NCBI GenBank assembly: GCA_949292245.1
Contig: CASEYV010000001.1
Location: 52,433 to 116,432, forward strand
DNA from: an uncultured bacterium
GTDB lineage: Bacteria > Bacillota_I > Bacilli_A > RF39 > UBA660
Length of the DNA stretch: 64,000 nucleotides
Direction: 5' to 3'
In this document: positions 1 through 64,000 of the stretch, piece after piece
How the letters are laid out: the number at the start of each line of letters is the position of its first letter
How positions within the stretch are numbered: the first letter of the stretch is position 1
Program-made: the position numbers and the translations under genes
The notes under the pieces: model-generated
What the model saw: the letters and a program-made list of their open reading frames with translations, nothing else
Told to the model about the DNA's origin: nothing
The model's database searches: none

Positions 1-1993
1 CAATCATCAATACATTATCATTTGTTGTGTAAAAAGTAATATTACCAACATTATCTTTAATTGGATTACCATTTAAATTTAAATCTTTATTTAAAACTAT
101 TGATGGAGTAAATGTTCCAATTTCTTGCCAATATTCAACATTATCTAATCTAATAGTATCACTTGATATATGGTCTTTGATACATTCATATACAGTTAAA
201 GTTTTATCATTTTGTTGTTCTAATCTTGTTCCAACTTTATATTCACGGTCATATTCCCAACCTAAATATTTTGTATAATCAATATTTTTACCTAAATGTA
301 AATCACCATAAGCACCAGCATTAATATTAACATTTTCTATAGGATTAGAACCACCTAATGTTACGGTATTATCATTTGTATCATCACCTTGTTCAAGAAC
401 TAAACTATTAACAACAGGTTTGATACTTTCTTCATCATTAATAATTGTAGAATTATAATGAGTTTGTAATAAGTATTCACCATTTGGATTCATTAAATAA
501 TCAATAAATTGCCAAATAGGTTGTGTAAATTTAAATTGTAATAATCTTTTATCGCTTAATGTTGCATCTAAAATATCAGTGTAATTTAATGAAGATTCTG
601 TTTTGTAAGGTTTTGTTTCAGAAACAAAATTTGTTACTTCTTCATCAAATTTATTATGAATTACTGATACATATTCTGTATTTTCACCCAATGAAATTAT
701 TAATTTAGATGTATTTGAGCAATTATTAAATATATTTTCACTTATTATACTATTAATTATTTTTGCATTTTCATTAGGATTTAAAATAATTGCTTCATTT
801 TTAACATTTTTAAATATACAATTTTTAACAATTAAATGTTCAATAGAATCATATGATATAATTGCTGATTCAGCTGTATTAAAAATACATTTATCAAAAA
901 TAATATGAGATGAATTTGAAACATTTAAGTTATCGGAAATTCTTACTAAATTAGTAATGTCTTTACCAATAAATTCTACATTTCTAAATGTTACATTATG
1001 ACAAGTTGATAATAATAACAATGAAGAAGCCATACTAGATGATACATCTATTGTCATATCTTCAACTGTAATAAATTTAGGTGTTTCAGCATTTAAGCCA
1101 TATTCATTAACTGAACCTAAATTCATATTACTATCCATAGTTGCCATAATAGCATTTAAATAATCAATAGATTTAATAATAGTTCTACCAATTCCTTCAC
1201 CTTTTAAATAAGCTCCGTAAGGTAATGGTAAAGTTTTTGAGGTTATATTATATGTACCAGCTGGGAAAAATAAAGTTCTATAATATCTTGGATTATCACC
1301 AGCTTTATTTAAAGCAACTATTGCATTAAATACAGCATCAGAATCATCAGCAATACCATCGCCAAATGCACCAAAATTTTTAACTGAACAATAGTCATCT
1401 AAAACTTCTTGTAAAGTTCTTTCAGGTGGTAATGATGAAGTTACTGAATAAAAATTATCAGAACCGAAGCCTAATCTTTCAATTATGCCTTGACCATAGG
1501 TTTTACCATTTTCTAATGTTATTTCCGTTCCTGTTGTGATTAAGCCAATAAAAGCATTATTATGAATAAATGCTTTAACATTTAATCCTTCTGTTTTATT
1601 AATTATTTCTACAATTTTTGATATTGAAGAACTTTCTTCAAAATTTACTTCAATAGAATTAATATATAAAGATGTATTAGGAACAATAACTGGATTAGAT
1701 GCTGTTCCGACAACAACAATAGGTAAACGAGCCATAACATCTGTATTAGATTTATAAGTATAAGTAATTTTTTTCAAATTTTCTGTAAATTCTGTTAAAA
1801 TTTGAACATTACCATATGGAAATATATTTGAATCAATTCTTTCCATTAAACCTGGATTATTTGGATTACCGATAAACAATTCATTGGTATCTGTTGCAAA
1901 TCCTAATTCAGCTTCATTTAATTGAGTAGGTAATTCACTCAATTTTCCACGTCTATGTTGTATTAATGCTATTTGTTTTGTATTTTTTGCCAT
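1..1993 (-). CDS. tailspike / tail fiber protein with parallel beta-helix (pectin-lyase-like) region; C-terminus runs off the window start
   Basis: The minus strand translates continuously from ATG (plus 1991-1993) to the window edge. N-terminus MAKNTKQIALIQHRRGKLSELPTQLNEAELGFATDTNELFIGNP resembles the N-terminal motif of the other fiber genes here. The body has stacked short repeats typical of a beta-helix (NVTFRNVEFIG, IIFDKCIFNT, LIVKNCIFKNV, IISENIFNNC). Confidence 0.5.
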   Translation of the reverse strand, partial: MAKNTKQIALIQHRRGKLSELPTQLNEAELGFATDTNELFIGNPNNPGLMERIDSNIFPYGNVQILTEFTENLKKITYTYKSNTDVMARLPIVVVGTASNPVIVPNTSLYINSIEVNFEESSSISKIVEIINKTEGLNVKAFIHNNAFIGLITTGTEITLENGKTYGQGIIERLGFGSDNFYSVTSSLPPERTLQEVLDDYCSVKNFGAFGDGIADDSDAVFNAIVALNKAGDNPRYYRTLFFPAGTYNITSKTLPLPYGAYLKGEGIGRTIIKSIDYLNAIMATMDSNMNLGSVNEYGLNAETPKFITVEDMTIDVSSSMASSLLLLSTCHNVTFRNVEFIGKDITNLVRISDNLNVSNSSHIIFDKCIFNTAESAIISYDSIEHLIVKNCIFKNVKNEAIILNPNENAKIINSIISENIFNNCSNTSKLIISLGENTEYVSVIHNKFDEEVTNFVSETKPYKTESSLNYTDILDATLSDKRLLQFKFTQPIWQFIDYLMNPNGEYLLQTHYNSTIINDEESIKPVVNSLVLEQGDDTNDNTVTLGGSNPIENVNINAGAYGDLHLGKNIDYTKYLGWEYDREYKVGTRLEQQNDKTLTVYECIKDHISSDTIRLDNVEYWQEIGTFTPSIVLNKDLNLNGNPIKDNVGNITFYTTNDNVLMI

Positions 1994-2062
1994 AATAAAT
2001 AACCTTTTAAAACTATATGTATATGATTATTTATTTGAAAGAAGCCATATGTTTTAATGTTT

Positions 2063-2098
2063 TATATATAAAAAATGAGGGAATTAATTCCCCTCATT
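2063..2098 (-). terminator. rho-independent terminator hairpin (gagggaatt/aattcccctc), A-run on plus side = U-run on the minus transcript
   Basis: Inverted repeat immediately downstream (minus sense) of the CDS 2084-2506. Confidence 0.45.
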
Positions 2099-2506
2099 AA
2101 TAACTTCAATCGTTTGTTTGCCCAATTCAATTATCATAGATTTTACTGTATAATCTTCTGTTGAGCAATCATAAACATCATGAACACCTTTTGAATCATA
2201 ATATTTAATATGACATACAAAATCCTCAATATCTTCTGATGGTAATGAACTTTCGTACTCCTCGCCTGTTTTTGTATTTACGAGAGTAATTGAAATTTCA
2301 TATTCATCTAAATAAGCAGTTGTAATTTTATAATCATCTGTTAATTCAATCGGAAATTCTTGTGTAGTCCCATTTACATTTTTATATTCTGTTTTGGAAT
2401 TATAAATAAAATATCCGATAAAACCTACTAAAAAACTAACCAAAACAACCAAGCAAAATTTATTAAAATTTCCAATAAGTTTCATTTTCTTTCTCCAACC
2501 AATCAA
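2084..2506 (-). CDS. hypothetical membrane protein (N-terminal TM helix)
   Basis: 140-aa ORF with the hydrophobic segment KFCLVVLVSFLVGFIGYFIY. Confidence 0.45.
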   Translation of the reverse strand: MIGWRKKMKLIGNFNKFCLVVLVSFLVGFIGYFIYNSKTEYKNVNGTTQEFPIELTDDYKITTAYLDEYEISITLVNTKTGEEYESSLPSEDIEDFVCHIKYYDSKGVHDVYDCSTEDYTVKSMIIELGKQTIEVINEGN

Positions 2507-2810
2507 TCATGTTTTTTACAGCATCTTGTTTTTTTAACCATTCATTCATAATAATTTCTTTATTATTTTTCTTAATTTTATAAGTTTTACCTTTAAATAT
2601 ATCTTCATCATCTATATTAAAAGTTTTTGAAATATAATTCCAATCAGCTGGATTACTATCTGATTTATATATATTCCATTTAGTTTTTAATTGTTTTTGT
2701 TTTAATTTTCGTAAATATAATAATTTTTCATATCTTCTTTTTCTTGTCAAAGAAATATATTCAATTACTTTATACAAAATATATATTAATATTATATTAA
2801 CAACTATCAT
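2463..2810 (-). CDS. hypothetical protein with N-terminal hydrophobic helix
   Basis: 115-aa ORF. Its 44-nt overlap with the downstream gene suggests the true start may differ. Confidence 0.35.
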   Translation of the reverse strand: MIVVNIILIYILYKVIEYISLTRKRRYEKLLYLRKLKQKQLKTKWNIYKSDSNPADWNYISKTFNIDDEDIFKGKTYKIKKNNKEIIMNEWLKKQDAVKNMIDWLEKENETYWKF

Positions 2811-2886
2811 TTTAATCCTTTAAATACAAAATATGTTCAATAAATTTATATAAGATACAGAAAAATATAATATCGATAATTATCAT

Positions 2887-3243
2887 TTAATCCTCACAAT
2901 TTTCTGTTTCTTCGTTATCTTCCCAATCTTCTAATTTTAAAATATATAATGCCATTTTTTCCCATTTACGACTAATTTTATCAAATTCAATTTTAAAGTC
3001 TTCCAATGATGTATTTTCATTAAAATATTGTTTAAATTCATATATAGGAGCGTTTCTACCTCTATTATGTTCATTAATATCCAAGTGAATATATGTGTAC
3101 ATTTTTTTATCAGTTAATACAAATGAACCTTTAAAATTTCTCGCATGTATTTTTCCATATACTTTATTATTATAGATAATATCTTTTTGAAATTCTTTTT
3201 TATCTCTAAAATAATCTTCTTTTAAATCTTTTAATCTGAACAT
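2887..3243 (-). CDS. hypothetical protein
   Basis: 118-aa ORF in the minus-strand gene array. Confidence 0.35.
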   Translation of the reverse strand: MFRLKDLKEDYFRDKKEFQKDIIYNNKVYGKIHARNFKGSFVLTDKKMYTYIHLDINEHNRGRNAPIYEFKQYFNENTSLEDFKIEFDKISRKWEKMALYILKLEDWEDNEETENCED

Positions 3244-3304
3244 GAAAAATACTCCTATATTGATTATAGGAGTATATTATATCAAAAAAATAAATTGTCA
3301 ACAA

Positions 3305-3589
3305 TTATTTTTCAATCATCGTAGCAATAATACCTTGACCGATAAAATCTGCTTTTTTAGGCTTACCATTTTCATAAAAAAGAATTGAAATGTCACCTTC
3401 AGAAGAATTTTTAATATATGTTATTCCGTCATATTTCCAAATAATTTCACCGGTAAATGAATTTACAATAATAATTTCTCGTCTTAATTCACCATAATCA
3501 CTTTGATAATTTTTCTTAGTCATTTCCCATGAATTTCCACAACCAGAAATCATTAAAATACAAAGTAAAATACCCCACAATTTTTTCAT
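3305..3589 (-). CDS. putative lipoprotein / secreted small protein
   Basis: Signal peptide MKKLWGILLCILMISGCGNS followed by a Cys (lipobox-like LMISGC). Confidence 0.45.
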   Translation of the reverse strand: MKKLWGILLCILMISGCGNSWEMTKKNYQSDYGELRREIIIVNSFTGEIIWKYDGITYIKNSSEGDISILFYENGKPKKADFIGQGIIATMIEK

Positions 3590-3891
3590 TTATTTTCTCC
3601 TTTATATAATTTACTAATAACACTATTCATTCTCATCATAGCAGCACTATTTGCTGAATGAACCAATATAATTTTTGGTAATGGAAAATTATTGATATAA
3701 AATTCTTCTTCTAGCCAATCTAAAACTTTATATCCTTCAGCTAATCCTTCACCAAGGTCATTATCTAATGAAAGAAATTCAACATTTCCTTTATTTTTTA
3801 TTAATTGGTCAATTGTTTCTTCAACTGTATATGTACGAATATCATATATAGCTGGTGTTTTTCTACAATCATCTAAATAAATATTAACCAT
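3586..3891 (-). CDS. hypothetical protein, possible stand-alone receiver (CheY-fold)-like domain
   Basis: The 101-aa protein has acidic and polar residues at receiver-like spacings: LDD at 6-8, SLDNDLGEG at about 41-49, VHSANS at about 77-82 and KGE at about 98. Confidence 0.25.
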   Translation of the reverse strand: MVNIYLDDCRKTPAIYDIRTYTVEETIDQLIKNKGNVEFLSLDNDLGEGLAEGYKVLDWLEEEFYINNFPLPKIILVHSANSAAMMRMNSVISKLYKGENK

Positions 3892-3909
3892 GATATTTTC
3901 CTAAATAAA

Positions 3910-3987
3910 TGGCATTCCCAGAGGGATTCGAACCCCCACTCTTTTCGTTCGTAGCGAAATGCTTTAGTCCAATTAAGCTATGGGAAC
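3910..3987 (-). tRNA. tRNA-Arg (anticodon ACG), CCA encoded
   Basis: The reverse complement folds as a cloverleaf. Acceptor stem is GTTCCCA/TGGGAAT, D-stem GCTT/AAGC with a GG loop, anticodon stem TTTCG/CGAAA around loop CTACGAA (U33, A37). T-arm is GGGGG TTCGAAT CCCTC, followed by discriminator G and CCA. Confidence 0.85.
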
Positions 3988-4041
3988 ATTGTATTATTTA
4001 GGATAAGTATAATAACTATTTTATAAAATGTCAATGGTTAT

Positions 4042-4563
4042 TTATCTATTAGTTGAACCTAACCCACCTTTTCTTTCACCATCAGTTTCATCATCATAAG
4101 TTATACCATATGGCAAGAAAATTCCTTGGCAAAATGCTTTTCCTCTCTCTAAATCAATTATTTTATCACCATCATTTTGAATTTTTACCCATATATGACC
4201 TTCATTATTTTCATTATTATAATAATCTTCATCAATAACTCCAATAGAATTACCAAGTCTTAATGAATATTTAAAACCTAACCCTGATTTTGGGAAAATA
4301 CCTAAAAACCAACCATTATCAACCATACATTTTAATCCAGTTGGAATTTTTATTGATTGGTTTGGCTCCAAATAAATTCCAATTGGAGTTACTATATCAT
4401 ATCCAGCCGAGCCTTTAGTTGCTCTTGTTGGTAATTTGATAATATCATTTAATGTCGTTGATTGAAATGATTTACCACTTTCATTATCTGTAAATAAATG
4501 TGCAGTATCTTTTTCCCATTGTTCAATACTAATTTTTTCGAATTTTCCAACTCTTACTGTCAT
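4042..4563 (-). CDS. dut: dUTP diphosphatase (dUTPase)
   Basis: dUTPase motifs are present: SAGYDI (motif I), GVIDEDY (motif III) and C-terminal RKGGLGSTN (motif V). Confidence 0.85.
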   Translation of the reverse strand: MTVRVGKFEKISIEQWEKDTAHLFTDNESGKSFQSTTLNDIIKLPTRATKGSAGYDIVTPIGIYLEPNQSIKIPTGLKCMVDNGWFLGIFPKSGLGFKYSLRLGNSIGVIDEDYYNNENNEGHIWVKIQNDGDKIIDLERGKAFCQGIFLPYGITYDDETDGERKGGLGSTNR

Positions 4564-4585
4564 TATTTTTTCCTTTATAAAATAA

Positions 4586-4615
4586 AAAAGTCTATCAAAA
4601 TTATGATAGACTTTT
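4586..4615 (-). terminator. bidirectional rho-independent terminator hairpin (aagtctatca/tgatagactt) flanked by A-run and T-run
   Basis: Perfect 10-bp inverted repeat between dut and the CBM-repeat gene. Confidence 0.5.
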
Positions 4616-4640
4616 TTTAATTTATTAGCAATATTATATT

Positions 4641-5372
4641 TTATAAAACTTCAATATAACAATCAACTAATTCTTCATCTTTGCAGAATGCACCTTCGAA
4701 ACCATCATCGCCTTCTGTTAAATCATATTTGTATGTTAAAACTTCGCCATCAAATGTTTCAACTACATTTCTTACGATTTTTTTAGCATATTTAGTTTCA
4801 GTTCCAGTGATTTTAGTAACTTTAATATAACCTGTTCCAGCAACAGTAGCTTCAGTATTGTCAACTAACATAACAACACCTTGTCTATTTTCATCAGCAA
4901 CAGCAGCAACTAAATATTTGTTATAACCAACTTGTTTAATGATTTTAGCATCTTCTAATGCACCACCACCTAATGTATATTCTGTCCAATATACAACTAA
5001 TGTATATGATTTCCAATTAGCTGAATCAGTTGCAAATGCTTCACTAGAAGTATGTTGTTTTGTACATTCATATTGTTTACCAGATTCAGTTACTTTATCA
5101 CCAATTTGATATTCATGTGTAGCTTGCCAAGCAGCAGGAGCAGCTTCTTTTGCTAAGAAAGTTGATTGGTTATTTGCAGTTTTGCAGATATAATTTTTTC
5201 CACCTTGTGCTACTTTATCACCAACATTATAGTCAGTATTTTTTACCCAAGCAGCAGGAGCATATTCTTGTTCTAAAAATGCATGAATTTTTACTTTTTC
5301 AAAATTTTCTGTTTCTGCATCGAATCTTTTTTCGGCATTAAAAAATCCAAAACCAGCTAAAGGTCTTCCCAT
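4641..5372 (-). CDS. protein with two chitin-binding type-3 / CBM5_12-like repeats
   Basis: Two repeats, AAPAAWVKNTDYNVGDKVAQGGKNYICKTANNQS and AAPAAWQATHEYQIGDKVTESGKQYECTKQHTS, match the W..Y..GD.V...G..Y.C carbohydrate-binding signature. Confidence 0.5.
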   Translation of the reverse strand: MGRPLAGFGFFNAEKRFDAETENFEKVKIHAFLEQEYAPAAWVKNTDYNVGDKVAQGGKNYICKTANNQSTFLAKEAAPAAWQATHEYQIGDKVTESGKQYECTKQHTSSEAFATDSANWKSYTLVVYWTEYTLGGGALEDAKIIKQVGYNKYLVAAVADENRQGVVMLVDNTEATVAGTGYIKVTKITGTETKYAKKIVRNVVETFDGEVLTYKYDLTEGDDGFEGAFCKDEELVDCYIEVL

Positions 5373-5403
5373 TAAATTCTCCTTAAATAAATTATACAGA
5401 TAA

Positions 5404-5436
5404 CAATTTATTTCATTATCTGTATATATTTATTAT
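5404..5436 (-). terminator. hairpin (atacagataa/ttatctgtat) followed by U-rich tract on the minus transcript
   Basis: 10-bp inverted repeat downstream of the methyltransferase gene 5442-6227. Confidence 0.4.
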
Positions 5437-5441
5437 GGTAT

Positions 5442-6227
5442 TTAACTATTTTTAATTCTATCAATAGCATATTCACATTGATTTTCAGATATTTCACTAC
5501 CATAGCAATTTAAATTTAATTGTTTACAAGCAACACCTGTTGTTCCACTTCCCATAAATGGGTCATAAACTATTGAATTTTCAGAAGCATATATATTTAA
5601 TAATTTAGAGCAAAGCTCGCTAGAATAAGTTGCTTTATTTAATTTGCAAGGTCCGTCATTATTTGGGGCTTCAATAAAATTATAAATATTTTTATAAAAT
5701 GTTTGTCCAGTTTTTCCAATTTGTGAAATAGGTTTATTACAATTAAATGTTTTATATTCATTTTTACGACAAAACACAAACACATCTTCAACAATTCTTG
5801 TTAATTTATTTTTACTTGCATTATTTGGTAATGCTGTTCTTTTTTTCCATATGATTCTATCAGCTGTTACAAAATTAGTATTCCTAATAATATCAGCTAT
5901 TGTTAACCAAACTAATCCAATGCCTTCTTTATTTACAGAGCAATCAGAACCATATGAAACATTCCATAAAATTACACCGTTTGTTGACAATACATTATCA
6001 AATTCATTAAATAATTTTACACACCAATCACAATATTCTTGTTGTGTCATATTATCAATATGAATATCATACTTTCCTTCATAATTTTCACGACTTCTAT
6101 CGGTATTAGAAGGACGACCTGTATTATATGGTGGTGAAGTTAAAATAATATCTACTTTAACATTATCTTTTTTAAAATTTTCAATAGTGTCAAAACAATT
6201 TTCATTAAATATTTTTATTTCCGACAT
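5442..6227 (-). CDS. DNA methyltransferase, beta-class amino-MTase (SPPY motif; N4-cytosine or N6-adenine)
   Basis: N-terminal catalytic motif ILTSPPYN and C-terminal AdoMet motif DPFMGSGTTGVA. The order (motif IV before motif I) is beta-class. Confidence 0.8.
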   Translation of the reverse strand: MSEIKIFNENCFDTIENFKKDNVKVDIILTSPPYNTGRPSNTDRSRENYEGKYDIHIDNMTQQEYCDWCVKLFNEFDNVLSTNGVILWNVSYGSDCSVNKEGIGLVWLTIADIIRNTNFVTADRIIWKKRTALPNNASKNKLTRIVEDVFVFCRKNEYKTFNCNKPISQIGKTGQTFYKNIYNFIEAPNNDGPCKLNKATYSSELCSKLLNIYASENSIVYDPFMGSGTTGVACKQLNLNCYGSEISENQCEYAIDRIKNS

Positions 6228-6924
6228 TTTCTACCTCTTTTAATAATCTTTCAACAGCCATATTAAAATATGTTTCATTTTGTTCAATACCAATAAATTT
6301 TCTATTTGTTTTTATGCAAGCTACACCTGTTGTTCCACTTCCCATAAATGGGTCAAGAACAATATCATTTTCATCTGAACCAATAGGAATCATATTTTCA
6401 ATAGGTTCTAATGGTTTTAATGCTGGATGATTCCATTCTTTATTACCACCTATATTCCAATGATAATCTGTTTTTTTCTGATGATATGTTCCAGTTAATG
6501 TTCTGCCTTTCCAAAGATGAACACAATAATCTTTATCCTGATATTTTCCTCTAACATTAGGCAACGCATTATTTCTGTATAAGCATATATCTTGCCAATT
6601 CCATTTATTTTCTTTTGCCATAATTAAGTAATCAATAAATTGTTTTTTAGAACACCATATTTGATAATTTATAGCTTTACATACTCTTTTAAATTCAGTA
6701 AATAATAAATCGATATTAAAACCATCTGATATATTAGCTTGAATTAATTTATCATATGATTTTCTAGCTTTCTTTTCCATTATTTCACCCATATTATCAT
6801 CACTGTGAATAATATAAGGTGGGTCAGTATGAATTAATGTTACTGAATTATCTTCTATTTCTTTAATTACTTCTTCACAATTACCATGATACAATACGCA
6901 ATTTTCAATTATTACTTTTTTCAT
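6205..6924 (-). CDS. DNA N6-adenine methyltransferase, beta-class (DPPY)
   Basis: HTDPPYII near the N-terminus and DPFMGSGTTGVA near the C-terminus. Confidence 0.8.
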   Translation of the reverse strand: MKKVIIENCVLYHGNCEEVIKEIEDNSVTLIHTDPPYIIHSDDNMGEIMEKKARKSYDKLIQANISDGFNIDLLFTEFKRVCKAINYQIWCSKKQFIDYLIMAKENKWNWQDICLYRNNALPNVRGKYQDKDYCVHLWKGRTLTGTYHQKKTDYHWNIGGNKEWNHPALKPLEPIENMIPIGSDENDIVLDPFMGSGTTGVACIKTNRKFIGIEQNETYFNMAVERLLKEVENVGNKNI

Positions 6925-6926
6925 AA

Positions 6927-7334
6927 TTATCTTTCAATTCCTCTAAATGTATTATTATAAAATTTAATTTGGTGCTGTGCAATTAAATTCATTTGATTAT
7001 CAAAATCTGTTTTACTTTTTTCAATATTTAATTGTATATTTTTTTCTGATAAAAATCTATTAATGTATTCATCTTTATTAATAAGAGATTTTAATTCTAA
7101 AATATTTTCATCTTTAATAGATGTATAATATTCTATATCATTATTAGCATGTAAAGGTTTATTAAATTTAACAAAACTTAATGCTCTTTTAATTCCATAT
7201 AAATGTGCTGATAATTCATTATTAGTTTGTAATTGATTTCCATTCATCATATAAATTTGGTCTTTATCTCCAACTAAAACAACACCAACATAAGTATTAA
7301 ATTTATTTTTTTGGACTTGCGTATATATTTTCAT
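6927..7334 (-). CDS. hypothetical protein
   Basis: 135-aa ORF. Confidence 0.35.
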   Translation of the reverse strand: MKIYTQVQKNKFNTYVGVVLVGDKDQIYMMNGNQLQTNNELSAHLYGIKRALSFVKFNKPLHANNDIEYYTSIKDENILELKSLINKDEYINRFLSEKNIQLNIEKSKTDFDNQMNLIAQHQIKFYNNTFRGIER

Positions 7335-7358
7335 ATTTCCCCCACAATAAAATACATT

Positions 7359-7817
7359 TTATATTTCAATATTATCTAATCCAGCACATTGTAATTTTAC
7401 TAAATTTGATAATTGCCAATTTTTAGTTTCAAATCCTTTTGATAAAGATATAAATTTATTTCTTATTAATGCAATATCATTAATAATTAATTGTAATTCT
7501 ACAATATTTTTATCACCATCAATATATTGTTTTATATCGGTTGCATTTAATGCTCTTTGAGAAGTATTCATATATTTTTGATATAATGAAGAACGAATCC
7601 CTTTTAATTTTATATCAAAAAATTCTAATATTGCTTCTAATTCTTGTAATTGTGAATATCTCATTTCATACAAAGATGGCAATTCTGAAATATTTCTATT
7701 TAAATTTCCCTTTATTTTCATTTCATTTTTAGCCAAATTATATTCTTCTTCAAAATGTTCTATTACTTTTGAAATATTATTGGCATTATCTTTAATTAAT
7801 TTTAAATATTCAGACAT
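7359..7817 (-). CDS. hypothetical protein
   Basis: 152-aa ORF. Confidence 0.35.
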   Translation of the reverse strand: MSEYLKLIKDNANNISKVIEHFEEEYNLAKNEMKIKGNLNRNISELPSLYEMRYSQLQELEAILEFFDIKLKGIRSSLYQKYMNTSQRALNATDIKQYIDGDKNIVELQLIINDIALIRNKFISLSKGFETKNWQLSNLVKLQCAGLDNIEI

Positions 7818-7819
7818 TA

Positions 7820-8056
7820 TTAATCCTCATAATCTAAGTCTAATTCGTTTTCTTTAATGAATCTTTTTATACATTTTAAAAATACTTCATCAGTTTCTTC
7901 ATCCCAATCTTCGGCATGAGCTTTCAATTCATTTATATCACAAATTTCATATTCATACAAATAATTTAAAAAATCTTCGATAGCAGATGTTAAATCTTTA
8001 TTACTAATATATGTTGAAAAAATTTTCCATATATTATATAGTTGTTCTTCTTCCAT
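7820..8056 (-). CDS. hypothetical acidic small protein
   Basis: 78-aa ORF rich in D/E. Confidence 0.3.
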   Translation of the reverse strand: MEEEQLYNIWKIFSTYISNKDLTSAIEDFLNYLYEYEICDINELKAHAEDWDEETDEVFLKCIKRFIKENELDLDYED

Positions 8057-8123
8057 ATATAACTCCTTTAATATTACAAAATAATTTATCTAATTATAAT
8101 TAAATATTTTCATTTCAACAATA

Positions 8124-8152
8124 AAAAAGAGGAGATTTTTCTCCTCTTTTTA
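8124..8152 (-). terminator. rho-independent terminator (aagaggag/ctcctctt) with flanking A/T runs
   Basis: Hairpin immediately downstream (minus sense) of the uvsX stop. Confidence 0.55.
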
Positions 8153-9256
8153 TTCTACTTCTTCATTGGTATCTATGGAAATAACTTTTTCTAATTTTTG
8201 GCTATTTTCCCAATCTTCCCAATCTTTCATAATCATATCATAATCTTCATTAGTAATAGATTTACGATATTTTTTCCAAACCTGTTCATCGTTTTTCAAA
8301 GAATAATAAACACAGTATGAACCTTCTTTCATAATTACTGGTCTATCTTTATATTTTAATGTTTCTGTAAATAGCTCAAATAAACCAGAGTATCTATCTA
8401 ATCCTGAATCCCAAGGAATATTACATTCGGCATCTTGGAATGGTTTTGTATATCTTGTTTTACGACAAACAGCTTTTACTTTAATACCTTTAACATCAGT
8501 AGTTTTAACACCGTTTTCATCTTCTTTTAATTTTGCTTTTTGTAATGCTACAATAATAGATGGTGCATATTCCATCGCTCCACCACCGGCAATAATATCT
8601 TCTGGTTTAAAAATAGATTGTGAAGCATATGTATGGTTTGTCGCTAAAACTCCAATAGGTTGGTCTGAACAAGAAGCTAAGAAATTACGGCATAATGAGA
8701 ATAATTGCTTTGGTTTTTTACCCATATCACCCTTCATTTCACCTTTTTCAAATTGTTCTTGTTCAACAGATGTTGTTGCCATACCCAATGAATCAATTAT
8801 AAATAAAATTTTTGGTCTTTCTTCATACGGAATAGCATCATATGCTTTTTTATATTCTTCAATAAATGATGAAATAATGGCAGCCATATCATCTAATAAT
8901 GAAACAGAAATTCTAACAATTTTTGATTCATCTTCCAAATCTAAACCAAAATTTTCACCCCATTTTTTATCAATAGCATTTTCGGTATCAAGAATAACAA
9001 TTTGAACATTATTATCTTGGCAATATTTTCCCATAACACCAATACTTAATAAACTTTTTCCGGTTCCAGAAGGTCCAACTAATAAATTAAATTTACCATC
9101 TAATGGCATACCTTTATGGAAATCACCTGAAATTATATAATTTAATACATAACTTCCTGTATCAATCCAAAATGATGGGTCACGAAATCCGGATGAAATA
9201 GATGGTAAAGTTTTAGTAATGGATTTTCTGAATTTACTTAAATCCATAGGTTTCAT
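8150..9256 (-). CDS. uvsX: UvsX/RecA-family recombinase
   Basis: Matches T4 UvsX block by block. LLVGPSGTGKS aligns with ILAGPSKSFKS, ILFIIDSLGMATT with VVFIDSLGNLASK, ATNHTYASQSIF with AINHTYETQEMF, and DRYSGLFEL with DPYSGLLDM. Confidence 0.85.
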   Translation of the reverse strand: MKPMDLSKFRKSITKTLPSISSGFRDPSFWIDTGSYVLNYIISGDFHKGMPLDGKFNLLVGPSGTGKSLLSIGVMGKYCQDNNVQIVILDTENAIDKKWGENFGLDLEDESKIVRISVSLLDDMAAIISSFIEEYKKAYDAIPYEERPKILFIIDSLGMATTSVEQEQFEKGEMKGDMGKKPKQLFSLCRNFLASCSDQPIGVLATNHTYASQSIFKPEDIIAGGGAMEYAPSIIVALQKAKLKEDENGVKTTDVKGIKVKAVCRKTRYTKPFQDAECNIPWDSGLDRYSGLFELFTETLKYKDRPVIMKEGSYCVYYSLKNDEQVWKKYRKSITNEDYDMIMKDWEDWENSQKLEKVISIDTNEEVE

Positions 9257-9280
9257 ATAAATCTCCTTATTAATAAATTT

Positions 9281-9308
9281 ATAAAAATAGGGGTGGGTTA
9301 CACCCCTA
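9281..9308 (-). terminator. GC-rich hairpin (taggggtg/caccccta) followed by U-run on the minus transcript
   Basis: 8-bp stem between the SSB-like gene end (9316) and the uvsX start. Confidence 0.5.
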
Positions 9309-9315
9309 TATAATG

Positions 9316-10491
9316 TTAGTTTTGTGGATTAATATTAAATTTATTTAATATATTATTAATAACTGCTTGTGTATCAGTATCAGAAATTGTTTCTGAATTT
9401 TGAGCAATTAACTGTGGAGCAGTCATTTGTTGTTGAGGAGTTGTATTAACCATTTGTTGAATCATATTTTGTAATTCAACAGCTTGTTGTGGATTAAAAT
9501 TCAAATTAGGTTGAACATTATTAACCACAGGTTGTGCCATTGTATTTACATCATTAGCAACATATTGAGTAGTGGTTGGAATTTCAGTTGCTACTGTCGT
9601 AGCATTCTTTCCGCCTTTAACATCTTTAATGTTACCTTGTTCATCAAAGAATACATTATCTGGTTTGAAAATTTTGCCCCAACGAGCTACATCATAAGGT
9701 TCTGAATTATATGATGCTTCGAACAATTCCAACATTACGTTTTCTTGTTCTTTTGTAGGTCTTGATGGAATAAAGTTTTTCAAAACAAATGGTTTATTTT
9801 CACTTAACCATGCTTTTTCAACTTCTGTCAATGGTGATTCATTACTTGACCATTTAGAAGTAGAATAATCTTTAACTTCTTGTGGTTTACCGTTAATATT
9901 AGCAATTTTTTTCGTTACTTTAAGAATAAAATCTCTACCATGTTCCATATCAGATGGTGTATGTTCGATTTCATCATCAGTAATAAATGAATAAATTACA
10001 TTAAACAAATCTTTATTAATTACAAATCTATAAAGTTTTGTTTCGTAACCTTCTGCTCTAATAAATCCTTGAAAAATATATCTTTCTGTTCTTCCAAATT
10101 TATTATATAATTTAGTTCCTTCTTCTGTTCCATCCCATAAAGGTTTAATTTTTTGATTGATTACATCATCAGAACTGTAATACAAATAATCTTCTGGAAG
10201 ATTAGATAAATTAACATCACCCTTTTTGATATTAAATGCTGGAACACTAACAAATGTTCTATTATCCATAATAGTTCCATTTGCCAATTTAATAGAATCA
10301 AATCTTAATGTTCTTGTAGAACGAGTTCTCCAAAAGAAATCATTTGGTTCGCCGTCATCAACGAATCTGATTCTAATTTGGTCTCCAATATTTAATTTTG
10401 AAAATGAAAATATAGATGATGAATCGTAATTTGAATTTGATTTTTGTGATGAGCTAATTTTAGCTCTTAATTCTGCAATAGATAATGCCAT
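9316..10491 (-). CDS. gp32-like single-stranded DNA-binding protein (candidate) with Q/N-rich C-terminal tail
   Basis: N-terminus ALSIAELRAKISSSQKSNSN...GDQIRIRFVDDGE resembles the T4 gp32 N-terminus (TAELAAQMAKLNGNKG...GQAVIRFLP). It sits next to uvsX. The C-terminal 80 aa are low-complexity Q/N-rich. Confidence 0.4.
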   Translation of the reverse strand: MALSIAELRAKISSSQKSNSNYDSSSIFSFSKLNIGDQIRIRFVDDGEPNDFFWRTRSTRTLRFDSIKLANGTIMDNRTFVSVPAFNIKKGDVNLSNLPEDYLYYSSDDVINQKIKPLWDGTEEGTKLYNKFGRTERYIFQGFIRAEGYETKLYRFVINKDLFNVIYSFITDDEIEHTPSDMEHGRDFILKVTKKIANINGKPQEVKDYSTSKWSSNESPLTEVEKAWLSENKPFVLKNFIPSRPTKEQENVMLELFEASYNSEPYDVARWGKIFKPDNVFFDEQGNIKDVKGGKNATTVATEIPTTTQYVANDVNTMAQPVVNNVQPNLNFNPQQAVELQNMIQQMVNTTPQQQMTAPQLIAQNSETISDTDTQAVINNILNKFNINPQN

Positions 10492-10585
10492 TGTGTTCTC
10501 CTTAAATTTGTTTTCAATTAGTTTGTTTTCAATTAGTTTGTTTTCAAAATGTAGTTGGCAACTACATTATATATTTATCAAATAA
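10492..10585 (-). promoter_or_regulatory. 5' leader of the SSB-like gene: a 15-nt tandem repeat (tttgttttcaattag, 2.9 copies at 10507-10549), a perfect palindrome (aatgtagttg g caactacatt, 10548-10568), and an SD AAGGAG
   Basis: Direct reading. The hairpin plus U-run would also terminate the upstream bS21 gene. Confidence 0.4.
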
Positions 10586-10816
10586 TTAGCCAAACATTTC
10601 GGCTTTACGCTGTCTCATACGTTCACGAGAAATAGCTTCTTTCATTTTTCTTCTTCTTTTTTCTGAATTAGATTCAAAAAATCTTTTTAATTTTAATTCT
10701 TTAAGTAATGGAGCTGTCTCATGTCTTAGACGATTTAATGCTTTGTTAATAGCATTTGTATCATTACCTTCAACATAAATGATAGTTCCAGATTTTTTTG
10801 GATTATATTTTTTCAT
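10586..10816 (-). CDS. rpsU: ribosomal protein bS21 homolog (phage-encoded)
   Basis: 76-aa basic protein. IIYVEGNDTNAINKALNRLRHETAPLLKELKLKRFFESNSEKRRRK matches the bS21 consensus (V.V.ENE..EKALRRFKR...K.G.L.E.RRR..YEKPS..RKRK). Confidence 0.75.
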   Translation of the reverse strand: MKKYNPKKSGTIIYVEGNDTNAINKALNRLRHETAPLLKELKLKRFFESNSEKRRRKMKEAISRERMRQRKAEMFG

Positions 10817-10829
10817 TTTCCCTCACTTA

Positions 10830-12047
10830 TTAAAGTTTATTTAATTTATTAAGAACTGATGGAACTTTATAATATAGTTTTTTCAATTCTTCCTTTATTT
10901 TAGGATTCTTTTTAATAAAATCCTTAAAATATTCTGTTTCAATAATAGATTCATTTTCGTCTATTGAATTTATTATTTGATTTAATAATACATCATTTGA
11001 TGTAGTTGTATCAATATTATTTTTATTAATTTTATTTTCAATTTCATCTAATTTTTCAATCAAAACATCATTATTCAATGATTTTTTTATTGTATCAACT
11101 TTTTCAAGTATAGGTGTAAAATCGATAGTTTTATCAGATAATTGTTTTATTATTTGATTATTTTTTTCAATATTTTCTTTTAATTCTTTAATTTGTGTAT
11201 CGTCATTTACTTCAATTATTTTTGATTGATAATTATTTAATATTTTTTTAATTTCATTAATATCTTCATTAGTATAATTATTTTTTGTTTGTATATTAAA
11301 AATAGGTTTATCTTCAATTTTTGAAATCCAATCAGATGTAATCATTAAATACATAGCCAATGTATCAAATACTGTCATAATCATTACAATAAAAATAATT
11401 ACTGCTGTTTCATCATCAACATTAAATAATTTGGCATAATATTTTAAGTGTGCTAATGTTGGAACTTTTTGTTCCATTTCTAATTGTAATTTTGTTATTT
11501 CTTGATTTAATTTTGTTATTTCTTCTCTTTTTTTACGATTATCATCAAATAATCTATTTGTAATTTTTTGCTGTTCTTTTTGAAGATTGACCGCTTTCGT
11601 TACATATCCCATTTCAGTATATTTTAAATATGCTTTATCATCAAATTGATTTAATTGTTCTTCATTCATTTTTATAGAATTGTTTAAAATATCAATTTCT
11701 GATTGTTTTTGTTTTATTACCATTTCAATAGGAATAACTTCTTGTGCTTTAGCAGAATGAGCATTAGCAAAAAATCCATATACACCCATGGCTGATAATG
11801 ACATTGCAATTAATAACATTAATATACCTGGAATTTTTTGATATAATTTTAATTTATCCCAAAAATGATGTAAATCATATAATAATATTACACGACCAAC
11901 TTCAATAACTGTTGCAATACACATTGTTATTAAAGAAGCAGAAGCAAAAACTTTGCCCATACCAATTACGGTACAATATCCTGAAACAATAGATATTATT
12001 AATGAAATTACCATTGTTATTAAAGCTGACCATTTAATTGTTTTCAT
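10830..12047 (-). CDS. membrane protein with 4-5 TM helices and a long coiled-coil
   Basis: The ORF-track start (12086) lies inside the terminator hairpin. The internal ATG at 12047, preceded by GGAG, is the more likely start. TM segments are followed by a heptad-rich region. Confidence 0.45.
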   Translation of the reverse strand: MKTIKWSALITMVISLIISIVSGYCTVIGMGKVFASASLITMCIATVIEVGRVILLYDLHHFWDKLKLYQKIPGILMLLIAMSLSAMGVYGFFANAHSAKAQEVIPIEMVIKQKQSEIDILNNSIKMNEEQLNQFDDKAYLKYTEMGYVTKAVNLQKEQQKITNRLFDDNRKKREEITKLNQEITKLQLEMEQKVPTLAHLKYYAKLFNVDDETAVIIFIVMIMTVFDTLAMYLMITSDWISKIEDKPIFNIQTKNNYTNEDINEIKKILNNYQSKIIEVNDDTQIKELKENIEKNNQIIKQLSDKTIDFTPILEKVDTIKKSLNNDVLIEKLDEIENKINKNNIDTTTSNDVLLNQIINSIDENESIIETEYFKDFIKKNPKIKEELKKLYYKVPSVLNKLNKL

Positions 12048-12065
12048 ATTAACATCTCCAATAAA

Positions 12066-12094
12066 AAACACTTGTGAGTATATCACAAGTGTTT
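12066..12094 (-). terminator. rho-independent terminator (acacttgtga/tcacaagtgt)
   Basis: 10-bp stem with loop gtatat and flanking A/T runs, downstream of fiber gene 12121-13446. Confidence 0.55.
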
Positions 12095-12120
12095 TTATTT
12101 ATACAAAATATTTTTTATAA

Positions 12121-13446
12121 TTAAGCAATAGTAATAATTCCTCTTGCAGATAATGCATCAATTAATGCTTCTAATGAAGTTTTAACTTGAGCAACTTCTT
12201 CTCCTGCTGGTTTAGAAACAGTAGCACTTGCTTTTGTGCCTGTCATAATTTTATCACCACTTGGAATAGCTGTTTTTAAAGCATATTTTCCATCAGCATC
12301 TGTTTTTGTATAAGCATCGGTAATTCCATAACCATTTAAAGTTGTTGATTTATTAGCTTTACCATCTAATGCAGAAGTTGTAGCATAGCCAGATAAACTT
12401 GCTTTTGTTGCATAAGTTGATGTAGCATTAGCTGTTGTTAAATAATCATCTAATGCACTTGTATCGGCTTTATCAGCCAATTCAGATTTTGTTGCATAAG
12501 TTGATGTAGCAGTTTCTGTTGTTACATAAGCACTTAAAGCACTTGGTTGAACAGCTGTATCTGCTTTTGTACCTTGTGCTTTTGTAGCATATTTGCCATC
12601 AGTTTCTGTTTTTGTATATGCATCAGTAATTCCATAACCAGCTAACGTGGTTTCTTTATCTGCTTTGCCATTAAGAGCTGTTTTATCTGCTTTTGCTTCT
12701 AATGCAGAAGTAGTAGCATAGCCAGATAAACTTGCTTTTGTAGCATAAGTTGATGAAGCAGTTTCTGTTGTTACATAAGCACTTAAAGCACTTGTATCTG
12801 CTTTATCAGCTAATTCAGATTTTGTTGCATATGTAGATGAAGCAGCTGTTTTACTTAAATAAGTTGATGTAGCATTAGCTGTTGTTAAATAATCATCTAA
12901 TGTAGCTGGTTGAACAGCCGTATCTGCTTTTGTACCTTGTGCTTTTGTTGCATATTTTCCATCGGCTTCTGTTTTTGTGTATGCATCAGTAATGCCATAA
13001 CCATTTAAAGTTGTTGATTTATTAGCTTTTCCAGATAATGCACTTGTATCAGCTTTATTTGCCAATGCTGAATTCATTGCTTCAGTTGTAGCATAAGCAC
13101 TTAAAGCACTTGGTTGAACAGCTGTATCAGCTTTTGCACCTTGTGCTTTTGTTGCATACTCACCTTTTGCTTGAATTCCTAAATCATCTAATGATTTATT
13201 ACCACTTAATTCAACAGAATTAATTCGTGGTTTTCCTGTTAATGCAGAATAATCAGTAGCTCCACCAGAAGAACCTTCTCCACCAACATATGATAATTCA
13301 CTAAATGAATGTTCACCATCAAAAAGTTTTATTTTATTTGTATCGGTTTCATAAGCAATAACACCTTCTGACATTTTAGGATTTTCAGAAGCCCAATTAC
13401 TACTTGTATCTTGAATAAAATATTTTACATTTAATTTTTTAGACAT
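12121..13446 (-). CDS. tail fiber protein with tandem ~60-aa repeats (GYGITDAYTKTEADGKYATKAQG)
   Basis: N-terminal fiber motif (W..ENP....GVIAYETDTNKIKLFDG) and the INSVELSGNKSLDDLGIQAKGEY module shared with other fiber genes. Three repeats follow. C-terminus LEALIDALSARGIITIA resembles that of the next paralog. Confidence 0.7.
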   Translation of the reverse strand: MSKKLNVKYFIQDTSSNWASENPKMSEGVIAYETDTNKIKLFDGEHSFSELSYVGGEGSSGGATDYSALTGKPRINSVELSGNKSLDDLGIQAKGEYATKAQGAKADTAVQPSALSAYATTEAMNSALANKADTSALSGKANKSTTLNGYGITDAYTKTEADGKYATKAQGTKADTAVQPATLDDYLTTANATSTYLSKTAASSTYATKSELADKADTSALSAYVTTETASSTYATKASLSGYATTSALEAKADKTALNGKADKETTLAGYGITDAYTKTETDGKYATKAQGTKADTAVQPSALSAYVTTETATSTYATKSELADKADTSALDDYLTTANATSTYATKASLSGYATTSALDGKANKSTTLNGYGITDAYTKTDADGKYALKTAIPSGDKIMTGTKASATVSKPAGEEVAQVKTSLEALIDALSARGIITIA

Positions 13447-13474
13447 TTTTTAATCCTTTGTATTTTAATAATAT

Positions 13475-15013
13475 TTATGCAATAACACCTCTTGTTCTTA
13501 ATTGTGCCAAAATAGCATTAAGAGCTTCTATTAATGCTGAAATTTCAGTAACACTACCGCTATCTATATCTTGAACAGTTGGAGCTGTTCCAGACATTAA
13601 TGAAGTTGCAGCTGGAATAGAAGTTTTATCAGCTTTTTTATCTAATTCAGTGGTCATATTTTCAGTTGTAGCATAAGTTGATGTAGCTTCTGTTTTACTT
13701 AAATATGTTGAAGAAACAGATGCTGTTGTAGCATAAGCACTTAAAGCACTTGTATCGGCTTTATTTGCTAATTTACCATTTATCTCTGTTTGTGTATATG
13801 CATCAGTAATTCCGTAACCAGCTAATGTTGTTGATTTATTAGCTTTTCCAGCTAATGATGATGTTAATTCTGATTTCAAAGCATATTGTGACAATGATTC
13901 AGTAGTTGCATAATTAGCCAAAGCACTTGTATCGGCTTTATCATCAAGTAAACCATTTAATACTTCTGTTGTTGTATAATTAGCCAAAGCACTTGTATCG
14001 GCTTTATTTGCTAATTCAGTTTTTAAAGCATATTTACCGTCTGATGTAACTTTTGTGTATGCATCTGTAATTCCATAACCAGCTAATGTTGTTTCTTTAT
14101 CTGCTTTTGCTTCTAATGCAGAAGTTGTCGCATAGTCAGATAAACTTGCTTTTGTTGCATAAGTAGATGTGGCAGTTTCTGTTGTTACATAAGCACTTAA
14201 AGCACTTGGTTGAACAGCTGTATCTGCTTTTGAACCTTGTGCTTTTGTTGCATATTTGCCATCAGCTTCTGATTTTGTATATGCATCAGTAATGCCATAA
14301 CCAGCTAATGTAGTTTCTTTATCTGCTTTTCCAGCTAATGCACTTGTATCAGCTTTATTACCTAATTCAACTTTTGTAGCATATGTTGAATTAGCTGTTT
14401 CGGTAGTAACATACGCTTCTAATGTAGCAGGTTGAACAGCTGTATCTGCTTTTGTACCTTGTGCTTTTGTTGCATATTTGCCATCTGCTTCTGTTTTTGT
14501 GTATGCATCTGTAATTCCATAACCATTTAAAGTTGTTGATTTATTTGCTTTTCCATTAAGAGCTGTTACATCGGCTTTTTCAGCTAATTCAGTTTTTGTA
14601 GCATATGTTTCATTTAATTCAGATTCTGTTATAAAACCTTTTTCGTTTAATTCAGTTTCTGTTACATATTCAGCTGGAACAGATGTTAAGAAATTACTAT
14701 CATTTTGTAATTGAGAAACTTTTGTAGGTATAGCACTTGTATCAGCTTTATTTGCTAATTCAGATTTCAAAGCATATTCACCTTTTGCTTGAATACCTAA
14801 ATCATCTAATGATTTATTACCACTTAATTCAACGGAATTTATTTGTGGTTTATTAGATAAAGCAGTATAATCGGTAGTTCCACCAGATGTTGTTGAACTT
14901 AAAGTTCCATCACCAGATATAGCTAATCCAGAACCAACTTTAATACCACCTAATTGACTTGAAGAAGCAATAGGTAATACATATTCAGATGGAATAACTG
15001 GTTTATCTTCTAA
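13475..15013 (-). CDS. tail fiber distal module (paralog of 12121-13446 and 16551-18836); start unresolved, possibly fused to 15018-15650 by a +1 shift or disrupted
   Basis: The ORF track begins at a TTG at 14770, but the frame stays open and homologous upstream to 15013 (YNDLEDKPVIPSEYVLPIASSSQLGGIKVG...). There it meets an in-frame TAG where the paralog 16551-18836 has its TTG start and a Gln codon. Confidence 0.5.
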   Translation of the reverse strand, partial: LEDKPVIPSEYVLPIASSSQLGGIKVGSGLAISGDGTLSSTTSGGTTDYTALSNKPQINSVELSGNKSLDDLGIQAKGEYALKSELANKADTSAIPTKVSQLQNDSNFLTSVPAEYVTETELNEKGFITESELNETYATKTELAEKADVTALNGKANKSTTLNGYGITDAYTKTEADGKYATKAQGTKADTAVQPATLEAYVTTETANSTYATKVELGNKADTSALAGKADKETTLAGYGITDAYTKSEADGKYATKAQGSKADTAVQPSALSAYVTTETATSTYATKASLSDYATTSALEAKADKETTLAGYGITDAYTKVTSDGKYALKTELANKADTSALANYTTTEVLNGLLDDKADTSALANYATTESLSQYALKSELTSSLAGKANKSTTLAGYGITDAYTQTEINGKLANKADTSALSAYATTASVSSTYLSKTEATSTYATTENMTTELDKKADKTSIPAATSLMSGTAPTVQDIDSGSVTEISALIEALNAILAQLRTRGVIA

Positions 15014-15017
15014 GTCA

Positions 15018-15650
15018 TTATACTAATGAATCTTTATCTGCTTTAGCATTTAACATATCATTAACATCACTTGTAGTTGCATAACCTTTAGCTTTTAATT
15101 CAGTTTCTGTTACATATTCAGCTGGAACAGATGATAAAAATCCAGAATCATTTTCTAAATCTGATACTTTTGTTGGTATTGATGTAGAAGATGGTAAAGC
15201 ATTAACATCTTCGGCAGTTAAAACAATATTAGCATTCAATGGTTTTAAATTAATAGTTCTTGCTGTTGGAACATATTGTTCTAACATTAATTGAATTTCT
15301 TCTTTTGTATTAAATTTATCAAGAGCTTCGTTTCTTTCCATATAATTTTTTGAAGCTAATTCTTCTTCATCAATATATTTTAATTCTTCAATTTCTTCTT
15401 TTGTATATACTGATTCTTTATCAGCTTTTTCTTCTAATGTTGTGTTAATAGAAGAAATTTCTTGTTTGATAGCTGTATCGTTATAAGATTCTCCTTTTAA
15501 ATAAGGTAAATCTTTCCATGCGGTCATTCCATCACCAACTTTTATTTTATTAGTTGTTGTTTCATAACCAATTTCAGCCATATCTAAAATTGGATTAACT
15601 TCTAACCAATTTTCAGATGAATCATTTCTAATTTGTAATTTTGTTGCCAT
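15018..15650 (-). CDS. tail fiber proximal / attachment module
   Basis: N-terminal motif MATKLQIRNDSSENWLEVNPILDMAEIGYETTTNKIKVGDG is shared with 18826-19842. The gene ends 1 nt out of frame with the following distal module. Confidence 0.6.
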   Translation of the reverse strand: MATKLQIRNDSSENWLEVNPILDMAEIGYETTTNKIKVGDGMTAWKDLPYLKGESYNDTAIKQEISSINTTLEEKADKESVYTKEEIEELKYIDEEELASKNYMERNEALDKFNTKEEIQLMLEQYVPTARTINLKPLNANIVLTAEDVNALPSSTSIPTKVSDLENDSGFLSSVPAEYVTETELKAKGYATTSDVNDMLNAKADKDSLV

Positions 15651-15735
15651 AATTTTATCCTTAAATATTATAATTTATAATAATATTTATTGAATAAAAA
15701 AATAGCACTTATCTTTTTAATAAGTGCTATTTTAA

Positions 15736-16551
15736 TTATCTTTCATTCATAGGAACTTCAGAATTTTCATAAACAAATCTTGCATAAGTAACAGTAGCAT
15801 TTTTAATTTCAAAAGTAACGGTTTGACCTTTTGAAACAGGTAAATATAATCTTAAATTATCACCTATTCTATTAGCATTCATATGTATTGGTAATGCTGT
15901 TATATACATACCGATAAAACCATCGGCAGCAGAACTTGCACCAGATATACCTATATAACCATTATATAATACTTCATATGTTCCGTTATTTGTAACACTT
16001 GATGATATATCAATATATTTTGAACTTGGTTTATTTAATCCAGGACCAGAAATTTGATACCATGGTGTCCAACTTGATTGTTCATCATCATATGTATTTA
16101 AATTTCTTGCATATATATATTGTCCAGAACCAAAGTTTGATTCAGGTCTGCCACTAAAATGTGCATATTGCCAAGTTGCTTCTTTTAAATAAGAATCCAT
16201 TAAAAATTGTTGATGAACATCGATAAACCATTCACCACGAACAGAAGTATTAACAGGACAATTTAATGTATCTCTTGAATTAGCATCTATTGATACTTTA
16301 TATAATCCAGTTTCATGTATGGAATTAAAATCTGTATCAGCAGATAATGTTATAATATTTAATTTTTTATCTAATTCAGCATTAACATATTCATTAGTAG
16401 CATATTCACCTTTTGCTTGAATACCTAATTCTTCAAGTGTTTTATTACCATTTAATTCTATTGAATTAATTTGAGGTTTATTTAATAATGCAGTATAATT
16501 GGTATTATCTACGTTTCCTGCTATTATTTTATTACCTTGTCTTATACTCAT
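15736..16551 (-). CDS. tail fiber-associated protein sharing the INSIELNGNKTLEELGIQAKGEY module
   Basis: The 125-bp DNA segment 16367-16490 is nearly identical to 17688-17810 inside the next gene. Confidence 0.5.
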   Translation of the reverse strand: MSIRQGNKIIAGNVDNTNYTALLNKPQINSIELNGNKTLEELGIQAKGEYATNEYVNAELDKKLNIITLSADTDFNSIHETGLYKVSIDANSRDTLNCPVNTSVRGEWFIDVHQQFLMDSYLKEATWQYAHFSGRPESNFGSGQYIYARNLNTYDDEQSSWTPWYQISGPGLNKPSSKYIDISSSVTNNGTYEVLYNGYIGISGASSAADGFIGMYITALPIHMNANRIGDNLRLYLPVSKGQTVTFEIKNATVTYARFVYENSEVPMNER

Positions 16552-18836
16552 TATTTTACTCCTTCGTCGTAAACAAAGATGAATGAATATTCATCTTCTA
16601 TTGTACCTTTATATGTTACCCTAAGAGCGTCTCCCTTTTTACAAGGAATGAATATATAATGACCAATTTGTCCATTGACATTAGCTTCTACACTTCTTAT
16701 TCTTAATTGACTAGTTAAATTAATGAAATCAAGTGAACTAAAATTTTCAGAAGCTGAAGTAGCTCTTAGAGTTACCGATGCAGTATACCACCCATTAGCT
16801 GGAGCTGTATAAACAGTACCACTAGCTTCTAGAGTTAATTCTTCATATCTGGTGCTAGGCTTTCCTTGAGTGCTTACCCACTCTGTATCGTTTCTATCAA
16901 CAGCTTGGAACACGTTCTTAGGACTGAATGAGGTTATGCGACTGTTTTCACAAGTAAACGAAGCACAAATCATTGATTCTTGGATAGACCAATTAGTTGT
17001 TTGATTTCCTACATACATAAAGTTTTTGGGAACTAAATAATAGACAGACCAACCAGTTAAAGAGGTATAACTTGGAAGGGCATTAACTTCTTTATATAAA
17101 CTTAAATCTACAATACCTAGTCCAATTTTGATTATTTGCAGTACGAACTCGCCAGTAGTAGTATCAGCAAGTGTATATACAAGAACATTGTTGATAACTT
17201 GTTTAATATTGTTCAAACTACCATCAGTATTTCTGCCGTTAGGTATTAATCCCTCTACACCCGGTAAAGCAAAGATAGTGCTACCTATATAGCCAAAGCC
17301 GTTAAATGTTTCAACAGTTTTATCAGAATAAATGATTGCGATTGGCAACGAGCATACTGTAATATCCCCAGAATCAGCTTTAAACTTAACTTCTTTGGTT
17401 GTAGTGTTGTACCATAGATAGCTTGAATTAGATGGCTCTGTATCTTGGCTGAAAGATAAAGATGGCGGAACAGCTTTAATTGTGTTATCTTCACCATACA
17501 CTAAAAGATATTCAGTAGCAACAGAAGCAATATCAAGAGTAACATCAGAAGAAACTGTAAAGAAACTACTATCAGCCTTGTAAGGTTTACTTCCTGATTT
17601 TAATGTTAATACCGTGTCTGATGTTTCTATCTTAATATCTTGTGGAATTTTAGTTAAGCAATTTGTAATTTGATTTGTATTTAATTTTTTATCTAATTCA
17701 GCATTAACATATTCATTAGTAGCATAATCACCACTTGCTTGAATACCTAATTCTTCAAGTGTTTTATTACCATTTAATTCTATTGAATTAATTTGAGGTT
17801 TATTTTCTAATTCTTCATAATTTGTTGTACCACTTGGAGACATATTATAATCATCGGTAATAATATATGTTATATCATCACTATATTCTGGTAGTGAATT
17901 ATATTCACTCAAAGTTCCTTTCCATAATTTAGCATTAACATAATTATCAGATAATACAACATTATCAGGAACGTTAATTGTTGCTGAAATAGTATCATCA
18001 ACAATAGATATACCTTCACCAGCTGTTAATACATTTTGTTTAGATAATAATTTATCAGATAAATTTTTAACTGTTATTACAGATGATTCACTTAATCCTT
18101 CATTTAATTCTTCAACAGAAGCTAATTTAACAATACCTTTTGTTGTATCATTACTTTCTGGTAATGTTGACCAAAAAGCAGATGTTCCATTTGTTGATAA
18201 AAATGTTCCTTGTTTATCAGCTTGTGCAGGTAATGAATCTTTTTCAGCTATTTTAACATCAACTTCTTCTTTTGTATAAGCATCAGTAATTCCATACCCA
18301 GCTAACGATGTTGATTTTAAAGCATATGGAGTTAAATCAATAGTTTCAGATAACTTATCCCATTTATCTCCGTCCCAAGCATAATTAGCACCTGTATCTT
18401 CAACATTATAAACATCACCGATTACATTATTTTCTAATGGTAAATGGTCTATTGTTGGAACACTACCTTTAAATTTATAAACAGATGATAATCTAGCTTC
18501 AACTTCTTCTTTTGTATAAGCATCAGTAATTCCATACCCAGCTAATGTATCAGCTTTATCAGCTTTTAAATTTAAAGCTGATTGTGTTGCTTTTGAAGTT
18601 GCTAAATCCAAATCTTCGGCAGTTTGACCTTCAATTAATGTTATACCGCCGATTGATGGTTTGTGTTCCAAATCATTATAATTTATTATTGCTGTTTTAA
18701 CTGATAGTGTACCATCTGTTTCTGATATATTTAATCCAGAACCAACTTTAATACCACCTAATTGACTTGAAGAAGCAATAGGTAATACATATTCAGATGG
18801 AATAACTGGTTTATCTTCTAAGTCATTATATTGCAA
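16551..18836 (-). CDS. tail fiber distal protein (761 aa), TTG start overlapping upstream stop
   Basis: N-terminus MQYNDLEDKPVIPSEYVLPIASSSQLGGIKVG, GYGITDAYTKEEV repeats and the INSIELNGNKTLEELGIQ module. Confidence 0.65.
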   Translation of the reverse strand: MQYNDLEDKPVIPSEYVLPIASSSQLGGIKVGSGLNISETDGTLSVKTAIINYNDLEHKPSIGGITLIEGQTAEDLDLATSKATQSALNLKADKADTLAGYGITDAYTKEEVEARLSSVYKFKGSVPTIDHLPLENNVIGDVYNVEDTGANYAWDGDKWDKLSETIDLTPYALKSTSLAGYGITDAYTKEEVDVKIAEKDSLPAQADKQGTFLSTNGTSAFWSTLPESNDTTKGIVKLASVEELNEGLSESSVITVKNLSDKLLSKQNVLTAGEGISIVDDTISATINVPDNVVLSDNYVNAKLWKGTLSEYNSLPEYSDDITYIITDDYNMSPSGTTNYEELENKPQINSIELNGNKTLEELGIQASGDYATNEYVNAELDKKLNTNQITNCLTKIPQDIKIETSDTVLTLKSGSKPYKADSSFFTVSSDVTLDIASVATEYLLVYGEDNTIKAVPPSLSFSQDTEPSNSSYLWYNTTTKEVKFKADSGDITVCSLPIAIIYSDKTVETFNGFGYIGSTIFALPGVEGLIPNGRNTDGSLNNIKQVINNVLVYTLADTTTGEFVLQIIKIGLGIVDLSLYKEVNALPSYTSLTGWSVYYLVPKNFMYVGNQTTNWSIQESMICASFTCENSRITSFSPKNVFQAVDRNDTEWVSTQGKPSTRYEELTLEASGTVYTAPANGWYTASVTLRATSASENFSSLDFINLTSQLRIRSVEANVNGQIGHYIFIPCKKGDALRVTYKGTIEDEYSFIFVYDEGVK

Positions 18837-19842
18837 CTGTTGCTAAATTAGGTTTGTTAATAATAACAGCATTACCTTCTTCTGCCAACCAATCTGATTG
18901 AACATTTGGAACTGTATTAGTAATAACATTATTTTCAATAGATATACCATAACCTGTTGTTAAATTATCTTGTTTTTCATTTAATGCTGTTTGCATAGCT
19001 ATTGAAATAGGTTTATTAATATCAGAAGTATTGTTTACATTTCCTAATCCTATTTGTTCTTTTGTTACTTTATGAGGATTTAATGTATTTGAAATGTGAG
19101 AAATTAAATCTGATGCTTCTGCTTTACTTGAAATATCAGATTTTAAAGCATATTCATCTAATGTATCAGTTAAATCATTTTTTAATACATAATTGTCTAA
19201 TGAATTTATTGATGCTTTTGTGTCAACTTCTTCTTTTAATAATTCTAAATCTTCCTTAATAGGTTGGTCATCATAATTAGAAACATTAGCTAATCTTTCT
19301 AATTCTGATATAGATATTAATGAATATCCATCAATTTTATCAACTTTTTTATCTAATTCTTCATTTAATTTATCAACAGATACTATATCACCGGTAATAT
19401 CAGACCAAACAATTTCACCTTGTAATACTTTTAAGTATTTTCCTTCTTGGTCTTCAATAGCTGGTATTTTTAATAAATTATTAAAAAATGTATCAACATC
19501 AGATTTAGAATATGTATTATCAATGTCAGCTTTTAAAGCTAAACCATTAACAACATCTTCATATGAAGCATAATTTCCGATTGGTTGAATACCTAAATCA
19601 ATTAAAGAAACATTTCCATTTAATTCAATATTATTAATTTGAGGTTTATTAATAATATCATAATAATTTATGGTGTCAGCAAAATACTCTAAGTTAGAAT
19701 ATGTATCTACACCATTACCTATTTTTATTTTAGTTTTACCATTATCTAAATATTCAATACCCATTTCACCTTTAGCTAATATAGGATTGATTTCATACCA
19801 ATTTTGTGTAGTATCACGTCTAATTTGTATTTGAACTGCCAT
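18826..19842 (-). CDS. tail fiber proximal module
   Basis: N-terminal MAVQIQIRRDTTQNWYEINPILAKGEMGIEYLDNGKTKIKIGNG is the conserved phage fiber N-terminal motif. It also carries the INNIELNGNVSLIDLGIQ module. Confidence 0.65.
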   Translation of the reverse strand: MAVQIQIRRDTTQNWYEINPILAKGEMGIEYLDNGKTKIKIGNGVDTYSNLEYFADTINYYDIINKPQINNIELNGNVSLIDLGIQPIGNYASYEDVVNGLALKADIDNTYSKSDVDTFFNNLLKIPAIEDQEGKYLKVLQGEIVWSDITGDIVSVDKLNEELDKKVDKIDGYSLISISELERLANVSNYDDQPIKEDLELLKEEVDTKASINSLDNYVLKNDLTDTLDEYALKSDISSKAEASDLISHISNTLNPHKVTKEQIGLGNVNNTSDINKPISIAMQTALNEKQDNLTTGYGISIENNVITNTVPNVQSDWLAEEGNAVIINKPNLATVAI

Positions 19843-19856
19843 AATTAACCTTTAAA

Positions 19857-20450
19857 TTAATTTTTTAATATTTCTTCAACTGTAATTAATGCTTCTGCTG
19901 TTGCATAACTATCACAAGGACCTTCAACAACTAATTCTTTTAATTGCCATCCTAAAGGATTACCAGATGGTGTTTTTGTATTATCAAAATAATTTGCAAT
20001 AACATTAAAATCTTCAACTAATGCTTTAGCAATTAATCTTTTAATAGCTTTTGTTCCAATAAAGAATACTCTACCATCTCTTAATTTAACTATTTCTTCT
20101 TCATCGGCATATTCTGAACTATCAACTTGAACCATTAAACCATCAGCTTGTGTATATACTAATTTGAAATTCATTTTTGTTGGAGGAGTTATATGATTTG
20201 CTCCTTCAGTAGTTACTTCAACCAATGTATCTAAACCTCTTTGTAAATTTAAACACATTTGATTAAATCTTACCAATCCACGGGCTTTAATTTTGTATTG
20301 TTCCAATGTTTCACTTTCGATAGGTTGTGTCATTATATCAAAATCTGAATAATCTGATACTTTTAAATTATCTAAAAATCCTTTTCGAGTATCAGAAGAA
20401 CCAGCGGCGTTTGCTATACTAACTTTATAAATTTTTGTTCCTTGAATCAT
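19857..20450 (-). CDS. hypothetical protein within fiber locus (possible fiber-associated/assembly protein)
   Basis: 197-aa ORF between fiber genes; assignment is from context only. Confidence 0.3.
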   Translation of the reverse strand: MIQGTKIYKVSIANAAGSSDTRKGFLDNLKVSDYSDFDIMTQPIESETLEQYKIKARGLVRFNQMCLNLQRGLDTLVEVTTEGANHITPPTKMNFKLVYTQADGLMVQVDSSEYADEEEIVKLRDGRVFFIGTKAIKRLIAKALVEDFNVIANYFDNTKTPSGNPLGWQLKELVVEGPCDSYATAEALITVEEILKN

Positions 20451-20503
20451 TTTATTTCCTTATAAAAATATTTTTATAAAAATATTTATTAGATTCAGAA
20501 TTA

Positions 20504-22612
20504 TTATGCTTGTTCTAAATTTTCTACTCTTGATGTTAATTCAGTTATTGAAGTTTGCAAGTTTGCAACTTGAGTAATTAAATCCGAAATTGCTTGTGCA
20601 ACACTTATTACACCATCACTATTAATAGTAATTGTATCTTCATCTATTTTAACACCACCTAAAGCCGTTGTAGTAGCGATTGGTAAAACGTATTCAGAAG
20701 GAATAGTTGGCAATCCTGACAAATCGTTGTATAAACCGCTGGTCGCAACGGTTGCCAATGAAGTTGTCAAAGTATAATTTGTCAAATTGTTTACAGAATT
20801 TGTGATAAATCCTGAATCGTTATCTAAATCGCTAACTTTTGTTGGAATGGTTGGCTGATTACTTAAATCATTATATGAACCGCTTGTTGCTACATTAGCT
20901 AAATTCGATGTCAAAGTATAATTTGTCAAATTGTTTACAGAATTTGTAACAAATCCACTATCATTGGTTAAATCACTAACTTTTGTTGGAATAGTTGGCA
21001 ATCCTGACAAATCGTTGTATAAACCGCTGGTCGCAACGGTTGCTAAAGACGATGTTAAAGGATAATTAACTAAATCATTAACTTGATTTGTGATAAAACC
21101 TGAATCATTAGTTAAGTCCGAAGTATTTTCTGGTAATTCTGATTTAAGAGCATAATCACCAGTTGGTTGAATACCTAAATCTGCCAATGATTTATTGCCT
21201 GTTAATTCTATTGAATTAATTTGTGGTTTATTACTTAAATCATTATATGAACCGCTTGTTGCTACATTAGCTAAATCAGTTGTATTCGCTTTCAAATTTA
21301 AAGCGTTTTGAACTGCAGTTGAAATGGGTTTATCAGCGTCAGAAGTATTATCAACATTACTTAATCCGACTTGAGCTTTTGTAACATTATGTGGGTTTTC
21401 AGTATTTGTTGTATGAGTTGTTAAATTTGTTTGGATTGTTTGTTCAGCATTTTGAGCTCTTGTTGATTCCAATGATAAATCAGCAGCTAATTCTCCTTCT
21501 GCCTTTTTAGCTCTAATTTCTTCATTAACAATATCCTCATTCAAAGTATGTTCGGCAGCAGTAGCTCTATCTATTTCATTATCAATTTTTGTATCCAATG
21601 TTTGTTCAGCAGAAGTAGCTCTATCTGTTTCATTATCAATTTTTGTATCCAATGTTTGTTCGGCTTGTGTTGCACGATTAACTTCTGCATCAATTTTATC
21701 ATCAATGTTATCAATATTTTCTTGTAAAGTCTGCTCTGCTTGTTGTGCTCTAGTAATTTCATTATCAATTTTTGTATGAAGATTATCAGTAACTGGTTTT
21801 AATGTTGCAGGAGTAACAGGTTTAACAGTATCAGTACCTGTATTAACCTCTGTTTGTGTTGCTATTTCAACAACACCCATACGAGATGTTGTTGCTTCAT
21901 AAACATTAATAGTATCAGTCATTTTATCGGCTTCGGATTTTGTTAAATAAACATTTTTACCAGCCTTTATAGTTCTCTGAATATCAAAATCTTCTAAAGT
22001 TTTTGCATTAATAAGCTCAACACCGTTAATAGATGGTTTATTATATGTCAAATTATAATCAATAATAGCAGTATTAAATTCTGCTGAAATAACATTGTTT
22101 TCAATTTTTATATTTTTACCAGCAGTTAATTCATCTTGTTTTGAATCTATTGCATTAGCAACTGTTATACCATTATGGTCAATATCTTTAGATGTTAAAA
22201 TTACATTGCCTATTTTACCATTAACGGAAGTAACAGCATCGGAATTATCAATTTTTTGCCAAGAATTATCAGTAGCAATTATCCAATCACCTGTTTCAAA
22301 TGACAATCCAAATCTTTCTCCACCTTGTGATACAACCCAATATTGTCCTTTTTTTGATGGAACTAATGGTAATTGTGGATTATTATTTTTAGCATCCCAA
22401 ACTCCTTGAAATTGTAAATTTCCTAATAAAGAATCATCAATTTCTTCTAATGGGACTTTACCATTTTCATTTAAGTGTGCATAATTTCCGGCAGGTTGAA
22501 TACCATAATCAGCTAATGATTTATCACCCTCAACTACTACTTTGTTAATTAAAGGTTTATTAATTAATTCATTATAATCAATATAATTTGTATATTGGAA
22601 TAATTTTACCAT
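20504..22612 (-). CDS. tail fiber protein with coiled 21-aa repeats and three ~42-aa repeats
   Basis: INKVVVEGDKSLADYGIQ and INSIELTGNKSLADLGIQ modules. The IDNEIDRA..AEQTLDTK repeats occur five times. The SDLTNDSGFITNSVNNLTNYTLTS..ATVATSG.YNDLS repeats occur three times. Confidence 0.7.
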   Translation of the reverse strand: MVKLFQYTNYIDYNELINKPLINKVVVEGDKSLADYGIQPAGNYAHLNENGKVPLEEIDDSLLGNLQFQGVWDAKNNNPQLPLVPSKKGQYWVVSQGGERFGLSFETGDWIIATDNSWQKIDNSDAVTSVNGKIGNVILTSKDIDHNGITVANAIDSKQDELTAGKNIKIENNVISAEFNTAIIDYNLTYNKPSINGVELINAKTLEDFDIQRTIKAGKNVYLTKSEADKMTDTINVYEATTSRMGVVEIATQTEVNTGTDTVKPVTPATLKPVTDNLHTKIDNEITRAQQAEQTLQENIDNIDDKIDAEVNRATQAEQTLDTKIDNETDRATSAEQTLDTKIDNEIDRATAAEHTLNEDIVNEEIRAKKAEGELAADLSLESTRAQNAEQTIQTNLTTHTTNTENPHNVTKAQVGLSNVDNTSDADKPISTAVQNALNLKANTTDLANVATSGSYNDLSNKPQINSIELTGNKSLADLGIQPTGDYALKSELPENTSDLTNDSGFITNQVNDLVNYPLTSSLATVATSGLYNDLSGLPTIPTKVSDLTNDSGFVTNSVNNLTNYTLTSNLANVATSGSYNDLSNQPTIPTKVSDLDNDSGFITNSVNNLTNYTLTTSLATVATSGLYNDLSGLPTIPSEYVLPIATTTALGGVKIDEDTITINSDGVISVAQAISDLITQVANLQTSITELTSRVENLEQA
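20690..21110. repeat. about 126-bp tandem DNA repeat, 3 copies, inside fiber gene
   Basis: Near-identical copies are visible, e.g. the recurring segment ggcaatcctgacaaatcgttgtataaaccgctggtcgcaacggttgc. Confidence 0.6.
21480..21790. repeat. about 63-bp tandem repeat, 5 copies (coiled-coil repeats of the fiber)
   Basis: The segment tgtttgttcagcagaagtagctctatctgtttcattatcaatttttgtatccaatg recurs. Confidence 0.55.
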
Positions 22613-22616
22613 ACTA

Positions 22617-22928
22617 TTATCCTTGCAAAATACCTAAATCTTCTAAAACTTCTATACCTGTAAGGATAATATCTGTTGCTTCACCACGACAATATATATA
22701 TGATGGAATAACTTCAAAAGAAGCAAAACCAGAAACATTATGGTTAACTACTGGTAAACACATTTCATCAATTAAAGTTGGAGCTATATCAGCATTTAAG
22801 CCATATATATTGACTTTACCATTAACCATAATGTTTGGTTCAATTTGTTGGTTGGCAACTAAACTATTTAATTTTCTTACTCTATATAGTCTATTTGGAA
22901 CTATTCTAAATTGATATTGTTCAAGCAT
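22617..22928 (-). CDS. hypothetical protein
   Basis: 103-aa minus-strand ORF. It is preferred over the overlapping low-complexity plus ORF 22588-22914. Confidence 0.3.
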   Translation of the reverse strand: MLEQYQFRIVPNRLYRVRKLNSLVANQQIEPNIMVNGKVNIYGLNADIAPTLIDEMCLPVVNHNVSGFASFEVIPSYIYCRGEATDIILTGIEVLEDLGILQG

Positions 22929-22957
22929 ATATATCCTTTAAGTATATCTAATGATAT

Positions 22958-23722
22958 TTACTTAATTTTTCTTATACTTGGATTCAAGTTTTTAATATTT
23001 TTATTAAAAATAATATTATATGCTCTATCAATAATTTTACTATATTTTGCAATATTTTTATTATTATGAATAATTCCTTCTTTTAAAGACATATATGAAT
23101 GCTTACCAATTTGAATTGTTAATTGTCTTTTATCAATCCATTTTGGTCTTTTAGAATCATATAGCAATGGTGTTACAACATAATGTTGTAATTTGAATTC
23201 TTTTGCTAATTGTCTATGTATTGGATTATTATATAGTTCTAAAGCCAAACGCTGTGCTTTTTCCCATGCAATTTTTTCACCATACAATTTAACATTTGGC
23301 TTTGGTATAATATTACCATTTGTCCAACAAAATTGCCATCTGTCAAATATAATATTGCAGAGATTATGCTCATTTTTCACCAAAGTTAGAGGATAATTAC
23401 CACTTTCATATCTATTAAAAACAACATATGTAGTAGCAATTTGGTCTTTCACCGATGAACCACGAGCTTCGTGGTACATATTTAAAGCAAGGCATACCAC
23501 ATCTTCCTGCTTATCTTTCCTCAACTTCTTTACTTCGGTTAATATTAAATCTTCTTTTTCAAGAGTATTTAATATTGTTATTTTCTTTTGTGTTTGCAGG
23601 TCACTTATCTGAACATTACTTTCCATTTTTGTTACTGCTTTTGTCTGACTAGCAGATTGAGCGGTATATGAAAAGATACATAAAGATAAAACAACAAACC
23701 CAATAAATTTCAATATTCTCAT
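22958..23722 (-). CDS. secreted cell-wall hydrolase, SleB/Hydrolase_2-like domain
   Basis: Signal peptide MRILKFIGFVVLSLCIFSYTAQSAS. CLALNMYHEARGSSVKDQIATTYVVFNRYESGNYPLTL...QFCW matches the SleB-type motif (IY.EARGE...Q.AVA.VV.NRV.S..FP.T......QFS). Confidence 0.55.
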   Translation of the reverse strand: MRILKFIGFVVLSLCIFSYTAQSASQTKAVTKMESNVQISDLQTQKKITILNTLEKEDLILTEVKKLRKDKQEDVVCLALNMYHEARGSSVKDQIATTYVVFNRYESGNYPLTLVKNEHNLCNIIFDRWQFCWTNGNIIPKPNVKLYGEKIAWEKAQRLALELYNNPIHRQLAKEFKLQHYVVTPLLYDSKRPKWIDKRQLTIQIGKHSYMSLKEGIIHNNKNIAKYSKIIDRAYNIIFNKNIKNLNPSIRKIK

Positions 23723-23850
23723 ATAACCTTTTTAAGTTGTTGTAAATCTATTTACCATTTTTATATTAAAAAAATCATATTGTCAATATATAAAATAATT
23801 CATCAAAAGGGTAAATATTATTATAATTTACTCTAAAGTATAGGAAAACC

Positions 23851-25038
23851 ATGGAAAATTCAATCAATTTTTTACATCCAATCGATATGTTAAAATCTTC
23901 CACTGATGGAAAATTATATAAAAAAATTGAAAACAGTTGGAAAGAAATATCTAATGTTTTATATAAAAGTGAAAAAAAATTACCTACACCTGAATTAGGT
24001 AATAAAGGCGATTATTATGCAAAATATTATAGAAAATATAATTTCTTTTTATATTCAGAAGATTTTACACAAAATGCTTGGAATAAAGTTAATTGTAATT
24101 TAAATAAAGAATCAACCATAATGTTTCCTTATAATGCTTCAACAAAATTAACTGCTACAACAGAAGTATCACAACATGGTTTAGAATACTTATTTTATAA
24201 TGAATTAAGAACTCCATATACATTTAGTTTATATGTTAGAAAAAACGAAATTAGACATATATCTTTAATTTTATCTGAACAAGATGATAATTATGGATAT
24301 AGAATGAAAGCCAATTTAATTAACAATACTGTTTCGCATGAGCAATTTGGAGAAACATCGGATATTAGTAATGGCTCTGCCAATATTGAAGAAATAGATG
24401 AAAATGTTGTCAGAATTTGGGTAACCGCTCAATTTAAAACTACATTGATATTAAAAGCATCTATTAAATTATTAGATGAAGATGAAAATTATGAATTTTC
24501 AGTTCCTAATGAAACATATGGATTATTCATAAATGGTGCTCAATTAGTCCAATCATTAAAACCTGAAAGTTATATTTTATCTAATGGTAAATATGCTACT
24601 GCATTAATGTTGGAAGATTTATATTGTAAAAATGAATCTTGGAAAAAAACAAGTAACAAAGTAATTTATTTAAACAATGGTTTAAATAATTCTTACGGTG
24701 ATAATGGTGATATTGCTTGTTTAGATGCTATAATAACATTTAAACCTTTAATATTAGCTGGTTCATCCGATAATATTAATCGTTGGCATAGACCAGTTGG
24801 AACTTTACATTATAATAAAAATAAAGATAAATGGTATGTTACAACAAAACGTGGTGATTATTCTTTAGAATTTTTAAAACCAAAACCAAGATATAAAGAA
24901 GCTGCCATGGCTATATCATTAAACCAACAAATATATCAAACATATGATAGATATGGTCGTCCATCTTTATTTAAAGGATTTAATACAGGTGGTAATTATA
25001 ATTTCTGGATTAGAAATACTGGAAAAACACGATTATAA
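23851..25038 (+). CDS. hypothetical protein (395 aa)
   Basis: Long plus-strand ORF opening a small plus-strand island. Confidence 0.45.
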   Translation: MENSINFLHPIDMLKSSTDGKLYKKIENSWKEISNVLYKSEKKLPTPELGNKGDYYAKYYRKYNFFLYSEDFTQNAWNKVNCNLNKESTIMFPYNASTKLTATTEVSQHGLEYLFYNELRTPYTFSLYVRKNEIRHISLILSEQDDNYGYRMKANLINNTVSHEQFGETSDISNGSANIEEIDENVVRIWVTAQFKTTLILKASIKLLDEDENYEFSVPNETYGLFINGAQLVQSLKPESYILSNGKYATALMLEDLYCKNESWKKTSNKVIYLNNGLNNSYGDNGDIACLDAIITFKPLILAGSSDNINRWHRPVGTLHYNKNKDKWYVTTKRGDYSLEFLKPKPRYKEAAMAISLNQQIYQTYDRYGRPSLFKGFNTGGNYNFWIRNTGKTRL

Positions 25039-25039
25039 T

Positions 25040-25342
25040 TTATTTAGATAATTCAAGTAATTTCATAAATCTATTTTTATAATCTAAATCAGATTTAGAT
25101 AATGATTCATCACTTTTTGATAGAAATTCATCAAAAATATAAGTTAAATAATTTTTTATTTCTTTATCTGGGTTTTTTATTTCTTTACCAGTATATCCAT
25201 CATTAATTGACGGAATACTTAATTCACCAGCTTTTGTTTTTAAATCATAACATAAAAAATTATCTATAGTTATTTTGAGAGGTTCTTTAAATTTAAATAT
25301 TTTATCTTTATATTTAAATTTTTTTATTGTATATGTTTTCAT
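25040..25342 (-). CDS. hypothetical protein
   Basis: 100-aa ORF. Confidence 0.35.
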   Translation of the reverse strand: MKTYTIKKFKYKDKIFKFKEPLKITIDNFLCYDLKTKAGELSIPSINDGYTGKEIKNPDKEIKNYLTYIFDEFLSKSDESLSKSDLDYKNRFMKLLELSK

Positions 25343-25346
25343 TCAT

Positions 25347-25691
25347 TTAATCCAAATGTAAAATTTTTCTTTTAATTCTTTTTTCAGAAAGGTTTTTTAA
25401 TTTTATCCCTTCAAAACCTTGTAAAATAGAATAATCATTATTGGATAAATGATACTTACAATAATCAAATTGGTCAAAAATATTTTGATAATAAATTGAA
25501 ATTGGCAACATGGGTTCATTTTTCCACCAATTTTCTGCCAATCTTATAAATCTTTCTCTATCCATCGCTTTAAGTTTATCTAAATAATAATAAGATACAT
25601 AATTTTTAGATACTGATTGAATTAAACATACAAATTTTTCATCTGTTTTTTTATTATATATTTCTGTCAAATATGGATATTTTAAATTCAT
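25347..25691 (-). CDS. hypothetical protein
   Basis: 114-aa ORF. Confidence 0.35.
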   Translation of the reverse strand: MNLKYPYLTEIYNKKTDEKFVCLIQSVSKNYVSYYYLDKLKAMDRERFIRLAENWWKNEPMLPISIYYQNIFDQFDYCKYHLSNNDYSILQGFEGIKLKNLSEKRIKRKILHLD

Positions 25692-25725
25692 TGTATTTCC
25701 TTATTTTTTATAAAAATATTTATAC

Positions 25726-25753
25726 TTGACATTTTTGATTTTTTGAATATAAT
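25726..25753 (+). promoter_or_regulatory. near-consensus sigma70 promoter TTGACA-N16-TATAAT
   Basis: ttgaca at 25726-25731, a 16-nt spacer, tataat at 25748-25753, then AGGAG and the ATG at 25786. Confidence 0.5.
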
Positions 25754-25785
25754 AAATTTATACTTAATATTTTAGGAGATTTATA

Positions 25786-26124
25786 ATGACCATCGGTAAG
25801 ATTCTTCATGAAATGCTTGAACAAATTCGTTTTAGTAAACAAAATAAGTTTTTAACGATTAATATGGAAGATATAGCTTTACATGAAGCTCAAATTAAAT
25901 TATCAAAATTTTTAGAAACTGCTTCTGAAAAAGATAAAATAGAAGCATATAAATATGCTCATTTCTTATTAAATAAATGGGCTGAAGAAGGAGAGATATA
26001 CAAATATTTTGATAATAAAACTAAAACTGGTTTTATTATTCAACCATCTGAATCAACTAACATGGTTTTACCAGAACAATATACTCTTGATATTCTTGAC
26101 GAATGTGAAGATATTATAGCATAA
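25786..26124 (+). CDS. hypothetical protein
   Basis: 112-aa ORF downstream of the consensus promoter and SD. Confidence 0.45.
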   Translation: MTIGKILHEMLEQIRFSKQNKFLTINMEDIALHEAQIKLSKFLETASEKDKIEAYKYAHFLLNKWAEEGEIYKYFDNKTKTGFIIQPSESTNMVLPEQYTLDILDECEDIIA

Positions 26125-26138
26125 TAAGGAGAATAAAA

Positions 26139-26474
26139 TTGAGTTCAATAACACTTGGTAATGTTAATTATAATATTTCATTAACAACACAATCTAATGC
26201 TGAATTAGGGGAAGGAAATCGTGGAAGAATTTGGTATGAAAAATTAACAATGTATATTGATAAAAATTTACCAGAAGAACTAAAAATTCAAACATTATAT
26301 CATGAACTTGCCCATGGAATTTGTGAAGAAACATCTTTTAATAGTATGTTAATGGATAAACTTGGTGAAAATGGATATGAAATTTTTATTGATTCGTTAG
26401 GTAAAACAATATATAATATGATTCATATGAATAATATGAATCTAATTGAAGATTATATTAAAAAATCAAAATAA
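26139..26474 (+). CDS. small zincin-like protein with HExxH motif (ImmA/IrrE-like or other minimal metallopeptidase)
   Basis: TLYHELAHGICEE has H-E-x-x-H plus a downstream Glu. Confidence 0.35.
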   Translation: MSSITLGNVNYNISLTTQSNAELGEGNRGRIWYEKLTMYIDKNLPEELKIQTLYHELAHGICEETSFNSMLMDKLGENGYEIFIDSLGKTIYNMIHMNNMNLIEDYIKKSK

Positions 26475-26501
26475 TAAGAATAATTTAGAAACGGATGCCA
26501 A

Positions 26502-26531
26502 AAGAGATAGAATTGCCTTTCTATCTCTTTT
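26502..26531 (+). terminator. rho-independent terminator (aagagatagaa/ttctatctctt) followed by a T-run
   Basis: 11-bp perfect stem, loop ttgcct, then tttg tt. Confidence 0.6.
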
Positions 26532-26576
26532 GTTATATTTATTCAAATAAATATCTTTATAATATAAGGAATAGTA

Positions 26577-27386
26577 ATGCAGGTTGTTAATTTATATATT
26601 AAAAAAAACGTATATTATAATTTAGCTTCAATAAAGTATGGAGATAAAATGAATTTACCAATGTATAATAAAGATATTAAATTATTTAAAGGTATTGAGA
26701 ACAAAATTCAATTTTCAATAAGAGACCATGATAGAAAAGCATACCCATTAAGAGATAAAGAAATATTCTTAAATATAATTAATCAAAAATTAAACACCAA
26801 AATAACTAAAAAATTTTGGTGTTTAGATGCATACAAAGGTTTATATGAAGTTATTTTTTCTGAATCAGAAATGAGAGATTTTGAACCATCAACATATACA
26901 GCAACAGTATATGCAAAAGATTTAGAAGGTAACGAAGATTTATTATATTCAGGAACTGATTGGAATCCAGTTTTCCATATAGAAGTTGTTGATGGTGTTA
27001 TGGATGTATTTAAACCATCTATTAAATTAAATCCACAAGAATTTTTACATAATTTTTATATCAATAAAGAAGATGGACAACGATATGATTATTATGTTTC
27101 ATCAAGATTAAAAGCCGATGAAACTCAATATCATACCGCTTCAATAACTGTAGAAGATTATTTCTTAGGTAAAATAACAATGGAAGGTTCTATGGAACCA
27201 AATCCATTAGATACTGAATCAGATTGGTTTGTAATTGATGAAAAAGAATATACAGATGAAAATAAAGTAAAAGAAGAAACATTTCAATTCAATAATGAAT
27301 TAAATTGCTTATGGGTAAGATTTAAATATACTTTAAAATCTGCTAATTTCCGTGGCAATATTTCAGAAATATTGTATAGAAATTAG
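26577..27386 (+). CDS. hypothetical protein
   Basis: 269-aa ORF. Confidence 0.4.
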   Translation: MQVVNLYIKKNVYYNLASIKYGDKMNLPMYNKDIKLFKGIENKIQFSIRDHDRKAYPLRDKEIFLNIINQKLNTKITKKFWCLDAYKGLYEVIFSESEMRDFEPSTYTATVYAKDLEGNEDLLYSGTDWNPVFHIEVVDGVMDVFKPSIKLNPQEFLHNFYINKEDGQRYDYYVSSRLKADETQYHTASITVEDYFLGKITMEGSMEPNPLDTESDWFVIDEKEYTDENKVKEETFQFNNELNCLWVRFKYTLKSANFRGNISEILYRN

Positions 27387-27628
27387 TATTAAGCAAAAGC
27401 AATTTCTTTGATTTCTTTTTTAACAGCAAAACGAACTTTTTTGTGGTAATGTTTAACCATTTTTTAACAGATTTGTTATCACCAGAACGGCGGTAATCAT
27501 CTTTGAATTCTTCATCAGGTTTAACATCAATAATTTTATAGCCTTTAACCATTGTTTTATCTTTCATATAATTGATTTCAACTTATGAATAGATAATATA
27601 TCAAATAAATTTATTGTCAACTAAAAAA

Positions 27629-28216
27629 TTAATTAAATTTACTCATAGCTACAATAATTGATAGAGCATAAGCTATGGCATGAGATTTTTTGTATTGGTA
27701 ACCGTTATTTTCTTTTAACCATATTTTATCTATAATAGATTCCCAACCATTTTTCAAAACATCGTCTATTAAATATTTTTTTCCTGGACGAATAATGGCT
27801 ATAAACATCGCAAGTTTTTCAACAGAATCAATTAAAGGTAATTGATTTAATAATGTATAATAATTATTAATATGTGGTAATTTCTCAACAATTTCTTTTT
27901 TATATAATAAACCCCAATTTGGTTCTTTATTTAAACTATCAATAATTTCATTACGAGAATTAAAATCATCATAAACAGTATTATGTAAGAAATCTATTTT
28001 AATATATCCTAAATCTTCTTCTGCGTGTTTATAATCTATTGAAGCTAAACCAGATATTCTATCTTGTGGAATATCACACATATATATTCCAACACCATGC
28101 GGAAATATACCTTTTTCATTTATTTTTGAAGCAGGTATATGATGTAGTTTTTCTAACATATCTTCTCTTGATTTTTGTGATATATCTATATCCAAATCTG
28201 GTATAATATATGTCAT
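27629..28216 (-). CDS. hypothetical protein
   Basis: 195-aa ORF. Confidence 0.35.
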   Translation of the reverse strand: MTYIIPDLDIDISQKSREDMLEKLHHIPASKINEKGIFPHGVGIYMCDIPQDRISGLASIDYKHAEEDLGYIKIDFLHNTVYDDFNSRNEIIDSLNKEPNWGLLYKKEIVEKLPHINNYYTLLNQLPLIDSVEKLAMFIAIIRPGKKYLIDDVLKNGWESIIDKIWLKENNGYQYKKSHAIAYALSIIVAMSKFN

Positions 28217-28217
28217 A

Positions 28218-28814
28218 TCAATTTCCTAATGATAAATTAATACCTTGGAATTGGTCGTCCATTAATAATGCTCTAACTTCAACCCATTGCGAATCATCAA
28301 GTTTTTCACGAGCATTAAATCCACAATGATTGAGATATTTATAACTAATATTTCCGTATTTTAAAGATAAAAATAAACGATTTGAAGAAATATTGTCAAG
28401 TGTTAGATTTAAAGCATCTAAATAATCGGCACTTCTTTTTATAGCAATAGCTTCTGGTTCTTTATGAATAAATTCATATAACCAACAATGATATACACGA
28501 CTGTCTTTCCAAGAATCTATTTTAATATCATGATTTTTCAAAAATGAAATATATTCAAATAAATTTATAACATTTACTTCTAATACCCATTTTGTAAAAT
28601 CTATAATTTTATTATAGAATGTATCATTTATAAATGCCATTTTTTTCTTTTCATCATTTTTTGGAATATTGATTCTAAATATATTAGATATCATAAGCCA
28701 TACACGATATGCGACTTCATCAAACTCAACATATCGTCTTTTTTTCTCACACATATGATTTTGAAAACCTTTTTCGGTTTTTAATACTTTGTTACAAAAA
28801 ATACATTTTGGCAT
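28218..28814 (-). CDS. hypothetical protein with N-terminal C2H2-like zinc finger
   Basis: CIFCNKVLKTEKGFQNHMC. Confidence 0.35.
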   Translation of the reverse strand: MPKCIFCNKVLKTEKGFQNHMCEKKRRYVEFDEVAYRVWLMISNIFRINIPKNDEKKKMAFINDTFYNKIIDFTKWVLEVNVINLFEYISFLKNHDIKIDSWKDSRVYHCWLYEFIHKEPEAIAIKRSADYLDALNLTLDNISSNRLFLSLKYGNISYKYLNHCGFNAREKLDDSQWVEVRALLMDDQFQGINLSLGN

Positions 28815-28876
28815 TATTATACATCCTTATTATTATAAATAATTTATATAACATTTTTTAGGAAAAGTCAATTAAA

Positions 28877-30493
28877 ATGGTGAAAAAAGGTAATACTATT
28901 AGATTTGGTAATAAAATATTTGTTATCGAAAATTTCGATTCTGATAATTTTTTATTAAAAGATAAAGAAACAAATATCATAAATTGGGTCAGTAAAAAAG
29001 AAGTAAAAGAAAATTTAGAACCAATAAATTTTTCTTCATCTATATTATTAGAATCAAATTGTCGTAAATCCTCATTTAATAATAATTATATCACAATCAA
29101 TTTATATGAAAATAATAATAGTTCTACATTTGAAATAATTGACGGTAAAAATATATATACTAAAACATATGATTATAATAAAAATCGTGCTATATATGAA
29201 TTTAATAAATTTTTTAAATATACCAATGAATTAACACCATTTAGATTAAAAAAATATGGTTTTTTGTTAAAAGAATCTGAAAAAGAACCTAAATTTAATG
29301 ATGCTTTTTGGAAATGGTTTGGTAATAGTGTATATAAAAACAGTAGAGGTAATCCTTTAATTGCTTATCATAATTCTCCAAATAAATTTAATGAATTTGA
29401 TATTAATAAAGTTGGTTCTCGTGATTTTGGATTTTATGGTTATGGTATTTATTTTTCAACACATAAAAGTATAGCTAGTCAATATGGAAAAAATCATTAT
29501 GCTGTTTATTTAAAAATGGAAAATCCATTTATGTTTGACCGTGAACATTATAAATATTCTATCACTGAAGAAGCATATGCTATTGTTAAAAAATATGAAG
29601 AATACAATTTATTAACAGAAGATGAATTAAATATAGTTCATGAATTAGAAAATATTTTTAATAATACAAAAATTCAAGAAGAAAAAACAACAGTTATTGA
29701 AAATGGACGAACATATCCAACAACAGTTTATCATTTACAATATAAAGATAAAACATATTCAACAGACCCACATATGGTATTAGATGAAAAAGATGCTATG
29801 ACTCAATTTATATATAATGATTTTGGTAATTTATTAAAATCATTAAAACAAATATATAATGTTTGTATGAGACAACGTAATAAACAATTTGCTCAAATGT
29901 TACAAAAAAATGGTTATGATAGTATTTGGGCTGGAACAGAAATAGTAGTATTTAATCCAAAGCAAATTAAATCTGTTAAAAATGTTGGAACATGGAATCC
30001 TGATTCAAATAATATATATGAATCAATGAATGTTATAGAAACAAAAGAATCTCCAATATATATTACAAATAATATGTATGATATTTTAAAATTACAGAAA
30101 AAAATGACATCATTAAGAGTTCTTATTGATGAACAAAAGAAAATATATATGATTGGTAATGCTTTATATCATATTCATGGAGAACTTTTTGATGAAGCTA
30201 TTGAAGCAGGATATTATAATTTTAATAACGAAAGAGAAAAAGATATATATTGGGAAAATCTTCCAGCTATTATAATTGATACAGATGATTTTTTAAAACA
30301 AGAAAGAAAAGATGATTATTTTGATGGAATACTTCGTTGTAATGGTTTTGTTGTTTATTATAGAACTAATAATTATACAGAAAGCGATTTTACTAAAACA
30401 AAACTTTATAATTTATTAGTATCAAAATATAATGGTAAGCAAGAAATAAATGAAAATAAATTATCTATTGGGGATATAGTAAAGAGCAAATAG
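28877..30493 (+). CDS. protein with a PARP-like (H-Y-E class) ADP-ribosyltransferase signature
   Basis: Residues 163-205 are IAYHNSPNKFNEFDINKVGSRDFGFYGYGIYFSTHKSIASQY. The PARP catalytic signature is LLWHGSRTTNF......[20 protein letters not shown]. They share H-x-S, the N-F pair, G-x-GIYF-[AS] and the KS-A-Y tail. Confidence 0.45.
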   Translation: MVKKGNTIRFGNKIFVIENFDSDNFLLKDKETNIINWVSKKEVKENLEPINFSSSILLESNCRKSSFNNNYITINLYENNNSSTFEIIDGKNIYTKTYDYNKNRAIYEFNKFFKYTNELTPFRLKKYGFLLKESEKEPKFNDAFWKWFGNSVYKNSRGNPLIAYHNSPNKFNEFDINKVGSRDFGFYGYGIYFSTHKSIASQYGKNHYAVYLKMENPFMFDREHYKYSITEEAYAIVKKYEEYNLLTEDELNIVHELENIFNNTKIQEEKTTVIENGRTYPTTVYHLQYKDKTYSTDPHMVLDEKDAMTQFIYNDFGNLLKSLKQIYNVCMRQRNKQFAQMLQKNGYDSIWAGTEIVVFNPKQIKSVKNVGTWNPDSNNIYESMNVIETKESPIYITNNMYDILKLQKKMTSLRVLIDEQKKIYMIGNALYHIHGELFDEAIEAGYYNFNNEREKDIYWENLPAIIIDTDDFLKQERKDDYFDGILRCNGFVVYYRTNNYTESDFTKTKLYNLLVSKYNGKQEINENKLSIGDIVKSK

Positions 30494-30588
30494 AAAAATT
30501 AAACCTTTGCGATAAATTAAAACAAATATATCCGAATGGTTATAAATTAGAAAACGAATGGTAAAAAGAGGAGCAAATGCTCCTCTTT

Positions 30589-31116
30589 TTATTCAATATT
30601 TATAAGTTTAATTTCTTCTTCTTTTTCTTTTTTATCTTTAAATTCAATAGTCAAAAGACCATTTTCCAATGAAGATTTGACAAATTCTAATGAATCACAC
30701 ATCTTCCATGAATTTTCAAATTCTCTCATTGCGATACCTTTATAGCAATATACTCTTCCTTCACCATCACAAAAAACTCCACTTCCTTCCATAGTAAAAT
30801 CGTCTTTGCCCCTTTTTCCTTTTGAACCTTTAACAGTCAAGACATTAGTTTTTGTATTATATGTTATTTTTAACATATCTTTGGTATATCCAGCACAAGC
30901 TAACTGAATAAAAGTATGAACTTCTTTATGACAATCTGCTTCTTTACCATTGTCATTACAAACATTTACTTCTTCTGTAAAAATACTATATGGTGGGAAA
31001 GTTGTTTCTTTAAAAGAATTACTAAATTTATCTAAATCATCAAAAAAATCTGAAAATCCAATAAGATTACGTTTATTATTAAAGACATCAAAAAATGTCA
31101 TCAAATTATTTGCCAT
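30589..31116 (-). CDS. small heat-shock protein, Hsp20/alpha-crystallin family
   Basis: Alpha-crystallin-like core (ITYNTKTNVLTVKG...REFENSWKMCDSLEFVKSSLENGLLTIEF) and a C-terminal I-x-I motif (LINIE). Confidence 0.6.
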   Translation of the reverse strand: MANNLMTFFDVFNNKRNLIGFSDFFDDLDKFSNSFKETTFPPYSIFTEEVNVCNDNGKEADCHKEVHTFIQLACAGYTKDMLKITYNTKTNVLTVKGSKGKRGKDDFTMEGSGVFCDGEGRVYCYKGIAMREFENSWKMCDSLEFVKSSLENGLLTIEFKDKKEKEEEIKLINIE

Positions 31117-31202
31117 AATTATCTCCTTATAAAAAGCAAGTTAAGTTCTTGTAAAAGACCTATTAAAGCATCTTTTACAAGAACTATTTATCATGCTTTT
31201 TA

Positions 31203-32456
31203 TCAATTTTCAATATTATTTGACAAATATTTTATCATTTCTTCGTGATAAATTTCACCAAATTTTTTTCCAGAAAATTTAGAAAGTCTTTCTTGAACTT
31301 TTTCTGGTAAATCTTTTAAAGTTATGCCGTGCATAACATCAAAAATTTTTAACATTCTTTGTTCAATTTTTTGTCTTTCTATTTTTTCTTCATCTGAAAC
31401 TGTTAATGCTCTACCATAACAATCACATCTAGTTACTTCAATGAAATCAATCAATCTTTGACGATTTTTGAAATTTAATGAAATAGCTTTAATCATATCG
31501 TATTGCTTTCTTAGCTTCATTTGATGAAATCTATGAGCATTCATATGATAACGACAAGATATTAAAGCAAAATCACGATATTCATTTGGAATTTTAACTC
31601 TATCACATAATTTTTCAATTACTGATAATCCATTAAATTCATGACCATGATGAGCTGGTAAAATATCTTGTGGAGTTAATGCTTTACCTAAATCATGACA
31701 CAATACAGCAAATTTAACCATTGGAGATAATTGATTCCAATCAGCAACTCGCAAACACAACATTGTATGTTCAAAAGAATTACCTTCTGGATGATATTCC
31801 AATTTTTCTGGAGTATCAATTAAAGCATACAATTCTGGAAGAACAATTTTTAATGCTCCACTTTCTTGGAGATTTCTAATGAATTTTTCTGTTATACAAT
31901 TAGATTGTAATGCTTTTTCAATTTCTTTCCATACTCTTTCTTCTGTTAAGTGTTCAATCATTTTATTTTCAACCATCGTTTGCAATAAATTCATAGTATT
32001 TCTTTCAATATTAAAATCTAATTGAGCTGAAAAACGGCAAGCTCTTAATAATCTTAATGGGTCTTCGATAAAAGTTTCATCACGAACAGCTCGTAATAAT
32101 TTATTTTTTAAATCATCTTGACCATTAAAATAATCAATTACATTTCCATTTTCATCTAATGCCATAGCATTAATTGTAAAATCTCTACGAACTAAATCAT
32201 CTTCCAAAGAAACATCAGATGAAAATTCAAATTCAAAATCAGTATGTTTATCACCAATTTTTCTTTCTTTTCTTGCTAAAGCATATTCTTCGTTTGTTTC
32301 TGGGTGTAAAAACACAGGAAAATCTTTACCTACTTGGTGAAAACCAAGAGATTCCATTTCGGAAATAGAAGAACCAACAACAACATAATCATTATCATGT
32401 GATGTTCTATCTAATAATTTATCTCTAACTGCCCCACCAACTAAATAAGTTTTCAT
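31203..32456 (-). CDS. cca: CCA-adding tRNA nucleotidyltransferase (class II, with HD domain)
   Basis: N-terminal LVGGAVRDKLL, the RRDFTINA-type head domain and an HD motif (CHDLGKALTP, HHGHE). Confidence 0.85.
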   Translation of the reverse strand: MKTYLVGGAVRDKLLDRTSHDNDYVVVGSSISEMESLGFHQVGKDFPVFLHPETNEEYALARKERKIGDKHTDFEFEFSSDVSLEDDLVRRDFTINAMALDENGNVIDYFNGQDDLKNKLLRAVRDETFIEDPLRLLRACRFSAQLDFNIERNTMNLLQTMVENKMIEHLTEERVWKEIEKALQSNCITEKFIRNLQESGALKIVLPELYALIDTPEKLEYHPEGNSFEHTMLCLRVADWNQLSPMVKFAVLCHDLGKALTPQDILPAHHGHEFNGLSVIEKLCDRVKIPNEYRDFALISCRYHMNAHRFHQMKLRKQYDMIKAISLNFKNRQRLIDFIEVTRCDCYGRALTVSDEEKIERQKIEQRMLKIFDVMHGITLKDLPEKVQERLSKFSGKKFGEIYHEEMIKYLSNNIEN

Positions 32457-32467
32457 TTAACAATCCT

Positions 32468-32701
32468 TTATAAAATATCTTTCATATATAAAAATCTTAA
32501 AATTTGTATTGAATATGGTTTATTTACTTCATTGATATTAATATCAAAATTAGAATATCTTAAAAATAAATTATTATTTTGTTGCTTAACTATAAAAGAT
32601 TGATATTCATGAATTGGTTCTTTAATGCCAAATTCTACTAAAATCAAATCTCCGTCTTTTAATTTATTTTTATTATTTTCCCAATTTAACCATTTACTCA
32701 T
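32468..32701 (-). CDS. hypothetical protein
   Basis: 77-aa ORF. Confidence 0.3.
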   Translation of the reverse strand: MSKWLNWENNKNKLKDGDLILVEFGIKEPIHEYQSFIVKQQNNNLFLRYSNFDININEVNKPYSIQILRFLYMKDIL

Positions 32702-32772
32702 TTAATTCTCTTAAAAATAAAATACACTCATTTAAATATTATGAGTGTATTTTATCAGAAATTATTTTAATG

Positions 32773-33924
32773 TCAAGCATTTTTAATAAAATCTTCAACC
32801 ATATCGGCTAATTTATCATAAGTTAAATCGCTAATATATTGCATAGCACAATCGTATTTGTTATCGATAGCTTTAAACATATAATTAGAGAACTTACAAT
32901 TTTTTAATATGTATTGAGCTTTATCTTTTCTGCTTTCTAATGAATTGATGTAATCAATATTAGAGTTATATTCATCATCGATTGCGTTAATCAATGAGTG
33001 ATATCCATCTAACATTCTTTGAATATTTAATTTATATTCAGAGAAATAATTTAAGAATTCATCAATTTCATTATTGACAATTAATATCATTGCTTTTTTA
33101 GGAGTTAAAATTCCTTGTCCTTTCAAATGATGCACTGCAACATAAGATGGAGATTTAACTTTAACTCTATTGAAATTTTTATCTACAACGACATATCCTT
33201 CTTCTGTATATGGTAATTCATTTGCTGCCAAAATACATTCATTTAATGATTTAAAACCATATTGTTTTGGAGTTTTAAATATTTTTGCCAAAGGATGGTC
33301 ATAAATTAAAATTTCTTCTAATGATTTGTTATTTCTAACACCAATCAAGCATAAATTAATTCCTTCATAAGGAATAACAACTTTATTATATGGTGAAATT
33401 AATTCAAACATATAAGTATAGTTTTCTTCGAATAAATCTAACCATTTATCTTTTGAAATTGATTTTAATGGTTCAGCATTTTCAATTAATTCCTTATAAT
33501 TAGAATATTTAAAATCTAAATTTTGAGCAACTTCGGCTTTTGAAGCATCGATAGTTCCATTAGTAGAAATCAACAAATCATTACCCAATCTAACTATTTT
33601 AATTAAAGAACCGTCAATTTTTTGAGTAATTTTAGCAGATTTCCAATCTATTTCTGGACAATATGATTCACCATAATTTCCAAATTTGTAGAATGGAACA
33701 GATACTGGTTCTAATGAATCAATATCAATAATCAATCCACGGCATTCTCTAACGATTTCATTATTAAAATCAGAAGAAATTTGGTTATATTTTAATAATG
33801 CTAAATTTCTACCATACATATTATCTTTAGATACAGATATACAATATGGAGATTGAGCTAAATCATCTTCCCAATTTTTATGTGATTTAATATATTCAAT
33901 AACTTTTAACATTTCAATCTCCAT
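32773..33924 (-). CDS. rnlA: RNA ligase 1 (T4 RnlA-like)
   Basis: Motif I TQKIDGSL (KxDG). ECRGLIIDIDS aligns with T4 ECRGIMFEMDG. EGYVVVDKNFNRVKVKSPSYVAVH aligns with [24 protein letters not shown]. Confidence 0.85.
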   Translation of the reverse strand: MEIEMLKVIEYIKSHKNWEDDLAQSPYCISVSKDNMYGRNLALLKYNQISSDFNNEIVRECRGLIIDIDSLEPVSVPFYKFGNYGESYCPEIDWKSAKITQKIDGSLIKIVRLGNDLLISTNGTIDASKAEVAQNLDFKYSNYKELIENAEPLKSISKDKWLDLFEENYTYMFELISPYNKVVIPYEGINLCLIGVRNNKSLEEILIYDHPLAKIFKTPKQYGFKSLNECILAANELPYTEEGYVVVDKNFNRVKVKSPSYVAVHHLKGQGILTPKKAMILIVNNEIDEFLNYFSEYKLNIQRMLDGYHSLINAIDDEYNSNIDYINSLESRKDKAQYILKNCKFSNYMFKAIDNKYDCAMQYISDLTYDKLADMVEDFIKNA

Positions 33925-33988
33925 TAAAAAAACTCATCTATTTAAGATGAGTTTAATATATCATAATTTATTTTAATGTCAACACATT

Positions 33989-34249
33989 TTATATATTTTC
34001 TTCTGAACTTTCTAAAATCAAATATTTACCTTCATTAAGACCTTTTTCATAAGATTCATTTTTGATTTTTTCTTCAATTCTTTCATCTATTTCATCTAAT
34101 GAATGAATTAAATATTCTTTAATCAACTTTAATTCCGATAATGAACAATTATTAAGCTCATTATCATTGGTTTCATTCATAATACCACCAAATTCTTCAC
34201 AGTCAGCATTGACAATAGAAATGTATGTTTTCAATGTTTTTATTGACAT
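33989..34249 (-). CDS. hypothetical acidic protein
   Basis: 86-aa ORF. Confidence 0.3.
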   Translation of the reverse strand: MSIKTLKTYISIVNADCEEFGGIMNETNDNELNNCSLSELKLIKEYLIHSLDEIDERIEEKIKNESYEKGLNEGKYLILESSEENI

Positions 34250-34250
34250 A

Positions 34251-34847
34251 TTATTCTCCCAATATTTTTATTTGCTGATATATAGTTTCTTCAGCTTTTA
34301 AAATCATTTGCTTGTAAATTTTAAACATTATTGAAGAATCATCTTGAAACAATTCTTTCGCTCTCTTAATAAATTCTTCTTTTTCACCAAGATACTTTTT
34401 AGCAAATGAAGAATCTCTTTTAACAATATCATGACAGTTGTCAATAATATCAGCCAATTTAACAATTATAGAATCAATACTACCTTTTAAAGTATGTTCC
34501 ATATCTATCATTTTTCTAATTTTGCGATTTCCATCTTCTGGTTTAGAAATGTTTGTTAAATATTCAACATTTTTACTATAATATTCTCCAAATAAACTTT
34601 CTATTTCTTCCAATGTAGCATCAGTATCTTCAACAGTATCATGTAGATAAGCCAATTCTTCTAAACGATAGATTATATCCAAATCCATAGGTTGAATATC
34701 AGAGCAAATTTTACTAATTATTTTAGCAACACTAATAGGGTGAGTAATATATGATTCACCTGTATATTTTCTTGTTTGACCTTTATGTTTTTCAGTCGCA
34801 TAATCTAATATTTTATCGTGTTTAAAATCTCTATATTCACTACTCAT
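34251..34847 (-). CDS. small alarmone hydrolase, RelA/SpoT-type HD domain (Mesh1/SAH-like)
   Basis: KHKGQTRKYTGESYITHPISVAKII aligns with SpoT HRKGQFRKSGEPYITHPLAVAEIL. AYLHDTVEDTDATLEEIESLFGE aligns with ALLHDVVEDTDVTLEEIEERFGP. IIVKLADIIDNCHDI aligns with ILIKLADRLHNMRTL. Confidence 0.7.
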   Translation of the reverse strand: MSSEYRDFKHDKILDYATEKHKGQTRKYTGESYITHPISVAKIISKICSDIQPMDLDIIYRLEELAYLHDTVEDTDATLEEIESLFGEYYSKNVEYLTNISKPEDGNRKIRKMIDMEHTLKGSIDSIIVKLADIIDNCHDIVKRDSSFAKKYLGEKEEFIKRAKELFQDDSSIMFKIYKQMILKAEETIYQQIKILGE

Positions 34848-35028
34848 TTTTTAATATCCAATCATTTGATAATATATATTCTGTTTTTAATCCGTAAATT
34901 GGTAAATCATTTAATCCATCATTTACAAATAATTGATTACCAACAAAATAAAAATAATTTGTAGTTAATGATGGAATATAACAATGATTTCCTTGCTTCA
35001 TTTTTGGTAAAATTTCTTCAAATGTCAT
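34840..35028 (-). CDS. hypothetical small protein
   Basis: 62-aa ORF in a tandem array of small ORFs. Confidence 0.3.
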   Translation of the reverse strand: MTFEEILPKMKQGNHCYIPSLTTNYFYFVGNQLFVNDGLNDLPIYGLKTEYILSNDWILKNE

Positions 35029-35036
35029 TTTTATTC

Positions 35037-35246
35037 CTAATTAATTATATCAGAATCTGAAATTGATGCGAAATCATATGTATATAATACATCAGGTTTT
35101 TTAATTGTCAATGGAAATGTTTTATGGTCACTATTTTGCATAATAGCTTCCATAAAATCTTTTTTAGTAGTTGCATTTTCTACTTCCAATACAACACTTT
35201 CCACATATTTAACTGTTCTATTGATTATTACTTTTCCCATCTTCAA
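35037..35246 (-). CDS. hypothetical small protein
   Basis: 69-aa ORF. Confidence 0.3.
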   Translation of the reverse strand: MKMGKVIINRTVKYVESVVLEVENATTKKDFMEAIMQNSDHKTFPLTIKKPDVLYTYDFASISDSDIIN

Positions 35247-35433
35247 TTCCCAATAATTTTTTATAATTAATATCCATAACTTTGTTTGTTATTTCGGATT
35301 CTTCATAAAATCTGTCTTGACCATCAACAATTCCTAATGCCCACAATAATTGAATAAATCGTAATTGAGGACAAGCATCGACAATTTTAGATATTTTTTC
35401 TACAATTTGTTTATTTTCTTCAAGTCTTGACAT
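35218..35433 (-). CDS. hypothetical small protein
   Basis: 71-aa ORF. Confidence 0.3.
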   Translation of the reverse strand: MSRLEENKQIVEKISKIVDACPQLRFIQLLWALGIVDGQDRFYEESEITNKVMDINYKKLLGIEDGKSNNQ

Positions 35434-35473
35434 ATTTTTTCTCCATTATTGTAAATCTTCTTGTGATACCATT

Positions 35474-35671
35474 TTATTTCCCTTTATTTTTTAAGTCTTT
35501 TAATGCTTTATTATAAAGTTTATTAGCAATTAATTCATTTCTATAATGAAATTTATTCTTTTTAATTTTTTCAATTACATTATCAATATCAATTTTATCT
35601 GAACCTCTTTCTTTTTTAGATAATTCTTCATTAAGTTTTTCAACTTCTTCATATTCAAATTCGTCTTGCAT
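35474..35671 (-). CDS. hypothetical small protein
   Basis: 65-aa ORF. Confidence 0.3.
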   Translation of the reverse strand: MQDEFEYEEVEKLNEELSKKERGSDKIDIDNVIEKIKKNKFHYRNELIANKLYNKALKDLKNKGK

Positions 35672-35679
35672 ATAAATCC

Positions 35680-36177
35680 TTATCTATGTAATTTAATATT
35701 ATATTGTTCACAATCTTTTTTAAACATATCAAATGTTTCATCTTCACCAACTAAAAATAACCAAGAACAAGTATGTTCATTTCTGGTGCAATTAATCATA
35801 CCATAATTATCCATAGTTGCATTATCGCATACTGTAATATCATATTTTTGTTTAGTTTTTGTATCCATTAAATCCAATAATTCTTTTTGAGCTTTAAATG
35901 GATATGTGCTATCCATAATATGACCTTGACACCATTCATCTGTATATTTAAACAAAAGATTCCAAATATCTTTATTTGAACCTTCTAAAACTACTGTCGT
36001 TCCAAAACCTTCACCTTCATTTATCCAATTTTGAAAGTATTGATTATCATTTTTATTATTGGAAGACATAAATTCTTTTACAAATTGAGCTGAAGCATGT
36101 GATGCTTGTGCCATGGCTTTTCCAGCATTCAAAGATGGTAAATCATTTCTCATAAAAATATATAAAACTTGTTTCAT
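35680..36177 (-). CDS. peptidyl-tRNA hydrolase, PTH2 family
   Basis: VLYIFMRNDLPSLNAGKAMAQASHAS matches the PTH2 core [25 protein letters not shown]. Confidence 0.6.
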   Translation of the reverse strand: MKQVLYIFMRNDLPSLNAGKAMAQASHASAQFVKEFMSSNNKNDNQYFQNWINEGEGFGTTVVLEGSNKDIWNLLFKYTDEWCQGHIMDSTYPFKAQKELLDLMDTKTKQKYDITVCDNATMDNYGMINCTRNEHTCSWLFLVGEDETFDMFKKDCEQYNIKLHR

Positions 36178-36231
36178 ATCAATATCTCCTATATTGATGA
36201 TAATAACAAATATATATTTTTAAGTCAATAG

Positions 36232-36732
36232 TTATTCGTATGTTTTTTTAAATTTGTGTTTAATTTTTTTAAATACTTTTTCTTGCTCTATTTCTAATCC
36301 AAGTTTTCTATATTCACCAGCTAAATCATCTGCAATATTATTATAGTATGATAATTTGGTTCCATCGTGAATATGACCTTTTATTTGCATAAATTTTACT
36401 TTTTTTCTTGTAAAATCTAAAAAATCATATATATAATTTAGGCAAGATGATTCAAATTCATCTTGCCCTTTATTTCTTTGTGAAATTTTTCTTAACGCAG
36501 TTGCAGAATCAGAAATAATTGTAATTGTTTTATCATCCATTCTATCTACAATTTTATTATTACAAATATATTGAATAGCCATAGCAATTGCAGCAATTTC
36601 CGCTACATTATTATCACGACATTTATTTGTATATGTTCCAAAAGTATGTTCTCTACCTTTATATAAAAGAACCGCACCAAATCCACTCATACGAGGTTTT
36701 AATGAGTGACTTCCATCAGTAAATATAATCAT
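36232..36732 (-). CDS. rnhA: ribonuclease HI
   Basis: IIFTDGSHS...GFGAVL...TNNVAEIAAIAMAI fits the RNase H1 DEDD fold order (TDGS...G.G.V...TNN.AE..A...AL). Confidence 0.7.
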   Translation of the reverse strand: MIIFTDGSHSLKPRMSGFGAVLLYKGREHTFGTYTNKCRDNNVAEIAAIAMAIQYICNNKIVDRMDDKTITIISDSATALRKISQRNKGQDEFESSCLNYIYDFLDFTRKKVKFMQIKGHIHDGTKLSYYNNIADDLAGEYRKLGLEIEQEKVFKKIKHKFKKTYE

Positions 36733-36763
36733 ATTATTTCCTTTGGTGCTTCTATATAATTAT

Positions 36764-37207
36764 TTATTTGTCTAATAATCCTAAAAATTTTTGGATATTT
36801 TTAATTTCATCCGATGTCATTGATTGATATTTTAAATCAAACTCATCATCTGATAAATTTTTATAAAAATTTCTAATTAAATTATAATTTTTATCATTTT
36901 TATTTTTAGATTGAGCTATCCATTGATGTTTAAATGATTTATTTAATCCACAAGTGCATAACAATTTAAATTGTAAATCTTTATATTTTGATAATTCCCA
37001 ATAATGAGTATTAACATTATTATTAACTAATTTTGTTAATTGTATATGTTGTTTTTCTTGTCCATATATTGCCGACATCCAACGACATAATGTATAAGGT
37101 TGAATTTCTTTTTGTTGTTCTGACGATAAAGATTCAAAATATTGATAATTTTTATTATCAATATTTTTTAATACATCAAAAATATCATTTTTATAAGTTT
37201 TAGCCAT
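36764..37207 (-). CDS. hypothetical protein
   Basis: 147-aa ORF. Confidence 0.35.
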   Translation of the reverse strand: MAKTYKNDIFDVLKNIDNKNYQYFESLSSEQQKEIQPYTLCRWMSAIYGQEKQHIQLTKLVNNNVNTHYWELSKYKDLQFKLLCTCGLNKSFKHQWIAQSKNKNDKNYNLIRNFYKNLSDDEFDLKYQSMTSDEIKNIQKFLGLLDK

Positions 37208-37671
37208 TAATTATCTCCATATTTATATAATACACATTTTATTGGAGATTTTGCAAAAATATCTTCAATAATTTTATATACAATATTCCAATCACCACCA
37301 GCTAATCCACAACCTATTTTATAAGGTATAGCCACCGATAAATTATTATATTCGGCATATTCTTTTACTTGATTTAATGATAATTTTAATGATTCATAAT
37401 CCGTTTGTAAACCAGTTCCATATGATAATTGACCAAAACAATTCATAACATATTTTGAATTATCAACATTTACAATTTGAGTATAACCCATTAAACTATT
37501 TGGAAATTTTTTATATAAATCACATAATATTTTATATTTGTCAAAAATTACAGGATATTTTTTTCTTAATTGTAGAGCTAAACCAGCTCCCATTACTCCT
37601 AAACAATTTGTTTGATGGACAATTATATTTTCCGAACAATTTAATATATTACCATTTATAATATCAATCAT
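37207..37671 (-). CDS. macro domain protein (ADP-ribose binding / processing)
   Basis: NIIVHQTNCLGVMGAGLALQL aligns with YmdB VIVNAANPSLMGGGGVDGAI. LSVAIPYKIGCGLAGGDW aligns with TSVAFPAISTGVYGYP. Confidence 0.75.
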   Translation of the reverse strand: MIDIINGNILNCSENIIVHQTNCLGVMGAGLALQLRKKYPVIFDKYKILCDLYKKFPNSLMGYTQIVNVDNSKYVMNCFGQLSYGTGLQTDYESLKLSLNQVKEYAEYNNLSVAIPYKIGCGLAGGDWNIVYKIIEDIFAKSPIKCVLYKYGDN

Positions 37672-37694
37672 ATTAACCCCACAATTTTAATATT

Positions 37695-38684
37695 TTATGC
37701 TTCTGAACTTTTTTCTGCTTCTTTTAATTTCTCCAAGTCACTTACTTTAATATATTTTTCTGGAATTGAAGCAATAAATTGATTTACATTATTTGCCATA
37801 GCATACGCATTTTCTGTATATGGATTTCCTTTTTGAATTTGTGCTATATTTTCAAAATCTACTTTCATTGCTTTTAATATATCCTCTGTTCCAATATGTA
37901 GCCAATTTAATCCCATTGTTGACATAGTTTCTAAATAAGTTTGATATGTTTCATCTATTTGTTTAATAGTGTCCAATGTATCTTCAATTATTTTAGAATC
38001 TTCTAATATTTTTTGTGCTTGTTCTTTTGTTTTATTAACCGCTTCAATATTATCATCAACAACTTTTTTAATTTCTTCATCCGGAATAACAATTTCAGCC
38101 ATTTTTTTATTAGTTAAATCTATGTTTGGTGTTGTTTCACCTTCAAATTTTGATTTCAATTCATCTAAATTTATTTCTTTAACAGCTAAATAATATGCTT
38201 CAACCATATTAAATGGATTCATAATAGTTGCATAAACCATACCAGCTAAAGCCCCAATTAATTGGAAAGCTGTTGTGAATATATCTTTAACAGCACTCAA
38301 ACCAACTATACTTAATGGTGTTGTTATACTTTCTAAAATTGACCCAACTGATTGAGCAGCATCTAATGCTCCTTTTATAGAGTCTAGCATTTGTTGAAAT
38401 GGTATAGGACTACTTAAATTCATTTCTCCACCAGTTAACGGTGATAATTTACTAATCATAGGACCTAATTTATTAAACATAGTCACCATTTCATTTTGAG
38501 CGTTTAACCATTCATTATATGCCATACTTTGCAATGATGGATTATATCTAACCCAATTTGTTTGTTCTTCTTTAGATAATTGTTGATATTCTTCACCAGT
38601 AATTAATTTAATATTTTCAATATTATCAGTTACTAATTCACCACCTAAATCTTTTATTTGTTCATCTTTACCATTAACACTCAT
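37695..38684 (-). CDS. hypothetical protein, possibly virion/baseplate-associated
   Basis: 329-aa ORF directly upstream of the spike gene; assignment is from context only. Confidence 0.3.
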   Translation of the reverse strand: MSVNGKDEQIKDLGGELVTDNIENIKLITGEEYQQLSKEEQTNWVRYNPSLQSMAYNEWLNAQNEMVTMFNKLGPMISKLSPLTGGEMNLSSPIPFQQMLDSIKGALDAAQSVGSILESITTPLSIVGLSAVKDIFTTAFQLIGALAGMVYATIMNPFNMVEAYYLAVKEINLDELKSKFEGETTPNIDLTNKKMAEIVIPDEEIKKVVDDNIEAVNKTKEQAQKILEDSKIIEDTLDTIKQIDETYQTYLETMSTMGLNWLHIGTEDILKAMKVDFENIAQIQKGNPYTENAYAMANNVNQFIASIPEKYIKVSDLEKLKEAEKSSEA

Positions 38685-38693
38685 TTTAAACCT

Positions 38694-40664
38694 TTATTTA
38701 AATAATCCAGATTTTGTTCCATATCTATTAATAGTTAAGCATTGATTTCTTAATGAACCATCCTTATATGAAACATGAACCCAACCACTATTAGGGTCAG
38801 AAGCTAAATTATCAGCATATTCTAAAATTAATTGGTCAAATTGTAAATTTTCTTTTATCCACAATGCTAAATCGTAATTATTTACACCAGCTATTTCAAT
38901 ATCAGCAGCTTCGCCTTTACAGTGTTGAGAAGAAGTAGCACCGCCAATTATAGCGTTTAAAGTTCTACCTCTATATCCACTATTAACTATAACACGTTTA
39001 TTATAATTTGTCCATATTGGTTCTAAAATATTTTCAGCCAACGCTCTTAATTTTGCAATTTCATCGTCTAATGGAACATTAGATATACCGTTTCTATAAG
39101 CCGTATCGGAATAACATAAATCAGCCAACGTAAAGTGTTCCGATAATTGCATTTGAGGTATAGTTGTATCTTTAGATACATCTGGTGGTATAGGTGTTAT
39201 AGGAGCAATTTGATTAGAAACATAATTAGAAGATGATGATATAACCTCATAATTATAAGGTACAGGATTAATATTCAAAATTGGAAATGTTTCATTTCTA
39301 TCATGAACTGCATATGGTTCATGCGAAGGCATAGAACTAACAATAGTATTTTCATTTTTACCTATAATTGTAGGTATAGATTTAACTTCTTCTATATTTG
39401 GTGATACAACATTAGCAGGCGGAACATCAGGTATAGGTTGTGCAACTGGAATAATTCCAGAATTTGTTGCATAATAAGCTGTTCCTTGTAAAGTTCCAGA
39501 AAAAACACCATTCATATTTGCAGAAGCGGAAGTCAATGTCTCAATATTACCAGTTTTGATTGCAATTTCAGGAGCTGAAATAATACTATTTGTTACTATT
39601 CTTGGTGCATCAATATTTATATTACCACTACTTTCAATAGAAAAATCTCCACTTGTTTTTAATACAAATCCTTCATCAGCTTCCATTCTAATTTTTTTCT
39701 TAGAACGTAAATTTATATCACCGTCACAAGCTATATCAGCACTTGTTTTCGCATAACCGTGAATTCTTCCGTCATCAGATATTTCAAACCAAGCTGAACC
39801 ATCTCTATTAATAGCATATATATTACCATCATCAGATATCAATAATTGTGTTCCATTTCGTGTTCTTAATCTAAAACCAGCATTATATCTTTTTTCATCA
39901 ACTCTTTGAGATGGCATTAAACCATCAGAACCTCTTAATTCTGTATTAGTACTGCCCATATTCCAATTTTGTTTATTATCTTCCTCTGACCAACCATCAT
40001 CAATAGTAAAAGAATTTCCTAATGGTGTTAAAAATCCATAACACATACTTGGAGATTCACGCTTAGAACCAGCAGTGGATGGTCCTCTTAATTTATCGTC
40101 TTTTAAACCTTGTTCAGATAATGAATTTTTTAATGGTATATATTCGCATCTTCCTTCTTCTTTTTTTATTAAAGGAGTTCCACGATTAATATATGTTGAT
40201 TGTTCTACTTTATCATTAAGCTCACATAATGGAGTTTTTTCATCATTAAAAAATTGACTTGGTATTCCAGGAACCATTGAATTAATTGAACTATTAATTG
40301 GACAAGAAAACCAAAATGGTGTAATATTTTCACCAGTAATATTTGGATAAAATATAAAAACTTTATTTCCAACAAATGGCATTGGAAACCATATACCAAA
40401 AGATTTTGGAGATGTCATATAATTATTAATTTCAGAAATAGAATAAGGAGATGTTCCAAAAAATGGGGAAGCATAAGAAGCAGTAATCCATCTTTTTTGG
40501 TCATCTCTTGGAATATCAGAGCCCATTATCCATACTTTTATTTCACCAGCTCTTGTAACATTTCTAGTGTCCATAACTTCTGCCATATAAATACGACCAG
40601 GGTCTAATGTTCTATTTCTTGAGCTAAATTCAGCATTTGTAAAATTATTATCTAAACGTGGCAT
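38694..40664 (-). CDS. baseplate central spike protein (gp5/gpV-like OB domain plus beta-helix) with a C-terminal peptidase M15 (VanY-like) cell-wall hydrolase domain
   Basis: N-terminal AEVMDTRNVTRAGEIKVWIMG...RWITASYASPF (Phage_base_V-like). The middle has repetitive beta-strand motifs. The C-terminus has VIVNSGYRGRTLN...SQHCKGEAADIEI (M15 SxHxxGxAxD). Confidence 0.7.
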   Translation of the reverse strand: MPRLDNNFTNAEFSSRNRTLDPGRIYMAEVMDTRNVTRAGEIKVWIMGSDIPRDDQKRWITASYASPFFGTSPYSISEINNYMTSPKSFGIWFPMPFVGNKVFIFYPNITGENITPFWFSCPINSSINSMVPGIPSQFFNDEKTPLCELNDKVEQSTYINRGTPLIKKEEGRCEYIPLKNSLSEQGLKDDKLRGPSTAGSKRESPSMCYGFLTPLGNSFTIDDGWSEEDNKQNWNMGSTNTELRGSDGLMPSQRVDEKRYNAGFRLRTRNGTQLLISDDGNIYAINRDGSAWFEISDDGRIHGYAKTSADIACDGDINLRSKKKIRMEADEGFVLKTSGDFSIESSGNINIDAPRIVTNSIISAPEIAIKTGNIETLTSASANMNGVFSGTLQGTAYYATNSGIIPVAQPIPDVPPANVVSPNIEEVKSIPTIIGKNENTIVSSMPSHEPYAVHDRNETFPILNINPVPYNYEVISSSSNYVSNQIAPITPIPPDVSKDTTIPQMQLSEHFTLADLCYSDTAYRNGISNVPLDDEIAKLRALAENILEPIWTNYNKRVIVNSGYRGRTLNAIIGGATSSQHCKGEAADIEIAGVNNYDLALWIKENLQFDQLILEYADNLASDPNSGWVHVSYKDGSLRNQCLTINRYGTKSGLFK

Positions 40665-40666
40665 TC

Positions 40667-42718
40667 TTAAACCTTTAATCTTGCGGTGTTAATAAATGCT
40701 TGATTTAAAACACCAGTTAATTCTTGTATAAATTTTCCTTCTTCAAAATAAGATACCGATTCAACAATTTGATATATTGAAGAAAAATCCGTAACACTTT
40801 CTAAATCATAAGTACCATCTAATTTTTGGTCTAATGCAGTATTCATTTTAAATGAAAAATGTTGAAAATCACTATATCCTATTGAATTATTAGGTTCATA
40901 TAATGAGTTATCAGATGATACACCTAACCAAAATGGGTCTCCTAAAATTTTTATTTTTAATTCAACTAAATTTCCAGCTTGATGAATATTATTATATCCA
41001 ACCTTAGCAACCTGTGAATCAAATTGAATATTTGATGTATCAGTTAACGGATTACTTTTTGAAAATGGGTCTGGTTTTTCCAATACATTTCTACCAGAAA
41101 GATATTTTTCTTTTGTATTATCTTCAATACAATAATATATATCATCTAAATATAATCTTCCATCCGCTGTTAAATTTCTTATGCCATCTAATGGTTTATT
41201 TGTAAAATTAATAACATAATTCAATTTTTCTTTATATAAAGTTTCTTGACGTATTGTTTCAGCATATTTAATTGCTATATTTGTATTATCTGTTTTAGCA
41301 TCATTATTAAAAGAGTTTTGGTTTATTTCTAAAACATCATTTATTGGAATATTAGAATACCATAATTTATCAATACTTGAATTCATTTCAATTATTGAAG
41401 TATCATGACCATTAAATAACCATTCATATTTTTTTCTTAATGTATTTTTAGAATATAAATTTTGTAATTCTTTTAATTGCATATTTTGAATATTTTGTTC
41501 TTTATTTTGATTATTTTCTTTATAATTCATCATAAAAGTTTCTAAATAATTATTTTTATTAAATACTATATCTATATGTATTCTTTGAACTTCTTGACCA
41601 TTAATATTACCCAAATATTCAGTTTTATACACGGGTCTGGCTGTATAATTTCTTAATTCAATCGTATTAAAACATAATATTTGAAATATTTCATCAAATG
41701 ATGAATTATTATCTGGTCTTATCATACCTACATTATTATCATCTGTATTTTGAGGACTACTTTTAATATCTACCTTAACATCTTCAATATTTAATCCACC
41801 AGAAATTTTTTTTGGATTTTGTTGATAAGTAATTTCTGTTTGTGTTCTAATTTTTCTTTCATTTTCATCTATTGGAGTATAAGGATATTTCGGAACAATT
41901 ATATCAGGATTTTGTTTATTATGTTCTTCAATAAGTTTATGTGCGTATGATGTTGTATCTCCATTTAACAAGTTATCTATTTTAATAAAATCACGATTTG
42001 GAAACATAGATATTAATGCTGGATTTTCTTTAAAAAATTTATCATTCATTAATCTTTCAATTTCTTCTTTAAATCCTTTCATAGTTCCAGATTTAGATTC
42101 AATCATACCCATATTAAATAATGAATTTATATTTTTATTAAATGAAGATTGTGGAACAGGTGACATAATAAAATTATACATTGTTCCAGAAACATCAACA
42201 TTTGTTTTAACTTCTGAAATTAATACTTCATAGGTTAAAACTGTGTCTCCAATTATTTTAATAGGTTTACCAGAACTTTGTTCAAATCCAGAGAACCATA
42301 TATCAACATGAAATGGTTGTAAAATATAACTTTCATATCCAACTAATTTAGATACAGCCGTAATTTTATTAATTAATGAACAACCATTAATTTCTTTAAT
42401 TTTCATATCCATTTGATATGTAGTTGCTGATGAACTATTAGATACAGATGAATGAACAGTTTTTAATATTAACGATGTAATATCATAATTTGTTGATACA
42501 CCTGTTTCTGCTATTATTATTTTACTTGAATCTGGTAAACGATAATTATTTGGTATAATGCCTTTAGCTCTATCTTGTGATAATTTATTTTGATACAAAT
42601 GATTAATCATATAAAATCTAATATTATATGTTACATTATCGTAATATTCCAAAATATTTGGTTCATAATTTATTTTTTTTAACCATTTATTAATTTCATT
42701 AGTATTAAGATTAATCAT
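40667..42718 (-). CDS. large baseplate-region structural protein (hub or wedge candidate)
   Basis: 683-aa ORF adjacent to the spike; assignment is from context only. Confidence 0.3.
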   Translation of the reverse strand: MINLNTNEINKWLKKINYEPNILEYYDNVTYNIRFYMINHLYQNKLSQDRAKGIIPNNYRLPDSSKIIIAETGVSTNYDITSLILKTVHSSVSNSSSATTYQMDMKIKEINGCSLINKITAVSKLVGYESYILQPFHVDIWFSGFEQSSGKPIKIIGDTVLTYEVLISEVKTNVDVSGTMYNFIMSPVPQSSFNKNINSLFNMGMIESKSGTMKGFKEEIERLMNDKFFKENPALISMFPNRDFIKIDNLLNGDTTSYAHKLIEEHNKQNPDIIVPKYPYTPIDENERKIRTQTEITYQQNPKKISGGLNIEDVKVDIKSSPQNTDDNNVGMIRPDNNSSFDEIFQILCFNTIELRNYTARPVYKTEYLGNINGQEVQRIHIDIVFNKNNYLETFMMNYKENNQNKEQNIQNMQLKELQNLYSKNTLRKKYEWLFNGHDTSIIEMNSSIDKLWYSNIPINDVLEINQNSFNNDAKTDNTNIAIKYAETIRQETLYKEKLNYVINFTNKPLDGIRNLTADGRLYLDDIYYCIEDNTKEKYLSGRNVLEKPDPFSKSNPLTDTSNIQFDSQVAKVGYNNIHQAGNLVELKIKILGDPFWLGVSSDNSLYEPNNSIGYSDFQHFSFKMNTALDQKLDGTYDLESVTDFSSIYQIVESVSYFEEGKFIQELTGVLNQAFINTARLKV

Positions 42719-42727
42719 ATATTTCCT

Positions 42728-43021
42728 TTAAAAATAACTTAATAATCTTTCTTTTGTTGGTAATCTTAAAACCATACCTTCTTTTAAATCAAAAATTATA
42801 TCTGAAATTTGATTTCGATTAAAATAAGCTAAAACCCAAGAAAGACGAGGACTACCATATAATGCTTTAGCTAAATTACCTGGTTTATTATTATATTCGC
42901 TTGTAACAATTAAAAAAATATCACTATCATCATATCCTATATCAATAGGATTATAATAATCTCGATAGTAATTATCAGATTTAGTATTACTATATAAACT
43001 ATACTTATTAAATGAAACCAT
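42728..43021 (-). CDS. hypothetical protein
   Basis: 97-aa ORF. Confidence 0.3.
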   Translation of the reverse strand: MVSFNKYSLYSNTKSDNYYRDYYNPIDIGYDDSDIFLIVTSEYNNKPGNLAKALYGSPRLSWVLAYFNRNQISDIIFDLKEGMVLRLPTKERLLSYF

Positions 43022-43030
43022 GCTATATCC

Positions 43031-44557
43031 TTACCATGTAAATCCAGATTTATCAAATTTATATTTTTTAGATGTTAAATTTTTTGAATCTATACCAGCA
43101 TTTACTTTATCTACAACATCTTGTGAAATAAATACAGAAGATTTTCTATTCATAATTTCTTTAACTTTTTTATATGATGTGTCTGACATATTACCCAAAC
43201 CTTCCGCCATAGTATCAGACCCAGCCATTCCAAGTGTATTAACACTTAAATATGAACCAAAAGCTAATTGAGCAGCACCTTTTGTTTTATCCCACCACGA
43301 ATTTTCAACTGACCTCATCATATCAACTTCATAATAATTATTCATACTAAGGTCAATACCAGCAGGCTGTGGTTGATTTGTACAATCTATAACAGTTTCG
43401 GAACCATCAGATGACATAATATTAACACTTGGTTTTCCTTTATATAAATCAATATTATAGATTCCCATTTTATAATAATTTAAATCAAATTGTTTTTTAT
43501 TTTTTAACATATTTGGTTGAACTTCCAACTGAATAGTAAAAATCATTTCTGTTGGCAACCAATTATTAAAATACCAAGCATTATATCTATTAGAAACCAT
43601 AGATGTTGCTTCACTTTGTAATTCTTTTATTGAATTAGCTATACCATTAAGATATTTCATACCCTCTGAACCAGAAGCATTACCATCATAATTATCAATA
43701 AAATTACCATTAACATCTGAATATAATTTTCTATCAGAATATGCTAATGCACTAGAGTCTAAATTTATTCCTAATGAAACATAATCTTTATCTTTTGGTA
43801 ATGAATAAGAAAATGATTTAACCACAACCGGAATATTATCCATAATTTGATTATAACCGTTTAAATACAAAATTGGTGGTGGCATACCAGCAACATTATT
43901 AGAATTAGCCACATTTCCTCTTTCGCCAAAATCGCATTTAGTTACTGCTCTTAAAAACCATAATGCTGATAACATATGTAAAGCATTCTCTCTTGTATCA
44001 GCCGTAAAAGTTGCTTCTATTTGATATGTTGGAGGAGGAGTATTTTTATAATGTAGTAATCTTAAATTTGAATGTGTTATATCTGTCGAATCATAATTAA
44101 CTGAATGTGATACAGATATATTTGGTGTATAAGGAAATATCAATCCACATGATTTAGATAAACAACTATATAAAAATCCATAAACAGTTTGACCACTTGG
44201 CAATGCCGTTCTTCTTAAACCTAATACATATTGAACTCTTTGAGCAAACGATTCTGTACTTCCTAACGGAGAAACATTCAACGATACTCTTTTATCAGTT
44301 CTGGTTTTTTGAAAAGTATATTGATATGGTTTAGACACTCTTTTTGTAGTAGATTTAGATTTAGATTTACTAGAAGAATATGATGTTTTATTAGGTGATA
44401 TTATATCACTTAATTTAATTGGTTCTGTAGGTTTGCACATAGGATTTGAACTAATTTCATATCTTTGAGTAATAGTATCTGGGCTTGAACCTATATAATT
44501 TCCAAGATAATCACTTTTTTTATAATTAGATGTTTTTGTTACATAATTATCTGCCAT
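43031..44557 (-). CDS. virion structural protein candidate
   Basis: 508-aa ORF in the structural block, preceded by a TATAAATA motif. Confidence 0.35.
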   Translation of the reverse strand: MADNYVTKTSNYKKSDYLGNYIGSSPDTITQRYEISSNPMCKPTEPIKLSDIISPNKTSYSSSKSKSKSTTKRVSKPYQYTFQKTRTDKRVSLNVSPLGSTESFAQRVQYVLGLRRTALPSGQTVYGFLYSCLSKSCGLIFPYTPNISVSHSVNYDSTDITHSNLRLLHYKNTPPPTYQIEATFTADTRENALHMLSALWFLRAVTKCDFGERGNVANSNNVAGMPPPILYLNGYNQIMDNIPVVVKSFSYSLPKDKDYVSLGINLDSSALAYSDRKLYSDVNGNFIDNYDGNASGSEGMKYLNGIANSIKELQSEATSMVSNRYNAWYFNNWLPTEMIFTIQLEVQPNMLKNKKQFDLNYYKMGIYNIDLYKGKPSVNIMSSDGSETVIDCTNQPQPAGIDLSMNNYYEVDMMRSVENSWWDKTKGAAQLAFGSYLSVNTLGMAGSDTMAEGLGNMSDTSYKKVKEIMNRKSSVFISQDVVDKVNAGIDSKNLTSKKYKFDKSGFTW

Positions 44558-44561
44558 AAAA

Positions 44562-44597
44562 AATCCTTATAAATCTATAATTGTATTTATAAGGATT
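44562..44597 (-). promoter_or_regulatory. 13-bp inverted repeat (aatccttataaat/atttataaggatt) embedding a TATAAATA late-promoter-like motif (minus strand, 44584-44591), about 27 nt upstream of the ATG at 44557
   Basis: Direct reading. It could act as a terminator for 44611-45114 and/or a T4-type late promoter. Confidence 0.35.
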
Positions 44598-44610
44598 TTT
44601 TATATATTTT

Positions 44611-45114
44611 TTAAGAAATTTTTTTCGGTCTACCACGATTAGCAATTAATTTTATATTATTATCATTATCATATTTTACAGTGAATATTCTATTATTATA
44701 TTTTGGAGTAACATCATTAAGAAAAATAAATCTCTTTCCTTCTTTTAATTCAATACCATCAATACAACCTTCTTTTTTACCTATAACTTCATTAACAACA
44801 TCTGTTTCAATATCAATTTCTTCTATTTTATTATTTTCGGACATATCATACGCTTCTAAAATCTTTTCAACTGGCATATTTTCTATTTTAGATATTAAAG
44901 TATGGGGAATAAAAAATGGTTCTCTATTATTAGGAATAATTTCCTGAAAAATAATATCTATCATAATTTTTTTATTTTTTGTATCATTAATTATTTTATT
45001 AACAAAACAATTTTTATTTTTTATCGCTGGTATATTCACCATAATAATTGAATTATTACTTAAAATATTTCTTTCACATAATTTTTTTGCTTGTTCATAA
45101 GTCAATATAGTCAT
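44611..45114 (-). CDS. hypothetical protein
   Basis: 167-aa ORF. Confidence 0.35.
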   Translation of the reverse strand: MTILTYEQAKKLCERNILSNNSIIMVNIPAIKNKNCFVNKIINDTKNKKIMIDIIFQEIIPNNREPFFIPHTLISKIENMPVEKILEAYDMSENNKIEEIDIETDVVNEVIGKKEGCIDGIELKEGKRFIFLNDVTPKYNNRIFTVKYDNDNNIKLIANRGRPKKIS

Positions 45115-45119
45115 TATAA

Positions 45120-47354
45120 TTATTCCCCAAAATAAATTTTATTATCTTTTATTTTTAATAATATTTTTCCACCATTTTTATATTTTCCAAAAACAATATC
45201 TTTTGCTATCACATTTTTAATTTCATTAGTTATTATATGTTTCATAGGTCTAGCACCGTTATTGGAATTTTCAACCTTTTTAACGATATAATTTATTATA
45301 TCATCATTATATTCAAAATCAATCATTTTTTTTGACAAAATAGATTTTAATTCGTCCAAAAATTTTATGCAAATTGTTTTTAATACATCTGATGACAAAT
45401 TATTAAAAGTAATAGTTGAATCAATTCTATTTCTAAATTCAGGTAAAAATCTATCTTCATAATCTTGGTCAGATGGTGTATAATCATCATTACCAAAACC
45501 AATTCGTATTTTATGAGAATTATACGAACCGACATTTGATGTCATAATTAAATAAACATGCTCAAATGAAACTGATTTACCAGATGATGAAGTCAATTTA
45601 CCATTATCCATTACTTGTAATAAAACATTATGTATTTTAGAATTAGCTTTTTCAATTTCATCTAATAATAAAATACAAGATGGATGTTCATCAATAGCAT
45701 TAATTAATAAACCATTACCTGATTTACCATCTCCGAAACCTTTATATCCAGGAGGAGCACCTAGTAATTTAGACACACTATGTTCTTCCATATATTCAGA
45801 CATATCAAATCTAACCAATGGAATATTCAAAATTTTTGACAATACTTTACATATTTCTGTTTTACCGACACCAGAAGAACCTTTAAACATCAAAGATATA
45901 GCCGTTTTATTTGTTTCTCTTAATCCAGATTTAGAAATAATAACAGCTTCACTGACTTTTTTTACAGCTTCATCTTGTCCAATAATTTCTTTTTTTATAG
46001 TATTTTCTAAATTTTTATAAATTTCTTCTTCTGATAAAGAAATATTATTTAAAGGTATGCCTAATAATATAGACAATACTTTATAAATCATATCTTCTGA
46101 TATTTCTTTTTCATTGTGATATGTAGCATAAGCTCCGACTGTATCTAAAATATCAATCGCTTTTTCAGGAAAAAACTTATTATAAAAATATCTATTACAA
46201 TAATCCATTATTAAATCAATTATTTTTTCTGAAAAAGTAACATTAAAATTATTTTCATATAATGATTTAATATTCATTATAATATTTTTAGTTTCATCAA
46301 ATGATGGTTCTTTAACAGTAAATTTAAAAAAGTTTTTTACAAAATTGTCATCTTTTTCAATAAACCTACGATAATCTTCATTAGTTGTAATGCCAATAAT
46401 TTTAATTTTACCATCACAAAGCATTGGCTTAAATAATGATGATAAATCATTTTGACTTGAATAATCACCATTTCCACACATAAAATGTATGTCATCAATA
46501 ATTAAAACTACATTTTCTTTTTTATTTAAAATATTATGTAATGTTTTTACTCTATTTTCAATTTCACCTTTAACCATAATATTTGCAGTAAAAGATAAAT
46601 TATCTAATAATAGAAATTCTTTATCAGTATATTTTTCACTGTAAATTTTTGCCAAGCCTTCTACTAACTTAGATTTACCAACACCATGATTACCAACAAG
46701 TATAATATTTGGTTTATCATGTCTTAATAAAATATATTGTAACAACTCTAATTCATCATCACGACCAATTAAAGGTTGCCATTCTTTCCCCTTTACTTTT
46801 TCAGTTAAATTAATTGTATATTGTGATAAAAATAATTGTTCTTTTTTATTTGAAGAACCATCTAATGTTTCATTTATAATTTCTGATACACGATTAGACA
46901 TATTAGATGAATAAGATTGATAAATTTTTGTCAAAAATAATGGACTAACATTATTTGACAATAATATTTTTTGAGAAAAAGTTTCTTCCATAAACAAAAA
47001 AGATGCAATGACATTTGTTATAAATAAAACATCTTTATTTATAACAACATCTTCATTACATTTATGACATAGATTGCAATATCCTAAAAATACCAAAACA
47101 TGTGGAGAAATTTCTATATTATCGCTTGAACTTTCTATATGTTCCATTAAAGGATAATTAGAAATAAAATCTTCTAATTCTTTTGTAATTTTTTTATAAT
47201 CAATTTTATATTTTTTAAATAACTTTAAAAAATGTTCGTCTTTCATAACGACATATAAAACATGTTCCAAATGAACATATTTTGAACTATAATTTTGGGC
47301 CACTTTTTTTGATTCATTAATAAGTTCTTGTAATCTTTCAACAAAATCAATCAT
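45120..47354 (-). CDS. ClpA-like AAA+ unfoldase (Clp_N domain, two AAA modules, IGF ClpP-docking loop)
   Basis: D1 Walker A LVGNHGVGKS and D2 Walker A FKGSSGVGKTE. The sensor is GARPMKHII. KIRIGFGNDD...FRNRID aligns with the ClpA IGL loop RKSIGLIHQDN...FRNRLD. Confidence 0.8.
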   Translation of the reverse strand: MIDFVERLQELINESKKVAQNYSSKYVHLEHVLYVVMKDEHFLKLFKKYKIDYKKITKELEDFISNYPLMEHIESSSDNIEISPHVLVFLGYCNLCHKCNEDVVINKDVLFITNVIASFLFMEETFSQKILLSNNVSPLFLTKIYQSYSSNMSNRVSEIINETLDGSSNKKEQLFLSQYTINLTEKVKGKEWQPLIGRDDELELLQYILLRHDKPNIILVGNHGVGKSKLVEGLAKIYSEKYTDKEFLLLDNLSFTANIMVKGEIENRVKTLHNILNKKENVVLIIDDIHFMCGNGDYSSQNDLSSLFKPMLCDGKIKIIGITTNEDYRRFIEKDDNFVKNFFKFTVKEPSFDETKNIIMNIKSLYENNFNVTFSEKIIDLIMDYCNRYFYNKFFPEKAIDILDTVGAYATYHNEKEISEDMIYKVLSILLGIPLNNISLSEEEIYKNLENTIKKEIIGQDEAVKKVSEAVIISKSGLRETNKTAISLMFKGSSGVGKTEICKVLSKILNIPLVRFDMSEYMEEHSVSKLLGAPPGYKGFGDGKSGNGLLINAIDEHPSCILLLDEIEKANSKIHNVLLQVMDNGKLTSSSGKSVSFEHVYLIMTSNVGSYNSHKIRIGFGNDDYTPSDQDYEDRFLPEFRNRIDSTITFNNLSSDVLKTICIKFLDELKSILSKKMIDFEYNDDIINYIVKKVENSNNGARPMKHIITNEIKNVIAKDIVFGKYKNGGKILLKIKDNKIYFGE

Positions 47355-47991
47355 ATTTTTCTCTCATTGCTTCAAAAATTTTTTTATCGTCTTTTTCAAG
47401 ATTTACATTTTTTATTTTAAATTTAATATATAACGGATTTCTTTTCGAAATATTATATCTTTGAGGATAACCGGCATTTTCTATTTTTTTAGAAAACGAT
47501 GAATTAAATAATTCATTTGGTTTTATTTTAATTTTATATTTTTCCCCCAATGATACTATTTCTTTTTCAAAACCAAGAATAACATCAAATAAATTAATTT
47601 CAACTATTTTCGTTATAATTAAATCTGAATATTTACTATCGTATTTTATAATTTCATCATTTTCTGGAATTATATTGACGTATATTTTATATAATACACC
47701 ATTTTTATCTTCAATTTCAATACGATTTTTTTTATTATAAAATTTTTTTGATATTTTGATATCTATTCCATCACAATTTACTACACAACCTTGATATGCT
47801 TGTGTAGTTGTTATATCTATAACTTTATTATTGATTATTTTATTAATAAGACCTGATTGAATAGTAGTATCGTATAAAGATTTATATTTCATGAATAATT
47901 CAGCATTACCAGTTTCTTTATTATCTGGATGATATTTTTTAAATAATTGATTAAATGAATTTTTAAAATCTTTATAACTTTTAAAAAACAT
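47347..47991 (-). CDS. J-domain (DnaJ-like) co-chaperone
   Basis: FNQLFKKYHPDNKETGNAELFMKYKSLYD has the HPD tripeptide in J-domain context. Confidence 0.55.
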   Translation of the reverse strand: MFFKSYKDFKNSFNQLFKKYHPDNKETGNAELFMKYKSLYDTTIQSGLINKIINNKVIDITTTQAYQGCVVNCDGIDIKISKKFYNKKNRIEIEDKNGVLYKIYVNIIPENDEIIKYDSKYSDLIITKIVEINLFDVILGFEKEIVSLGEKYKIKIKPNELFNSSFSKKIENAGYPQRYNISKRNPLYIKFKIKNVNLEKDDKKIFEAMREKYD

Positions 47992-48026
47992 TATTATTCT
48001 CCTTTGTGAGAATAATAAATCATTTT

Positions 48027-48353
48027 TTATTGTTTGTCAATGTTTTTATTCATATTTTTCCATTGTAATCTTTCTTTATTAATTTCATCGACAAATTTTT
48101 CAAATAATAGTTTTTGTTCTCTATTAATTTCTTGATTTTTTAAATAACATTTAAAATTTTCTTCATCAAATCCGATAAAAATGTTCGAATCTTTGTTTTC
48201 AGGCATAGAAAATTTACAAGGAATATTTGATAAAATTAAAGGCGATTCAATTTGTGGTAAATCAGGATAAACATTTTTATAAACTATTTCTGTTCTTGTT
48301 GTTGAACAAGCACATAATGCAAAAGCTATTATTAAAAATATTATTTTTTTCAT
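48027..48353 (-). CDS. putative lipoprotein
   Basis: MKKIIFLIIAFALCACSTT is a signal peptide with Cys. Confidence 0.4.
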   Translation of the reverse strand: MKKIIFLIIAFALCACSTTRTEIVYKNVYPDLPQIESPLILSNIPCKFSMPENKDSNIFIGFDEENFKCYLKNQEINREQKLLFEKFVDEINKERLQWKNMNKNIDKQ

Positions 48354-48362
48354 ACTAATTCC

Positions 48363-49109
48363 TTAATAAACGTATTTTGAACCAACCGATAATAATTTAT
48401 TATATTCATAATTTGTAGAACCGATAAATGTAGAACCATTATATTCTTCAATAATTATTGATTCAACTTTAATAGGTGCATTTCTTTTTAATCTAATTTC
48501 ATCTTCATAATCAGCAACCATTCTTAAATAAATTGTTTGTTTCCAATCAACATTTTCCATAGTTGCTTCACCTTGAAAAACATAATCATATTTTTCATCT
48601 CCACCGTAATATGCTTCTGATGTATTAAAATTTTTTGCCCAACAATTACCAGTTCCATCTTTTTCAATAATAGATATTAAAGTTTGAATATCACCATTAA
48701 ATGATATTCTTCTATATATATTATTATCGATAGCAAATTCTCTCAATAATTCATTTTTTTGCATTTCATAATAATCACTTAAAATATTATAATAAATTTG
48801 ATGGGCTATTTCGTCACTATCATAATTATCAATTACATATTGAAATAATGTATGACTATCATCGGTTCCAAGTTTTTGAATTAATTTAGTTTTTAATCCA
48901 TCATTTTTTGTTTCTAAATAATATCCGATATCATTTTCTTGAACTATTGAATCTAATTCACCATCATTAAAGCATAATTCTATAACTTCATCTTTTATTA
49001 AATCCCAATCAGTAAAATATTTAGCTTCTGCTAAAATACCAATTTCAGCTAAATTAAATATTTCATCTATTTGTTTATTAATAATATTATTTTTTTGATT
49101 ATAAATCAT
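48363..49109 (-). CDS. hypothetical protein
   Basis: 248-aa ORF. Confidence 0.35.
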   Translation of the reverse strand: MIYNQKNNIINKQIDEIFNLAEIGILAEAKYFTDWDLIKDEVIELCFNDGELDSIVQENDIGYYLETKNDGLKTKLIQKLGTDDSHTLFQYVIDNYDSDEIAHQIYYNILSDYYEMQKNELLREFAIDNNIYRRISFNGDIQTLISIIEKDGTGNCWAKNFNTSEAYYGGDEKYDYVFQGEATMENVDWKQTIYLRMVADYEDEIRLKRNAPIKVESIIIEEYNGSTFIGSTNYEYNKLLSVGSKYVY

Positions 49110-49118
49110 ATTATTCCT

Positions 49119-49868
49119 TTATGAATAAACACGAATATTATATCCAGATGGATAAATTTGTTTTAATACTTCTCCAAAATATTTTTTAGTTAAGGATATG
49201 GCTTCATTCTCATCTTCTGAAGGTGATATTTCAGCCCATAATTCAACTAATTTTGGACATAAAACACCAATAATATCTTTATCGGATAAACGTAAATCAA
49301 CATTATCCATGACATCTCCATGAATCCAACGATTACCATTCCATACATATAAAATATTTTTTAATGGATTATATATAAATCTTAAATCATTTTTTTCTAA
49401 TTCTGATTGAATCCAATTAATAGATGGATTTTTAATTATTCTCAAATTTTCAAATTTTTCAGAAGCACTATTATATGCTAAATCATCAAAACATACAGAT
49501 TCTTGAAACTTTTGACGCATTTTTTCAACAGTTTCTTTTGGAACATTATGAACATTTTGATAATTTCCTTCACATACTTTTATTTCAACTTTATAGTTAT
49601 ATTCTTTTGCTAAATCAACATATGGTTGATAATCTTTAACTTTAATAAAAGTATTAGCTACAGCAATAGTAGGACGACCTTCTTGCATATATTTTTCAAC
49701 AGTTTCTTTGCATTTTTGATGAGCCATATGCAATTTAGATGGATGCCATCTATATTCACCGTCTTCATACATAAATTGGTCAGCTTCAACAACATTATCG
49801 GTTAATTTATGTGCCAAAGTTGATTTTCCAGAGCCAGGAACACCACGAATTATGTATAAAATATTCAT
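49119..49868 (-). CDS. P-loop kinase, polynucleotide 5'-kinase-like (T4 Pnk kinase-domain-like), no HAD phosphatase domain
   Basis: MNILYIIRGVPGSGKSTLA aligns with T4 Pnk KKIILTIGCPGSGKSTWA. No DxDxT motif is found. Confidence 0.45.
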   Translation of the reverse strand: MNILYIIRGVPGSGKSTLAHKLTDNVVEADQFMYEDGEYRWHPSKLHMAHQKCKETVEKYMQEGRPTIAVANTFIKVKDYQPYVDLAKEYNYKVEIKVCEGNYQNVHNVPKETVEKMRQKFQESVCFDDLAYNSASEKFENLRIIKNPSINWIQSELEKNDLRFIYNPLKNILYVWNGNRWIHGDVMDNVDLRLSDKDIIGVLCPKLVELWAEISPSEDENEAISLTKKYFGEVLKQIYPSGYNIRVYS

Positions 49869-50248
49869 TATTGTATCTCCAAATTACATTTTATTGATGG
49901 ATTTAAACTATTTTTAGCCATACAAACTTCATAATTATTAATTTTCATTAATATAATATCTTTATTTTCATTAAATTTCATTGAATCAATTTTTAAATTT
50001 GATTCAGAAATATATTTTAACGATTCTTTTTCATTTACACGCATTTGTTCTAATTGTTCTATAGTAACATTAGAAGCATGAGTTATACTTTCTATTCTTG
50101 ATAATAACTCAGAATTTTCAGTTGTCAAGCAAATATTTTGTTCTTTTGCTTTTGATAATTCTGATGACATATATTTAAATCCACCATATATTCCATACCC
50201 TAAAGCTATTATTAATAAATACGGCAACAATTTTAAAAATATATTCAT
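49868..50248 (-). CDS. hypothetical membrane-anchored coiled-coil protein
   Basis: N-terminal TM helix LKLLPYLLIIALGYGIYGGF. Confidence 0.35.
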   Translation of the reverse strand: MNIFLKLLPYLLIIALGYGIYGGFKYMSSELSKAKEQNICLTTENSELLSRIESITHASNVTIEQLEQMRVNEKESLKYISESNLKIDSMKFNENKDIILMKINNYEVCMAKNSLNPSIKCNLEIQ

Positions 50249-50370
50249 AAATCATCCTTCTTTTAATTTAACAACATAAATTCTTAATATATTATAAATT
50301 TGATATTTAATTGATTCATTTATTTTATTATTTGATTTAAGAGATTGTTTATTACAATTTAATCTCATAA

Positions 50371-51093
50371 TTATTCTTCTCTTAACATTAAAATTTTATC
50401 TTTTTTAATTAAAAATATATTACTATCTGTTGTTATTACTTGATATCCAGGAAATGCACTTTCAATTAAATAAATTTCAGAATAATCTTTATTATTTAAT
50501 GAATCGGATTCAGTAATAAATTTATTCAATTCTTCTTCTGAAATATATCTTTCTGGAATATATTGTCTTTTCCAACCATGGTCATTAATTGTAAATGATT
50601 GATATGATTCATTTTTTGCTTCTTTATTTTTTTCTTTATCTTTATTATTCAAATCTTCATCATTTATATCTTCAACAGATGAATTTCTTAATTTAGCCAA
50701 TCTAACATATTTTTGAATATTATCCAAAGATAAAGTTGCTTTATCGTGCATACCAAAAGTTTTAAATTTCCAATCTTTATTATCAGTTAAATTATTAATT
50801 GAATCAATCATATCCATTAATAATTTAGGAAATGTAATATTTCTTTCAAATTCTACAAATAATATATATTTGTTATCTTCTGTTAATGAATCAGATATTT
50901 CAATATCACGAATTTCTATATAATAGATTTTTTCAATAAAATCTCTTAAATCTTCGGCAACTTCTTTTTCATTACAAAAAAATGCAACTGTTATATTATC
51001 ATCGTCTAATTTAGAAGTATATTGGTCAATACTGATATAGTTAGAAACCAAATATTTTAAATCATTTATTCTTAATCCTTCATTTAAATTCAT
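50371..51093 (-). CDS. hypothetical protein
   Basis: 240-aa ORF. Confidence 0.35.
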   Translation of the reverse strand: MNLNEGLRINDLKYLVSNYISIDQYTSKLDDDNITVAFFCNEKEVAEDLRDFIEKIYYIEIRDIEISDSLTEDNKYILFVEFERNITFPKLLMDMIDSINNLTDNKDWKFKTFGMHDKATLSLDNIQKYVRLAKLRNSSVEDINDEDLNNKDKEKNKEAKNESYQSFTINDHGWKRQYIPERYISEEELNKFITESDSLNNKDYSEIYLIESAFPGYQVITTDSNIFLIKKDKILMLREE

Positions 51094-51713
51094 TATTGAG
51101 CTCCCATTTCATCATTATTAGATACAACACTTTCTAAATTATCATCTGTATCTTGGTCATCTTCTAATTTGTTTTGTATAGCTTCTAAATCATATACATT
51201 ATTATTAATAATATGTTTATTTGGAATTAATATATCAACTAACCATATTTTTTCTTTTTTTAATTTTGGTCTTTGACGACCAGTTTTATTATCGACAACT
51301 ACATCTTTTTCAGATTTTACATCAACCGGAAGCATTTCATATGATTTAGTATATTCTACTTTACAATCATATTTTGTTAAAATAACACCTGCTTTTGGGT
51401 CAGGACATTTATCTTCTTTTTTATCATCGCTTCTTGGAGATTTAATAACAATATTTGTAAAATATTTCATAAATTTTACATCAACTACTTCTGCATCCAA
51501 CCAATTAGGAAAAGCATATATATGTAAAATATCAAAAAAATCATCAATGTTCATTAAAACATCTAAATAACTTTCATTCTTATAAAGTCTTTGAATAAAT
51601 TGATATTGTTGTAATAAATATAGATTCATTTTATATCCTCGTATTTTAATATAAAAATATTTATCTTGTATATTTTCTTTTATTACCTCAAATTTTATAA
51701 TTAAATATCTCAA
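51093..51713 (-). CDS. hypothetical protein
   Basis: 206-aa ORF. Confidence 0.35.
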   Translation of the reverse strand: MRYLIIKFEVIKENIQDKYFYIKIRGYKMNLYLLQQYQFIQRLYKNESYLDVLMNIDDFFDILHIYAFPNWLDAEVVDVKFMKYFTNIVIKSPRSDDKKEDKCPDPKAGVILTKYDCKVEYTKSYEMLPVDVKSEKDVVVDNKTGRQRPKLKKEKIWLVDILIPNKHIINNNVYDLEAIQNKLEDDQDTDDNLESVVSNNDEMGAQ

Positions 51714-51750
51714 AAATATAGATATAAATATTTTTATAAAGGATTATGAT

Positions 51751-52161
51751 ATGAAATATAAAACAAATATGTGTAATAATAAAAAATATGAAATTAATGA
51801 TGATATTTTAATAAAAATAAAATCTTTAAATAAATTTCATAATAAAAACATTAAATTAAATTTAATGTCAGGTAGTTATAAAATCGCTGCTACTTATAAA
51901 ATTAATAAATTAAAAAATGTTACATTATTTTTACCATCATTTATATCACAAATGTATTCGCCCAATATAATTGCCGAGGGATTTGATTTTGAAGAATTAA
52001 AATTTATTTTATCTTCTAAAAGATTAAATCACCCAATCAATATAAAAAATAATTTTTTAGAATTATTTGATAATGGCTTTTCTATTAAAAATAAAAATAT
52101 TAAAATATTTCCATCATATTTCTTTAATCAAATAACTGGTTTATTTTTTGATTGTGAATAA
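51751..52161 (+). CDS. hypothetical protein
   Basis: 136-aa plus-strand ORF convergent with the next gene. Confidence 0.35.
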   Translation: MKYKTNMCNNKKYEINDDILIKIKSLNKFHNKNIKLNLMSGSYKIAATYKINKLKNVTLFLPSFISQMYSPNIIAEGFDFEELKFILSSKRLNHPINIKNNFLELFDNGFSIKNKNIKIFPSYFFNQITGLFFDCE

Positions 52162-52163
52162 TA

Positions 52164-52189
52164 AAAAAGCTACTCAATGAGTAGCTTTT
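52164..52189. terminator. bidirectional rho-independent terminator (aagctactca/tgagtagctt) between convergent genes
   Basis: Perfect palindrome flanked by an A-run and a T-run. Confidence 0.55.
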
Positions 52190-52733
52190 ATAATATCAAT
52201 GCACTTCCAGTTATTTCTTTTTTAAGAAAATATAAATCATCTTTATCATCAAAATGATAAATTTCTTCTGTCGTTGGTTTAATGGCAATTAATCTATTGT
52301 CATCATCTTCTGAAATAACGTAACCTTTATCTCCAAACATTTCAATATAAGATTTACCATCTTCTAATTTTATGTTATAAGGTTTCATAACTTCATTGAT
52401 TTTTGATTCTAAGTCATTCAATATAGTTTTTTCTGCTTCATTCCAAAAAGTATTAACAGATTTAGCTACAATATCTCCGACAGCATTTTGAATATTTAAA
52501 CAGAAATCATTGTCATTATAATATGCTTCTTTTCCTTCTGGAACTTCCATATCAAATTCGACTTCTCCTTGTTCATTCCATTCAATGTTACCAACTTTTG
52601 CTATGACATCTTTATATTTTTCATCTTTTAACTGAATAAAAATTGTATCTTTTTCAGTATTAATCATAATTTTATAATTTGATGTTGAATCTTGATTAAT
52701 GTTCATCATCCAACTCCTTTTCTTCATCAACAT
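52188..52733 (-). CDS. hypothetical protein
   Basis: 181-aa ORF. Confidence 0.35.
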   Translation of the reverse strand: MLMKKRSWMMNINQDSTSNYKIMINTEKDTIFIQLKDEKYKDVIAKVGNIEWNEQGEVEFDMEVPEGKEAYYNDNDFCLNIQNAVGDIVAKSVNTFWNEAEKTILNDLESKINEVMKPYNIKLEDGKSYIEMFGDKGYVISEDDDNRLIAIKPTTEEIYHFDDKDDLYFLKKEITGSALIL

Positions 52734-53202
52734 TAATTAAATTATCATAAATTTCTTTAACATCTGTTCCGAATGTTATATCTTCAGATGCCCCTTTAAA
52801 TATAATTTGAGAAACTTTAGCCCAAACTTTAAAATTAAAAGGATTAGCTTTTGGTCTATTCATTAATGGAGAAAATTCTAATTTTTCAACACTACAAGAT
52901 TTATAAATATAATCAATTTTATTTGGATTGGACAATGATAATTCAATATCAAAGTTTGTTCTAAATAATAAATCATATACTTCTTTTTCTACTGAACCAT
53001 CTTGTGTTGAACGCAATGTTATTTTAATATATTTGTTTAGATATTCTTCATCCATATCTGTTGTTAATATTTCTGGTAATTCAATAACAAAAATATTATT
53101 AGGTATCTTCGCCAAACTTTTGCCGTTTTCTAATTTAAATCTAACGCTAAAGTTATTATCCCAATTCAATTTTAGTTTTTCTATATCTTCTAACTTATTC
53201 AT
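52696..53202 (-). CDS. hypothetical protein
   Basis: 168-aa ORF. Confidence 0.35.
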   Translation of the reverse strand: MNKLEDIEKLKLNWDNNFSVRFKLENGKSLAKIPNNIFVIELPEILTTDMDEEYLNKYIKITLRSTQDGSVEKEVYDLLFRTNFDIELSLSNPNKIDYIYKSCSVEKLEFSPLMNRPKANPFNFKVWAKVSQIIFKGASEDITFGTDVKEIYDNLINVDEEKELDDEH

Positions 53203-53254
53203 ATCATTCCTTTAATCTTTCTTTTACAAAGATATTATGATATAAAATTATAAA

Positions 53255-53596
53255 TTATTCAATATTATATTTTGGAAAAAATATACTTTCAAATTCTTTT
53301 ATATGTTCTTGGGTATTCATATCTGAAAGTTCTTTTTTTATAATACATTTATATTCTGGATGTTTTTCAACAAAATTTGATAATATTTTGCTTGAAATAT
53401 AATTTTTAAACATTATAGATGAAGCAGATTTCAAATAATCATAAATGATAGTTTTGACAAAATATTTGTAATATATTTCATCTTGGAAATCGACAACAAT
53501 ATCTAATGTATCTTTACCTGATTGAAACTCCTTGATTAAATTATCAACAGCATTATTTTCTTGTAATTTTATGTCCGCAATTTTAACATTAAACAT
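53255..53596 (-). CDS. hypothetical protein
   Basis: 113-aa ORF. Confidence 0.35.
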   Translation of the reverse strand: MFNVKIADIKLQENNAVDNLIKEFQSGKDTLDIVVDFQDEIYYKYFVKTIIYDYLKSASSIMFKNYISSKILSNFVEKHPEYKCIIKKELSDMNTQEHIKEFESIFFPKYNIE

Positions 53597-53928
53597 TAAT
53601 CATTCTCCATAGATATAATTAAAGAAGCATCTTTATTTCTTCTATCATTAAAAGAAGCATATTCTTTTTTAATTCTTTCATCAAACAATTCTTTACCATT
53701 TTCTAAACAAAATTCTTCTGGTGTTAAATAATGAGTTGTAGGTATATATTCTCCTCTGCACATAATTCCACACTCAATCACAATAAAATCAGAACCATCT
53801 GCAACATAAACAGAATCAAATTCTCCACCTTTAAGATTAAATTTTGAAACTAATTCATATGCTCTTTCATTAATTTTTTTATCTAATTCCATATATAATT
53901 TTAATTCCTCAACAGACAATTCAATCAT
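53596..53928 (-). CDS. hypothetical protein
   Basis: 110-aa ORF. Confidence 0.35.
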   Translation of the reverse strand: MIELSVEELKLYMELDKKINERAYELVSKFNLKGGEFDSVYVADGSDFIVIECGIMCRGEYIPTTHYLTPEEFCLENGKELFDERIKKEYASFNDRRNKDASLIISMEND

Positions 53929-54302
53929 TAATCTTCCTTTAAAATATTATTTAAATTTATATAAATTATATTATCAGGGTTTTTAGGATTAAGAAATCCT
54001 TGAATACTTCCTTTTAAAACAGAATTTAACCACCAATGTGGATAATTTGGGTCATTATATAATTCTTCAAAATATAATAACCCATTTTTCATATCTTCTT
54101 TCCAAGAAGTTACTTGTAAATTAAGAATTTTCTTTCCTAAAAAATATCCATTTCTTTCATCTACAAAACCTTCTCCATATGTTTCATAAAGATACATAGC
54201 TTCTTTTGCTTTATCACTAAAATCAATGTCTGCACTTGCAAATTCCTTTGCAAACATTTCATATAATGGTATCATTTTTTTAAATTTTTTACCAAGTTTC
54301 AT
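53928..54302 (-). CDS. hypothetical protein
   Basis: 124-aa ORF. Confidence 0.35.
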   Translation of the reverse strand: MKLGKKFKKMIPLYEMFAKEFASADIDFSDKAKEAMYLYETYGEGFVDERNGYFLGKKILNLQVTSWKEDMKNGLLYFEELYNDPNYPHWWLNSVLKGSIQGFLNPKNPDNIIYINLNNILKED

Positions 54303-54304
54303 CT

Positions 54305-55003
54305 TTAATTACCCATAGCAACAAGAACTAATGAATTAGCTTTAACTTCAACCTCTGATTCTCTTAATAATTTTTTTTCAAATTCATTAAATGCAGAATC
54401 ATCAAATCTTACTAATTTTCCATTATTTTTTAAACAAAGTAATCTTCCATTAGCATCAAATTTTTTATCAGCAACAACGTGATAACCATTTTTAGTTTCA
54501 AATGTTTCAAGATAATCTTCCCCACATAATTTTTTTATAACATTTAAAACATTTTCATCTTTAGTATCAACATCAAACATCCATCTTTTTTCTCCATCAG
54601 AAGATTCAGAAACTTGGGAAGCAGATGGTATTAATTTATTAAGCATACGAACACTTACCGAAGCATTTTCACTCATGACAAAATGGTCTAAACATTCTGT
54701 AAGTTTATTTCTTGCATACATCATTGTTTTGACAGTGGATTTTCTGTCTGTTGTCATATACAAACGACATTTAAACATTTCAGTTACAGCTAACATATCC
54801 GGTAAGCATTTATCCAATGCTTCTTCACTATCAACCAACCATTGTCTAACAAAAACTTCCTGCTTTTCTGTATTTGTTAAAACTGGTTTTTCGTCTCCAT
54901 CTTTATAATCTTTTGCTCTTATTAAAGCAACAAATTTATAATAAGATTTTTGGGGATTAAACACCATAACTTTTTTCAATTTAGAAGTATTATCAACTAA
55001 CAT
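54305..55003 (-). CDS. hypothetical protein
   Basis: 232-aa ORF. Confidence 0.35.
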   Translation of the reverse strand: MLVDNTSKLKKVMVFNPQKSYYKFVALIRAKDYKDGDEKPVLTNTEKQEVFVRQWLVDSEEALDKCLPDMLAVTEMFKCRLYMTTDRKSTVKTMMYARNKLTECLDHFVMSENASVSVRMLNKLIPSASQVSESSDGEKRWMFDVDTKDENVLNVIKKLCGEDYLETFETKNGYHVVADKKFDANGRLLCLKNNGKLVRFDDSAFNEFEKKLLRESEVEVKANSLVLVAMGN

Positions 55004-55071
55004 ACTTTATCTCCAAAAATTAAACCTATCCATTTAAGATAGGTTTAATATATACTAAATATTTTTAATTG

Positions 55072-55539
55072 TCAATGATTATTATTCATCATAATATTCA
55101 TTCCTAAAAATAACATCGAAAAAATGAACACTCCAAAACAAGTTGTATTAATCATAAAAGTTAAAACTAACGATAAAATTGATAGAACAAATAATAAAAA
55201 ATTAAAAATATGAAAAATACTAAAATTAAAAATATGAAAAATACTAAAATTAAAAAAATTAGTTTTATCTTTATATTTTTTATTATCGATTTTTATTCTA
55301 TCATTCAAAAATACTTTATTTAACCATAAATTATACGAATCAGTTTGAGTATTACTTTTTATCAACCTAATAATATTTTTTAACTCATAAAAATTCAAAT
55401 ATTTAACAATGTTTTCATCGTCAGTAAGATTATTCTCATAACATTCTAATCTATAATTCATAGAAGATTCGAATAATTCACTTTCATCTTTAAAATCTTT
55501 TGTAAAATATTTTTTAACCAACTCGTTTCTATTTGCCAT
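55072..55539 (-). CDS. hypothetical protein with C-terminal TM segment; contains a 24-bp tandem repeat
   Basis: aaaaatatgaaaaatactaaaatt occurs twice at 55203-55250, encoding FNFSIFHIFNFSIFHIFNF. Confidence 0.3.
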   Translation of the reverse strand: MANRNELVKKYFTKDFKDESELFESSMNYRLECYENNLTDDENIVKYLNFYELKNIIRLIKSNTQTDSYNLWLNKVFLNDRIKIDNKKYKDKTNFFNFSIFHIFNFSIFHIFNFLLFVLSILSLVLTFMINTTCFGVFIFSMLFLGMNIMMNNNH

Positions 55540-55584
55540 TTTTAAACTTACCTTTTTCAGTAAAAGGGGAGAAATCCCCTTTTA

Positions 55585-56277
55585 TTATTTTACTTCAATA
55601 TTTTTCAAGAATTCATCCATTTCCTCAACTGAATTAAAATCAGTAGTTTCAATGATAGGAATTTCTTTACGAATTAGTTGAGATTTTGTAGTTTCACGAA
55701 CCAAATCGTCATCCAGTTCTTCCTTAATTTCAGTAATAGTAGTCGTATTATCAGAACCATTTGGAAGATGAATATCAGCCATAGTATTATTAATTTCTTT
55801 CATAGATTCGTAAGTTTTTTGTTTAGCTTCAATAATATCAATTTCATATTTCAATTTATTAACATCTTGTGTCAACAATTTAATATTTTCATTAATAGTT
55901 TTTTCAGCTTCCTCGTATGCCAATACAACTTTTTCTTGTTCTTTGAACAATGAATCTTTTGCTTTATAACTCATTGCCAATTCATTAAATTTAACTGTAT
56001 CACTTTTTTCACGAGCCTTTTGTAAATCTTTGGTAAGTTTTTCTCTTTCTTTTGCCAATTTATCCATTTTATTCTTATGAACACTTTTTTCTTGGGCAAT
56101 TCCAACTAACTTATCCCAATTAGTTTTAAGATTAGCATTACACTCGTTGAGTTTAACTTTCATCAACTGAACCCTAAACTCTTTACGAGTTTCTTTATTG
56201 AGTTTAATCAATCCAAAAGAAAGCAAACTCAAAATTGTAGCAAAAATATTTTTAATTCCATTAATCAAAGTTTTCAT
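55585..56277 (-). CDS. coiled-coil protein with N-terminal hydrophobic helix
   Basis: 230-aa ORF dominated by heptad-like K/E-rich sequence. Confidence 0.35.
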   Translation of the reverse strand: MKTLINGIKNIFATILSLLSFGLIKLNKETRKEFRVQLMKVKLNECNANLKTNWDKLVGIAQEKSVHKNKMDKLAKEREKLTKDLQKAREKSDTVKFNELAMSYKAKDSLFKEQEKVVLAYEEAEKTINENIKLLTQDVNKLKYEIDIIEAKQKTYESMKEINNTMADIHLPNGSDNTTTITEIKEELDDDLVRETTKSQLIRKEIPIIETTDFNSVEEMDEFLKNIEVK

Positions 56278-56341
56278 TTATATTCTCCAAATATTGTTAT
56301 CTCATTTACATTTATTGTTATAATGTATTTAATTTTAATTG

Positions 56342-57001
56342 TCAACAACTAAATACAAAATCAATCCATTTTTTAAAATTAGGATATTTTTCATATCTAT
56401 TTTCTTTTATAACTTTTAACATATTTAAAATATCTTTTTTATCATAGTTATATTTTTCAAATGGATATTTTATATCTGTTTTTTTATTTTTGTATCTTTT
56501 TAAACGATATTTTACAATTTCATTAAATATAATATCAAAATTTTTATCTTTAATATTATTGACCAAAGTAATTAACTCTATATCATCATTATTTAATGAT
56601 TCAAAATCATCGTTTTGATAATACATTGCTTTTTGTCTATTATACAGAATATTTAATTTATATGCTTGCATTGAAGTTAATTGTATATCGACATTATCAA
56701 AATAAGTTGAAGTATTATTTTCATTATCAATAAAATATATGTCTTTAATACTCTCAAAATTATCAACAATAATGTAGCAATTATAATTTATACTAAAAAA
56801 AGCATATTTTTTATTTCTAATATCACTCCATTCATGCATGAAATTTAAAGTATCAATATGAACTTCATCCAGAATATCACTAATAACAGATTCAAATCGA
56901 GTATATATTTCAAGTTGCTTAAAATCGTTTTCTGACATTTCTTTATTCATATAATCCATATCCATATACGGGTTTACAAATTGTTTAAAATCAATGTGCA
57001 T
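56342..57001 (-). CDS. hypothetical protein
   Basis: 219-aa ORF. Confidence 0.35.
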   Translation of the reverse strand: MHIDFKQFVNPYMDMDYMNKEMSENDFKQLEIYTRFESVISDILDEVHIDTLNFMHEWSDIRNKKYAFFSINYNCYIIVDNFESIKDIYFIDNENNTSTYFDNVDIQLTSMQAYKLNILYNRQKAMYYQNDDFESLNNDDIELITLVNNIKDKNFDIIFNEIVKYRLKRYKNKKTDIKYPFEKYNYDKKDILNMLKVIKENRYEKYPNFKKWIDFVFSC

Positions 57002-57714
57002 TAATTATACTCCGTAGTTTCACCTTTACGCAATTTATATGCTTCAGAAACCGATTTTACAAAGCATCTTCCTAAATCATCAACATATCTTTCATTAAGA
57101 GGTCTAATAACAACACCTTCTCTAATTTGGTCTTTATTAGTTCCCAATGTTGTTTTACCAGATGTCAATTCCATAACTTTATCATAAGAATATGGACCAA
57201 CATAAAGAGATGGAACTCTTTCAATTCCAACTTCATCGGCAAATTGCTTGCATTCTTCAAAATTAAGGAATCTTCCTTGTCTTGGTTTTCCAACATAAAC
57301 ATCAAATAATCTATATCCAACTTTACCATTTGTCAAACCATATTTCAAATCTTGCATACCATATGTTTCACCAAACAAAGTAACCATATCATTTTCTTGA
57401 TAAAGTTTTGAATTTACAACTTTTTCTTCGATATTATTTTCTTTAAATGCCCTAACATAATATGCGTTTTCATTAGAAGCATTATTTTTAAAGAATAAAC
57501 CTTTATCTCCTTGACCCTTTGAAGCAATATAAATATCTTTATTTTCGCCAAATGTTTCATCATTTGAATTACCTTTTGCAAAAATAAATCTTGTTTGAGA
57601 ATTGTGTACTAAAATATCATTAGCAAAAAAATTATGATTATATTCTACTTCAATATCATAACGTTTAGAATCATTTTTAATTTTCTTTATATTCTTTATT
57701 GTAAAAACCTTCAT
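57001..57714 (-). CDS. split-intein C-fragment (about 38 aa) fused to the C-extein of an Rnl2/Rnl5-type RNA ligase
   Basis: The start is probably the ATG at 57714 (RBS AGAGGTG). RYDIEVEYNHNFFANDILVHN|S matches intein blocks F and G ending in HN plus Ser. The extein carries ligase motifs III LFGETYG, IV YRLFDVYV and V EGVVIRP. Confidence 0.8.
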   Translation of the reverse strand: MKVFTIKNIKKIKNDSKRYDIEVEYNHNFFANDILVHNSQTRFIFAKGNSNDETFGENKDIYIASKGQGDKGLFFKNNASNENAYYVRAFKENNIEEKVVNSKLYQENDMVTLFGETYGMQDLKYGLTNGKVGYRLFDVYVGKPRQGRFLNFEECKQFADEVGIERVPSLYVGPYSYDKVMELTSGKTTLGTNKDQIREGVVIRPLNERYVDDLGRCFVKSVSEAYKLRKGETTEYN

Positions 57715-58920
57715 TTTCACCTCTTTCTATAAATTTTTTAATTATATCTTTAACTTTATCAAAATTTTCTTTAATATCTTTTTCCCAAACATATAAAACA
57801 TCATATCCCAAATGTTTATATTCCTTAAATTTTTGATAATCTTTATCCCACAATAATTTCGCTTTATCATTATAACCCCAAAATCTTATTAAATCATTTG
57901 ATTTGTAAATTTTTGGATTGGCGTGATAAATATCCCCATTAACTTCAATAATCTTATTGTTTATAACACAATCTGCATATTTAACTTTGTTATTACATAA
58001 TATTTTTTTATTGTTTATAACATCATATCCTTCACTAATTAAAAAATCAAGAACTTTCTTTTCAACTTTTGAAATTTTTCGTAATTGTGTTTTTCCTTTA
58101 TGATGAAATAATGAAATATGAGATTTAAATTTAATATCTTCTCTTTGAAAAATATTTGTTATCCCATAATCATCAAATAATTGTTGTTCCCATTTTTTAC
58201 GACTTTCAGTATTTTTACAAAAATTATGTTCATAACCAAAATTTTTTAAACAAGTTTCTTTATATCTTTGTTTTCTTTCAGCTTCATTGCAAGATTCTTT
58301 AATAGTTCTTGTATCAATATTAAAAAATTTCATTTTTTTAATAATTGCTTTTGTATTAATGCCTGTTTGTTCGCTTATCCATTTGGCAGAATGTCTATTA
58401 ACAATATATTCATTATATAAATATTCTTTTGTTAATATTTCATTTTTATATTTTTGATATTCATTACATTTTGCAAGATGTCCTTGCATAGAACCTTTAT
58501 GTCCATCTTTTTTTATTTCAACTTTCTTATGACAATATTTACAAATTTCGGTGTGCATCTTTTCTCCTTATTTTTAAAATATTTATCAGAAAAGATGCAC
58601 GATGTATCTTTTCAGTTATTATCAATTAATACAGTTTCTGTTCCATCTAAATCTTCAACTGCTCTATAAGCATTTAAGTTTTCACACCATACTAAATGAT
58701 TTCCTGTTAATTTAATAATTGAACCATCTTCTAACTCAATTAAATACCAATTATCAATATTTTCTTGTATAGATGTTCCTAAAACAGGACGATATTCAAT
58801 TTCTTTAGTATCTAAATTATAAGATTTTACCATATCATTTGTAATATCTTTTTCAACATATTCACCGATTTTTATTTTACCATATTTTAAAGAATCAATA
58901 ATAGTATTATAATCTGCACA
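57601..58920 (-). mobile_element. split mini-intein (IntN 58615-58920, IntC 57601-57714) flanking a free-standing homing-type endonuclease gene
   Basis: Canonical intein blocks A, B, F and G sit in two separate ORFs with an endonuclease ORF in a third frame between them. The insertion point is immediately after ligase motif I (KVHG|S). Confidence 0.7.
57677..58558 (-). CDS. free-standing endonuclease, Vsr-like/DUF559 (PD-(D/E)xK) with N-terminal zinc ribbon, inserted between the two intein halves
   Basis: Own RBS AAGGAG. CKYCHKKVEI....HLAKC is the zinc ribbon. C-terminal HLGYDVLYVWEKDI resembles the GYxVLRFWExE motif of Vsr/DUF559 endonucleases. Confidence 0.55.
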   Translation of the reverse strand: MHTEICKYCHKKVEIKKDGHKGSMQGHLAKCNEYQKYKNEILTKEYLYNEYIVNRHSAKWISEQTGINTKAIIKKMKFFNIDTRTIKESCNEAERKQRYKETCLKNFGYEHNFCKNTESRKKWEQQLFDDYGITNIFQREDIKFKSHISLFHHKGKTQLRKISKVEKKVLDFLISEGYDVINNKKILCNNKVKYADCVINNKIIEVNGDIYHANPKIYKSNDLIRFWGYNDKAKLLWDKDYQKFKEYKHLGYDVLYVWEKDIKENFDKVKDIIKKFIERGENEGFYNKEYKEN

Positions 58921-59544
58921 TCCATGAACTTTTTCAGTCGCTTCAAAAATTTCACCATCAATAAAAGCATCCATATATTTTTGAATTGGTTCTACATCAT
59001 ATGGAACAACAATTTCAGTTCCACCATTAAAGATTTCACCACCCATACTAGCAGGAATTGGTTGTTCATATTTTGTAATACCAAGAAAATCGGCAACATT
59101 TTCACCTTCGACAGCAGGTAGCCAACTTATATATGAAGTTTTTTCTGAAATAATAAATTTTTGGTCATCAGAATAACCCCATTGTTTAGCACAACCATGA
59201 CAACCCTCATCATATTCAGTTTCAGTCATAGCTGGATATAAAACACCTTCAGAAAAAATACCACGAAGTTTTAATGGTTTAACACGATTACCGTCTTTAC
59301 CAGCTAAAATACCTTTATTTTTTTCAAAATCCCAAAAATTCATTCTTTTAAGCAACCATTCAGGAAGAACAGCATTTTCAGGAATATATACTACCAAATC
59401 GCCAACATTATAACGGTCTGAACCATCTTCTAATTTATTGGAAATACAAGTATATCCACCAATTTTATACAATGTTAGTCTATCAGCATTTGGGTGATTT
59501 TCTTTTTCATCAATTTTAACTACTTTACATTCAAAATTTGCCAT
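58612..59544 (-). CDS. N-extein of an Rnl2/Rnl5-type RNA ligase (N-terminal HPNADRL domain plus motif I KVHG) fused to a split-intein N-fragment (about 102 aa)
   Basis: N-extein ..VVKIDEKENHPNADRLTLYKIGG...GDLVVYIP...EATEKVHG, then intein block A CADYNTIIDSLKYGKIKIGE and block B GSIIKLTGNHLVW, then stop. Confidence 0.8.
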   Translation of the reverse strand: MANFECKVVKIDEKENHPNADRLTLYKIGGYTCISNKLEDGSDRYNVGDLVVYIPENAVLPEWLLKRMNFWDFEKNKGILAGKDGNRVKPLKLRGIFSEGVLYPAMTETEYDEGCHGCAKQWGYSDDQKFIISEKTSYISWLPAVEGENVADFLGITKYEQPIPASMGGEIFNGGTEIVVPYDVEPIQKYMDAFIDGEIFEATEKVHGCADYNTIIDSLKYGKIKIGEYVEKDITNDMVKSYNLDTKEIEYRPVLGTSIQENIDNWYLIELEDGSIIKLTGNHLVWCENLNAYRAVEDLDGTETVLIDNN

Positions 59545-59624
59545 TACTTTTCTCCAATAAAAAATACCATATTTTATAATATGGTATTTTATTAAATTTA
59601 TTTAAAATTGTCAATAGTTATTTT

Positions 59625-60320
59625 TTACCAATCAATAGCCATATACAATTCAGCAATAGAATCTTCCATATATAAATTATATGAGGTAACAGCAAAACCA
59701 TTGGACTTCAAATGATTAGCAACTCTTTCCAATACTTTTAAAACAGTTACCAAACGAACATTAAGCAACAAAGCATCCCATTTCTTATCCATGAAATCAT
59801 ATTCAAGTGAACCTTTACTTGCATTTGACTTAATATCAGAATAAATTGTTGTCAAAATTTTTTCAGCTGTTTTATTTACATTAATCAAACGAACCTTGCT
59901 TTCTTTTAAAGAATCAGCTGTAAATGAATTAGCAACATTTAATTTATTCTTCTTTGTATTGCAATCATTACAATCACAATCTTCAACAGTTTTACCACAT
60001 CCACAACCACACATTTCTTCTGATTTCATTTTATCTCCTTTTACATCCAATGGACTATCAATAAGAATTTTTCTTTCTTTATTTTTAACCTTTTCCTCTG
60101 CATTTTTAATATTTTGATTCATTAAATCAGAAGCATATTTTAATCTGTCTTTAAAAGTATCTTCTTTTTTATCTTCATTTAATAAATCTTCAATCGACAA
60201 TTCAGAATCCAAATCTAAATCCGAATCTGCAGTTTCATCAGTTGAATTTAATTTCTGTAAAGCAACATGTAGCATATCTTTCATCAAATCGCCAAGCATT
60301 TCAACATCATTTTTTAACAT
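59625..60320 (-). CDS. hypothetical protein with Cys-rich cluster
   Basis: MCGCGCGKTVEDCDCNDCNTKKNK. Confidence 0.35.
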   Translation of the reverse strand: MLKNDVEMLGDLMKDMLHVALQKLNSTDETADSDLDLDSELSIEDLLNEDKKEDTFKDRLKYASDLMNQNIKNAEEKVKNKERKILIDSPLDVKGDKMKSEEMCGCGCGKTVEDCDCNDCNTKKNKLNVANSFTADSLKESKVRLINVNKTAEKILTTIYSDIKSNASKGSLEYDFMDKKWDALLLNVRLVTVLKVLERVANHLKSNGFAVTSYNLYMEDSIAELYMAIDW

Positions 60321-60330
60321 TTATTTTCTC

Positions 60331-60609
60331 CTAATCAATATAAAATTCATTTTCATGTGAATATTTAATGTTTAAATAACAAAATAATAAGTAAGCAAAA
60401 TTTTCTGGCTTTAAATTTAATTTTAAAAAGTCAGTATCAATAAAAACTTTATCCAAAACAGATGATTTATTATTAAACCAATATTTCTTTTTAACTTTAT
60501 TTGTTTGTTCATCATATACCAAAGATGAATATACTTCCAATTTATATTTTTTTAACAAACTAAATGCTATTGGTTTTTTATCTGTATCGCTCATATATGT
60601 TTCACTCAT
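60331..60609 (-). CDS. hypothetical protein
   Basis: 92-aa ORF. Confidence 0.3.
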   Translation of the reverse strand: MSETYMSDTDKKPIAFSLLKKYKLEVYSSLVYDEQTNKVKKKYWFNNKSSVLDKVFIDTDFLKLNLKPENFAYLLFCYLNIKYSHENEFYID

Positions 60610-60821
60610 AATTGTTTTCCTCGTTTATTAATACATAATAACTATATTTTTTTATTAAGTCAATAATCATTTTGATTAAGAGTAATAAAAATACAAAATA
60701 ATAAAAAACTACATACAATCAATAATCCCATAATATATTTGATAGCAAACAATTTACATCCTTTTTTTACATATTTTAATTATAAATAATAATATATTAT
60801 AATAAAAAAGGCAAATATAAA

Positions 60822-62714
60822 ATGATTGAAAATATCGTGTTTAGTAAATTATATAAAAATAAAAGATATTTAAAAAAACTTTATGAACATTCTGAATCAT
60901 ATGAAGAAATTAAACAACAACTTTTAAATGGAGAACTTATAAATAACGAACCATTACAAAATTTTTTATATAATGTTGGAAATACTTTATTGTTTAATGA
61001 AACAGATGAAGAATTATCATTATTAACCGGTATTGAATATCGTAGTGCAGATGAAAGAATAGATTCTTTAAATATGACTTTAAATGAATTTAAAAAATTT
61101 ATTTATGATGACTATTCAAATTATATTAATAAACAACCACAAATTCGTAATAACCAAATTATATTTTTTAATTTATTTAAAAGTGAATTTGAAAATAAAA
61201 AAGCCAAATTTTGTCGTTACAGATTATTTAAAAGAATAACTATTAATAAAAAAACCGCTTCATCAAAAATAGATGCTATATTATGCTATGGAATATTTCA
61301 ATATGCTTCACATGCAAATGATACCGAATATTTTAACAAATATATTAATAAAAGATTAAATGTTAGAAAAATTGGTTGTAATGGGAGAAAATATAATTTT
61401 TATTTAACACCAAATTTTTTTGAAAAAATAAAATATTTATTATTCTTACCAACTGAAACTAATATTTCTCAAAATATTCAAAAAAATACAACTTATAAAA
61501 AAAGAGAAGTTCCAAATTTATGGAAATATAATGTTGAAACTACTGATGATACAGACTCAAAACCTTCTTCAGAAGTATCCATGCACATAAAATCATATAA
61601 AAATATGGACGGTGTTTTACCATTTATATATACAAATGAAGCTGTTACCGATGATAAAGCAAGAAAATATTATGATGTTTGTAATATGGTTGAAAATAAT
61701 ATTACAACGCTAGAAGATAAATTACTGGATAATCTTTCTTCGACTATAAAATATAATAAAAAAAATATTAATATAACAAATGATATGAAAGTAGATATTC
61801 ATGATGAATATAAAAATAACATAGAAACAATAGATAATATTAATTATATTAAAGACTTTAATTACTCTTTAAATGGGACAACATCTTTACAAGATGCACG
61901 ACATATGAGAAAAATTGCTATTAATGTGTGTGATGTTTATTTAAGAGCAATGGCTGATGCTAAAAAACATATTTTTGATAAAGATTATAAAAATTCAAAA
62001 GGATTAAATTATAATATACATTTATATTTAACAGAAATATTATCTCCATTAGTTGTCGTTGCTAATAAATGCGAATGGAACGAATTAAATGAAAATGAAG
62101 GATTTAAAATTTTTCGTAAATATGTTAATTTACCAAATAATGAAAATTTTATTAATGAAGCATATATCAATTATCCAACTGAATCTAATTTCCCATTAGC
62201 TGATTCAGCTATTTATATAAATGGATATCGATTATATGTATCAACTAAAGCTGGATTAAATGGATTAGGGGCAAGTGCTTCAATAAAATCATTAAAACAA
62301 TTTTTATATAATCCTAATAATGGAGAAATGACAGGATTAGCCAAAGAAATGGAACAAGAATTTAATGAACAATTTAATTTATTTAAAATTTTTTTAGATA
62401 AAAGCATACAGCAATTTAATTGGAAAGAAATAGAAAAAATAACACACAATCAAGTTTCAACTAGATATGAATTAAAAAAATATTTAGAATTAAATAAAGA
62501 TATTTTTACAAAAATAATTATGAATATTTTGCAAGCAGCATCTTTTCAATTTGTTCAAGTTAATTGTAAAGCATCTAGTACAACCGAAGATTTCCATTTT
62601 AATTATAGAGTTCAATATCCGGCTATATTTAAAGGAAATGTAGATATAGAATTACCATCTGAAGATAAAAATTCTGGTGCGGTTAAATTCCATATTGTTG
62701 AATCAAATAAGTAA
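60822..62714 (+). CDS. hypothetical protein (630 aa)
   Basis: Long plus-strand ORF. A TATAAATA motif lies at 60781-60788, about 34 nt upstream. Confidence 0.45.
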   Translation: MIENIVFSKLYKNKRYLKKLYEHSESYEEIKQQLLNGELINNEPLQNFLYNVGNTLLFNETDEELSLLTGIEYRSADERIDSLNMTLNEFKKFIYDDYSNYINKQPQIRNNQIIFFNLFKSEFENKKAKFCRYRLFKRITINKKTASSKIDAILCYGIFQYASHANDTEYFNKYINKRLNVRKIGCNGRKYNFYLTPNFFEKIKYLLFLPTETNISQNIQKNTTYKKREVPNLWKYNVETTDDTDSKPSSEVSMHIKSYKNMDGVLPFIYTNEAVTDDKARKYYDVCNMVENNITTLEDKLLDNLSSTIKYNKKNINITNDMKVDIHDEYKNNIETIDNINYIKDFNYSLNGTTSLQDARHMRKIAINVCDVYLRAMADAKKHIFDKDYKNSKGLNYNIHLYLTEILSPLVVVANKCEWNELNENEGFKIFRKYVNLPNNENFINEAYINYPTESNFPLADSAIYINGYRLYVSTKAGLNGLGASASIKSLKQFLYNPNNGEMTGLAKEMEQEFNEQFNLFKIFLDKSIQQFNWKEIEKITHNQVSTRYELKKYLELNKDIFTKIIMNILQAASFQFVQVNCKASSTTEDFHFNYRVQYPAIFKGNVDIELPSEDKNSGAVKFHIVESNK

Positions 62715-63326
62715 ATAAAGTTGTTTTAAAAATAAAATAAAATATTTTTTATTATTTTCTTTATCTTGTTTATAAAAATTATAATAATCTTTAAATATTG
62801 CCGATTGGCGAGCCAACTTTACCCATGAAGTTGGCTTTTTTATATTGTTTAATAAAAAATCTTTACTATAAGAGCATTTTAATTCTGAAGCTGATAATTC
62901 AGCCAATTTATCCATTTTAATAATTAAATAATCATTGAAATCATGTGTTTCATCATCTTGAACTATACTTTCTATTTGTTCAATTATTTCATTAAGATAT
63001 TCGGTATAATTAGAATAATTACCGGATAAAATATTTTTTATTTTATCATAACACAAATATATTTGAATTTTTTCTTTTTTATCATCAAATATTTTTTCAA
63101 TTAAATTATTATCATTTTTTGGTAATAAAATCACAACATTAAATGATTTATTAAATTTAACATCAATATATTTTGATAATTCTTTTCTAATGTAATTAAC
63201 AAATCTTCTTAAATTCAATGAATTAAATCCAGTATTATAAAATTTCATATGTATATCATTATCAATTTTTGATATGAAATTTTCATACTCTGAAATATCA
63301 TTTAAATAATAAGAAGATATTTTCAT
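62703..63326 (-). CDS. hypothetical protein
   Basis: 207-aa ORF. Confidence 0.35.
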   Translation of the reverse strand: MKISSYYLNDISEYENFISKIDNDIHMKFYNTGFNSLNLRRFVNYIRKELSKYIDVKFNKSFNVVILLPKNDNNLIEKIFDDKKEKIQIYLCYDKIKNILSGNYSNYTEYLNEIIEQIESIVQDDETHDFNDYLIIKMDKLAELSASELKCSYSKDFLLNNIKKPTSWVKLARQSAIFKDYYNFYKQDKENNKKYFILFLKQLYLLI

Positions 63327-63346
63327 TGATTGTCCTTTATATATTT

Positions 63347-63940
63347 TTATTTACTATTTAATATTTCATTTAAAACATATTCACCAAGTTCTGGTTTAAC
63401 ACAATTTCTTAAAACTTGTCGTTTATTGCTTATTCTACTATTCGCAACAATTTCATAATTATCAAAATCACTTATTTTATTTTTTGTTCTAATAGCATCT
63501 TTAGCAAATTCTTTTTCTCGTATTGGTTTATTACTCCAAAACAAATGTCTTTGTAATAAAACAGTTGGTTCTACTAATGGTTTATAGTATGGAACAACAT
63601 TTTCAACACACCAATCGCCTTTAAAATAAGTTTTTAAAAATATTATAATAGAATATAAACCCATATCTGGTAATATTGGAGCAAAACCTTTTCCCAATAC
63701 ACCAACATTATGTCTATATTGACCGTGAGACTGGCAAGGTGGTGAAGCCCATATAAAATCAAACTCACTATAATGCTTTTCTAAATATTCTAACGCATCT
63801 CCAACTATCATAGTATCATTAGGATATAATTTAGAATAAACTTCAGCAATTTTTTCATCTAATTCAACAGATGTTATTTCATGCCCTTTCCATAATGCTC
63901 TATTACCACCAATACCAGAATATAAATTTAATATTTTCAT
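63347..63940 (-). CDS. DNA cytosine-5 methyltransferase-like protein (short form)
   Basis: Motif I ILNLYSGIGG, motif IV ASPPCQSHG (catalytic PC) and motif VI CVENVVP. At only 197 aa, no clear TRD or motif IX-X is seen. Confidence 0.55.
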   Translation of the reverse strand: MKILNLYSGIGGNRALWKGHEITSVELDEKIAEVYSKLYPNDTMIVGDALEYLEKHYSEFDFIWASPPCQSHGQYRHNVGVLGKGFAPILPDMGLYSIIIFLKTYFKGDWCVENVVPYYKPLVEPTVLLQRHLFWSNKPIREKEFAKDAIRTKNKISDFDNYEIVANSRISNKRQVLRNCVKPELGEYVLNEILNSK

Positions 63941-64000
63941 ATCGTTTCTTCCTCAATGGTTGTAAAACCTTGTTCTTTAATTATTTTTAATAATTCTGAT

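Follow-up and report, generated by a model that had tools for sequence, protein, structure and literature searches.

A 6.5-kb block of minus-strand genes in an uncultivated giant phage, an AT-rich jumbo myovirus and distant relative of the Rak2/GAP32 group, appears on balance to be a genuine conserved accessory region, and is best read as two sub-blocks. Sub-block A is best read as a tRNA salvage neighbourhood, consisting of a PTH2-fold hydrolase (PTH2), small ORFs, a small alarmone hydrolase (SAH)-like HD enzyme, an RNA-ligase cassette with Rnl1, and a CCA addition/repair enzyme. Sub-block B is best read as DNA-directed; it groups RNase HI with a probable clamp-loader subunit resembling gp62, and possibly also includes a DarG-type macro domain. 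Many unrelated large phages likewise keep these gene families together, so that the grouping looks functional. The family assignments, the intactness of catalytic motifs, the kept gene order, the repeated co-location and the replacement of Rnl1 by RtcB come from direct analysis of the window, i.e., the whole 64-kb stretch of DNA under study (Table 1), and of related loci in other phages (numbered L003, L004, etc.).

All ORFs of the block in the initial annotation were found on the minus strand at the same coordinates, and profile searches of each ORF proved the family assignments correct. The block had also been described as one tRNA-repair module whose components are all able to act on tRNA ends or adducts linked to tRNA. 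The recurrent co-location of the tRNA-directed core sustains part of this reading, but the general statement fails, as RNase HI and the adjacent probable gp62-like 147-aa ORF are replication-type genes without a tRNA role; furthermore, the macro domain is of the DarG type and the SAH-like enzyme is loosely linked. Absent from the initial annotation were the 147-aa ORF, the 77-aa and 86-aa ORFs, the immediately downstream Hsp20 gene, and the oppositely oriented ART-PolyVal gene.

Table 1. Features of the block, its surroundings and related genes in the window, with profile matches or other evidence.
Feature	Position	Strand	Evidence or remark
tRNA-Arg(ACG)	3910..3987	-	ARAGORN; Rfam 64.8 bits
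bS21-like ORF	10586..10816		just below curated cut-offs
ART-PolyVal ADP-ribosyltransferase, 538 aa	28877..30493	+	PF18760 2.5e-17; convergent with block
Bidirectional intrinsic terminator	30560..30593	.	13-15 bp stem, between Hsp20 and convergent ART gene
Hsp20 small heat-shock protein	30589..31116	-	PF00011 2e-6; phrog_432 4e-20; last gene of block
Class II CCA-adding enzyme with C-terminal HD phosphohydrolase domain, 417 aa	31203..32456	-	PF01743 (PolyA_pol) 7e-23
77-aa ORF	32468..32701	-	11 nt upstream of CCA gene
Promoter-hairpin element 2	32715..32776	-	direct repeat of element 1; downstream of Rnl1, upstream of 77-aa ORF and CCA
Rnl1-family RNA ligase, 383 aa	32773..33924	-	PF09511 9e-15; phrog_562 2e-54
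Promoter-hairpin element 1	33930..33982	-	TTGACA-16-TATATT with TG, then 10-bp hairpin and T-run; immediately upstream of Rnl1
86-aa ORF	33989..34249	-	start one base past HD_4 stop
SAH-like HD enzyme (Mesh1/SAH family, HD_4), 198 aa	34251..34847	-	PF13328 2e-10
Four small ORFs (62, 69, 71, 65 aa)	34840..35671	-	
PTH2-fold hydrolase, 165 aa	35680..36177	-	family-specific insertion of ~40 residues
Sigma-70-like promoter upstream of PTH2	36200..36228	-	TTGACT-17-TATTAT with TG extension
RNase HI, 166 aa	36232..36732	-	PF00075 4e-17
147-aa ORF (p147)	36764..37207	-	phrog_11758 4e-20
Macro domain protein, 154 aa, DarG/TARG1/BT1257 type	37207..37671	-	PF01661 4e-8
P-loop kinase	49119..49868	-	AAA_33 PF13671 6e-12; phrog_505 'polynucleotide kinase' 3e-8; G9-VPGSGKS
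Second RNA ligase, OB fold + PF09414, PHA02142/Rnl5-like, intein-split	57001..59544	-	PF21189 2e-9; PF09414 2e-18; Intein_splicing 6e-6

The CCA-adding enzyme additionally contains an RNA-binding domain (PF12627, 3e-9) and its HD domain matches PF01966 (1e-4). It matches phrog_2244 with 9e-122 and scores 435.5 bits against the NCBIfam model NF008137 'multifunctional CCA addition/repair protein', which has a cut-off of 451. The motifs G7-G8..R11-D12 and D21/D23 are invariant. Neither the 77-aa nor the 86-aa ORF found a family match in Pfam-type and PHROG profile searches. Hsp20, which has no tRNA role, follows the CCA gene in L003, L004, L006, and L019-23, and was not detected in the L008 block.

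Rnl1 matches TIGR02308 over both domains (4e-24), and its motif I reads K102-I-D-G. The ligase position is variable, being occupied by Rnl1 in the window, by RtcB in the sister phage L008, and by no more than a small ORF in L006; no Rnl1 homologue was found within ±10 kb in L003, L004, L006 or L008. The two promoter-hairpin elements bracketing Rnl1 align with 82% identity over about 95 nt, and are the only copies in the window at no more than three mismatches (expected 0.17). RtcB of L008 is preceded by the same -10 box and hairpin as Rnl1, with a compensatory change in the stem. Since a sister phage has RtcB in place of Rnl1 after the shared promoter-hairpin, the ligase position is a swappable cassette. 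The presence of two unrelated RNA ligases at one site speaks for RNA ligation being under selection at this position, and the cassette turnover suggests an arms race.

Further genes of the initial annotation lie elsewhere in the window. The kinase previously described as Pnk-like does contain a kinase domain, but profile searches detected AAA_33 only and no phosphatase domain. From its sequence, it is a candidate 5'-kinase for Rnl1-dependent repair. It is located 11 kb away from the block; in L003, a homologous kinase domain directly adjoins Hsp20-CCA. The intein-split second RNA ligase was confirmed by domain profiles and junction residues, the intein following directly after motif I (junctions K205-VHG/C and HN/S) and a free 293-aa ORF lying between the halves. 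The tRNA-Arg was likewise recovered by ARAGORN and Rfam. Its 3'-CCA is encoded in the genome, as read directly, and the CCA enzyme is therefore not needed for its maturation. For bS21, a similar ORF was found, albeit with a score just below the curated cut-offs.

The SAH-like hydrolase has its best PDB match in MESH1 (4e-14) and its best GenBank phage match in Klebsiella phage pJN2-26 (36.6% identity). The motifs H36-P, H69-D..E-D, and K130-LAD..N137 are intact, and H21, H36, H69-D70, E73-D74, K130, D133, and N137 are invariant in 12 phage homologues. According to published biochemistry on MESH1-type SAH enzymes, MESH1 and ATfaRel restore 3'-pyrophosphorylated tRNA by stripping the 3'-pyrophosphate, and the SAH PaSpo of phage SSU5 neutralises toxSAS toxins. 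PTH2 was nearby in 0/42 independent SAH-anchored clusters and CCA in 1/42, so that the SAH-like hydrolase is only loosely tied to the rest. A homologue of the 86-aa ORF (61%) is located directly downstream of HD_4 in L004. The four small ORFs matched no family or PHROG; they are 62-94% conserved in L003 and L004, and relatives differ in how many small ORFs they have here.

The following working is proposed for sub-block A, its substrates and the host systems countered included. Host defences would damage tRNA, and Rnl1 would reseal nicked anticodon loops once the 5' end has been phosphorylated by the unlinked P-loop kinase and the 3' end cleared by an HD phosphoesterase, for which the SAH-like protein and the CCA enzyme with its HD domain are the candidates. 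Trimmed tRNA 3' ends would be rebuilt by the CCA enzyme. The SAH-like enzyme might remove 3'-(pyro)phosphate from tRNA or hydrolyse alarmones, and PTH2 might free peptidyl or N-blocked aminoacyl groups, recycling tRNAs trapped by stalled translation. Early expression could be driven by sigma-70-like promoters; the promoter called upstream of PTH2 is a consensus match alone, the whole scan being not above background in AT-rich DNA. Naming toxSAS, GNAT toxins, and anticodon nucleases as the systems countered is speculation.

In sub-block B, a motif reading of RNase HI gives D6, E45, D75, and D135/136 as candidate DEDD residues. Its homologues were found by our own HMM in members of this lineage only, and in none of the loci outside it. 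The 147-aa ORF is conserved at 59-75% in every lineage relative and had no match among PDB sequences. Of the 16 members of its family, four have a hit to phrog_225 'clamp loader of DNA polymerase', with an E-value of 8e-7 at best. The ORF probably encodes a gp62-like small subunit of the clamp loader, with a function in DNA replication.

The macro domain may act on DNA as DarG, a DNA ADP-ribosyl glycohydrolase, does. Tentatively, it could thus belong to an ADP-ribose/DNA axis outside the tRNA set, either removing DarT-type ADP-ribose from phage ssDNA together with the clamp-loader subunit and RNase HI at forks, or restraining or reversing the phage's own ART-PolyVal enzyme. The top curated matches are DarG in two libraries, NCBIfam (4e-20, macro half only) and PADLOC (3e-21). 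The closest PDB entries are BT1257 (2fg1), 5e3b, and 5m3i ('RNase III inhibitor' as deposited), the last probably being M. tuberculosis DarG; the ADP-ribose 1''-phosphate phosphatase 6lfu and O-acetyl-ADP-ribose deacetylase 1/C6orf130 (4j5r), presumably TARG1, are also among them. Both 5m3i and C6orf130 fit the DNA axis, as does the position of the gene, which immediately adjoins the gp62-like ORF with RNase HI next. The ART-PolyVal gene, a possible partner, is 7 kb away; its homologues flank the block in all relatives, the domain being part of a 1207-aa polyvalent protein in L004. However, the macro gene, present in L003, L004, L019, and L020, is absent in L006, L008, and L021-23, which retain the RNase H and clamp-loader pair. 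In unrelated phages it is close to CCA (1.3-1.9 kb in the GAP32-containing cluster, 1.2 kb in L145/L148) or PTH2 (0.2 kb in phiN3, 0.9 kb in L009), with no RNase H or clamp-loader neighbour detected. TARG1-type macro domains also strip ADP-ribose off phosphorylated RNA ends, and Poa1p-type enzymes handle a by-product of tRNA splicing. DarG itself has a C-terminal toxin-binding half, which the macro protein of the window lacks.

Synteny in relatives bears out the gene order, as p147 - RNase H - PTH2 - HD_4 - [variable position] - CCA holds down to 50-55% PTH2 identity. Outside the lineage, CCA, RNA ligase, and PTH2 are recurrently close in unrelated large phages, often by tRNA arrays, and the SAH-like hydrolase and the macro domain share this neighbourhood less consistently. 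Examples are Rnl1 - HD_4 - PTH2 - CCA in about 7.7 kb (L095/L097/L121), Rnl1 - CCA - PTH2 (L109), HD_4 - Rnl1 - CCA (L155), tRNA array - CCA - RtcB - Rnl5 (L143), PTH2 - macro - Rnl1 (L009 group), PTH2 - gp224 - macro with an RNA ligase next (phiN3), CCA - 26 tRNAs - PTH2 (RpAliso), and RNA ligase - hibernation factor - CCA - Nudix - macro (GAP32).

Partner genes amount to 2.93 per 100 kb around PTH2 and 2.25 around CCA, compared with 0.25 around the PhoH control (p = 6e-4 and 4e-3), and 48/49 share the anchor's strand. Density of tRNAs is 11-14 per 100 kb around CCA/PTH2 versus 2.5 around PhoH. PhoH is an imperfect control, its contigs being short and probably from other kinds of phage, so that part of the enrichment may be genome-level co-occurrence and not local linkage. 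Restricted to loci of at least 15 kb, the enrichment over PhoH becomes marginal, with Fisher p values of 0.056 and 0.075. Any one partner family occurs within 10 kb in 11-16% of independent PTH2 loci. Of nine CCA-PTH2 gaps scored, seven are no longer than 1.3 kb; two cases stem from one and the same IMG/VR contig. The claimed clustering thus stands as a density above the PhoH background, but pooling the loci and testing for proximity within them gives no more than a marginal result (CCA p about 0.02; PTH2 p about 0.12-0.16, not significant).

Housekeeping translation support is a doubtful substitute for counter-defence, although the two overlap and are compatible. The genes would maintain phage tRNAs and the host translation machinery through a long jumbo-phage infection, by CCA turnover repair, recycling of peptidyl-tRNA drop-off, and stringent-response suppression through (p)ppGpp hydrolysis. 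Large tRNA arrays near these genes in many phages, the bS21-like gene and the tRNA in the window, bona fide (p)ppGpp hydrolases within the SAH family, and, in GAP32, a ribosome hibernation factor next to CCA together with a YqeY-like protein are in line with such a role. Against it, the window's only tRNA already encodes CCA, and the ligase turnover points to an arms race. RNA ligases (Rnl1, RtcB) mend broken RNA and are not known to take part in routine bacterial tRNA maturation.

It is also unlikely that the block is an insertion-tolerant region without functional coupling, where auxiliary genes pile up between structural modules, promoter-hairpin cassettes shuffle freely, and tRNA-related genes cluster merely as all non-essential genes do. 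Identity is patchy (CCA 89% in L004 and 46% in L003; PTH2 91% in L003 and 68% in L004). As would be expected where insertions are tolerated, the block is a mosaic, in which homing endonucleases (T5orf172, NUMOD3) occur along with as many as ten variable small ORFs. Hsp20 and the replication genes stand among the others, and proximity around PTH2 is not significant. Flanking genes are also colinear, and therefore lineage-internal synteny alone proves nothing. Nevertheless, the same families convene in many unrelated lineages with different flanks at 9-12 times the PhoH partner density, CCA is often separated from PTH2 or from a ligase by less than 1.3 kb, and two RNA ligases unrelated to each other are found at a single position after a shared regulatory element.

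The tRNA salvage reading of sub-block A joins an existing proposal. Iyer et al. 2021 (PMC7824862, sections 3.4.8-3.4.9) list Rnl1/Rnl2/RtcB, Pnk, and the CCA-adding enzyme as jumbo-phage counter-defence and RNA-repair tools, and include PTH2, the macro domain, and the HD alarmone hydrolase in the same set. The assertion that the locus goes beyond anything described was thus overstated, as the general counter-defence idea for these families in jumbo phages is already published. The close physical clustering of the genes and the exchange of ligases are new here.

The DNA (GC content about 25%) comes from a phage whose structural genes show a distant relationship to the jumbo myoviruses of the Rak2/GAP32/CBB/BF group, with a baseplate hub of about 30–33% identity. 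In a megablast search of GenBank phages, the block between the CCA-adding enzyme and the macro domain protein had no match, and no close nucleotide relative was found there. The ORFs of the block are tightly packed on the minus strand, with gaps of −29 to +86 nt, and PTH2-like homologues are found on metagenomic contigs of 180–390 kb. An initial annotation, made from the sequence alone, had named these genes and read them as a locus that counters tRNA-targeting host immunity. All of the named ORFs are indeed present on the minus strand in the places claimed, and profile searches uphold each family assignment. The elements that it listed elsewhere in the window, namely a tRNA-Arg, a bS21, a kinase and a second RNA ligase, are likewise real; profile searches detected no phosphatase family, HAD or other, in the kinase (249 aa), and the bS21-like ORF scores just below the curated cut-offs. 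A PADLOC search of the proteins matched only the macro domain (DarG), apart from weak P-loop hits for the kinase.

Features of the window, with window coordinates and the main basis of assignment
Feature	Position	Strand	Basis or remark
Macro domain protein, 154 aa	37207–37671	−	DarG/TARG1 clade
p147 (147-aa ORF), probably gp62-like clamp-loader small subunit	36764–37207	−	between macro domain gene and RNase HI; kept in every relative
RNase HI	36232–36732	−	PF00075, 63.3 bits vs 25.8
PTH2-like protein	35680–36177	−	PTH2 fold
Mesh1/SAH-like HD hydrolase	34251–34847	−	HD_4; H..HD..ED..K..D..N set
Rnl1	32773–33924	−	motif I K102-IDG; PF09511
CCA-adding enzyme	31203–32456	−	PolyA_pol head, RNA-binding and HD domains
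Hsp20	30589–31116	−	end of block; conserved in relatives
Strong bidirectional terminator	30560–30593		follows Hsp20
ART-PolyVal ADP-ribosyltransferase	28877–30493	+	convergent with the block
ClpB-like two-AAA+ ATPase	45120–47354	−	phrog_4871, 4e-194; kept in relatives
P-loop kinase, 249 aa	49119–49868	−	AAA_33, 6e-12; phrog_505, 3e-8; G9-VPGSGKS
Second RNA ligase, apparently intein-interrupted	57001–59544	−	OB fold and PF09414; PHA02142/Rnl5-like
Second ligase, N-part ORF	58612–59544	−
Second ligase, C-part ORF	57001–57720	−	...ILVHN/S
Free 293-aa ORF between ligase halves	57677–58558		phrog_22677; no Pfam match
Tail-fibre region	12121–22612	−	large ORFs with repetitive segments
Two adjacent ORFs	5442–6924	−	homologous to relatives' ORFs with N6_N4 DNA methyltransferase domains
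DNA methyltransferase family match	63347–63940	−	phrog_363, N-terminal ~75 residues only

The best curated match of the CCA enzyme is the E. coli-type "multifunctional CCA addition/repair protein" NF008137, at 435.5 bits for a cut-off of 451. It also matches PF01743 (81.8 bits; cut-off 23) and, at its C-terminus, an HD domain (22.9 bits; cut-off 22). Its Pol-beta head carries the motifs G7-G8-A-V-R11-D12 and D21-N-D23, which do not vary among 10 homologues. The tRNA-Arg of the window encodes its own CCA, which argues against a purely maturational role of the enzyme, at least for this tRNA. Rnl1 reaches 55.5 bits against PF09511 (RNA_lig_T4_1; gathering score 28.3) and has the adenylylation lysine of motif I (KxDG) in K102-I-D-G. 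Against TIGR02308, the equivalog model of T4 RnlA, residues 39–380 align with 85.5 bits for a cut-off of 242; by these profiles the protein is a member at family level only and does not reach equivalog-level similarity to T4 RnlA with its C-terminal tRNA-specificity domain. An exact look-up of this Rnl1 in public assemblies gave no record. As a single protein it retrieved two loci in an IMG/VR scan, with nothing else common to the window, and the same type of scan with PTH2 retrieved none.

In the PTH2-like protein, the GKxxAQxxHA motif is represented by G19-K20-AMAQ-ASH27, which is invariant among 38 homologues, and D89 is kept in at least 90% of them. The lysine of the N-terminal motif and the aspartate of the second motif are presumably the catalytic residues, by analogy with Sulfolobus Pth2. 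The Pfam match is limited to residues 4–69, NF003314 is matched with 28 bits for a cut-off of 126, and about 40 residues are inserted in the stretch of roughly residues 94–131. Judged by these matches, the protein belongs to a divergent phage subfamily of PTH2. We know of no phage-encoded PTH2 that has been characterised experimentally, and a literature search found no paper tying a phage PTH2 to anti-defence by experiment.

The HD hydrolase resembles small alarmone hydrolases (SAH). It matches PF13328 with 40.9 bits (cut-off 27.2), its catalytic set H36, H69-D70, E73-D74, K130, D133 and N137 is invariant, and its best PDB match is MESH1. Both MESH1 and ATfaRel restore the aminoacylation of tRNA that has been 3'-pyrophosphorylated by FaRel2, and PaSpo, the SAH of Salmonella phage SSU5, neutralises toxSAS toxins. 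With these precedents, the protein is in principle a candidate hydrolase of (p)ppGpp, (p)ppApp or 3'-pyrophosphorylated tRNA.

The neighbourhoods of relatives with 91%, 68%, 55% and 50% PTH2 identity, and of five further relatives in IMG/VR, were compared with the block. The order gp62-like ORF, RNase H, PTH2, small ORFs, SAH, a variable position and CCA is kept in relatives, with the exception of L004 (a same-lineage relative), in which the block is rearranged. Hsp20 follows CCA in most relatives and was not detected in L008, another member of the lineage. Conserved co-localisation in relatives had been proposed by the initial annotation as a check of its interpretation. The gene order is kept, but the flanking structural genes are equally colinear, and lineage synteny alone therefore does not show functional linkage. 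The block is also a mosaic: the CCA enzyme of L004 is 89% identical to that of the window and that of the relative L003 only 46%, whereas PTH2 is 91% identical in L003 and 68% in L004. Homing endonucleases sit inside the L003 block, and the macro domain gene is missing from L006, L008 and L021–23 of the same lineage. In several relatives, the flanking ART-PolyVal gene also matches the P-loop kinase of the window.

A scan for sigma-70 promoters was uninformative overall in this 25% GC DNA (110 sites, 99 expected), and only individual strong sites and terminators were used from it. Promoters of the form cTTGACA-N17-TATAAT occur in many intergenic gaps of the accessory region in all relatives and often overlap a hairpin (L004, L006 and L008; positions 27620 and 36228 of the window). 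Such recurrent promoters suggest that the accessory region may be built of many small transcription units of the early type, read by the host RNA polymerase.

The variable position between SAH and CCA is occupied by Rnl1 in the window. No Rnl1 homologue lies within 10 kb of the block in any of the lineage relatives examined. L008 instead carries an RtcB-family ligase exactly between SAH and CCA, and the same interval of L006 holds no more than one small ORF and a short intergenic stretch. The window Rnl1 is flanked on both sides by a promoter-hairpin element, which consists of TTGACATTAAAATAAnTTnnGATA followed by a hairpin of 10–12 bp and a T-run. Only two copies of this element exist in the 64 kb at up to 3 mismatches (0.17 expected); over about 95 nt they share 82% identity. 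Before the L008 RtcB, the −10 box and hairpin are nearly identical to those before the window Rnl1, and the stem shows a compensatory change between the two (ACTCAT/ATGAGT against ACCCAT/ATGGGT). Two unrelated RNA ligases thus stand behind one orthologous regulatory element; no other single observation argues as strongly for RNA ligation as the function under selection here. The exchange is a clean natural experiment and offers a means of studying how counter-defence cassettes pass from one jumbo phage to another.

Co-location was further investigated outside the lineage in IMG/VR loci of ±10 kb around three anchors: PTH2 (45 independent clusters, 819 kb), CCA (53 clusters, 979 kb) and, as a control accessory gene, PhoH (30 clusters, 404 kb). 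Collecting loci required alignment-based scans, for which the Hsp20 and macro alignments were too divergent to serve as seeds. The loci were scanned with ARAGORN and with HMMs iterated from the window proteins, and CCA, PTH2, Rnl1, Rnl5-like, RtcB, SAH and macro genes were counted as partners. Per 100 kb, 2.93 partner genes and 11 tRNAs are found around PTH2, 2.25 and 14 around CCA, and 0.25 and 2.5 around PhoH. The partner density is thus 9–12 times that of the control (conditional binomial p = 6e-4 for PTH2 and 4e-3 for CCA), and 48 of 49 partners share the strand of the anchor. The PhoH contigs are short and probably derive from other kinds of phage, so that the enrichment may in part reflect co-occurrence in the same genome and not local linkage. 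When only loci of at least 15 kb are considered, 13 of 37 and 13 of 40 loci have partners, compared with 1 of 13, which is marginal (Fisher p = 0.056 and 0.075). Pooled proximity against uniform placement within a locus gives p of about 0.12–0.16 for PTH2 and about 0.02 for CCA.

The individual distances are often short. CCA and PTH2 are separated by at most 1.3 kb in seven of nine scored cases (two of which are on one contig), CCA and RtcB by 0.8–2.8 kb, and CCA and Rnl1, in three of six cases, by no more than 0.7 kb. In two cases PTH2 directly neighbours SAH, and PTH2 and macro lie less than 1 kb apart in two of three. Any single partner family is near only 11–16% of the independent PTH2 loci. 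Among unrelated phages, the arrangement Rnl1–SAH–PTH2–CCA within about 7.7 kb is present in the loci L095, L097 and L121, with an Rnl5 variant in L118. Other loci contain Rnl1–CCA–PTH2 (L109), SAH–Rnl1–CCA (L155), 24 tRNAs followed by CCA–RtcB–Rnl5–kinase (L143), tRNAs–CCA–RtcB (L178), or PTH2–macro–Rnl1 with a second PTH2 and an Rnl5-like ligase (the L009 group). Among named phages, Ruegeria phage RpAliso has CCA–26 tRNAs–PTH2, Rhizobium phage RHph_I1_18 has PTH2–homing endonuclease–nucleotidyltransferase–phosphoesterase and then tRNAs, and Sinorhizobium phage phiN3 has PTH2–gp224–Appr-1-p macro, followed by a metallophosphoesterase and an RNA ligase. The RpAliso "ribonuclease" that adjoins PTH2 was considered as an RNase H homologue, which the HMM did not support.

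SAH is the loosest member of the set. Among the 42 clusters of a reciprocal scan anchored on SAH, none has PTH2, one has CCA and six have an RNA ligase. One IMG/VR cluster of 29 loci (including L266, L268, L289, L306 and L311) combines SAH with an Rnl1-like gene encoding about 300 aa; the two overlap or abut in several loci (gaps of −8 to +1 nt), and arrays of 15–27 tRNA genes stand beside the pair in some. These abutting pairs suggest that the ligase may have the HD enzyme as its partner for healing 3' ends. To our knowledge, phage SAH enzymes have so far been used only as neutralisers of toxSAS toxins in co-expression experiments.

A different affiliation was considered for PTH2, namely with NAD+/ADP-ribose metabolism. 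In phiN3 (L013), Erythrobacter phage L02 (L012), Caulobacter phage CcrBL9 (L018) and L009, PTH2 stands beside genes of NAD+ salvage, which encode a nicotinamide phosphoribosyltransferase, an NMN adenylyltransferase/Nudix protein, a PRPP-synthetase-like protein and an AAA_28-domain protein. This role was not adopted because the protein has the fold and the catalytic motifs of PTH2. Genes for NAD salvage are themselves counter-defence genes and could simply share an island with PTH2. Such groups occur in phages of alphaproteobacteria and in some metagenomic phages, and may represent composite islands of counter-defence.

The reading of the whole block as one tRNA-directed locus is partly supported. 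Its core families recur together, but not all of its genes fit: RNase HI and the gp62-like ORF are replication genes, and the macro domain is ambiguous. The DEDD carboxylates of RNase HI are placed by motif reading only (D6, E45, D75, D135/136), and HMM searches of the scanned loci found no homologue outside this lineage. The assignment of p147 rests on 4 of 16 family members that match phrog_225, "clamp loader of DNA polymerase"; its profile found no solved structure by sequence. By these matches, p147 probably forms a replication-type pair with RNase HI inside the block. Homologues of p147 also lie 3–5 kb from CCA or SAH genes in two other lineages (L140/L141/L144/L156 and L260/L265/L312/L334).

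The best curated matches of the macro domain in two independent libraries are to DarG, the DNA ADP-ribosyl glycohydrolase (NCBIfam NF048014, 4e-20, profile positions 1–147; PADLOC DarG, 3e-21). Like DarG, the protein aligns over its whole length with the macro half of these profiles (338 and 329 positions). Unlike DarG, it lacks the C-terminal half, which is the DarT-binding part, and with 72 bits it stays far below the equivalog cut-off of 250. No neighbouring ORF matched the PADLOC DarT model, the neighbours being the gp62-like ORF and a structural gene. The sequence would favour an enzyme that strips ADP-ribose from DNA as DarG does, or one that partners the phage's own ADP-ribosyltransferase, for which ART-PolyVal is a possible candidate; its recurrence close to CCA and PTH2 in unrelated phages speaks for the RNA set. 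The ART-PolyVal domain of L004 belongs to a polyvalent protein of 1207 aa that also has DUF5662 (4844–8467 of that locus).

Further features of the window were recorded. The second RNA ligase is broken exactly after nucleotidyl-transferase motif I (K205-V-H-G / C-A-D-Y), and the interruption looks like a naturally split intein. The tail-fibre ORFs contain Ala/Thr/Lys-rich segments, for example GKYATKAQGTKADTAVQP, which is seen many times in the translations. With the ClpB-like ATPase and Hsp20, the phage has its own proteostasis genes.

Mechanistically, the preferred reading divides the block into a tRNA part (PTH2, SAH, the ligase cassette and CCA) and a replication part (the gp62-like ORF and RNase HI). 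The tRNA part could in principle restore every kind of tRNA-end damage. Breaks in the anticodon loop would be resealed by Rnl1 and the unlinked P-loop kinase, once an HD phosphoesterase has healed the 3' end; a lost CCA would be rebuilt by the CCA enzyme, a 3'-(pyro)phosphate removed by SAH, and peptidyl or N-blocked aminoacyl esters released by PTH2. We infer the substrates, the host systems countered and the timing of expression throughout. A bolder version, which we consider rather unlikely, unites CCA, PTH2, the SAH-like hydrolase and a swappable ligase in a single pathway, carried by the phage, for making damaged tRNA ends usable again. In that case the missing end-healing enzyme would be the Mesh1-like HD hydrolase, stripping 3'-pyrophosphate, 3'-phosphate or 2',3'-cyclic phosphate from tRNA. 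Healed ends would then be available to the CCA enzyme and to the resident ligase, Rnl1 or RtcB, and acyl or peptidyl groups would be taken off by PTH2. Several unrelated defences (toxSAS toxins, anticodon nucleases and GNAT toxins) might be neutralised at once, and the ligase could be exchanged through recombination between promoter-hairpin elements as host nucleases change.

The recurrence near CCA, RNA ligases and tRNA arrays gives phage PTH2 and SAH a concrete, testable context. Large phages may accordingly protect the 3' end of tRNA as a whole, with its CCA, phosphate status and acyl status, in addition to the anticodon loop. In practical terms, a short list of genes results for trial against PrrC/RloC, CapRel/FaRel2, AtaT/TacT and DarT. 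The value lies in this specific gene set and the natural ligase swap; no new principle is involved.

The same families have been read in this way before. In sections 3.4.8–3.4.9 of Iyer, Anantharaman, Krishnan, Burroughs and Aravind 2021 (PMC7824862), jumbo-phage Rnl1/Rnl2/RtcB, Pnk, CCA-adding enzyme, PTH2, macro and HD alarmone hydrolase are described as counter-measures to attack on translation, and PTH2 is proposed to free peptides from cleaved tRNAs. The block has the same families under the same counter-defence reading, so that the claim of the initial annotation to go beyond anything described was overstated. The sections concerned list families per genome, place the HD alarmone hydrolase under counter-nucleotide systems and not under RNA repair, and report no ligase swap at a fixed position. 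Section 3.7.3 of Iyer et al. 2022 (PMC9503650) presents other phage RNA-repair neighbourhoods, namely sirtuin/2H/Nudix/cREC and sirtuin/ligase/cREC/kinase/MazG. The CCA–PTH2–SAH–ligase(–macro) neighbourhood, its recurrence beside tRNA arrays and the Rnl1/RtcB exchange behind a promoter-hairpin are not described in these sections of the two papers.

Among individual systems, GAP32 and probably also Serratia phage BF resemble the window in having CCA with a macro domain gene 1.3–1.9 kb away. A PHA02142-type RNA ligase lies about 6 kb from CCA, on one strand and beside structural genes; unlike in the window, neither PTH2 nor SAH was found within 10 kb of CCA in these phages. In Cronobacter phage GAP32 (L341, record 101395–122018), CCA is part of a translation-related island with the PHA02142 RNA ligase, a DUF2828 "RNA-binding protein", a ribosome hibernation factor (S30EA), the macro domain, Nudix (NudE), glutaredoxin and a YqeY-like "tRNA amidotransferase". 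Like PaSpo and MESH1/ATfaRel, the SAH-like protein is placed by its sequence in the RSH hydrolase family with all catalytic motifs. Unlike theirs, its gene stands between those of PTH2 and an RNA ligase, a setting that would fit a general function in the healing of RNA 3' ends just as well.

The promoter-hairpin recalls PeSL (promoter-early stem-loop), reportedly described by Arbiol and colleagues in 2010 as mobile regulatory cassettes of T4-type phages. PeSLs are likewise said to flank a variable gene with a sigma-70-like promoter and a hairpin on either side, within a region of high plasticity, and one element is said to head different genes in related phages. The likeness is architectural only, as there is no sequence relationship and a recombination event is not demonstrated. 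With T4 Pnk/Rnl1, which counters the anticodon nuclease PrrC, the window shares a ligase of the Rnl1 family with an intact KxDG and a match across the full-length family model, and a P-loop polynucleotide-kinase-like protein in the same genome. It differs in that no HAD phosphatase domain was detected in the kinase, which is encoded 11 kb away, and 3'-end healing would need an HD enzyme. The ligase is, moreover, a dispensable cassette, replaced by RtcB or absent in sister phages, and, unlike that of T4, it is accompanied by CCA, PTH2 and SAH.

Follow-up and report, generated by a model that had tools for sequence, protein, structure and literature searches.

Why would a large, very AT-rich phage carry a stand-alone enzyme of the RelA/SpoT family, and on which substrate would such an enzyme act during infection? 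This question is raised by a gene in a 64,000-nucleotide stretch of DNA from an uncultured source, referred to below as the window. An initial annotation had read its product as a phage-encoded small alarmone hydrolase (SAH) of the SpoT/Mesh1 HD type, and this identity can be stated with confidence: the product of 34251-34847 is a stand-alone RelA/SpoT-homologue hydrolase, with a similarity far above chance. The equivalents of HRKGQ..R..GEPYITHP, LLHDVVEDT and KLADRLHN, from which the assignment had been argued, are all found in the 198-aa ORF, as EKHKGQTRKYTGESYITHP at residues 19-37, YLHDTVEDT at 67-75 and KLADIIDN at 130-137. The protein matches Pfam HD_4 (PF13328) at 40.9 bits (cut-off 27.2, E=2.2e-10), and Pfam HD also lies above its cut-off; these two alone were matched in Pfam, and the synthetase, TGS and ACT domains of longer family members are absent. 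In addition, the protein matches PHROG 990 'metal-dependent phosphohydrolase' (E 1.7e-27) and TIGR00691 spoT_relA (E 6.5e-21), the latter match being confined to the hydrolase part. When it was compared with all PDB sequences using phmmer, the top matches were human MESH1 (4e-14), Drosophila Mesh1 (1.4e-13) and RelSeq (2.6e-11), along with the Rel hydrolase domain of T. thermophilus and bacterial SAHs. Relatives of the SAH occur in 248 phage records (tblastn) and in at least 460 IMG/VR contigs (pattern scan).

Retention of the His/Asp metal ligands in a careful alignment had been named beforehand as a point on which the assignment turns, and none of them is lost. In an alignment of the query with 29 diverse homologues (40-84% identity), the metal ligands H36, H69, D70 and D133 are invariant across all 30 family members, as are the catalytic pair E73-D74 and the substrate-binding residues R26-K27 and N137. 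R108, R111, K112 and K130 form a further invariant surface. A phmmer alignment places R24/K25/H35/H61/D62/E65/D66/D122/N126 of MESH1 opposite R26/K27/H36/H69/D70/E73/D74/D133/N137 of the SAH. In MESH1, we take these residues to bind Mn2+, to make up the catalytic ED pair and to contact the substrate; their numbering and roles reportedly go back to Sun et al. in 2010. Furthermore, an AlphaFold2 model built on the homologue alignment (pLDDT 96.2, pTM 0.92) has the all-helical Mesh1/Rel hydrolase fold. Foldseek put MESH1 (9chy/5vxa), Mesh1 (3nqw), PaSAH of P. aeruginosa (6yvc) and RelH of C. glutamicum (7qod) on top, with a probability of 1.00 and TM values of 0.69-0.85. Pfam HD_4, the PDB matches and the model thus uphold the SpoT/Mesh1-type identity, and judging from its residues the active site is intact and the enzyme probably catalytically competent and Mn2+-dependent.

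A phage origin of the gene is supported as well: genes for tail fibres, for a baseplate hub/tail lysozyme and for virion proteins lie in the window, which also has syntenic IMG/VR contigs of 217-287 kb. Relatives lie on contigs of 201-388 kb, which makes the window part of a large phage. The window is one portion of a genome likely exceeding 200 kb. Its GC content is 25.4%, and it has no close cultured relative, as megablast of the 30.5-38.7 kb region found no match among 50,697 phage records. The tail-fibre module lies on one side and the baseplate module on the other side of an accessory island to which the SAH gene belongs. On the minus strand, the gene order is a DarG-like macrodomain, a 147-aa ORF, RNase H, PTH2, four ORFs of 62-71 aa and the SAH, followed by an 86-aa ORF, an Rnl1 ligase, a 77-aa ORF, a CCA enzyme and Hsp20, and then by a convergent ART-PolyVal gene (coordinates in Table 1).

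Table 1. Features of the accessory island and of the kinase candidate in the window
Feature	Position	Strand	Basis and remarks
DarG-like macrodomain	37207-37671	minus	first gene in the order given above
PTH2-like peptidyl-tRNA hydrolase, 165 aa	35680..36177	minus	upstream of SAH in the window, L001, L002, L006 and L007
62-aa ORF	34840..35028	minus	ORF list; stop overlaps SAH start by 8 nt (ATGAGTAG)
SAH, stand-alone RSH hydrolase, PaSpo-like	34251..34847	minus	198 aa, ATG-to-stop ORF; Pfam, PDB, structure, alignment
86-aa acidic ORF, pI 4.4	33989..34249	minus	ORF list; starts 1 nt past SAH stop
Promoter-like site (TTGACA-16-TATATT, TG-extended), then weak AT-rich hairpin and T-run	33930..33982	minus	intergenic, ends just before ligase ATG
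Rnl1-family (T4 RnlA-type) RNA ligase, 383 aa	32773..33924	minus	motif I KIDG at K102, EGYV at 242, KVK at 255
E. coli-type multifunctional CCA-adding/repair enzyme, C-terminal HD domain, 417 aa	31203..32456	minus	NF008137, 435.5 bits vs cut-off 451
AAA_33 P-loop kinase candidate, divergent	49119-49868		Pfam; 15 kb from ligase; sole kinase candidate in the window

How far do these genes form one unit? The overlap with the SAH start indicates that the 62-aa ORF and the SAH are probably co-translated. In L001, one of the two nearest relatives, the 62-aa ORF is kept at a place apart from the SAH, and the 86-aa ORF retains its position downstream of it; neither ORF has a family match. The element at 33930..33982 may, weakly, mark a transcription-unit boundary between the pair formed by the SAH and the 86-aa ORF and the Rnl1 gene. 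A sigma-70 promoter scan of the region gave 82 sites against 74±9.5 in shuffled sequences, and as promoters are in no excess, the operon boundaries are set by overlapping genes and a single weak hairpin only. The ligase scores 55.5 bits against PF09511 (cut-off 28.3) and has the KxDG motif as K102-IDG; it lies below the TIGR02308 equivalog cut-off (85.5 vs 242) and is accordingly a distant Rnl1 member.

The CCA enzyme had been placed two genes from the SAH, and from this proximity it had been argued that the SAH removes a blocking pyrophosphate so that the CCA end can be reused. In this form the argument finds no support. Three ORFs intervene (the 86-aa ORF, the 383-aa Rnl1 ligase and the 77-aa ORF), the order is not fixed among relatives, and the CCA step is unneeded because hydrolysis of the 3'-pyrophosphate regenerates a 3'-OH without CCA re-addition. 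For example, L001 and L002, relatives at 77-84% identity, have the CCA-Hsp20-ART block about 8 kb upstream of the SAH, beyond the block that runs from PTH2 to the SAH, and no Rnl1 within 10 kb of the SAH. L006 and L007 (SAH 40-42%, CCA 54-58% identical) keep the window order with 2.9 kb of other genes in between and no Rnl1. In L093 (SAH 51%, CCA 55% identical), the two genes share 8 nt, CCA coming first, and behind this pair lie a 72-aa ORF, the gene of a calcineurin-type phosphoesterase and a NUDIX gene. The two genes therefore share one region through several rearrangements in related low-GC phages and form a tight pair once; their association is conserved only loosely in these relatives, and common descent explains part of the co-location because the lineages that bear it are all related. 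The overlapping pair of L093 and the recurrence of SAHs of this family beside RNA-repair genes unexpectedly favour the earlier CCA idea. The L093 contig, which itself looks phage-like and has 25.8% GC, was binned in a 'Bacilli bacterium' MAG, a weak hint at a host among the Bacilli.

The function of phage SAHs has been approached through toxic small alarmone synthetases (toxSAS). PaSpo of Salmonella phage SSU5 and the SAH of phage PVP-SE1 (PbcSpo) neutralise CapRel, PhRel2, FaRel2, PhRel and FaRel (Jimmy et al. 2020, PMC7229694 Table 1); ATfaRel, an SAH antitoxin encoded beside its toxin, neutralises every toxSAS tried, and neutralisation consists in hydrolysis of the toxin's product (PMC7229694). 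CapRelSJ46 was likewise detoxified with PaSpo (PMC9712102). In vitro, MESH1 and ATfaRel restored aminoacylation of tRNA pyrophosphorylated by FaRel2 (Kurata et al., bioRxiv 10.1101/2021.04.30.441581), and PaSpo is stated to take off the tRNA 3'-pyrophosphate installed by FaRel2 (bioRxiv 10.1101/2024.07.05.602228). The background given in the initial annotation, that SAHs reverse tRNA 3'-pyrophosphorylation by toxSAS, is correct on all these sources (PMC7229694, bioRxiv 10.1101/2021.04.30.441581, bioRxiv 10.1101/2024.07.05.602228). Phage SAHs, their anti-toxSAS effect and tRNA de-pyrophosphorylation are therefore already published, and a function for the SAH of the window is a plain transfer by homology; the proposal is sound and not new.

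From the fold, the integrity of the active site, homology and genomic context we infer the activity, substrate range and counter-defence role of the enzyme: it is probably an active 3'-pyrophosphohydrolase that serves as a toxin-independent antidote both to toxSAS-type defence and to alarmone surges. Made during infection, it would be a diffusible antidote of the type IV antitoxin kind, cleaving the 3'-pyrophosphate off the ribose of (p)ppGpp, of (p)ppApp and of the pyrophosphorylated 3'-CCA end of tRNA. It would be directed against toxSAS that serve in abortive infection (CapRel, FaRel2, PhRel and FaRel types) and against any surge of host alarmones, and the outcome would be that tRNA stays chargeable and translation continues. 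PTH2, Rnl1, the CCA enzyme, the DarG-like macrodomain and ART in the same island are further genes for repair of the translation apparatus and for counter-defence. At 42% identity, the substrate range may differ from that of PaSpo. SAHs are promiscuous enzymes; NADPH is a further substrate of MESH1, and PAPS is bound by it as well.

Which of these substrates has been under selection? Gene neighbourhoods across phages bear on this point. When the ORFs within ±3.5 kb of the SAH were clustered at 84 loci, the most frequent neighbours proved to be a calcineurin-like metallophosphoesterase at 34 of the 84, a DSP/PTP-type phosphatase and an AAA_33 P-loop kinase at 26 each, and an Rnl1-family ligase at 23, the window included. 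A cassette of metallophosphoesterase, SAH and Rnl1 with an AAA_33 kinase is present at 19-37 of 80 viral loci. Among the 73 viral loci with at least 1 kb of DNA downstream of the SAH, a same-strand Rnl1 match begins 66-1376 nt past the end of the SAH match in 19, usually in the order DSP, phosphoesterase, SAH, Rnl1, and these 19 form one broad clade of uncultured phages (SAH 57-100% identical, GC 38-46%), so that they are not independent and amount to roughly one lineage. Outside this clade, the SAH of Acidovorax phage ACP17 (58% GC) and an adjoining phosphoesterase gene lie 1.9 kb from Rnl1, and in Pseudomonas jumbo phage Viktualia, Thg1 is encoded two genes upstream. The phosphoesterase of the cassettes is about 36% identical to that of the Rnl/Pnk/phosphoesterase trio of Vequintavirus, a locus at which the SAH itself is absent. 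SSU5, Dickeya JA29 and Rhizobium IC12 have no RNA-repair neighbours of the SAH, and in Stenotrophomonas DLP_6 and Vibrio SRILMA tRNA genes alone lie within 2 kb of it. The association with RNA-end-repair genes is thus recurrent, restricted to certain lineages and not universal, being found in about four lineages, and a physical linkage of SAHs to RNA-repair cassettes was not found stated in the literature searched.

This gene context points modestly to tRNA over alarmone as the substrate under selection. A narrower reading can then be put forward tentatively, as one that falls somewhat short of being probable: PaSpo-like SAHs would be dedicated tRNA 3'-end de-pyrophosphorylases in several phage lineages, a modular part of RNA-end-repair cassettes and not primarily alarmone scavengers. 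Their partners would be Rnl1, a P-loop polynucleotide kinase, a calcineurin-type phosphoesterase, a DSP-type phosphatase, and the CCA enzyme or Thg1, each taking care of a different lesion left by tRNA-targeting defence systems. Since the clearest cassettes already hold a kinase and a phosphoesterase, the SAH seems to have been added there to deal with another kind of lesion. Of such arrangements, the tightest would be that of L093, and a second example would be the window itself (PTH2 ... SAH-o86-Rnl1-o77-CCA, o86 and o77 being the 86-aa and 77-aa ORFs). Against any argument from context stands the fact that accessory genes of large phages cluster through expression timing alone.

A rival view is that only alarmones matter. 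The SAH would then degrade host (p)ppGpp, or (pp)pApp made by toxSAS/Tas1-type enzymes, and so block the stringent response or ATP depletion; tRNA would be irrelevant, and the SAH would lie near tRNA genes only because all of them are expressed from one early or accessory region. The domain is of the SpoT/Rel and Mesh1 type, whose first-described substrate is (p)ppGpp, and several cultured phages have the SAH without an RNA-repair neighbour. Jimmy et al. 2020 proposed that SAHs let incoming phages bypass alarmone-mediated defence (PMC7229694), and the portions of Iyer et al. 2021 (PMC7824862) drawn on here list the 'HD-alarmone PDEases' of jumbo phages as counter-nucleotide-signal enzymes. However, of the five toxSAS that PaSpo neutralises, four work by modifying tRNA and not via alarmones, and in at least four lineages the SAH is physically linked to genes for Rnl1, CCA, a metallophosphoesterase, a kinase or Thg1. 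A role confined to alarmones is thus a serious candidate that we nevertheless consider unlikely.

The Rnl1 gene one small ORF downstream suggests another possibility, namely that the SAH strips the 3'-phosphate or 2',3'-cyclic phosphate from nuclease-cut tRNA for sealing by Rnl1, in place of a Pnkp phosphatase. A 3'-phosphatase-like activity of SAHs 'similar to T4 Pnk' has been described (Kurata et al., bioRxiv 10.1101/2021.04.30.441581), and SAH-Rnl1 adjacency is seen at the 19 of 73 viral loci mentioned above. In the window, tblastn and Pfam scans found no HAD or calcineurin-type metallophosphoesterase, and the cassette partners (metallophosphoesterase, DSP phosphatase and AAA_33 kinase) gave nothing significant by tblastn; neither a kinase nor a phosphoesterase stands beside the ligase, and the AAA_33 candidate has no PDB sequence match. 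However, the clearest SAH-Rnl1 cassettes already have a metallophosphoesterase and a P-loop kinase, the closest relatives retain the SAH with no Rnl1 within 10 kb, and the weak terminator-like hairpin of the window lies between the SAH-o86 pair and Rnl1. The HD domain of the CCA enzyme could also supply a phosphatase or cyclic phosphodiesterase, a capacity that we take to carry over from E. coli Cca. End healing by the SAH is therefore improbable.

Still further from the evidence is a metabolic role, in which the SAH would act like MESH1 on the 2'-phosphate of NADPH or on PAPS and remodel the redox or sulfur metabolism of the host. MESH1 is the best match in both sequence and structure, complexes with NADPH and PAPS included, and its NADPH phosphatase activity is cited in bioRxiv 10.1101/2021.04.30.441581. 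Yet a pairwise E-value of 2e-34 puts the SAH much nearer to PaSpo than to MESH1, for which E is 4e-14 in the PDB comparison, it has PaSpo-type loop residues that MESH1 does not have, and its context is RNA-related and not metabolic, all of which makes such a role very improbable. Finally, a type IV antitoxin paired with a phage-borne toxSAS of the FaRel/ATfaRel kind for superinfection exclusion has precedents in ATfaRel beside its toxin and in the PhRel and PhRel2 carried by phages (PMC7229694), but the flanking ORFs of 62-86 aa are too small for a synthetase domain, scans of roughly 70 ORFs of the window and of the SAH neighbourhoods of relatives brought up no RelA_SpoT synthetase domain, and a toxSAS-SAH module was, for want of any adjacent or operonic RelA_SpoT-domain gene, rejected as scarcely credible.

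What, then, does the locus add? Phage SAHs are already known as broad toxSAS antidotes, and what the gene mainly contributes is one more confidently assigned member, in this case from a large uncultured phage that is very rich in AT. The more useful side result is that the SAH family is repeatedly linked to RNA-end-repair genes. If upheld genome-wide and after correction for phylogeny, this linkage would point to tRNA 3'-pyrophosphate as the substrate for which phage SAHs have been selected, and it would provide a simple marker for composite anti-tRNA-damage islands in phage genomes.

Among the experimentally characterised relatives that were compared, PaSpo of SSU5 comes closest to the SAH of the window (AFL47026.1; 42% identity over 146 aa, pairwise E 2e-34). 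Both proteins are phage-encoded, have a single domain and about 200 aa, and share the metal and catalytic residues and an S/R-PEDGNR loop, whereas the alpha2-alpha3 segment is longer in the SAH of the window (residues about 46-60). The two phages are unrelated, one with a jumbo-type genome of 25% GC and the other of 103 kb, and the SAH of the window lies among PTH2, Rnl1 and CCA, in contrast to SSU5 with no RNA-repair neighbours. Mesh1/MESH1 (HDDC3; PDB 3nr1, 3nqw, 5vxa, 9chy) is the best solved-structure match in sequence and fold; the H..HD..D metal site, the ED pair and the RK pair are identical at about 26-28% identity in structural alignment, but Mesh1/MESH1 is eukaryotic, has an NADPH phosphatase physiology and is without the PEDGNR loop. 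The protein studied here has its stand-alone form in common with the SAH of PVP-SE1 and with ATfaRel of Cellulomonas marina, a PbcSpo-subfamily member that works as a type IV antitoxin; ATfaRel shares an operon with its toxin, whereas the SAH of the window has no toxSAS partner.

On the side of RNA repair, the inventory of group 2/3 jumbo phages by Iyer et al. 2021 (PMC7824862) includes, in the portions drawn on here, an alarmone HD hydrolase, Rnl1/Rnl2, a CCA enzyme, polynucleotide kinase and phosphoesterases, as in the loci described above. Those portions class the HD hydrolase under counter-nucleotide signalling and not RNA repair, and contain no mention of its linkage to Rnl1, CCA or metallophosphoesterase genes. 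The ligase next to the SAH belongs to the Rnl1 family, as in the T4 Pnkp/Rnl1 system, with which the Clostridium thermocellum Pnkp system can also be compared. An SAH is no component of canonical healing-and-sealing systems of the Pnkp type, yet the related SAH cassettes, like those systems, join a P-loop kinase, a calcineurin-type phosphoesterase and a ligase.

In the low-GC relative L093, the genes for the CCA-adding enzyme and the stand-alone RelA/SpoT-homologue hydrolase (SAH) overlap by 8 nt (ATGAGTGA). Next come a 72-aa ORF, a gene for a calcineurin-like phosphoesterase of 293 aa and one for a NUDIX hydrolase. With a GC content of 25.8% and a gene for a cell-wall hydrolase (Hydrolase_2) upstream, L093 is probably a related phage contig that was binned together with its host.

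Among the IMG/VR loci, SAH is found with the RNA ligase Rnl1 in a kept cassette, which also comprises a DSP/PTP-type phosphatase, a calcineurin-like phosphoesterase and a 60-81-aa ORF. This cassette is seen in L020, L022, L052, L056, L075, L082 and other loci, with an AAA_33 kinase nearby, and six of the cassette loci also contain a DUF2828/DUF7788 protein. The window itself encodes a 249-aa AAA_33 protein whose C-terminal half has no family assignment and for which a PDB sequence search gave no match. This protein may be a polynucleotide kinase, and as such a candidate for working with the window Rnl1 ligase.

Features of the window and of related loci (window positions unless a locus is named)
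Feature	Locus	Position	Strand	Remarks
tRNA-Arg(ACG)	window	3910-3987	-	only tRNA gene in window
Two N6/N4 DNA methylases	window	5442-6924	-	side by side
ART-PolyVal ADP-ribosyltransferase, 538 aa	window	28877-30493	+	convergent with SAH island
Hsp20	window	30589-31116		
Macrodomain protein, 154 aa	window	37207-37671	-	NCBIfam model of the antitoxin DarG, a DNA ADP-ribosyl glycohydrolase; 4e-20, under equivalog cut-off
Lon-like ATP-dependent protease	window	45120-47354	-	PHROG 4871, 3.7e-194
DnaJ-like ORF, weak	window	47347-47991	-	Pfam scores under cut-offs
AAA_33 P-loop kinase domain, N-terminal	window	49119-49868	-	GVPGSGKST, E 5.5e-12
Putative RNA ligase piece	window	57001-57720	-	PF09414 RNA_ligase; C-terminal part of Intein_splicing (E 5.6e-06; score of 26.7 bits, under Pfam cut-off of 35.8 bits)
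Middle ORF of apparently split ligase	window	57677-58558	-	HNH-endonuclease PHROG, weak match
Putative RNA ligase piece	window	58612-59544	-	PHA02142 OB-fold domain; PHROG 968 'RNA ligase'
C5 cytosine methylase, N-terminal part only	window	63347-63940	-	at window edge
CCA-adding enzyme and SAH	L093 (JAZNJG010000197.1)	2749-6597		contig binned in 'Bacilli bacterium' MAG
SAH-Rnl1 cassette, example	L052	8529-11781		
Transposase region near SAH	L002	14439-17101		
Transposase region near SAH	L001	19841-20597		

A second RNA ligase of the window appears to lie in three ORFs (57001-59544, minus strand). The arrangement looks like an Rnl2-type ligase into which an intein or a homing endonuclease has been inserted.

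In the closest relatives, L001 and L002, genes for TnpB/IS605-type (OrfB_IS605, Cas12f1-like_TNB) and IS1595 transposases are located a few kb from SAH, which fits the reshuffling seen in the accessory island around this gene. The phage also carries predicted proteostasis genes of its own, namely Hsp20, a weak DnaJ-like ORF and, directly downstream of and overlapping the latter, a Lon-like protease.

The ART-PolyVal proteins of the close relatives have 1207-1248 aa and also contain DUF5662 (L001 1272-4895; L002 2237-5983); compared with these copies, the window protein is a shortened or recombined form. The macrodomain gene, which shares the island with SAH and matches the DarG antitoxin model, is a candidate anti-DarT counter-defence gene.

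Follow-up and report, generated by a model that had tools for sequence, protein, structure and literature searches.

A divergent PTH2-fold protein with an extended β-hairpin encoded by an AT-rich jumbo phage

PTH2-fold and Pth proteins of cells and phages

Phage tRNA-maintenance enzymes are increasingly viewed as a counter to tRNA-targeting immunity, as exerted by anticodon nucleases, toxSAS toxins and GNAT acetyltransferases. Archaeal and eukaryotic Pth2 (peptidyl-tRNA hydrolase II, which releases tRNAs still bound to incomplete peptides; PF01981; S. solfataricus 1XTY, human PTRH2/Bit1 1Q7S and M. jannaschii 2ZV3) share their fold, the order of their elements, the N-terminal motif and the Asp at the end of β3 with the protein analysed here, which is encoded within a 64,000-nucleotide stretch of DNA (the window). 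The archaeal and eukaryotic proteins have 113 to 120 residues, whereas the window protein has 165, with a 47-residue hairpin and without the GP and TGxLKLL motifs. Lys18 and Asp86 reportedly play roles in S. solfataricus Pth2, Asp86 as a catalytic residue, according to Fromant et al. in 2005. Bacterial Pth1 (PF01195) has the same presumed reaction (EC 3.1.1.29), but its fold, with catalytic His, Asp and Asn, is unrelated and it gives no sequence match to the window protein; Pth1 was shown to reverse the acetylation of aminoacyl-tRNA by GNAT toxins (PMC9241777).

A PTH2-type gene was noted in Klebsiella phage RaK2 in 2013 (PMC3622015), and for the canonical type of PTH2 in large phages, which PMC3622015 and PMC7824862 report, peptidyl-tRNA recycling has been proposed in connection with tRNA repair and ribosome rescue. 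RaK2 ORF188, Mycobacterium phage Myrna gp36, phiM12 gp370 and Atu_ph07 ASV44756 are likewise phage-encoded PTH2-fold proteins; they keep DAG(K/R)TEF...(A/I)GP...TGDLKLL, unlike the window protein, and can share a genome with members of the subfamily to which the latter belongs. Short members of this subfamily include phiM12 gp286, phiN3 A0A0F6WCM5 ('putative aminoacyl-tRNA hydrolase') and the proteins of Brevundimonas phage Kikimora, Erythrobacter phage L02 and Ruegeria phage RpAliso (PHROG 1866). They have the same signature as the window protein (LY-x-x-x-R-x-D-L-x-S-x-N-x-G-K, FGT, D-P-T-Y-P, T-C and L-H-P), but are 131 to 145 aa long with an 18-residue hairpin, as against the 45-47 class of the window protein, and their identity to it is at most 41% (N-terminal 56% only). 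Foldseek placed the DUF2000 protein Atu0240 (PDB 2GAX), which has a PTH2-like fold, tenth with E 3e-3; its structural similarity is remote and much weaker than that of canonical Pth2 (TM 0.46-0.55, 9% identity). A PTH2 gene in a phage, as the first-pass annotation of this DNA described it, is what we found, but such genes in jumbo phages were already published in 2013 (PMC3622015) and 2021 (PMC7824862); within its divergent phage subfamily, the window gene falls in the class with the long hairpin.

The gene, its neighbours and the predicted fold

In the ORF list, a 165-aa ORF on the minus strand spans exactly 35680..36177 of the window from ATG to stop. The core motif quoted in the first-pass annotation is present in this ORF, whose N-terminal sequence is MKQVLYIFMRNDLPSLNAGKAMAQASHAS, the same as that motif, and whose residues 4-29 read VLYIFMRNDLPSLNAGKAMAQASHAS. 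The gene and its leader were delimited as follows.

35680..36177, minus strand: PTH2-fold protein of a divergent, apparently phage-restricted subfamily, 165 aa (ORF, Pfam, hhalign, AlphaFold, Foldseek, conservation)
36178..36231, minus strand: intergenic leader of 54 nt containing a ribosome-binding site (AGGAG) and a promoter-like sequence, TTGACT-17-TATTAT (sequence inspection, promoter scan)

The Pfam PTH2 match, the homologues and the occurrence of the same protein, 100% identical, on 7 metagenome contigs (the longest of 240.6 kb) rule out a chance ORF and confirmed that 35680..36177 is a genuine gene, and a scan with the family profile showed it to be the sole PTH2-like ORF of the window. 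An AGGAG Shine-Dalgarno box lies 8 nt 5′ of the ATG, and the sigma-70-like TTGACT-17-TATTAT, with TG before it, occupies 36228-36200 in the gap after the upstream RNase H gene; since the DNA has 25% GC and the promoter scan found 50 sites versus 38.7 expected in shuffles, this match is weak evidence. The lone plus-strand ORF that overlaps the gene, at its 3′ end, has 46 aa and a TTG start, and nothing was found in its support. No Rfam family overlaps the gene, and the only Rfam match in the window is a tRNA-Arg at 3913-3987, its single tRNA gene.

Virion and tail proteins are encoded in the window, which has 25% GC, and so is a Clp/Lon-like ATPase; among cultured phages, its nearest relatives come from the jumbo phages Phosso, E. 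coli phage vB_EcoM_JNE01 and PA5oct (33-35% identity). The source of the window is an AT-rich jumbo phage of at least 240 kb. The annotated genes around the PTH2-like gene, and a more distant ligase gene, are the following.

28877-30493, opposite strand to the PTH2-like gene: ART-PolyVal ADP-ribosyltransferase
30589-31116, minus strand: Hsp20
31203..32456, minus strand: CCA-adding enzyme with PolyA_pol head, RNA-binding and HD domains (PF01743 E 6.9e-23, PF12627, PF01966)
32773..33924, minus strand: Rnl1-type RNA ligase (Pfam RNA_lig_T4_1 E 9.4e-15)
34251..34847, minus strand: small alarmone hydrolase (SAH), single-domain RelA/SpoT-type (Pfam HD_4 E 2.2e-10)
36232..36732, minus strand: RNase H, immediately upstream of the PTH2-like gene (Pfam RNase_H E 3.6e-17)
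37207..37671, minus strand: Macro domain, Poa1p/TARG1-like (Pfam Macro E 4.2e-8; PDB matches BT1257, ADP-ribose 1''-phosphate phosphatase and OARD1)
58612-59544: second RNA ligase

The CCA enzyme, ligases and SAH that had been proposed as neighbours were thus borne out by Pfam and PDB sequence matches, the best PDB matches of the SAH being HDDC3/Mesh1, Rel hydrolase domains and a 'Small Alarmone Hydrolase' (6z3o). The CCA-adding enzyme, the Rnl1 ligase and the SAH all lie within 4.5 kb of the PTH2-like gene on the same strand, and relatives with PTH2-like proteins of 46-68% identity, which are syntenic genomes of one lineage, preserve this arrangement. Adjacency to the RNase H gene is kept in the related phages L006, L011 and L098-L100.

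Assignment to PTH2 rather than to bacterial Pth, as first suggested from the motif, was upheld by Pfam, by profile-profile comparison and by the predicted fold, and no profile search pointed to a different fold, since Pfam, hhalign and Foldseek all gave PTH2. The Pfam PTH2 (PF01981) match, with a score of 36.9 bits and E 4.6e-9 (gathering cutoff 23), was confined to the N-terminal half of the protein, residues 4-69, corresponding to profile positions 2-59 of 115. Bacterial Pth1 (PF01195) was absent from the Pfam results even at E<=10, and this identity was therefore rejected. Among PHROGs, the protein matched phrog_1866 ('unknown function') with E 8.8e-18. When the profile of an alignment of 42 homologues (A1) was compared by hhalign with an alignment of five solved Pth2 sequences checked against PDB chains (A2), the two matched over residues 5-92 with 96.4% probability, pairing window and S. 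solfataricus residues as R10/R9, D12/D11, K20/K18, Q24/Q22, H27/H25 and D89/D86; G19/G17, A23/A21 and A28/A26 are further aligned N-terminal pairs. The N-terminal motif R-x-D-(L/I)...G-K-x-x-A-Q-x-x-H-A is thus present, including K20 as the equivalent of S. solfataricus K18, and so is the Asp closing β3, D89, which aligns with D86.

An AlphaFold2 model built on A1 had a mean pLDDT of 92.9 and a pTM of 0.85, with a four-stranded sheet and the element order of canonical PTH2 (b1-a1-a2-b2-a3-b3-b4-a4). In a Foldseek search of the PDB, places 1-12 were all taken by PTH2-fold proteins (3erj, 1xty, 2zv3, 1rlk, 1q7s/Bit1, 1wn2 and the DUF2000 protein 2gax among them), and E exceeded 0.03 beyond these; the best structural match was 1xty, with TM 0.81 normalised by target length, which ranked second by E-value. 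The best matches among viral structures in BFVD were A0A6J5KSU7 (TM 0.75) and phiN3 A0A0F6WCM5 (Foldseek E 7.2e-9), the best viral matches already bearing the name peptidyl-tRNA hydrolase. The model confirmed the PTH2 fold as the predicted fold of the entire window protein.

A divergent subfamily with a variable hairpin

The region after D89 differs from that of canonical Pth2, and one feature of the model is specific to the subfamily.

35770..35910, minus strand: elongated β3-β4 hairpin, subfamily-specific, with two short helices, residues 90-136 (model secondary structure, motif spacing)

The canonical D-A-G-x-T-(Q/E)...P-G-(T/S)-x-T...(I/V)-G-P is absent, its place being taken by D-S-T-Y-P (from D89), 47 residues and T136-C137, and neither PG nor GP occurs in the loop/strand region of the window protein. 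The secondary structure of the model (E83-97, H98-103, H106-111, E127-144) places T136-C137 on a long return strand, and the hairpin stands in for the canonical AGxTQxxPG loop directly after D89. The distance from this Asp to the TC pair is 47 residues, compared with 12 in S. solfataricus Pth2. Among 126 sequences having both motifs, out of about 200 family sequences, the distance falls into classes of 18, 38-41 and 45-47 residues, the window protein being in the longest, and these several classes make the hairpin a variable feature of the family.

The departure extends to the C terminus and the surface. The canonical C-terminal D-x-(I/V)-T-G-x-(L/Y)-K-L-(L) is absent, the window protein ending in ...YNIKLHR with only L163 matching canonical L119, and where canonical Pth2 has the invariant lysines K16, K56 and K60, the alignment shows A/P, T/V and S/G/E. 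Of the 29 positions that do not vary among the five solved Pth2, 11 to 12 are retained when mapped by hand, the range depending on the alignment of V59. The NCBIfam Pth2 equivalog models NF003314 and TIGR00283 were both missed widely (28.3 bits versus a cutoff of 126, and 22.1 versus 82). The calculated pI of the window protein is 5.17, and in the family, where 68% of the proteins lie below 6, the median is 5.46, as against about 9 in five of six canonical Pth2; an acidic pI is unusual for a general tRNA binder and so counts against an ordinary peptidyl-tRNA hydrolase. Judged from its sequence, the window protein clearly differs from canonical Pth2 and belongs to a divergent branch. Of the first-pass name 'peptidyl-tRNA hydrolase', the PTH2 fold therefore stood, but an ordinary Pth was not established, given the missed equivalog cutoffs, the lost C-terminal motifs, the inserted hairpin, the acidic character and the occurrence of the subfamily next to canonical Pth2 in several phage genomes.

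Conservation was counted over 196 representatives that share less than 50% identity. The near-invariant residues were R10, D12, S15, G19, K20, A23, Q24, H27, A28, W51, F58-G59-T60, L64 and D89, followed from the hairpin on by Y92, P93, E99, R132, E134, T136, C137 and L163. H27 was found in all 196 and D89 in 195, while position 20 was K in 170 and R in 24 (K/R in 194 of 195 aligned), a pattern that fits an enzyme; R10, D12, G19, K20, A23, Q24, H27 and A28 were each kept in at least 87%. The subfamily signature (S15, N17, F-G-T 58-60, D-x-T-Y-P 89-93, T-C 136-137 and L163) is complete in the window protein, which the family profile scores at 206 bits; phage canonical Pth2 reach only about 29-30 bits with the A1 family profile.

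The search yielded 51 homologues at E<=1e-3 in the 90% database, and the A1 profile found 1,225 clusters at E<=1e-3 and 1,020 at E<=1e-10 in a 50%-identity library of 1.84 billion representatives. Members reside on phage contigs of 100-390 kb, the long contigs examined being phage-like, and 80 IMG/VR loci carry the subfamily. Those of cultured phages have 131-145 aa, come from phages of Caulobacter, Brevundimonas, Sinorhizobium, Rhizobium, Agrobacterium, Erythrobacter and Ruegeria, and are frequently annotated already in GenBank or UniProt as 'aminoacyl-' or 'peptidyl-tRNA hydrolase'. No relative was matched in 185,579 bacterial and archaeal species genomes by the single peptide pattern N[APV]GKAMAQ, a scan that is only suggestive, and this subfamily of about 1,000 clusters is apparently restricted to phages. 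A fusion of one member with a PP-binding (ACP-like) domain occurs on two independent contigs, and in tandem-domain members the motif is lost in the first copy. No measured activity for any member was found in the literature.

Coexistence with canonical Pth2, genomic context and candidate functions

Using the canonical phage Pth2 of contig L008 (123 aa) as a tblastn query, we obtained 41 phage records, and the match lists of this query and of the window protein had in common Sinorhizobium phages phiM12, phiM7, phiM19, phiN3 and Phosso and Agrobacterium phage Atu_ph07. Translation identified phiM12 gp370 and Atu_ph07 ASV44756 as the canonical copies (...DAG(R/K)TEF...(A/I)GP...TGDLKLL) and phiM12 gp286 and Atu_ph07 ASV44721 as the subfamily copies, and metagenome contigs L008, L023 and L026 carry one of each within 10 kb. 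That several phages keep both copies suggests that subfamily and canonical Pth2 are not redundant, a statement that we did not find in the literature searched, and counts against simple functional identity. Phage genes annotated as PTH2 thus comprise two clearly different groups; that of the window gene is changed in the region facing the substrate and occurs alongside the canonical one, a split that makes a difference in substrate testable. Were biochemistry to reveal a distinct substrate, the tRNA-repair or counter-defence toolkit would gain a new activity and a widespread annotation would be corrected; were the protein simply a Pth, the finding would be an ordinary one.

Genomic context varies among members. 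In phages unrelated to that of the window, the subfamily gene lies within tRNA arrays in RpAliso, L028, L081 and L065, follows a DNA ligase gene in L009 and L010, and adjoins Macro domain and NAD-salvage genes in phiM12. In RHph_I1_18 it stands two genes before the RlaP RNA-repair nucleotidyltransferase and a calcineurin-like phosphoesterase, with a homing-endonuclease gene between. Overall, tRNA genes occur within 10 kb in only 8 of 60 IMG/VR loci, six of those eight being arrays of 5-31 genes. When the two proteins on either side of the gene were annotated with Pfam in 38 diverse loci (150 proteins), none of the families was present in more than 4 loci and none for tRNA or RNA repair was dominant, and a general operonic link to tRNA repair was rejected on this ground; the linkage to CCA enzyme, ligase and SAH is specific to the lineage of the window phage, and there is no conserved operon across the subfamily. 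A conserved pair of PTH2-like and RNase H genes across lineages was likewise unsupported, since the 'ribonuclease' neighbour in RpAliso is an RNaseH_like protein (PF04308) without detectable similarity to the window RNase H. In some lineages, the context supports, short of proof, a tRNA-related role.

The reading that we favour, to which we would give slightly better than an even chance, is that of a soluble PTH2-fold esterase that frees tRNA of N-blocked aminoacyl or peptidyl groups, its hairpin altering recognition. The protein would be expressed from a minus-strand block of auxiliary genes of the AT-rich jumbo phage and would hydrolyse the ester bond between the N-blocked aminoacyl or peptidyl group and the ribose of A76, leaving tRNA with a free CCA-OH. 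Lys20 and Asp89 would take the roles of Lys18 and Asp86 of S. solfataricus Pth2, while the long β-hairpin in place of the DAGxT...PG loop and the loss of surface lysines probably shift substrate recognition or choice. Its partners would be the CCA-adding enzyme, restoring the 3′ end, and the two RNA ligases, resealing broken anticodon loops; the SAH may also have tRNA as its target, as the pyrophosphate added to the CCA end by toxSAS toxins is taken off by some SAHs (bioRxiv 10.1101/2021.04.30.441581). Together, these enzymes would maintain a tRNA pool fit for charging while dead-end tRNA species arise through host defences or translation stress. Esterase activity, a tRNA-linked substrate and a counter-defence role are what we infer for this protein, and the scenario is essentially that published for jumbo-phage PTH2, proposed to clear peptidyl-tRNA in tRNA repair (PMC7824862, section 3.4.9). 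A role of the window protein against GNAT toxins is speculation, though chemically reasonable because bacterial Pth reverses the acetylation of aminoacyl-tRNA by TacT (PMC9241777).

The remodelled β3-β4 loop, the lost canonical lysines, the acidic pI and the coexistence with canonical Pth2 in the six cultured phages and three contigs named above would also suit a neofunctionalised PTH2-fold esterase, with the catalytic core kept and a substrate other than bulk peptidyl-tRNA, a possibility that we take seriously but consider on the whole doubtful. Candidate substrates are one specific acylated tRNA or, outside tRNA, a ribose or carrier ester, for instance acyl- or ADP-ribose-linked carboxylates or an acyl or aminoacyl carrier protein. 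The new invariants (S15, FGT58-60, YP92-93, E99, R132, E134 and C137) agree with such a change, as do the rare PP-binding (ACP-like) fusion on two independent contigs and the Macro, ADP-ribosyltransferase or NAD-salvage genes near the gene in the window, phiM12, Erythrobacter phage L02 and L008; this last association is, however, sporadic, consisting of single occurrences among the 150 neighbours. The full N-terminal Pth2 motif and the Asp are retained, some members sit in tRNA arrays or adjoin RNA-repair genes, and there is no direct support for an alternative substrate, all of which argue against this change. A specialised esterase with its own substrate, such as a particular aminoacyl-tRNA modified by a toxin or, outside tRNA, an acyl-ribose or carrier ester, would account for the keeping of both paralogues by phiM12, Atu_ph07 and Phosso, and we put it forward tentatively for the subfamily.

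Returning to the tRNA-freeing esterase, two further readings compete with it. The protein might boost translation capacity irrespective of host defence, by more peptidyl-tRNA recycling during heavy late protein synthesis from an extremely AT-rich genome, in which case the tRNA-repair genes would lie near it because they share a region of auxiliary genes, without forming a functional module. Neighbours that vary outside the lineage, the spread of canonical Pth2 in large phages of many hosts, the single tRNA gene of the window and the lack of a known defence-related trigger agree with this, but the host already has an essential Pth1 (PMC4929431, PMC9241777), and it is suggestive that CCA-adding, ligase, SAH and RlaP genes repeatedly lie near the gene in separate lineages; we judge this reading improbable. 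We think it very improbable that the protein is a catalytically dead PTH2-fold binder, which might sequester a host factor or tRNA: the strong sequence divergence, the acidic surface, the change of K20 to Arg in 24 of 195 aligned representatives and the motif-less first copy of tandem-domain members would be compatible with it, but R10, D12, G19, Q24, H27, D89, Y92 and T136 are near-invariant, in an active-site-like manner, across about 200 representatives less than 50% identical.

Paired PTH2-fold genes

phiM12 carries two PTH2-fold genes (at 4980-5402 of phage record L002 and 2872-3342 of L096), as does Atu_ph07 (L014 4001-4420 and L097 2875-3342), and two apiece were likewise found in Phosso and in contigs L008, L023, and L026. 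In each of these pairs, one gene is canonical, with the motifs DAGxTEF...GP...LKLL, while the other belongs to the divergent subfamily. The presence of both types in the same phage suggested that the two copies are not redundant.

Domain variants and nearby tRNA genes

Among individual PTH2-like proteins, P0159 has a PP-binding domain (acyl/peptidyl-carrier-like, with a DSL motif) fused N-terminally to the PTH2-like domain; this fusion was found on two independent metagenome contigs, both short and of low coverage (L101 100-846 and L102 674-1420). The PTH2-like domain is duplicated in tandem in P0124 and P0182 (340-345 aa), the R-x-D...G-K motif being lost from copy 1 and intact in copy 2. On IMG/VR contig L081 (731-11525), a PTH2-like gene is surrounded by 30 tRNA genes and a tmRNA. 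Two other IMG/VR contigs carry an amber-suppressor-like tRNA(CTA), labeled 'Pyl' by ARAGORN, close to the PTH2-like gene (L044 7980-8056 and L064 4465-4540).

Phage lineage of the window

45120-47354, minus strand: Clp/Lon-like ATPase, 744 aa (phrog_4871, E 3.7e-194)
5442-6227 and 6205-6924, minus strand: pair of neighboring N6/N4 DNA methyltransferase genes that overlap

The closest cultured relatives of the Clp/Lon-like ATPase, at 33-35% identity, belong to jumbo phages Phosso, vB_EcoM_JNE01, and PA5oct. This comparison places the window in a jumbo-myovirus lineage without a close cultured member.

Genes around the tRNA-enzyme block

28877-30493, plus strand: ART-PolyVal ADP-ribosyltransferase
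30589-31116, minus strand: Hsp20 small heat-shock protein
37207-37671, minus strand: Poa1p/TARG1-like Macro domain
58612-59544, minus strand: second RNA ligase (phrog_968)

Hsp20 directly adjoins the CCA-adding enzyme (31203-32456, minus strand), a pairing conserved in relatives L004, L006, and L011. The phrog_968 ligase is additional to the Rnl1-type ligase (32773-33924), and no polynucleotide kinase/phosphatase was found among the scanned ORFs, which cover part of the window. The divergent PTH2-like gene of the window has a RelA/SpoT-type hydrolase in its vicinity, whereas in phiM12 it is a RelA/SpoT synthetase-like gene (gp365, L096 1205-1957) that lies four genes upstream of the canonical PTH2. 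The ADP-ribosyltransferase and Macro domain genes flank the tRNA-enzyme block; in L004 the former occurs in a 1207-aa version with DUF5662, and in phiM12 a Poa1p-like Macro domain lies one gene away from the PTH2-like gene.
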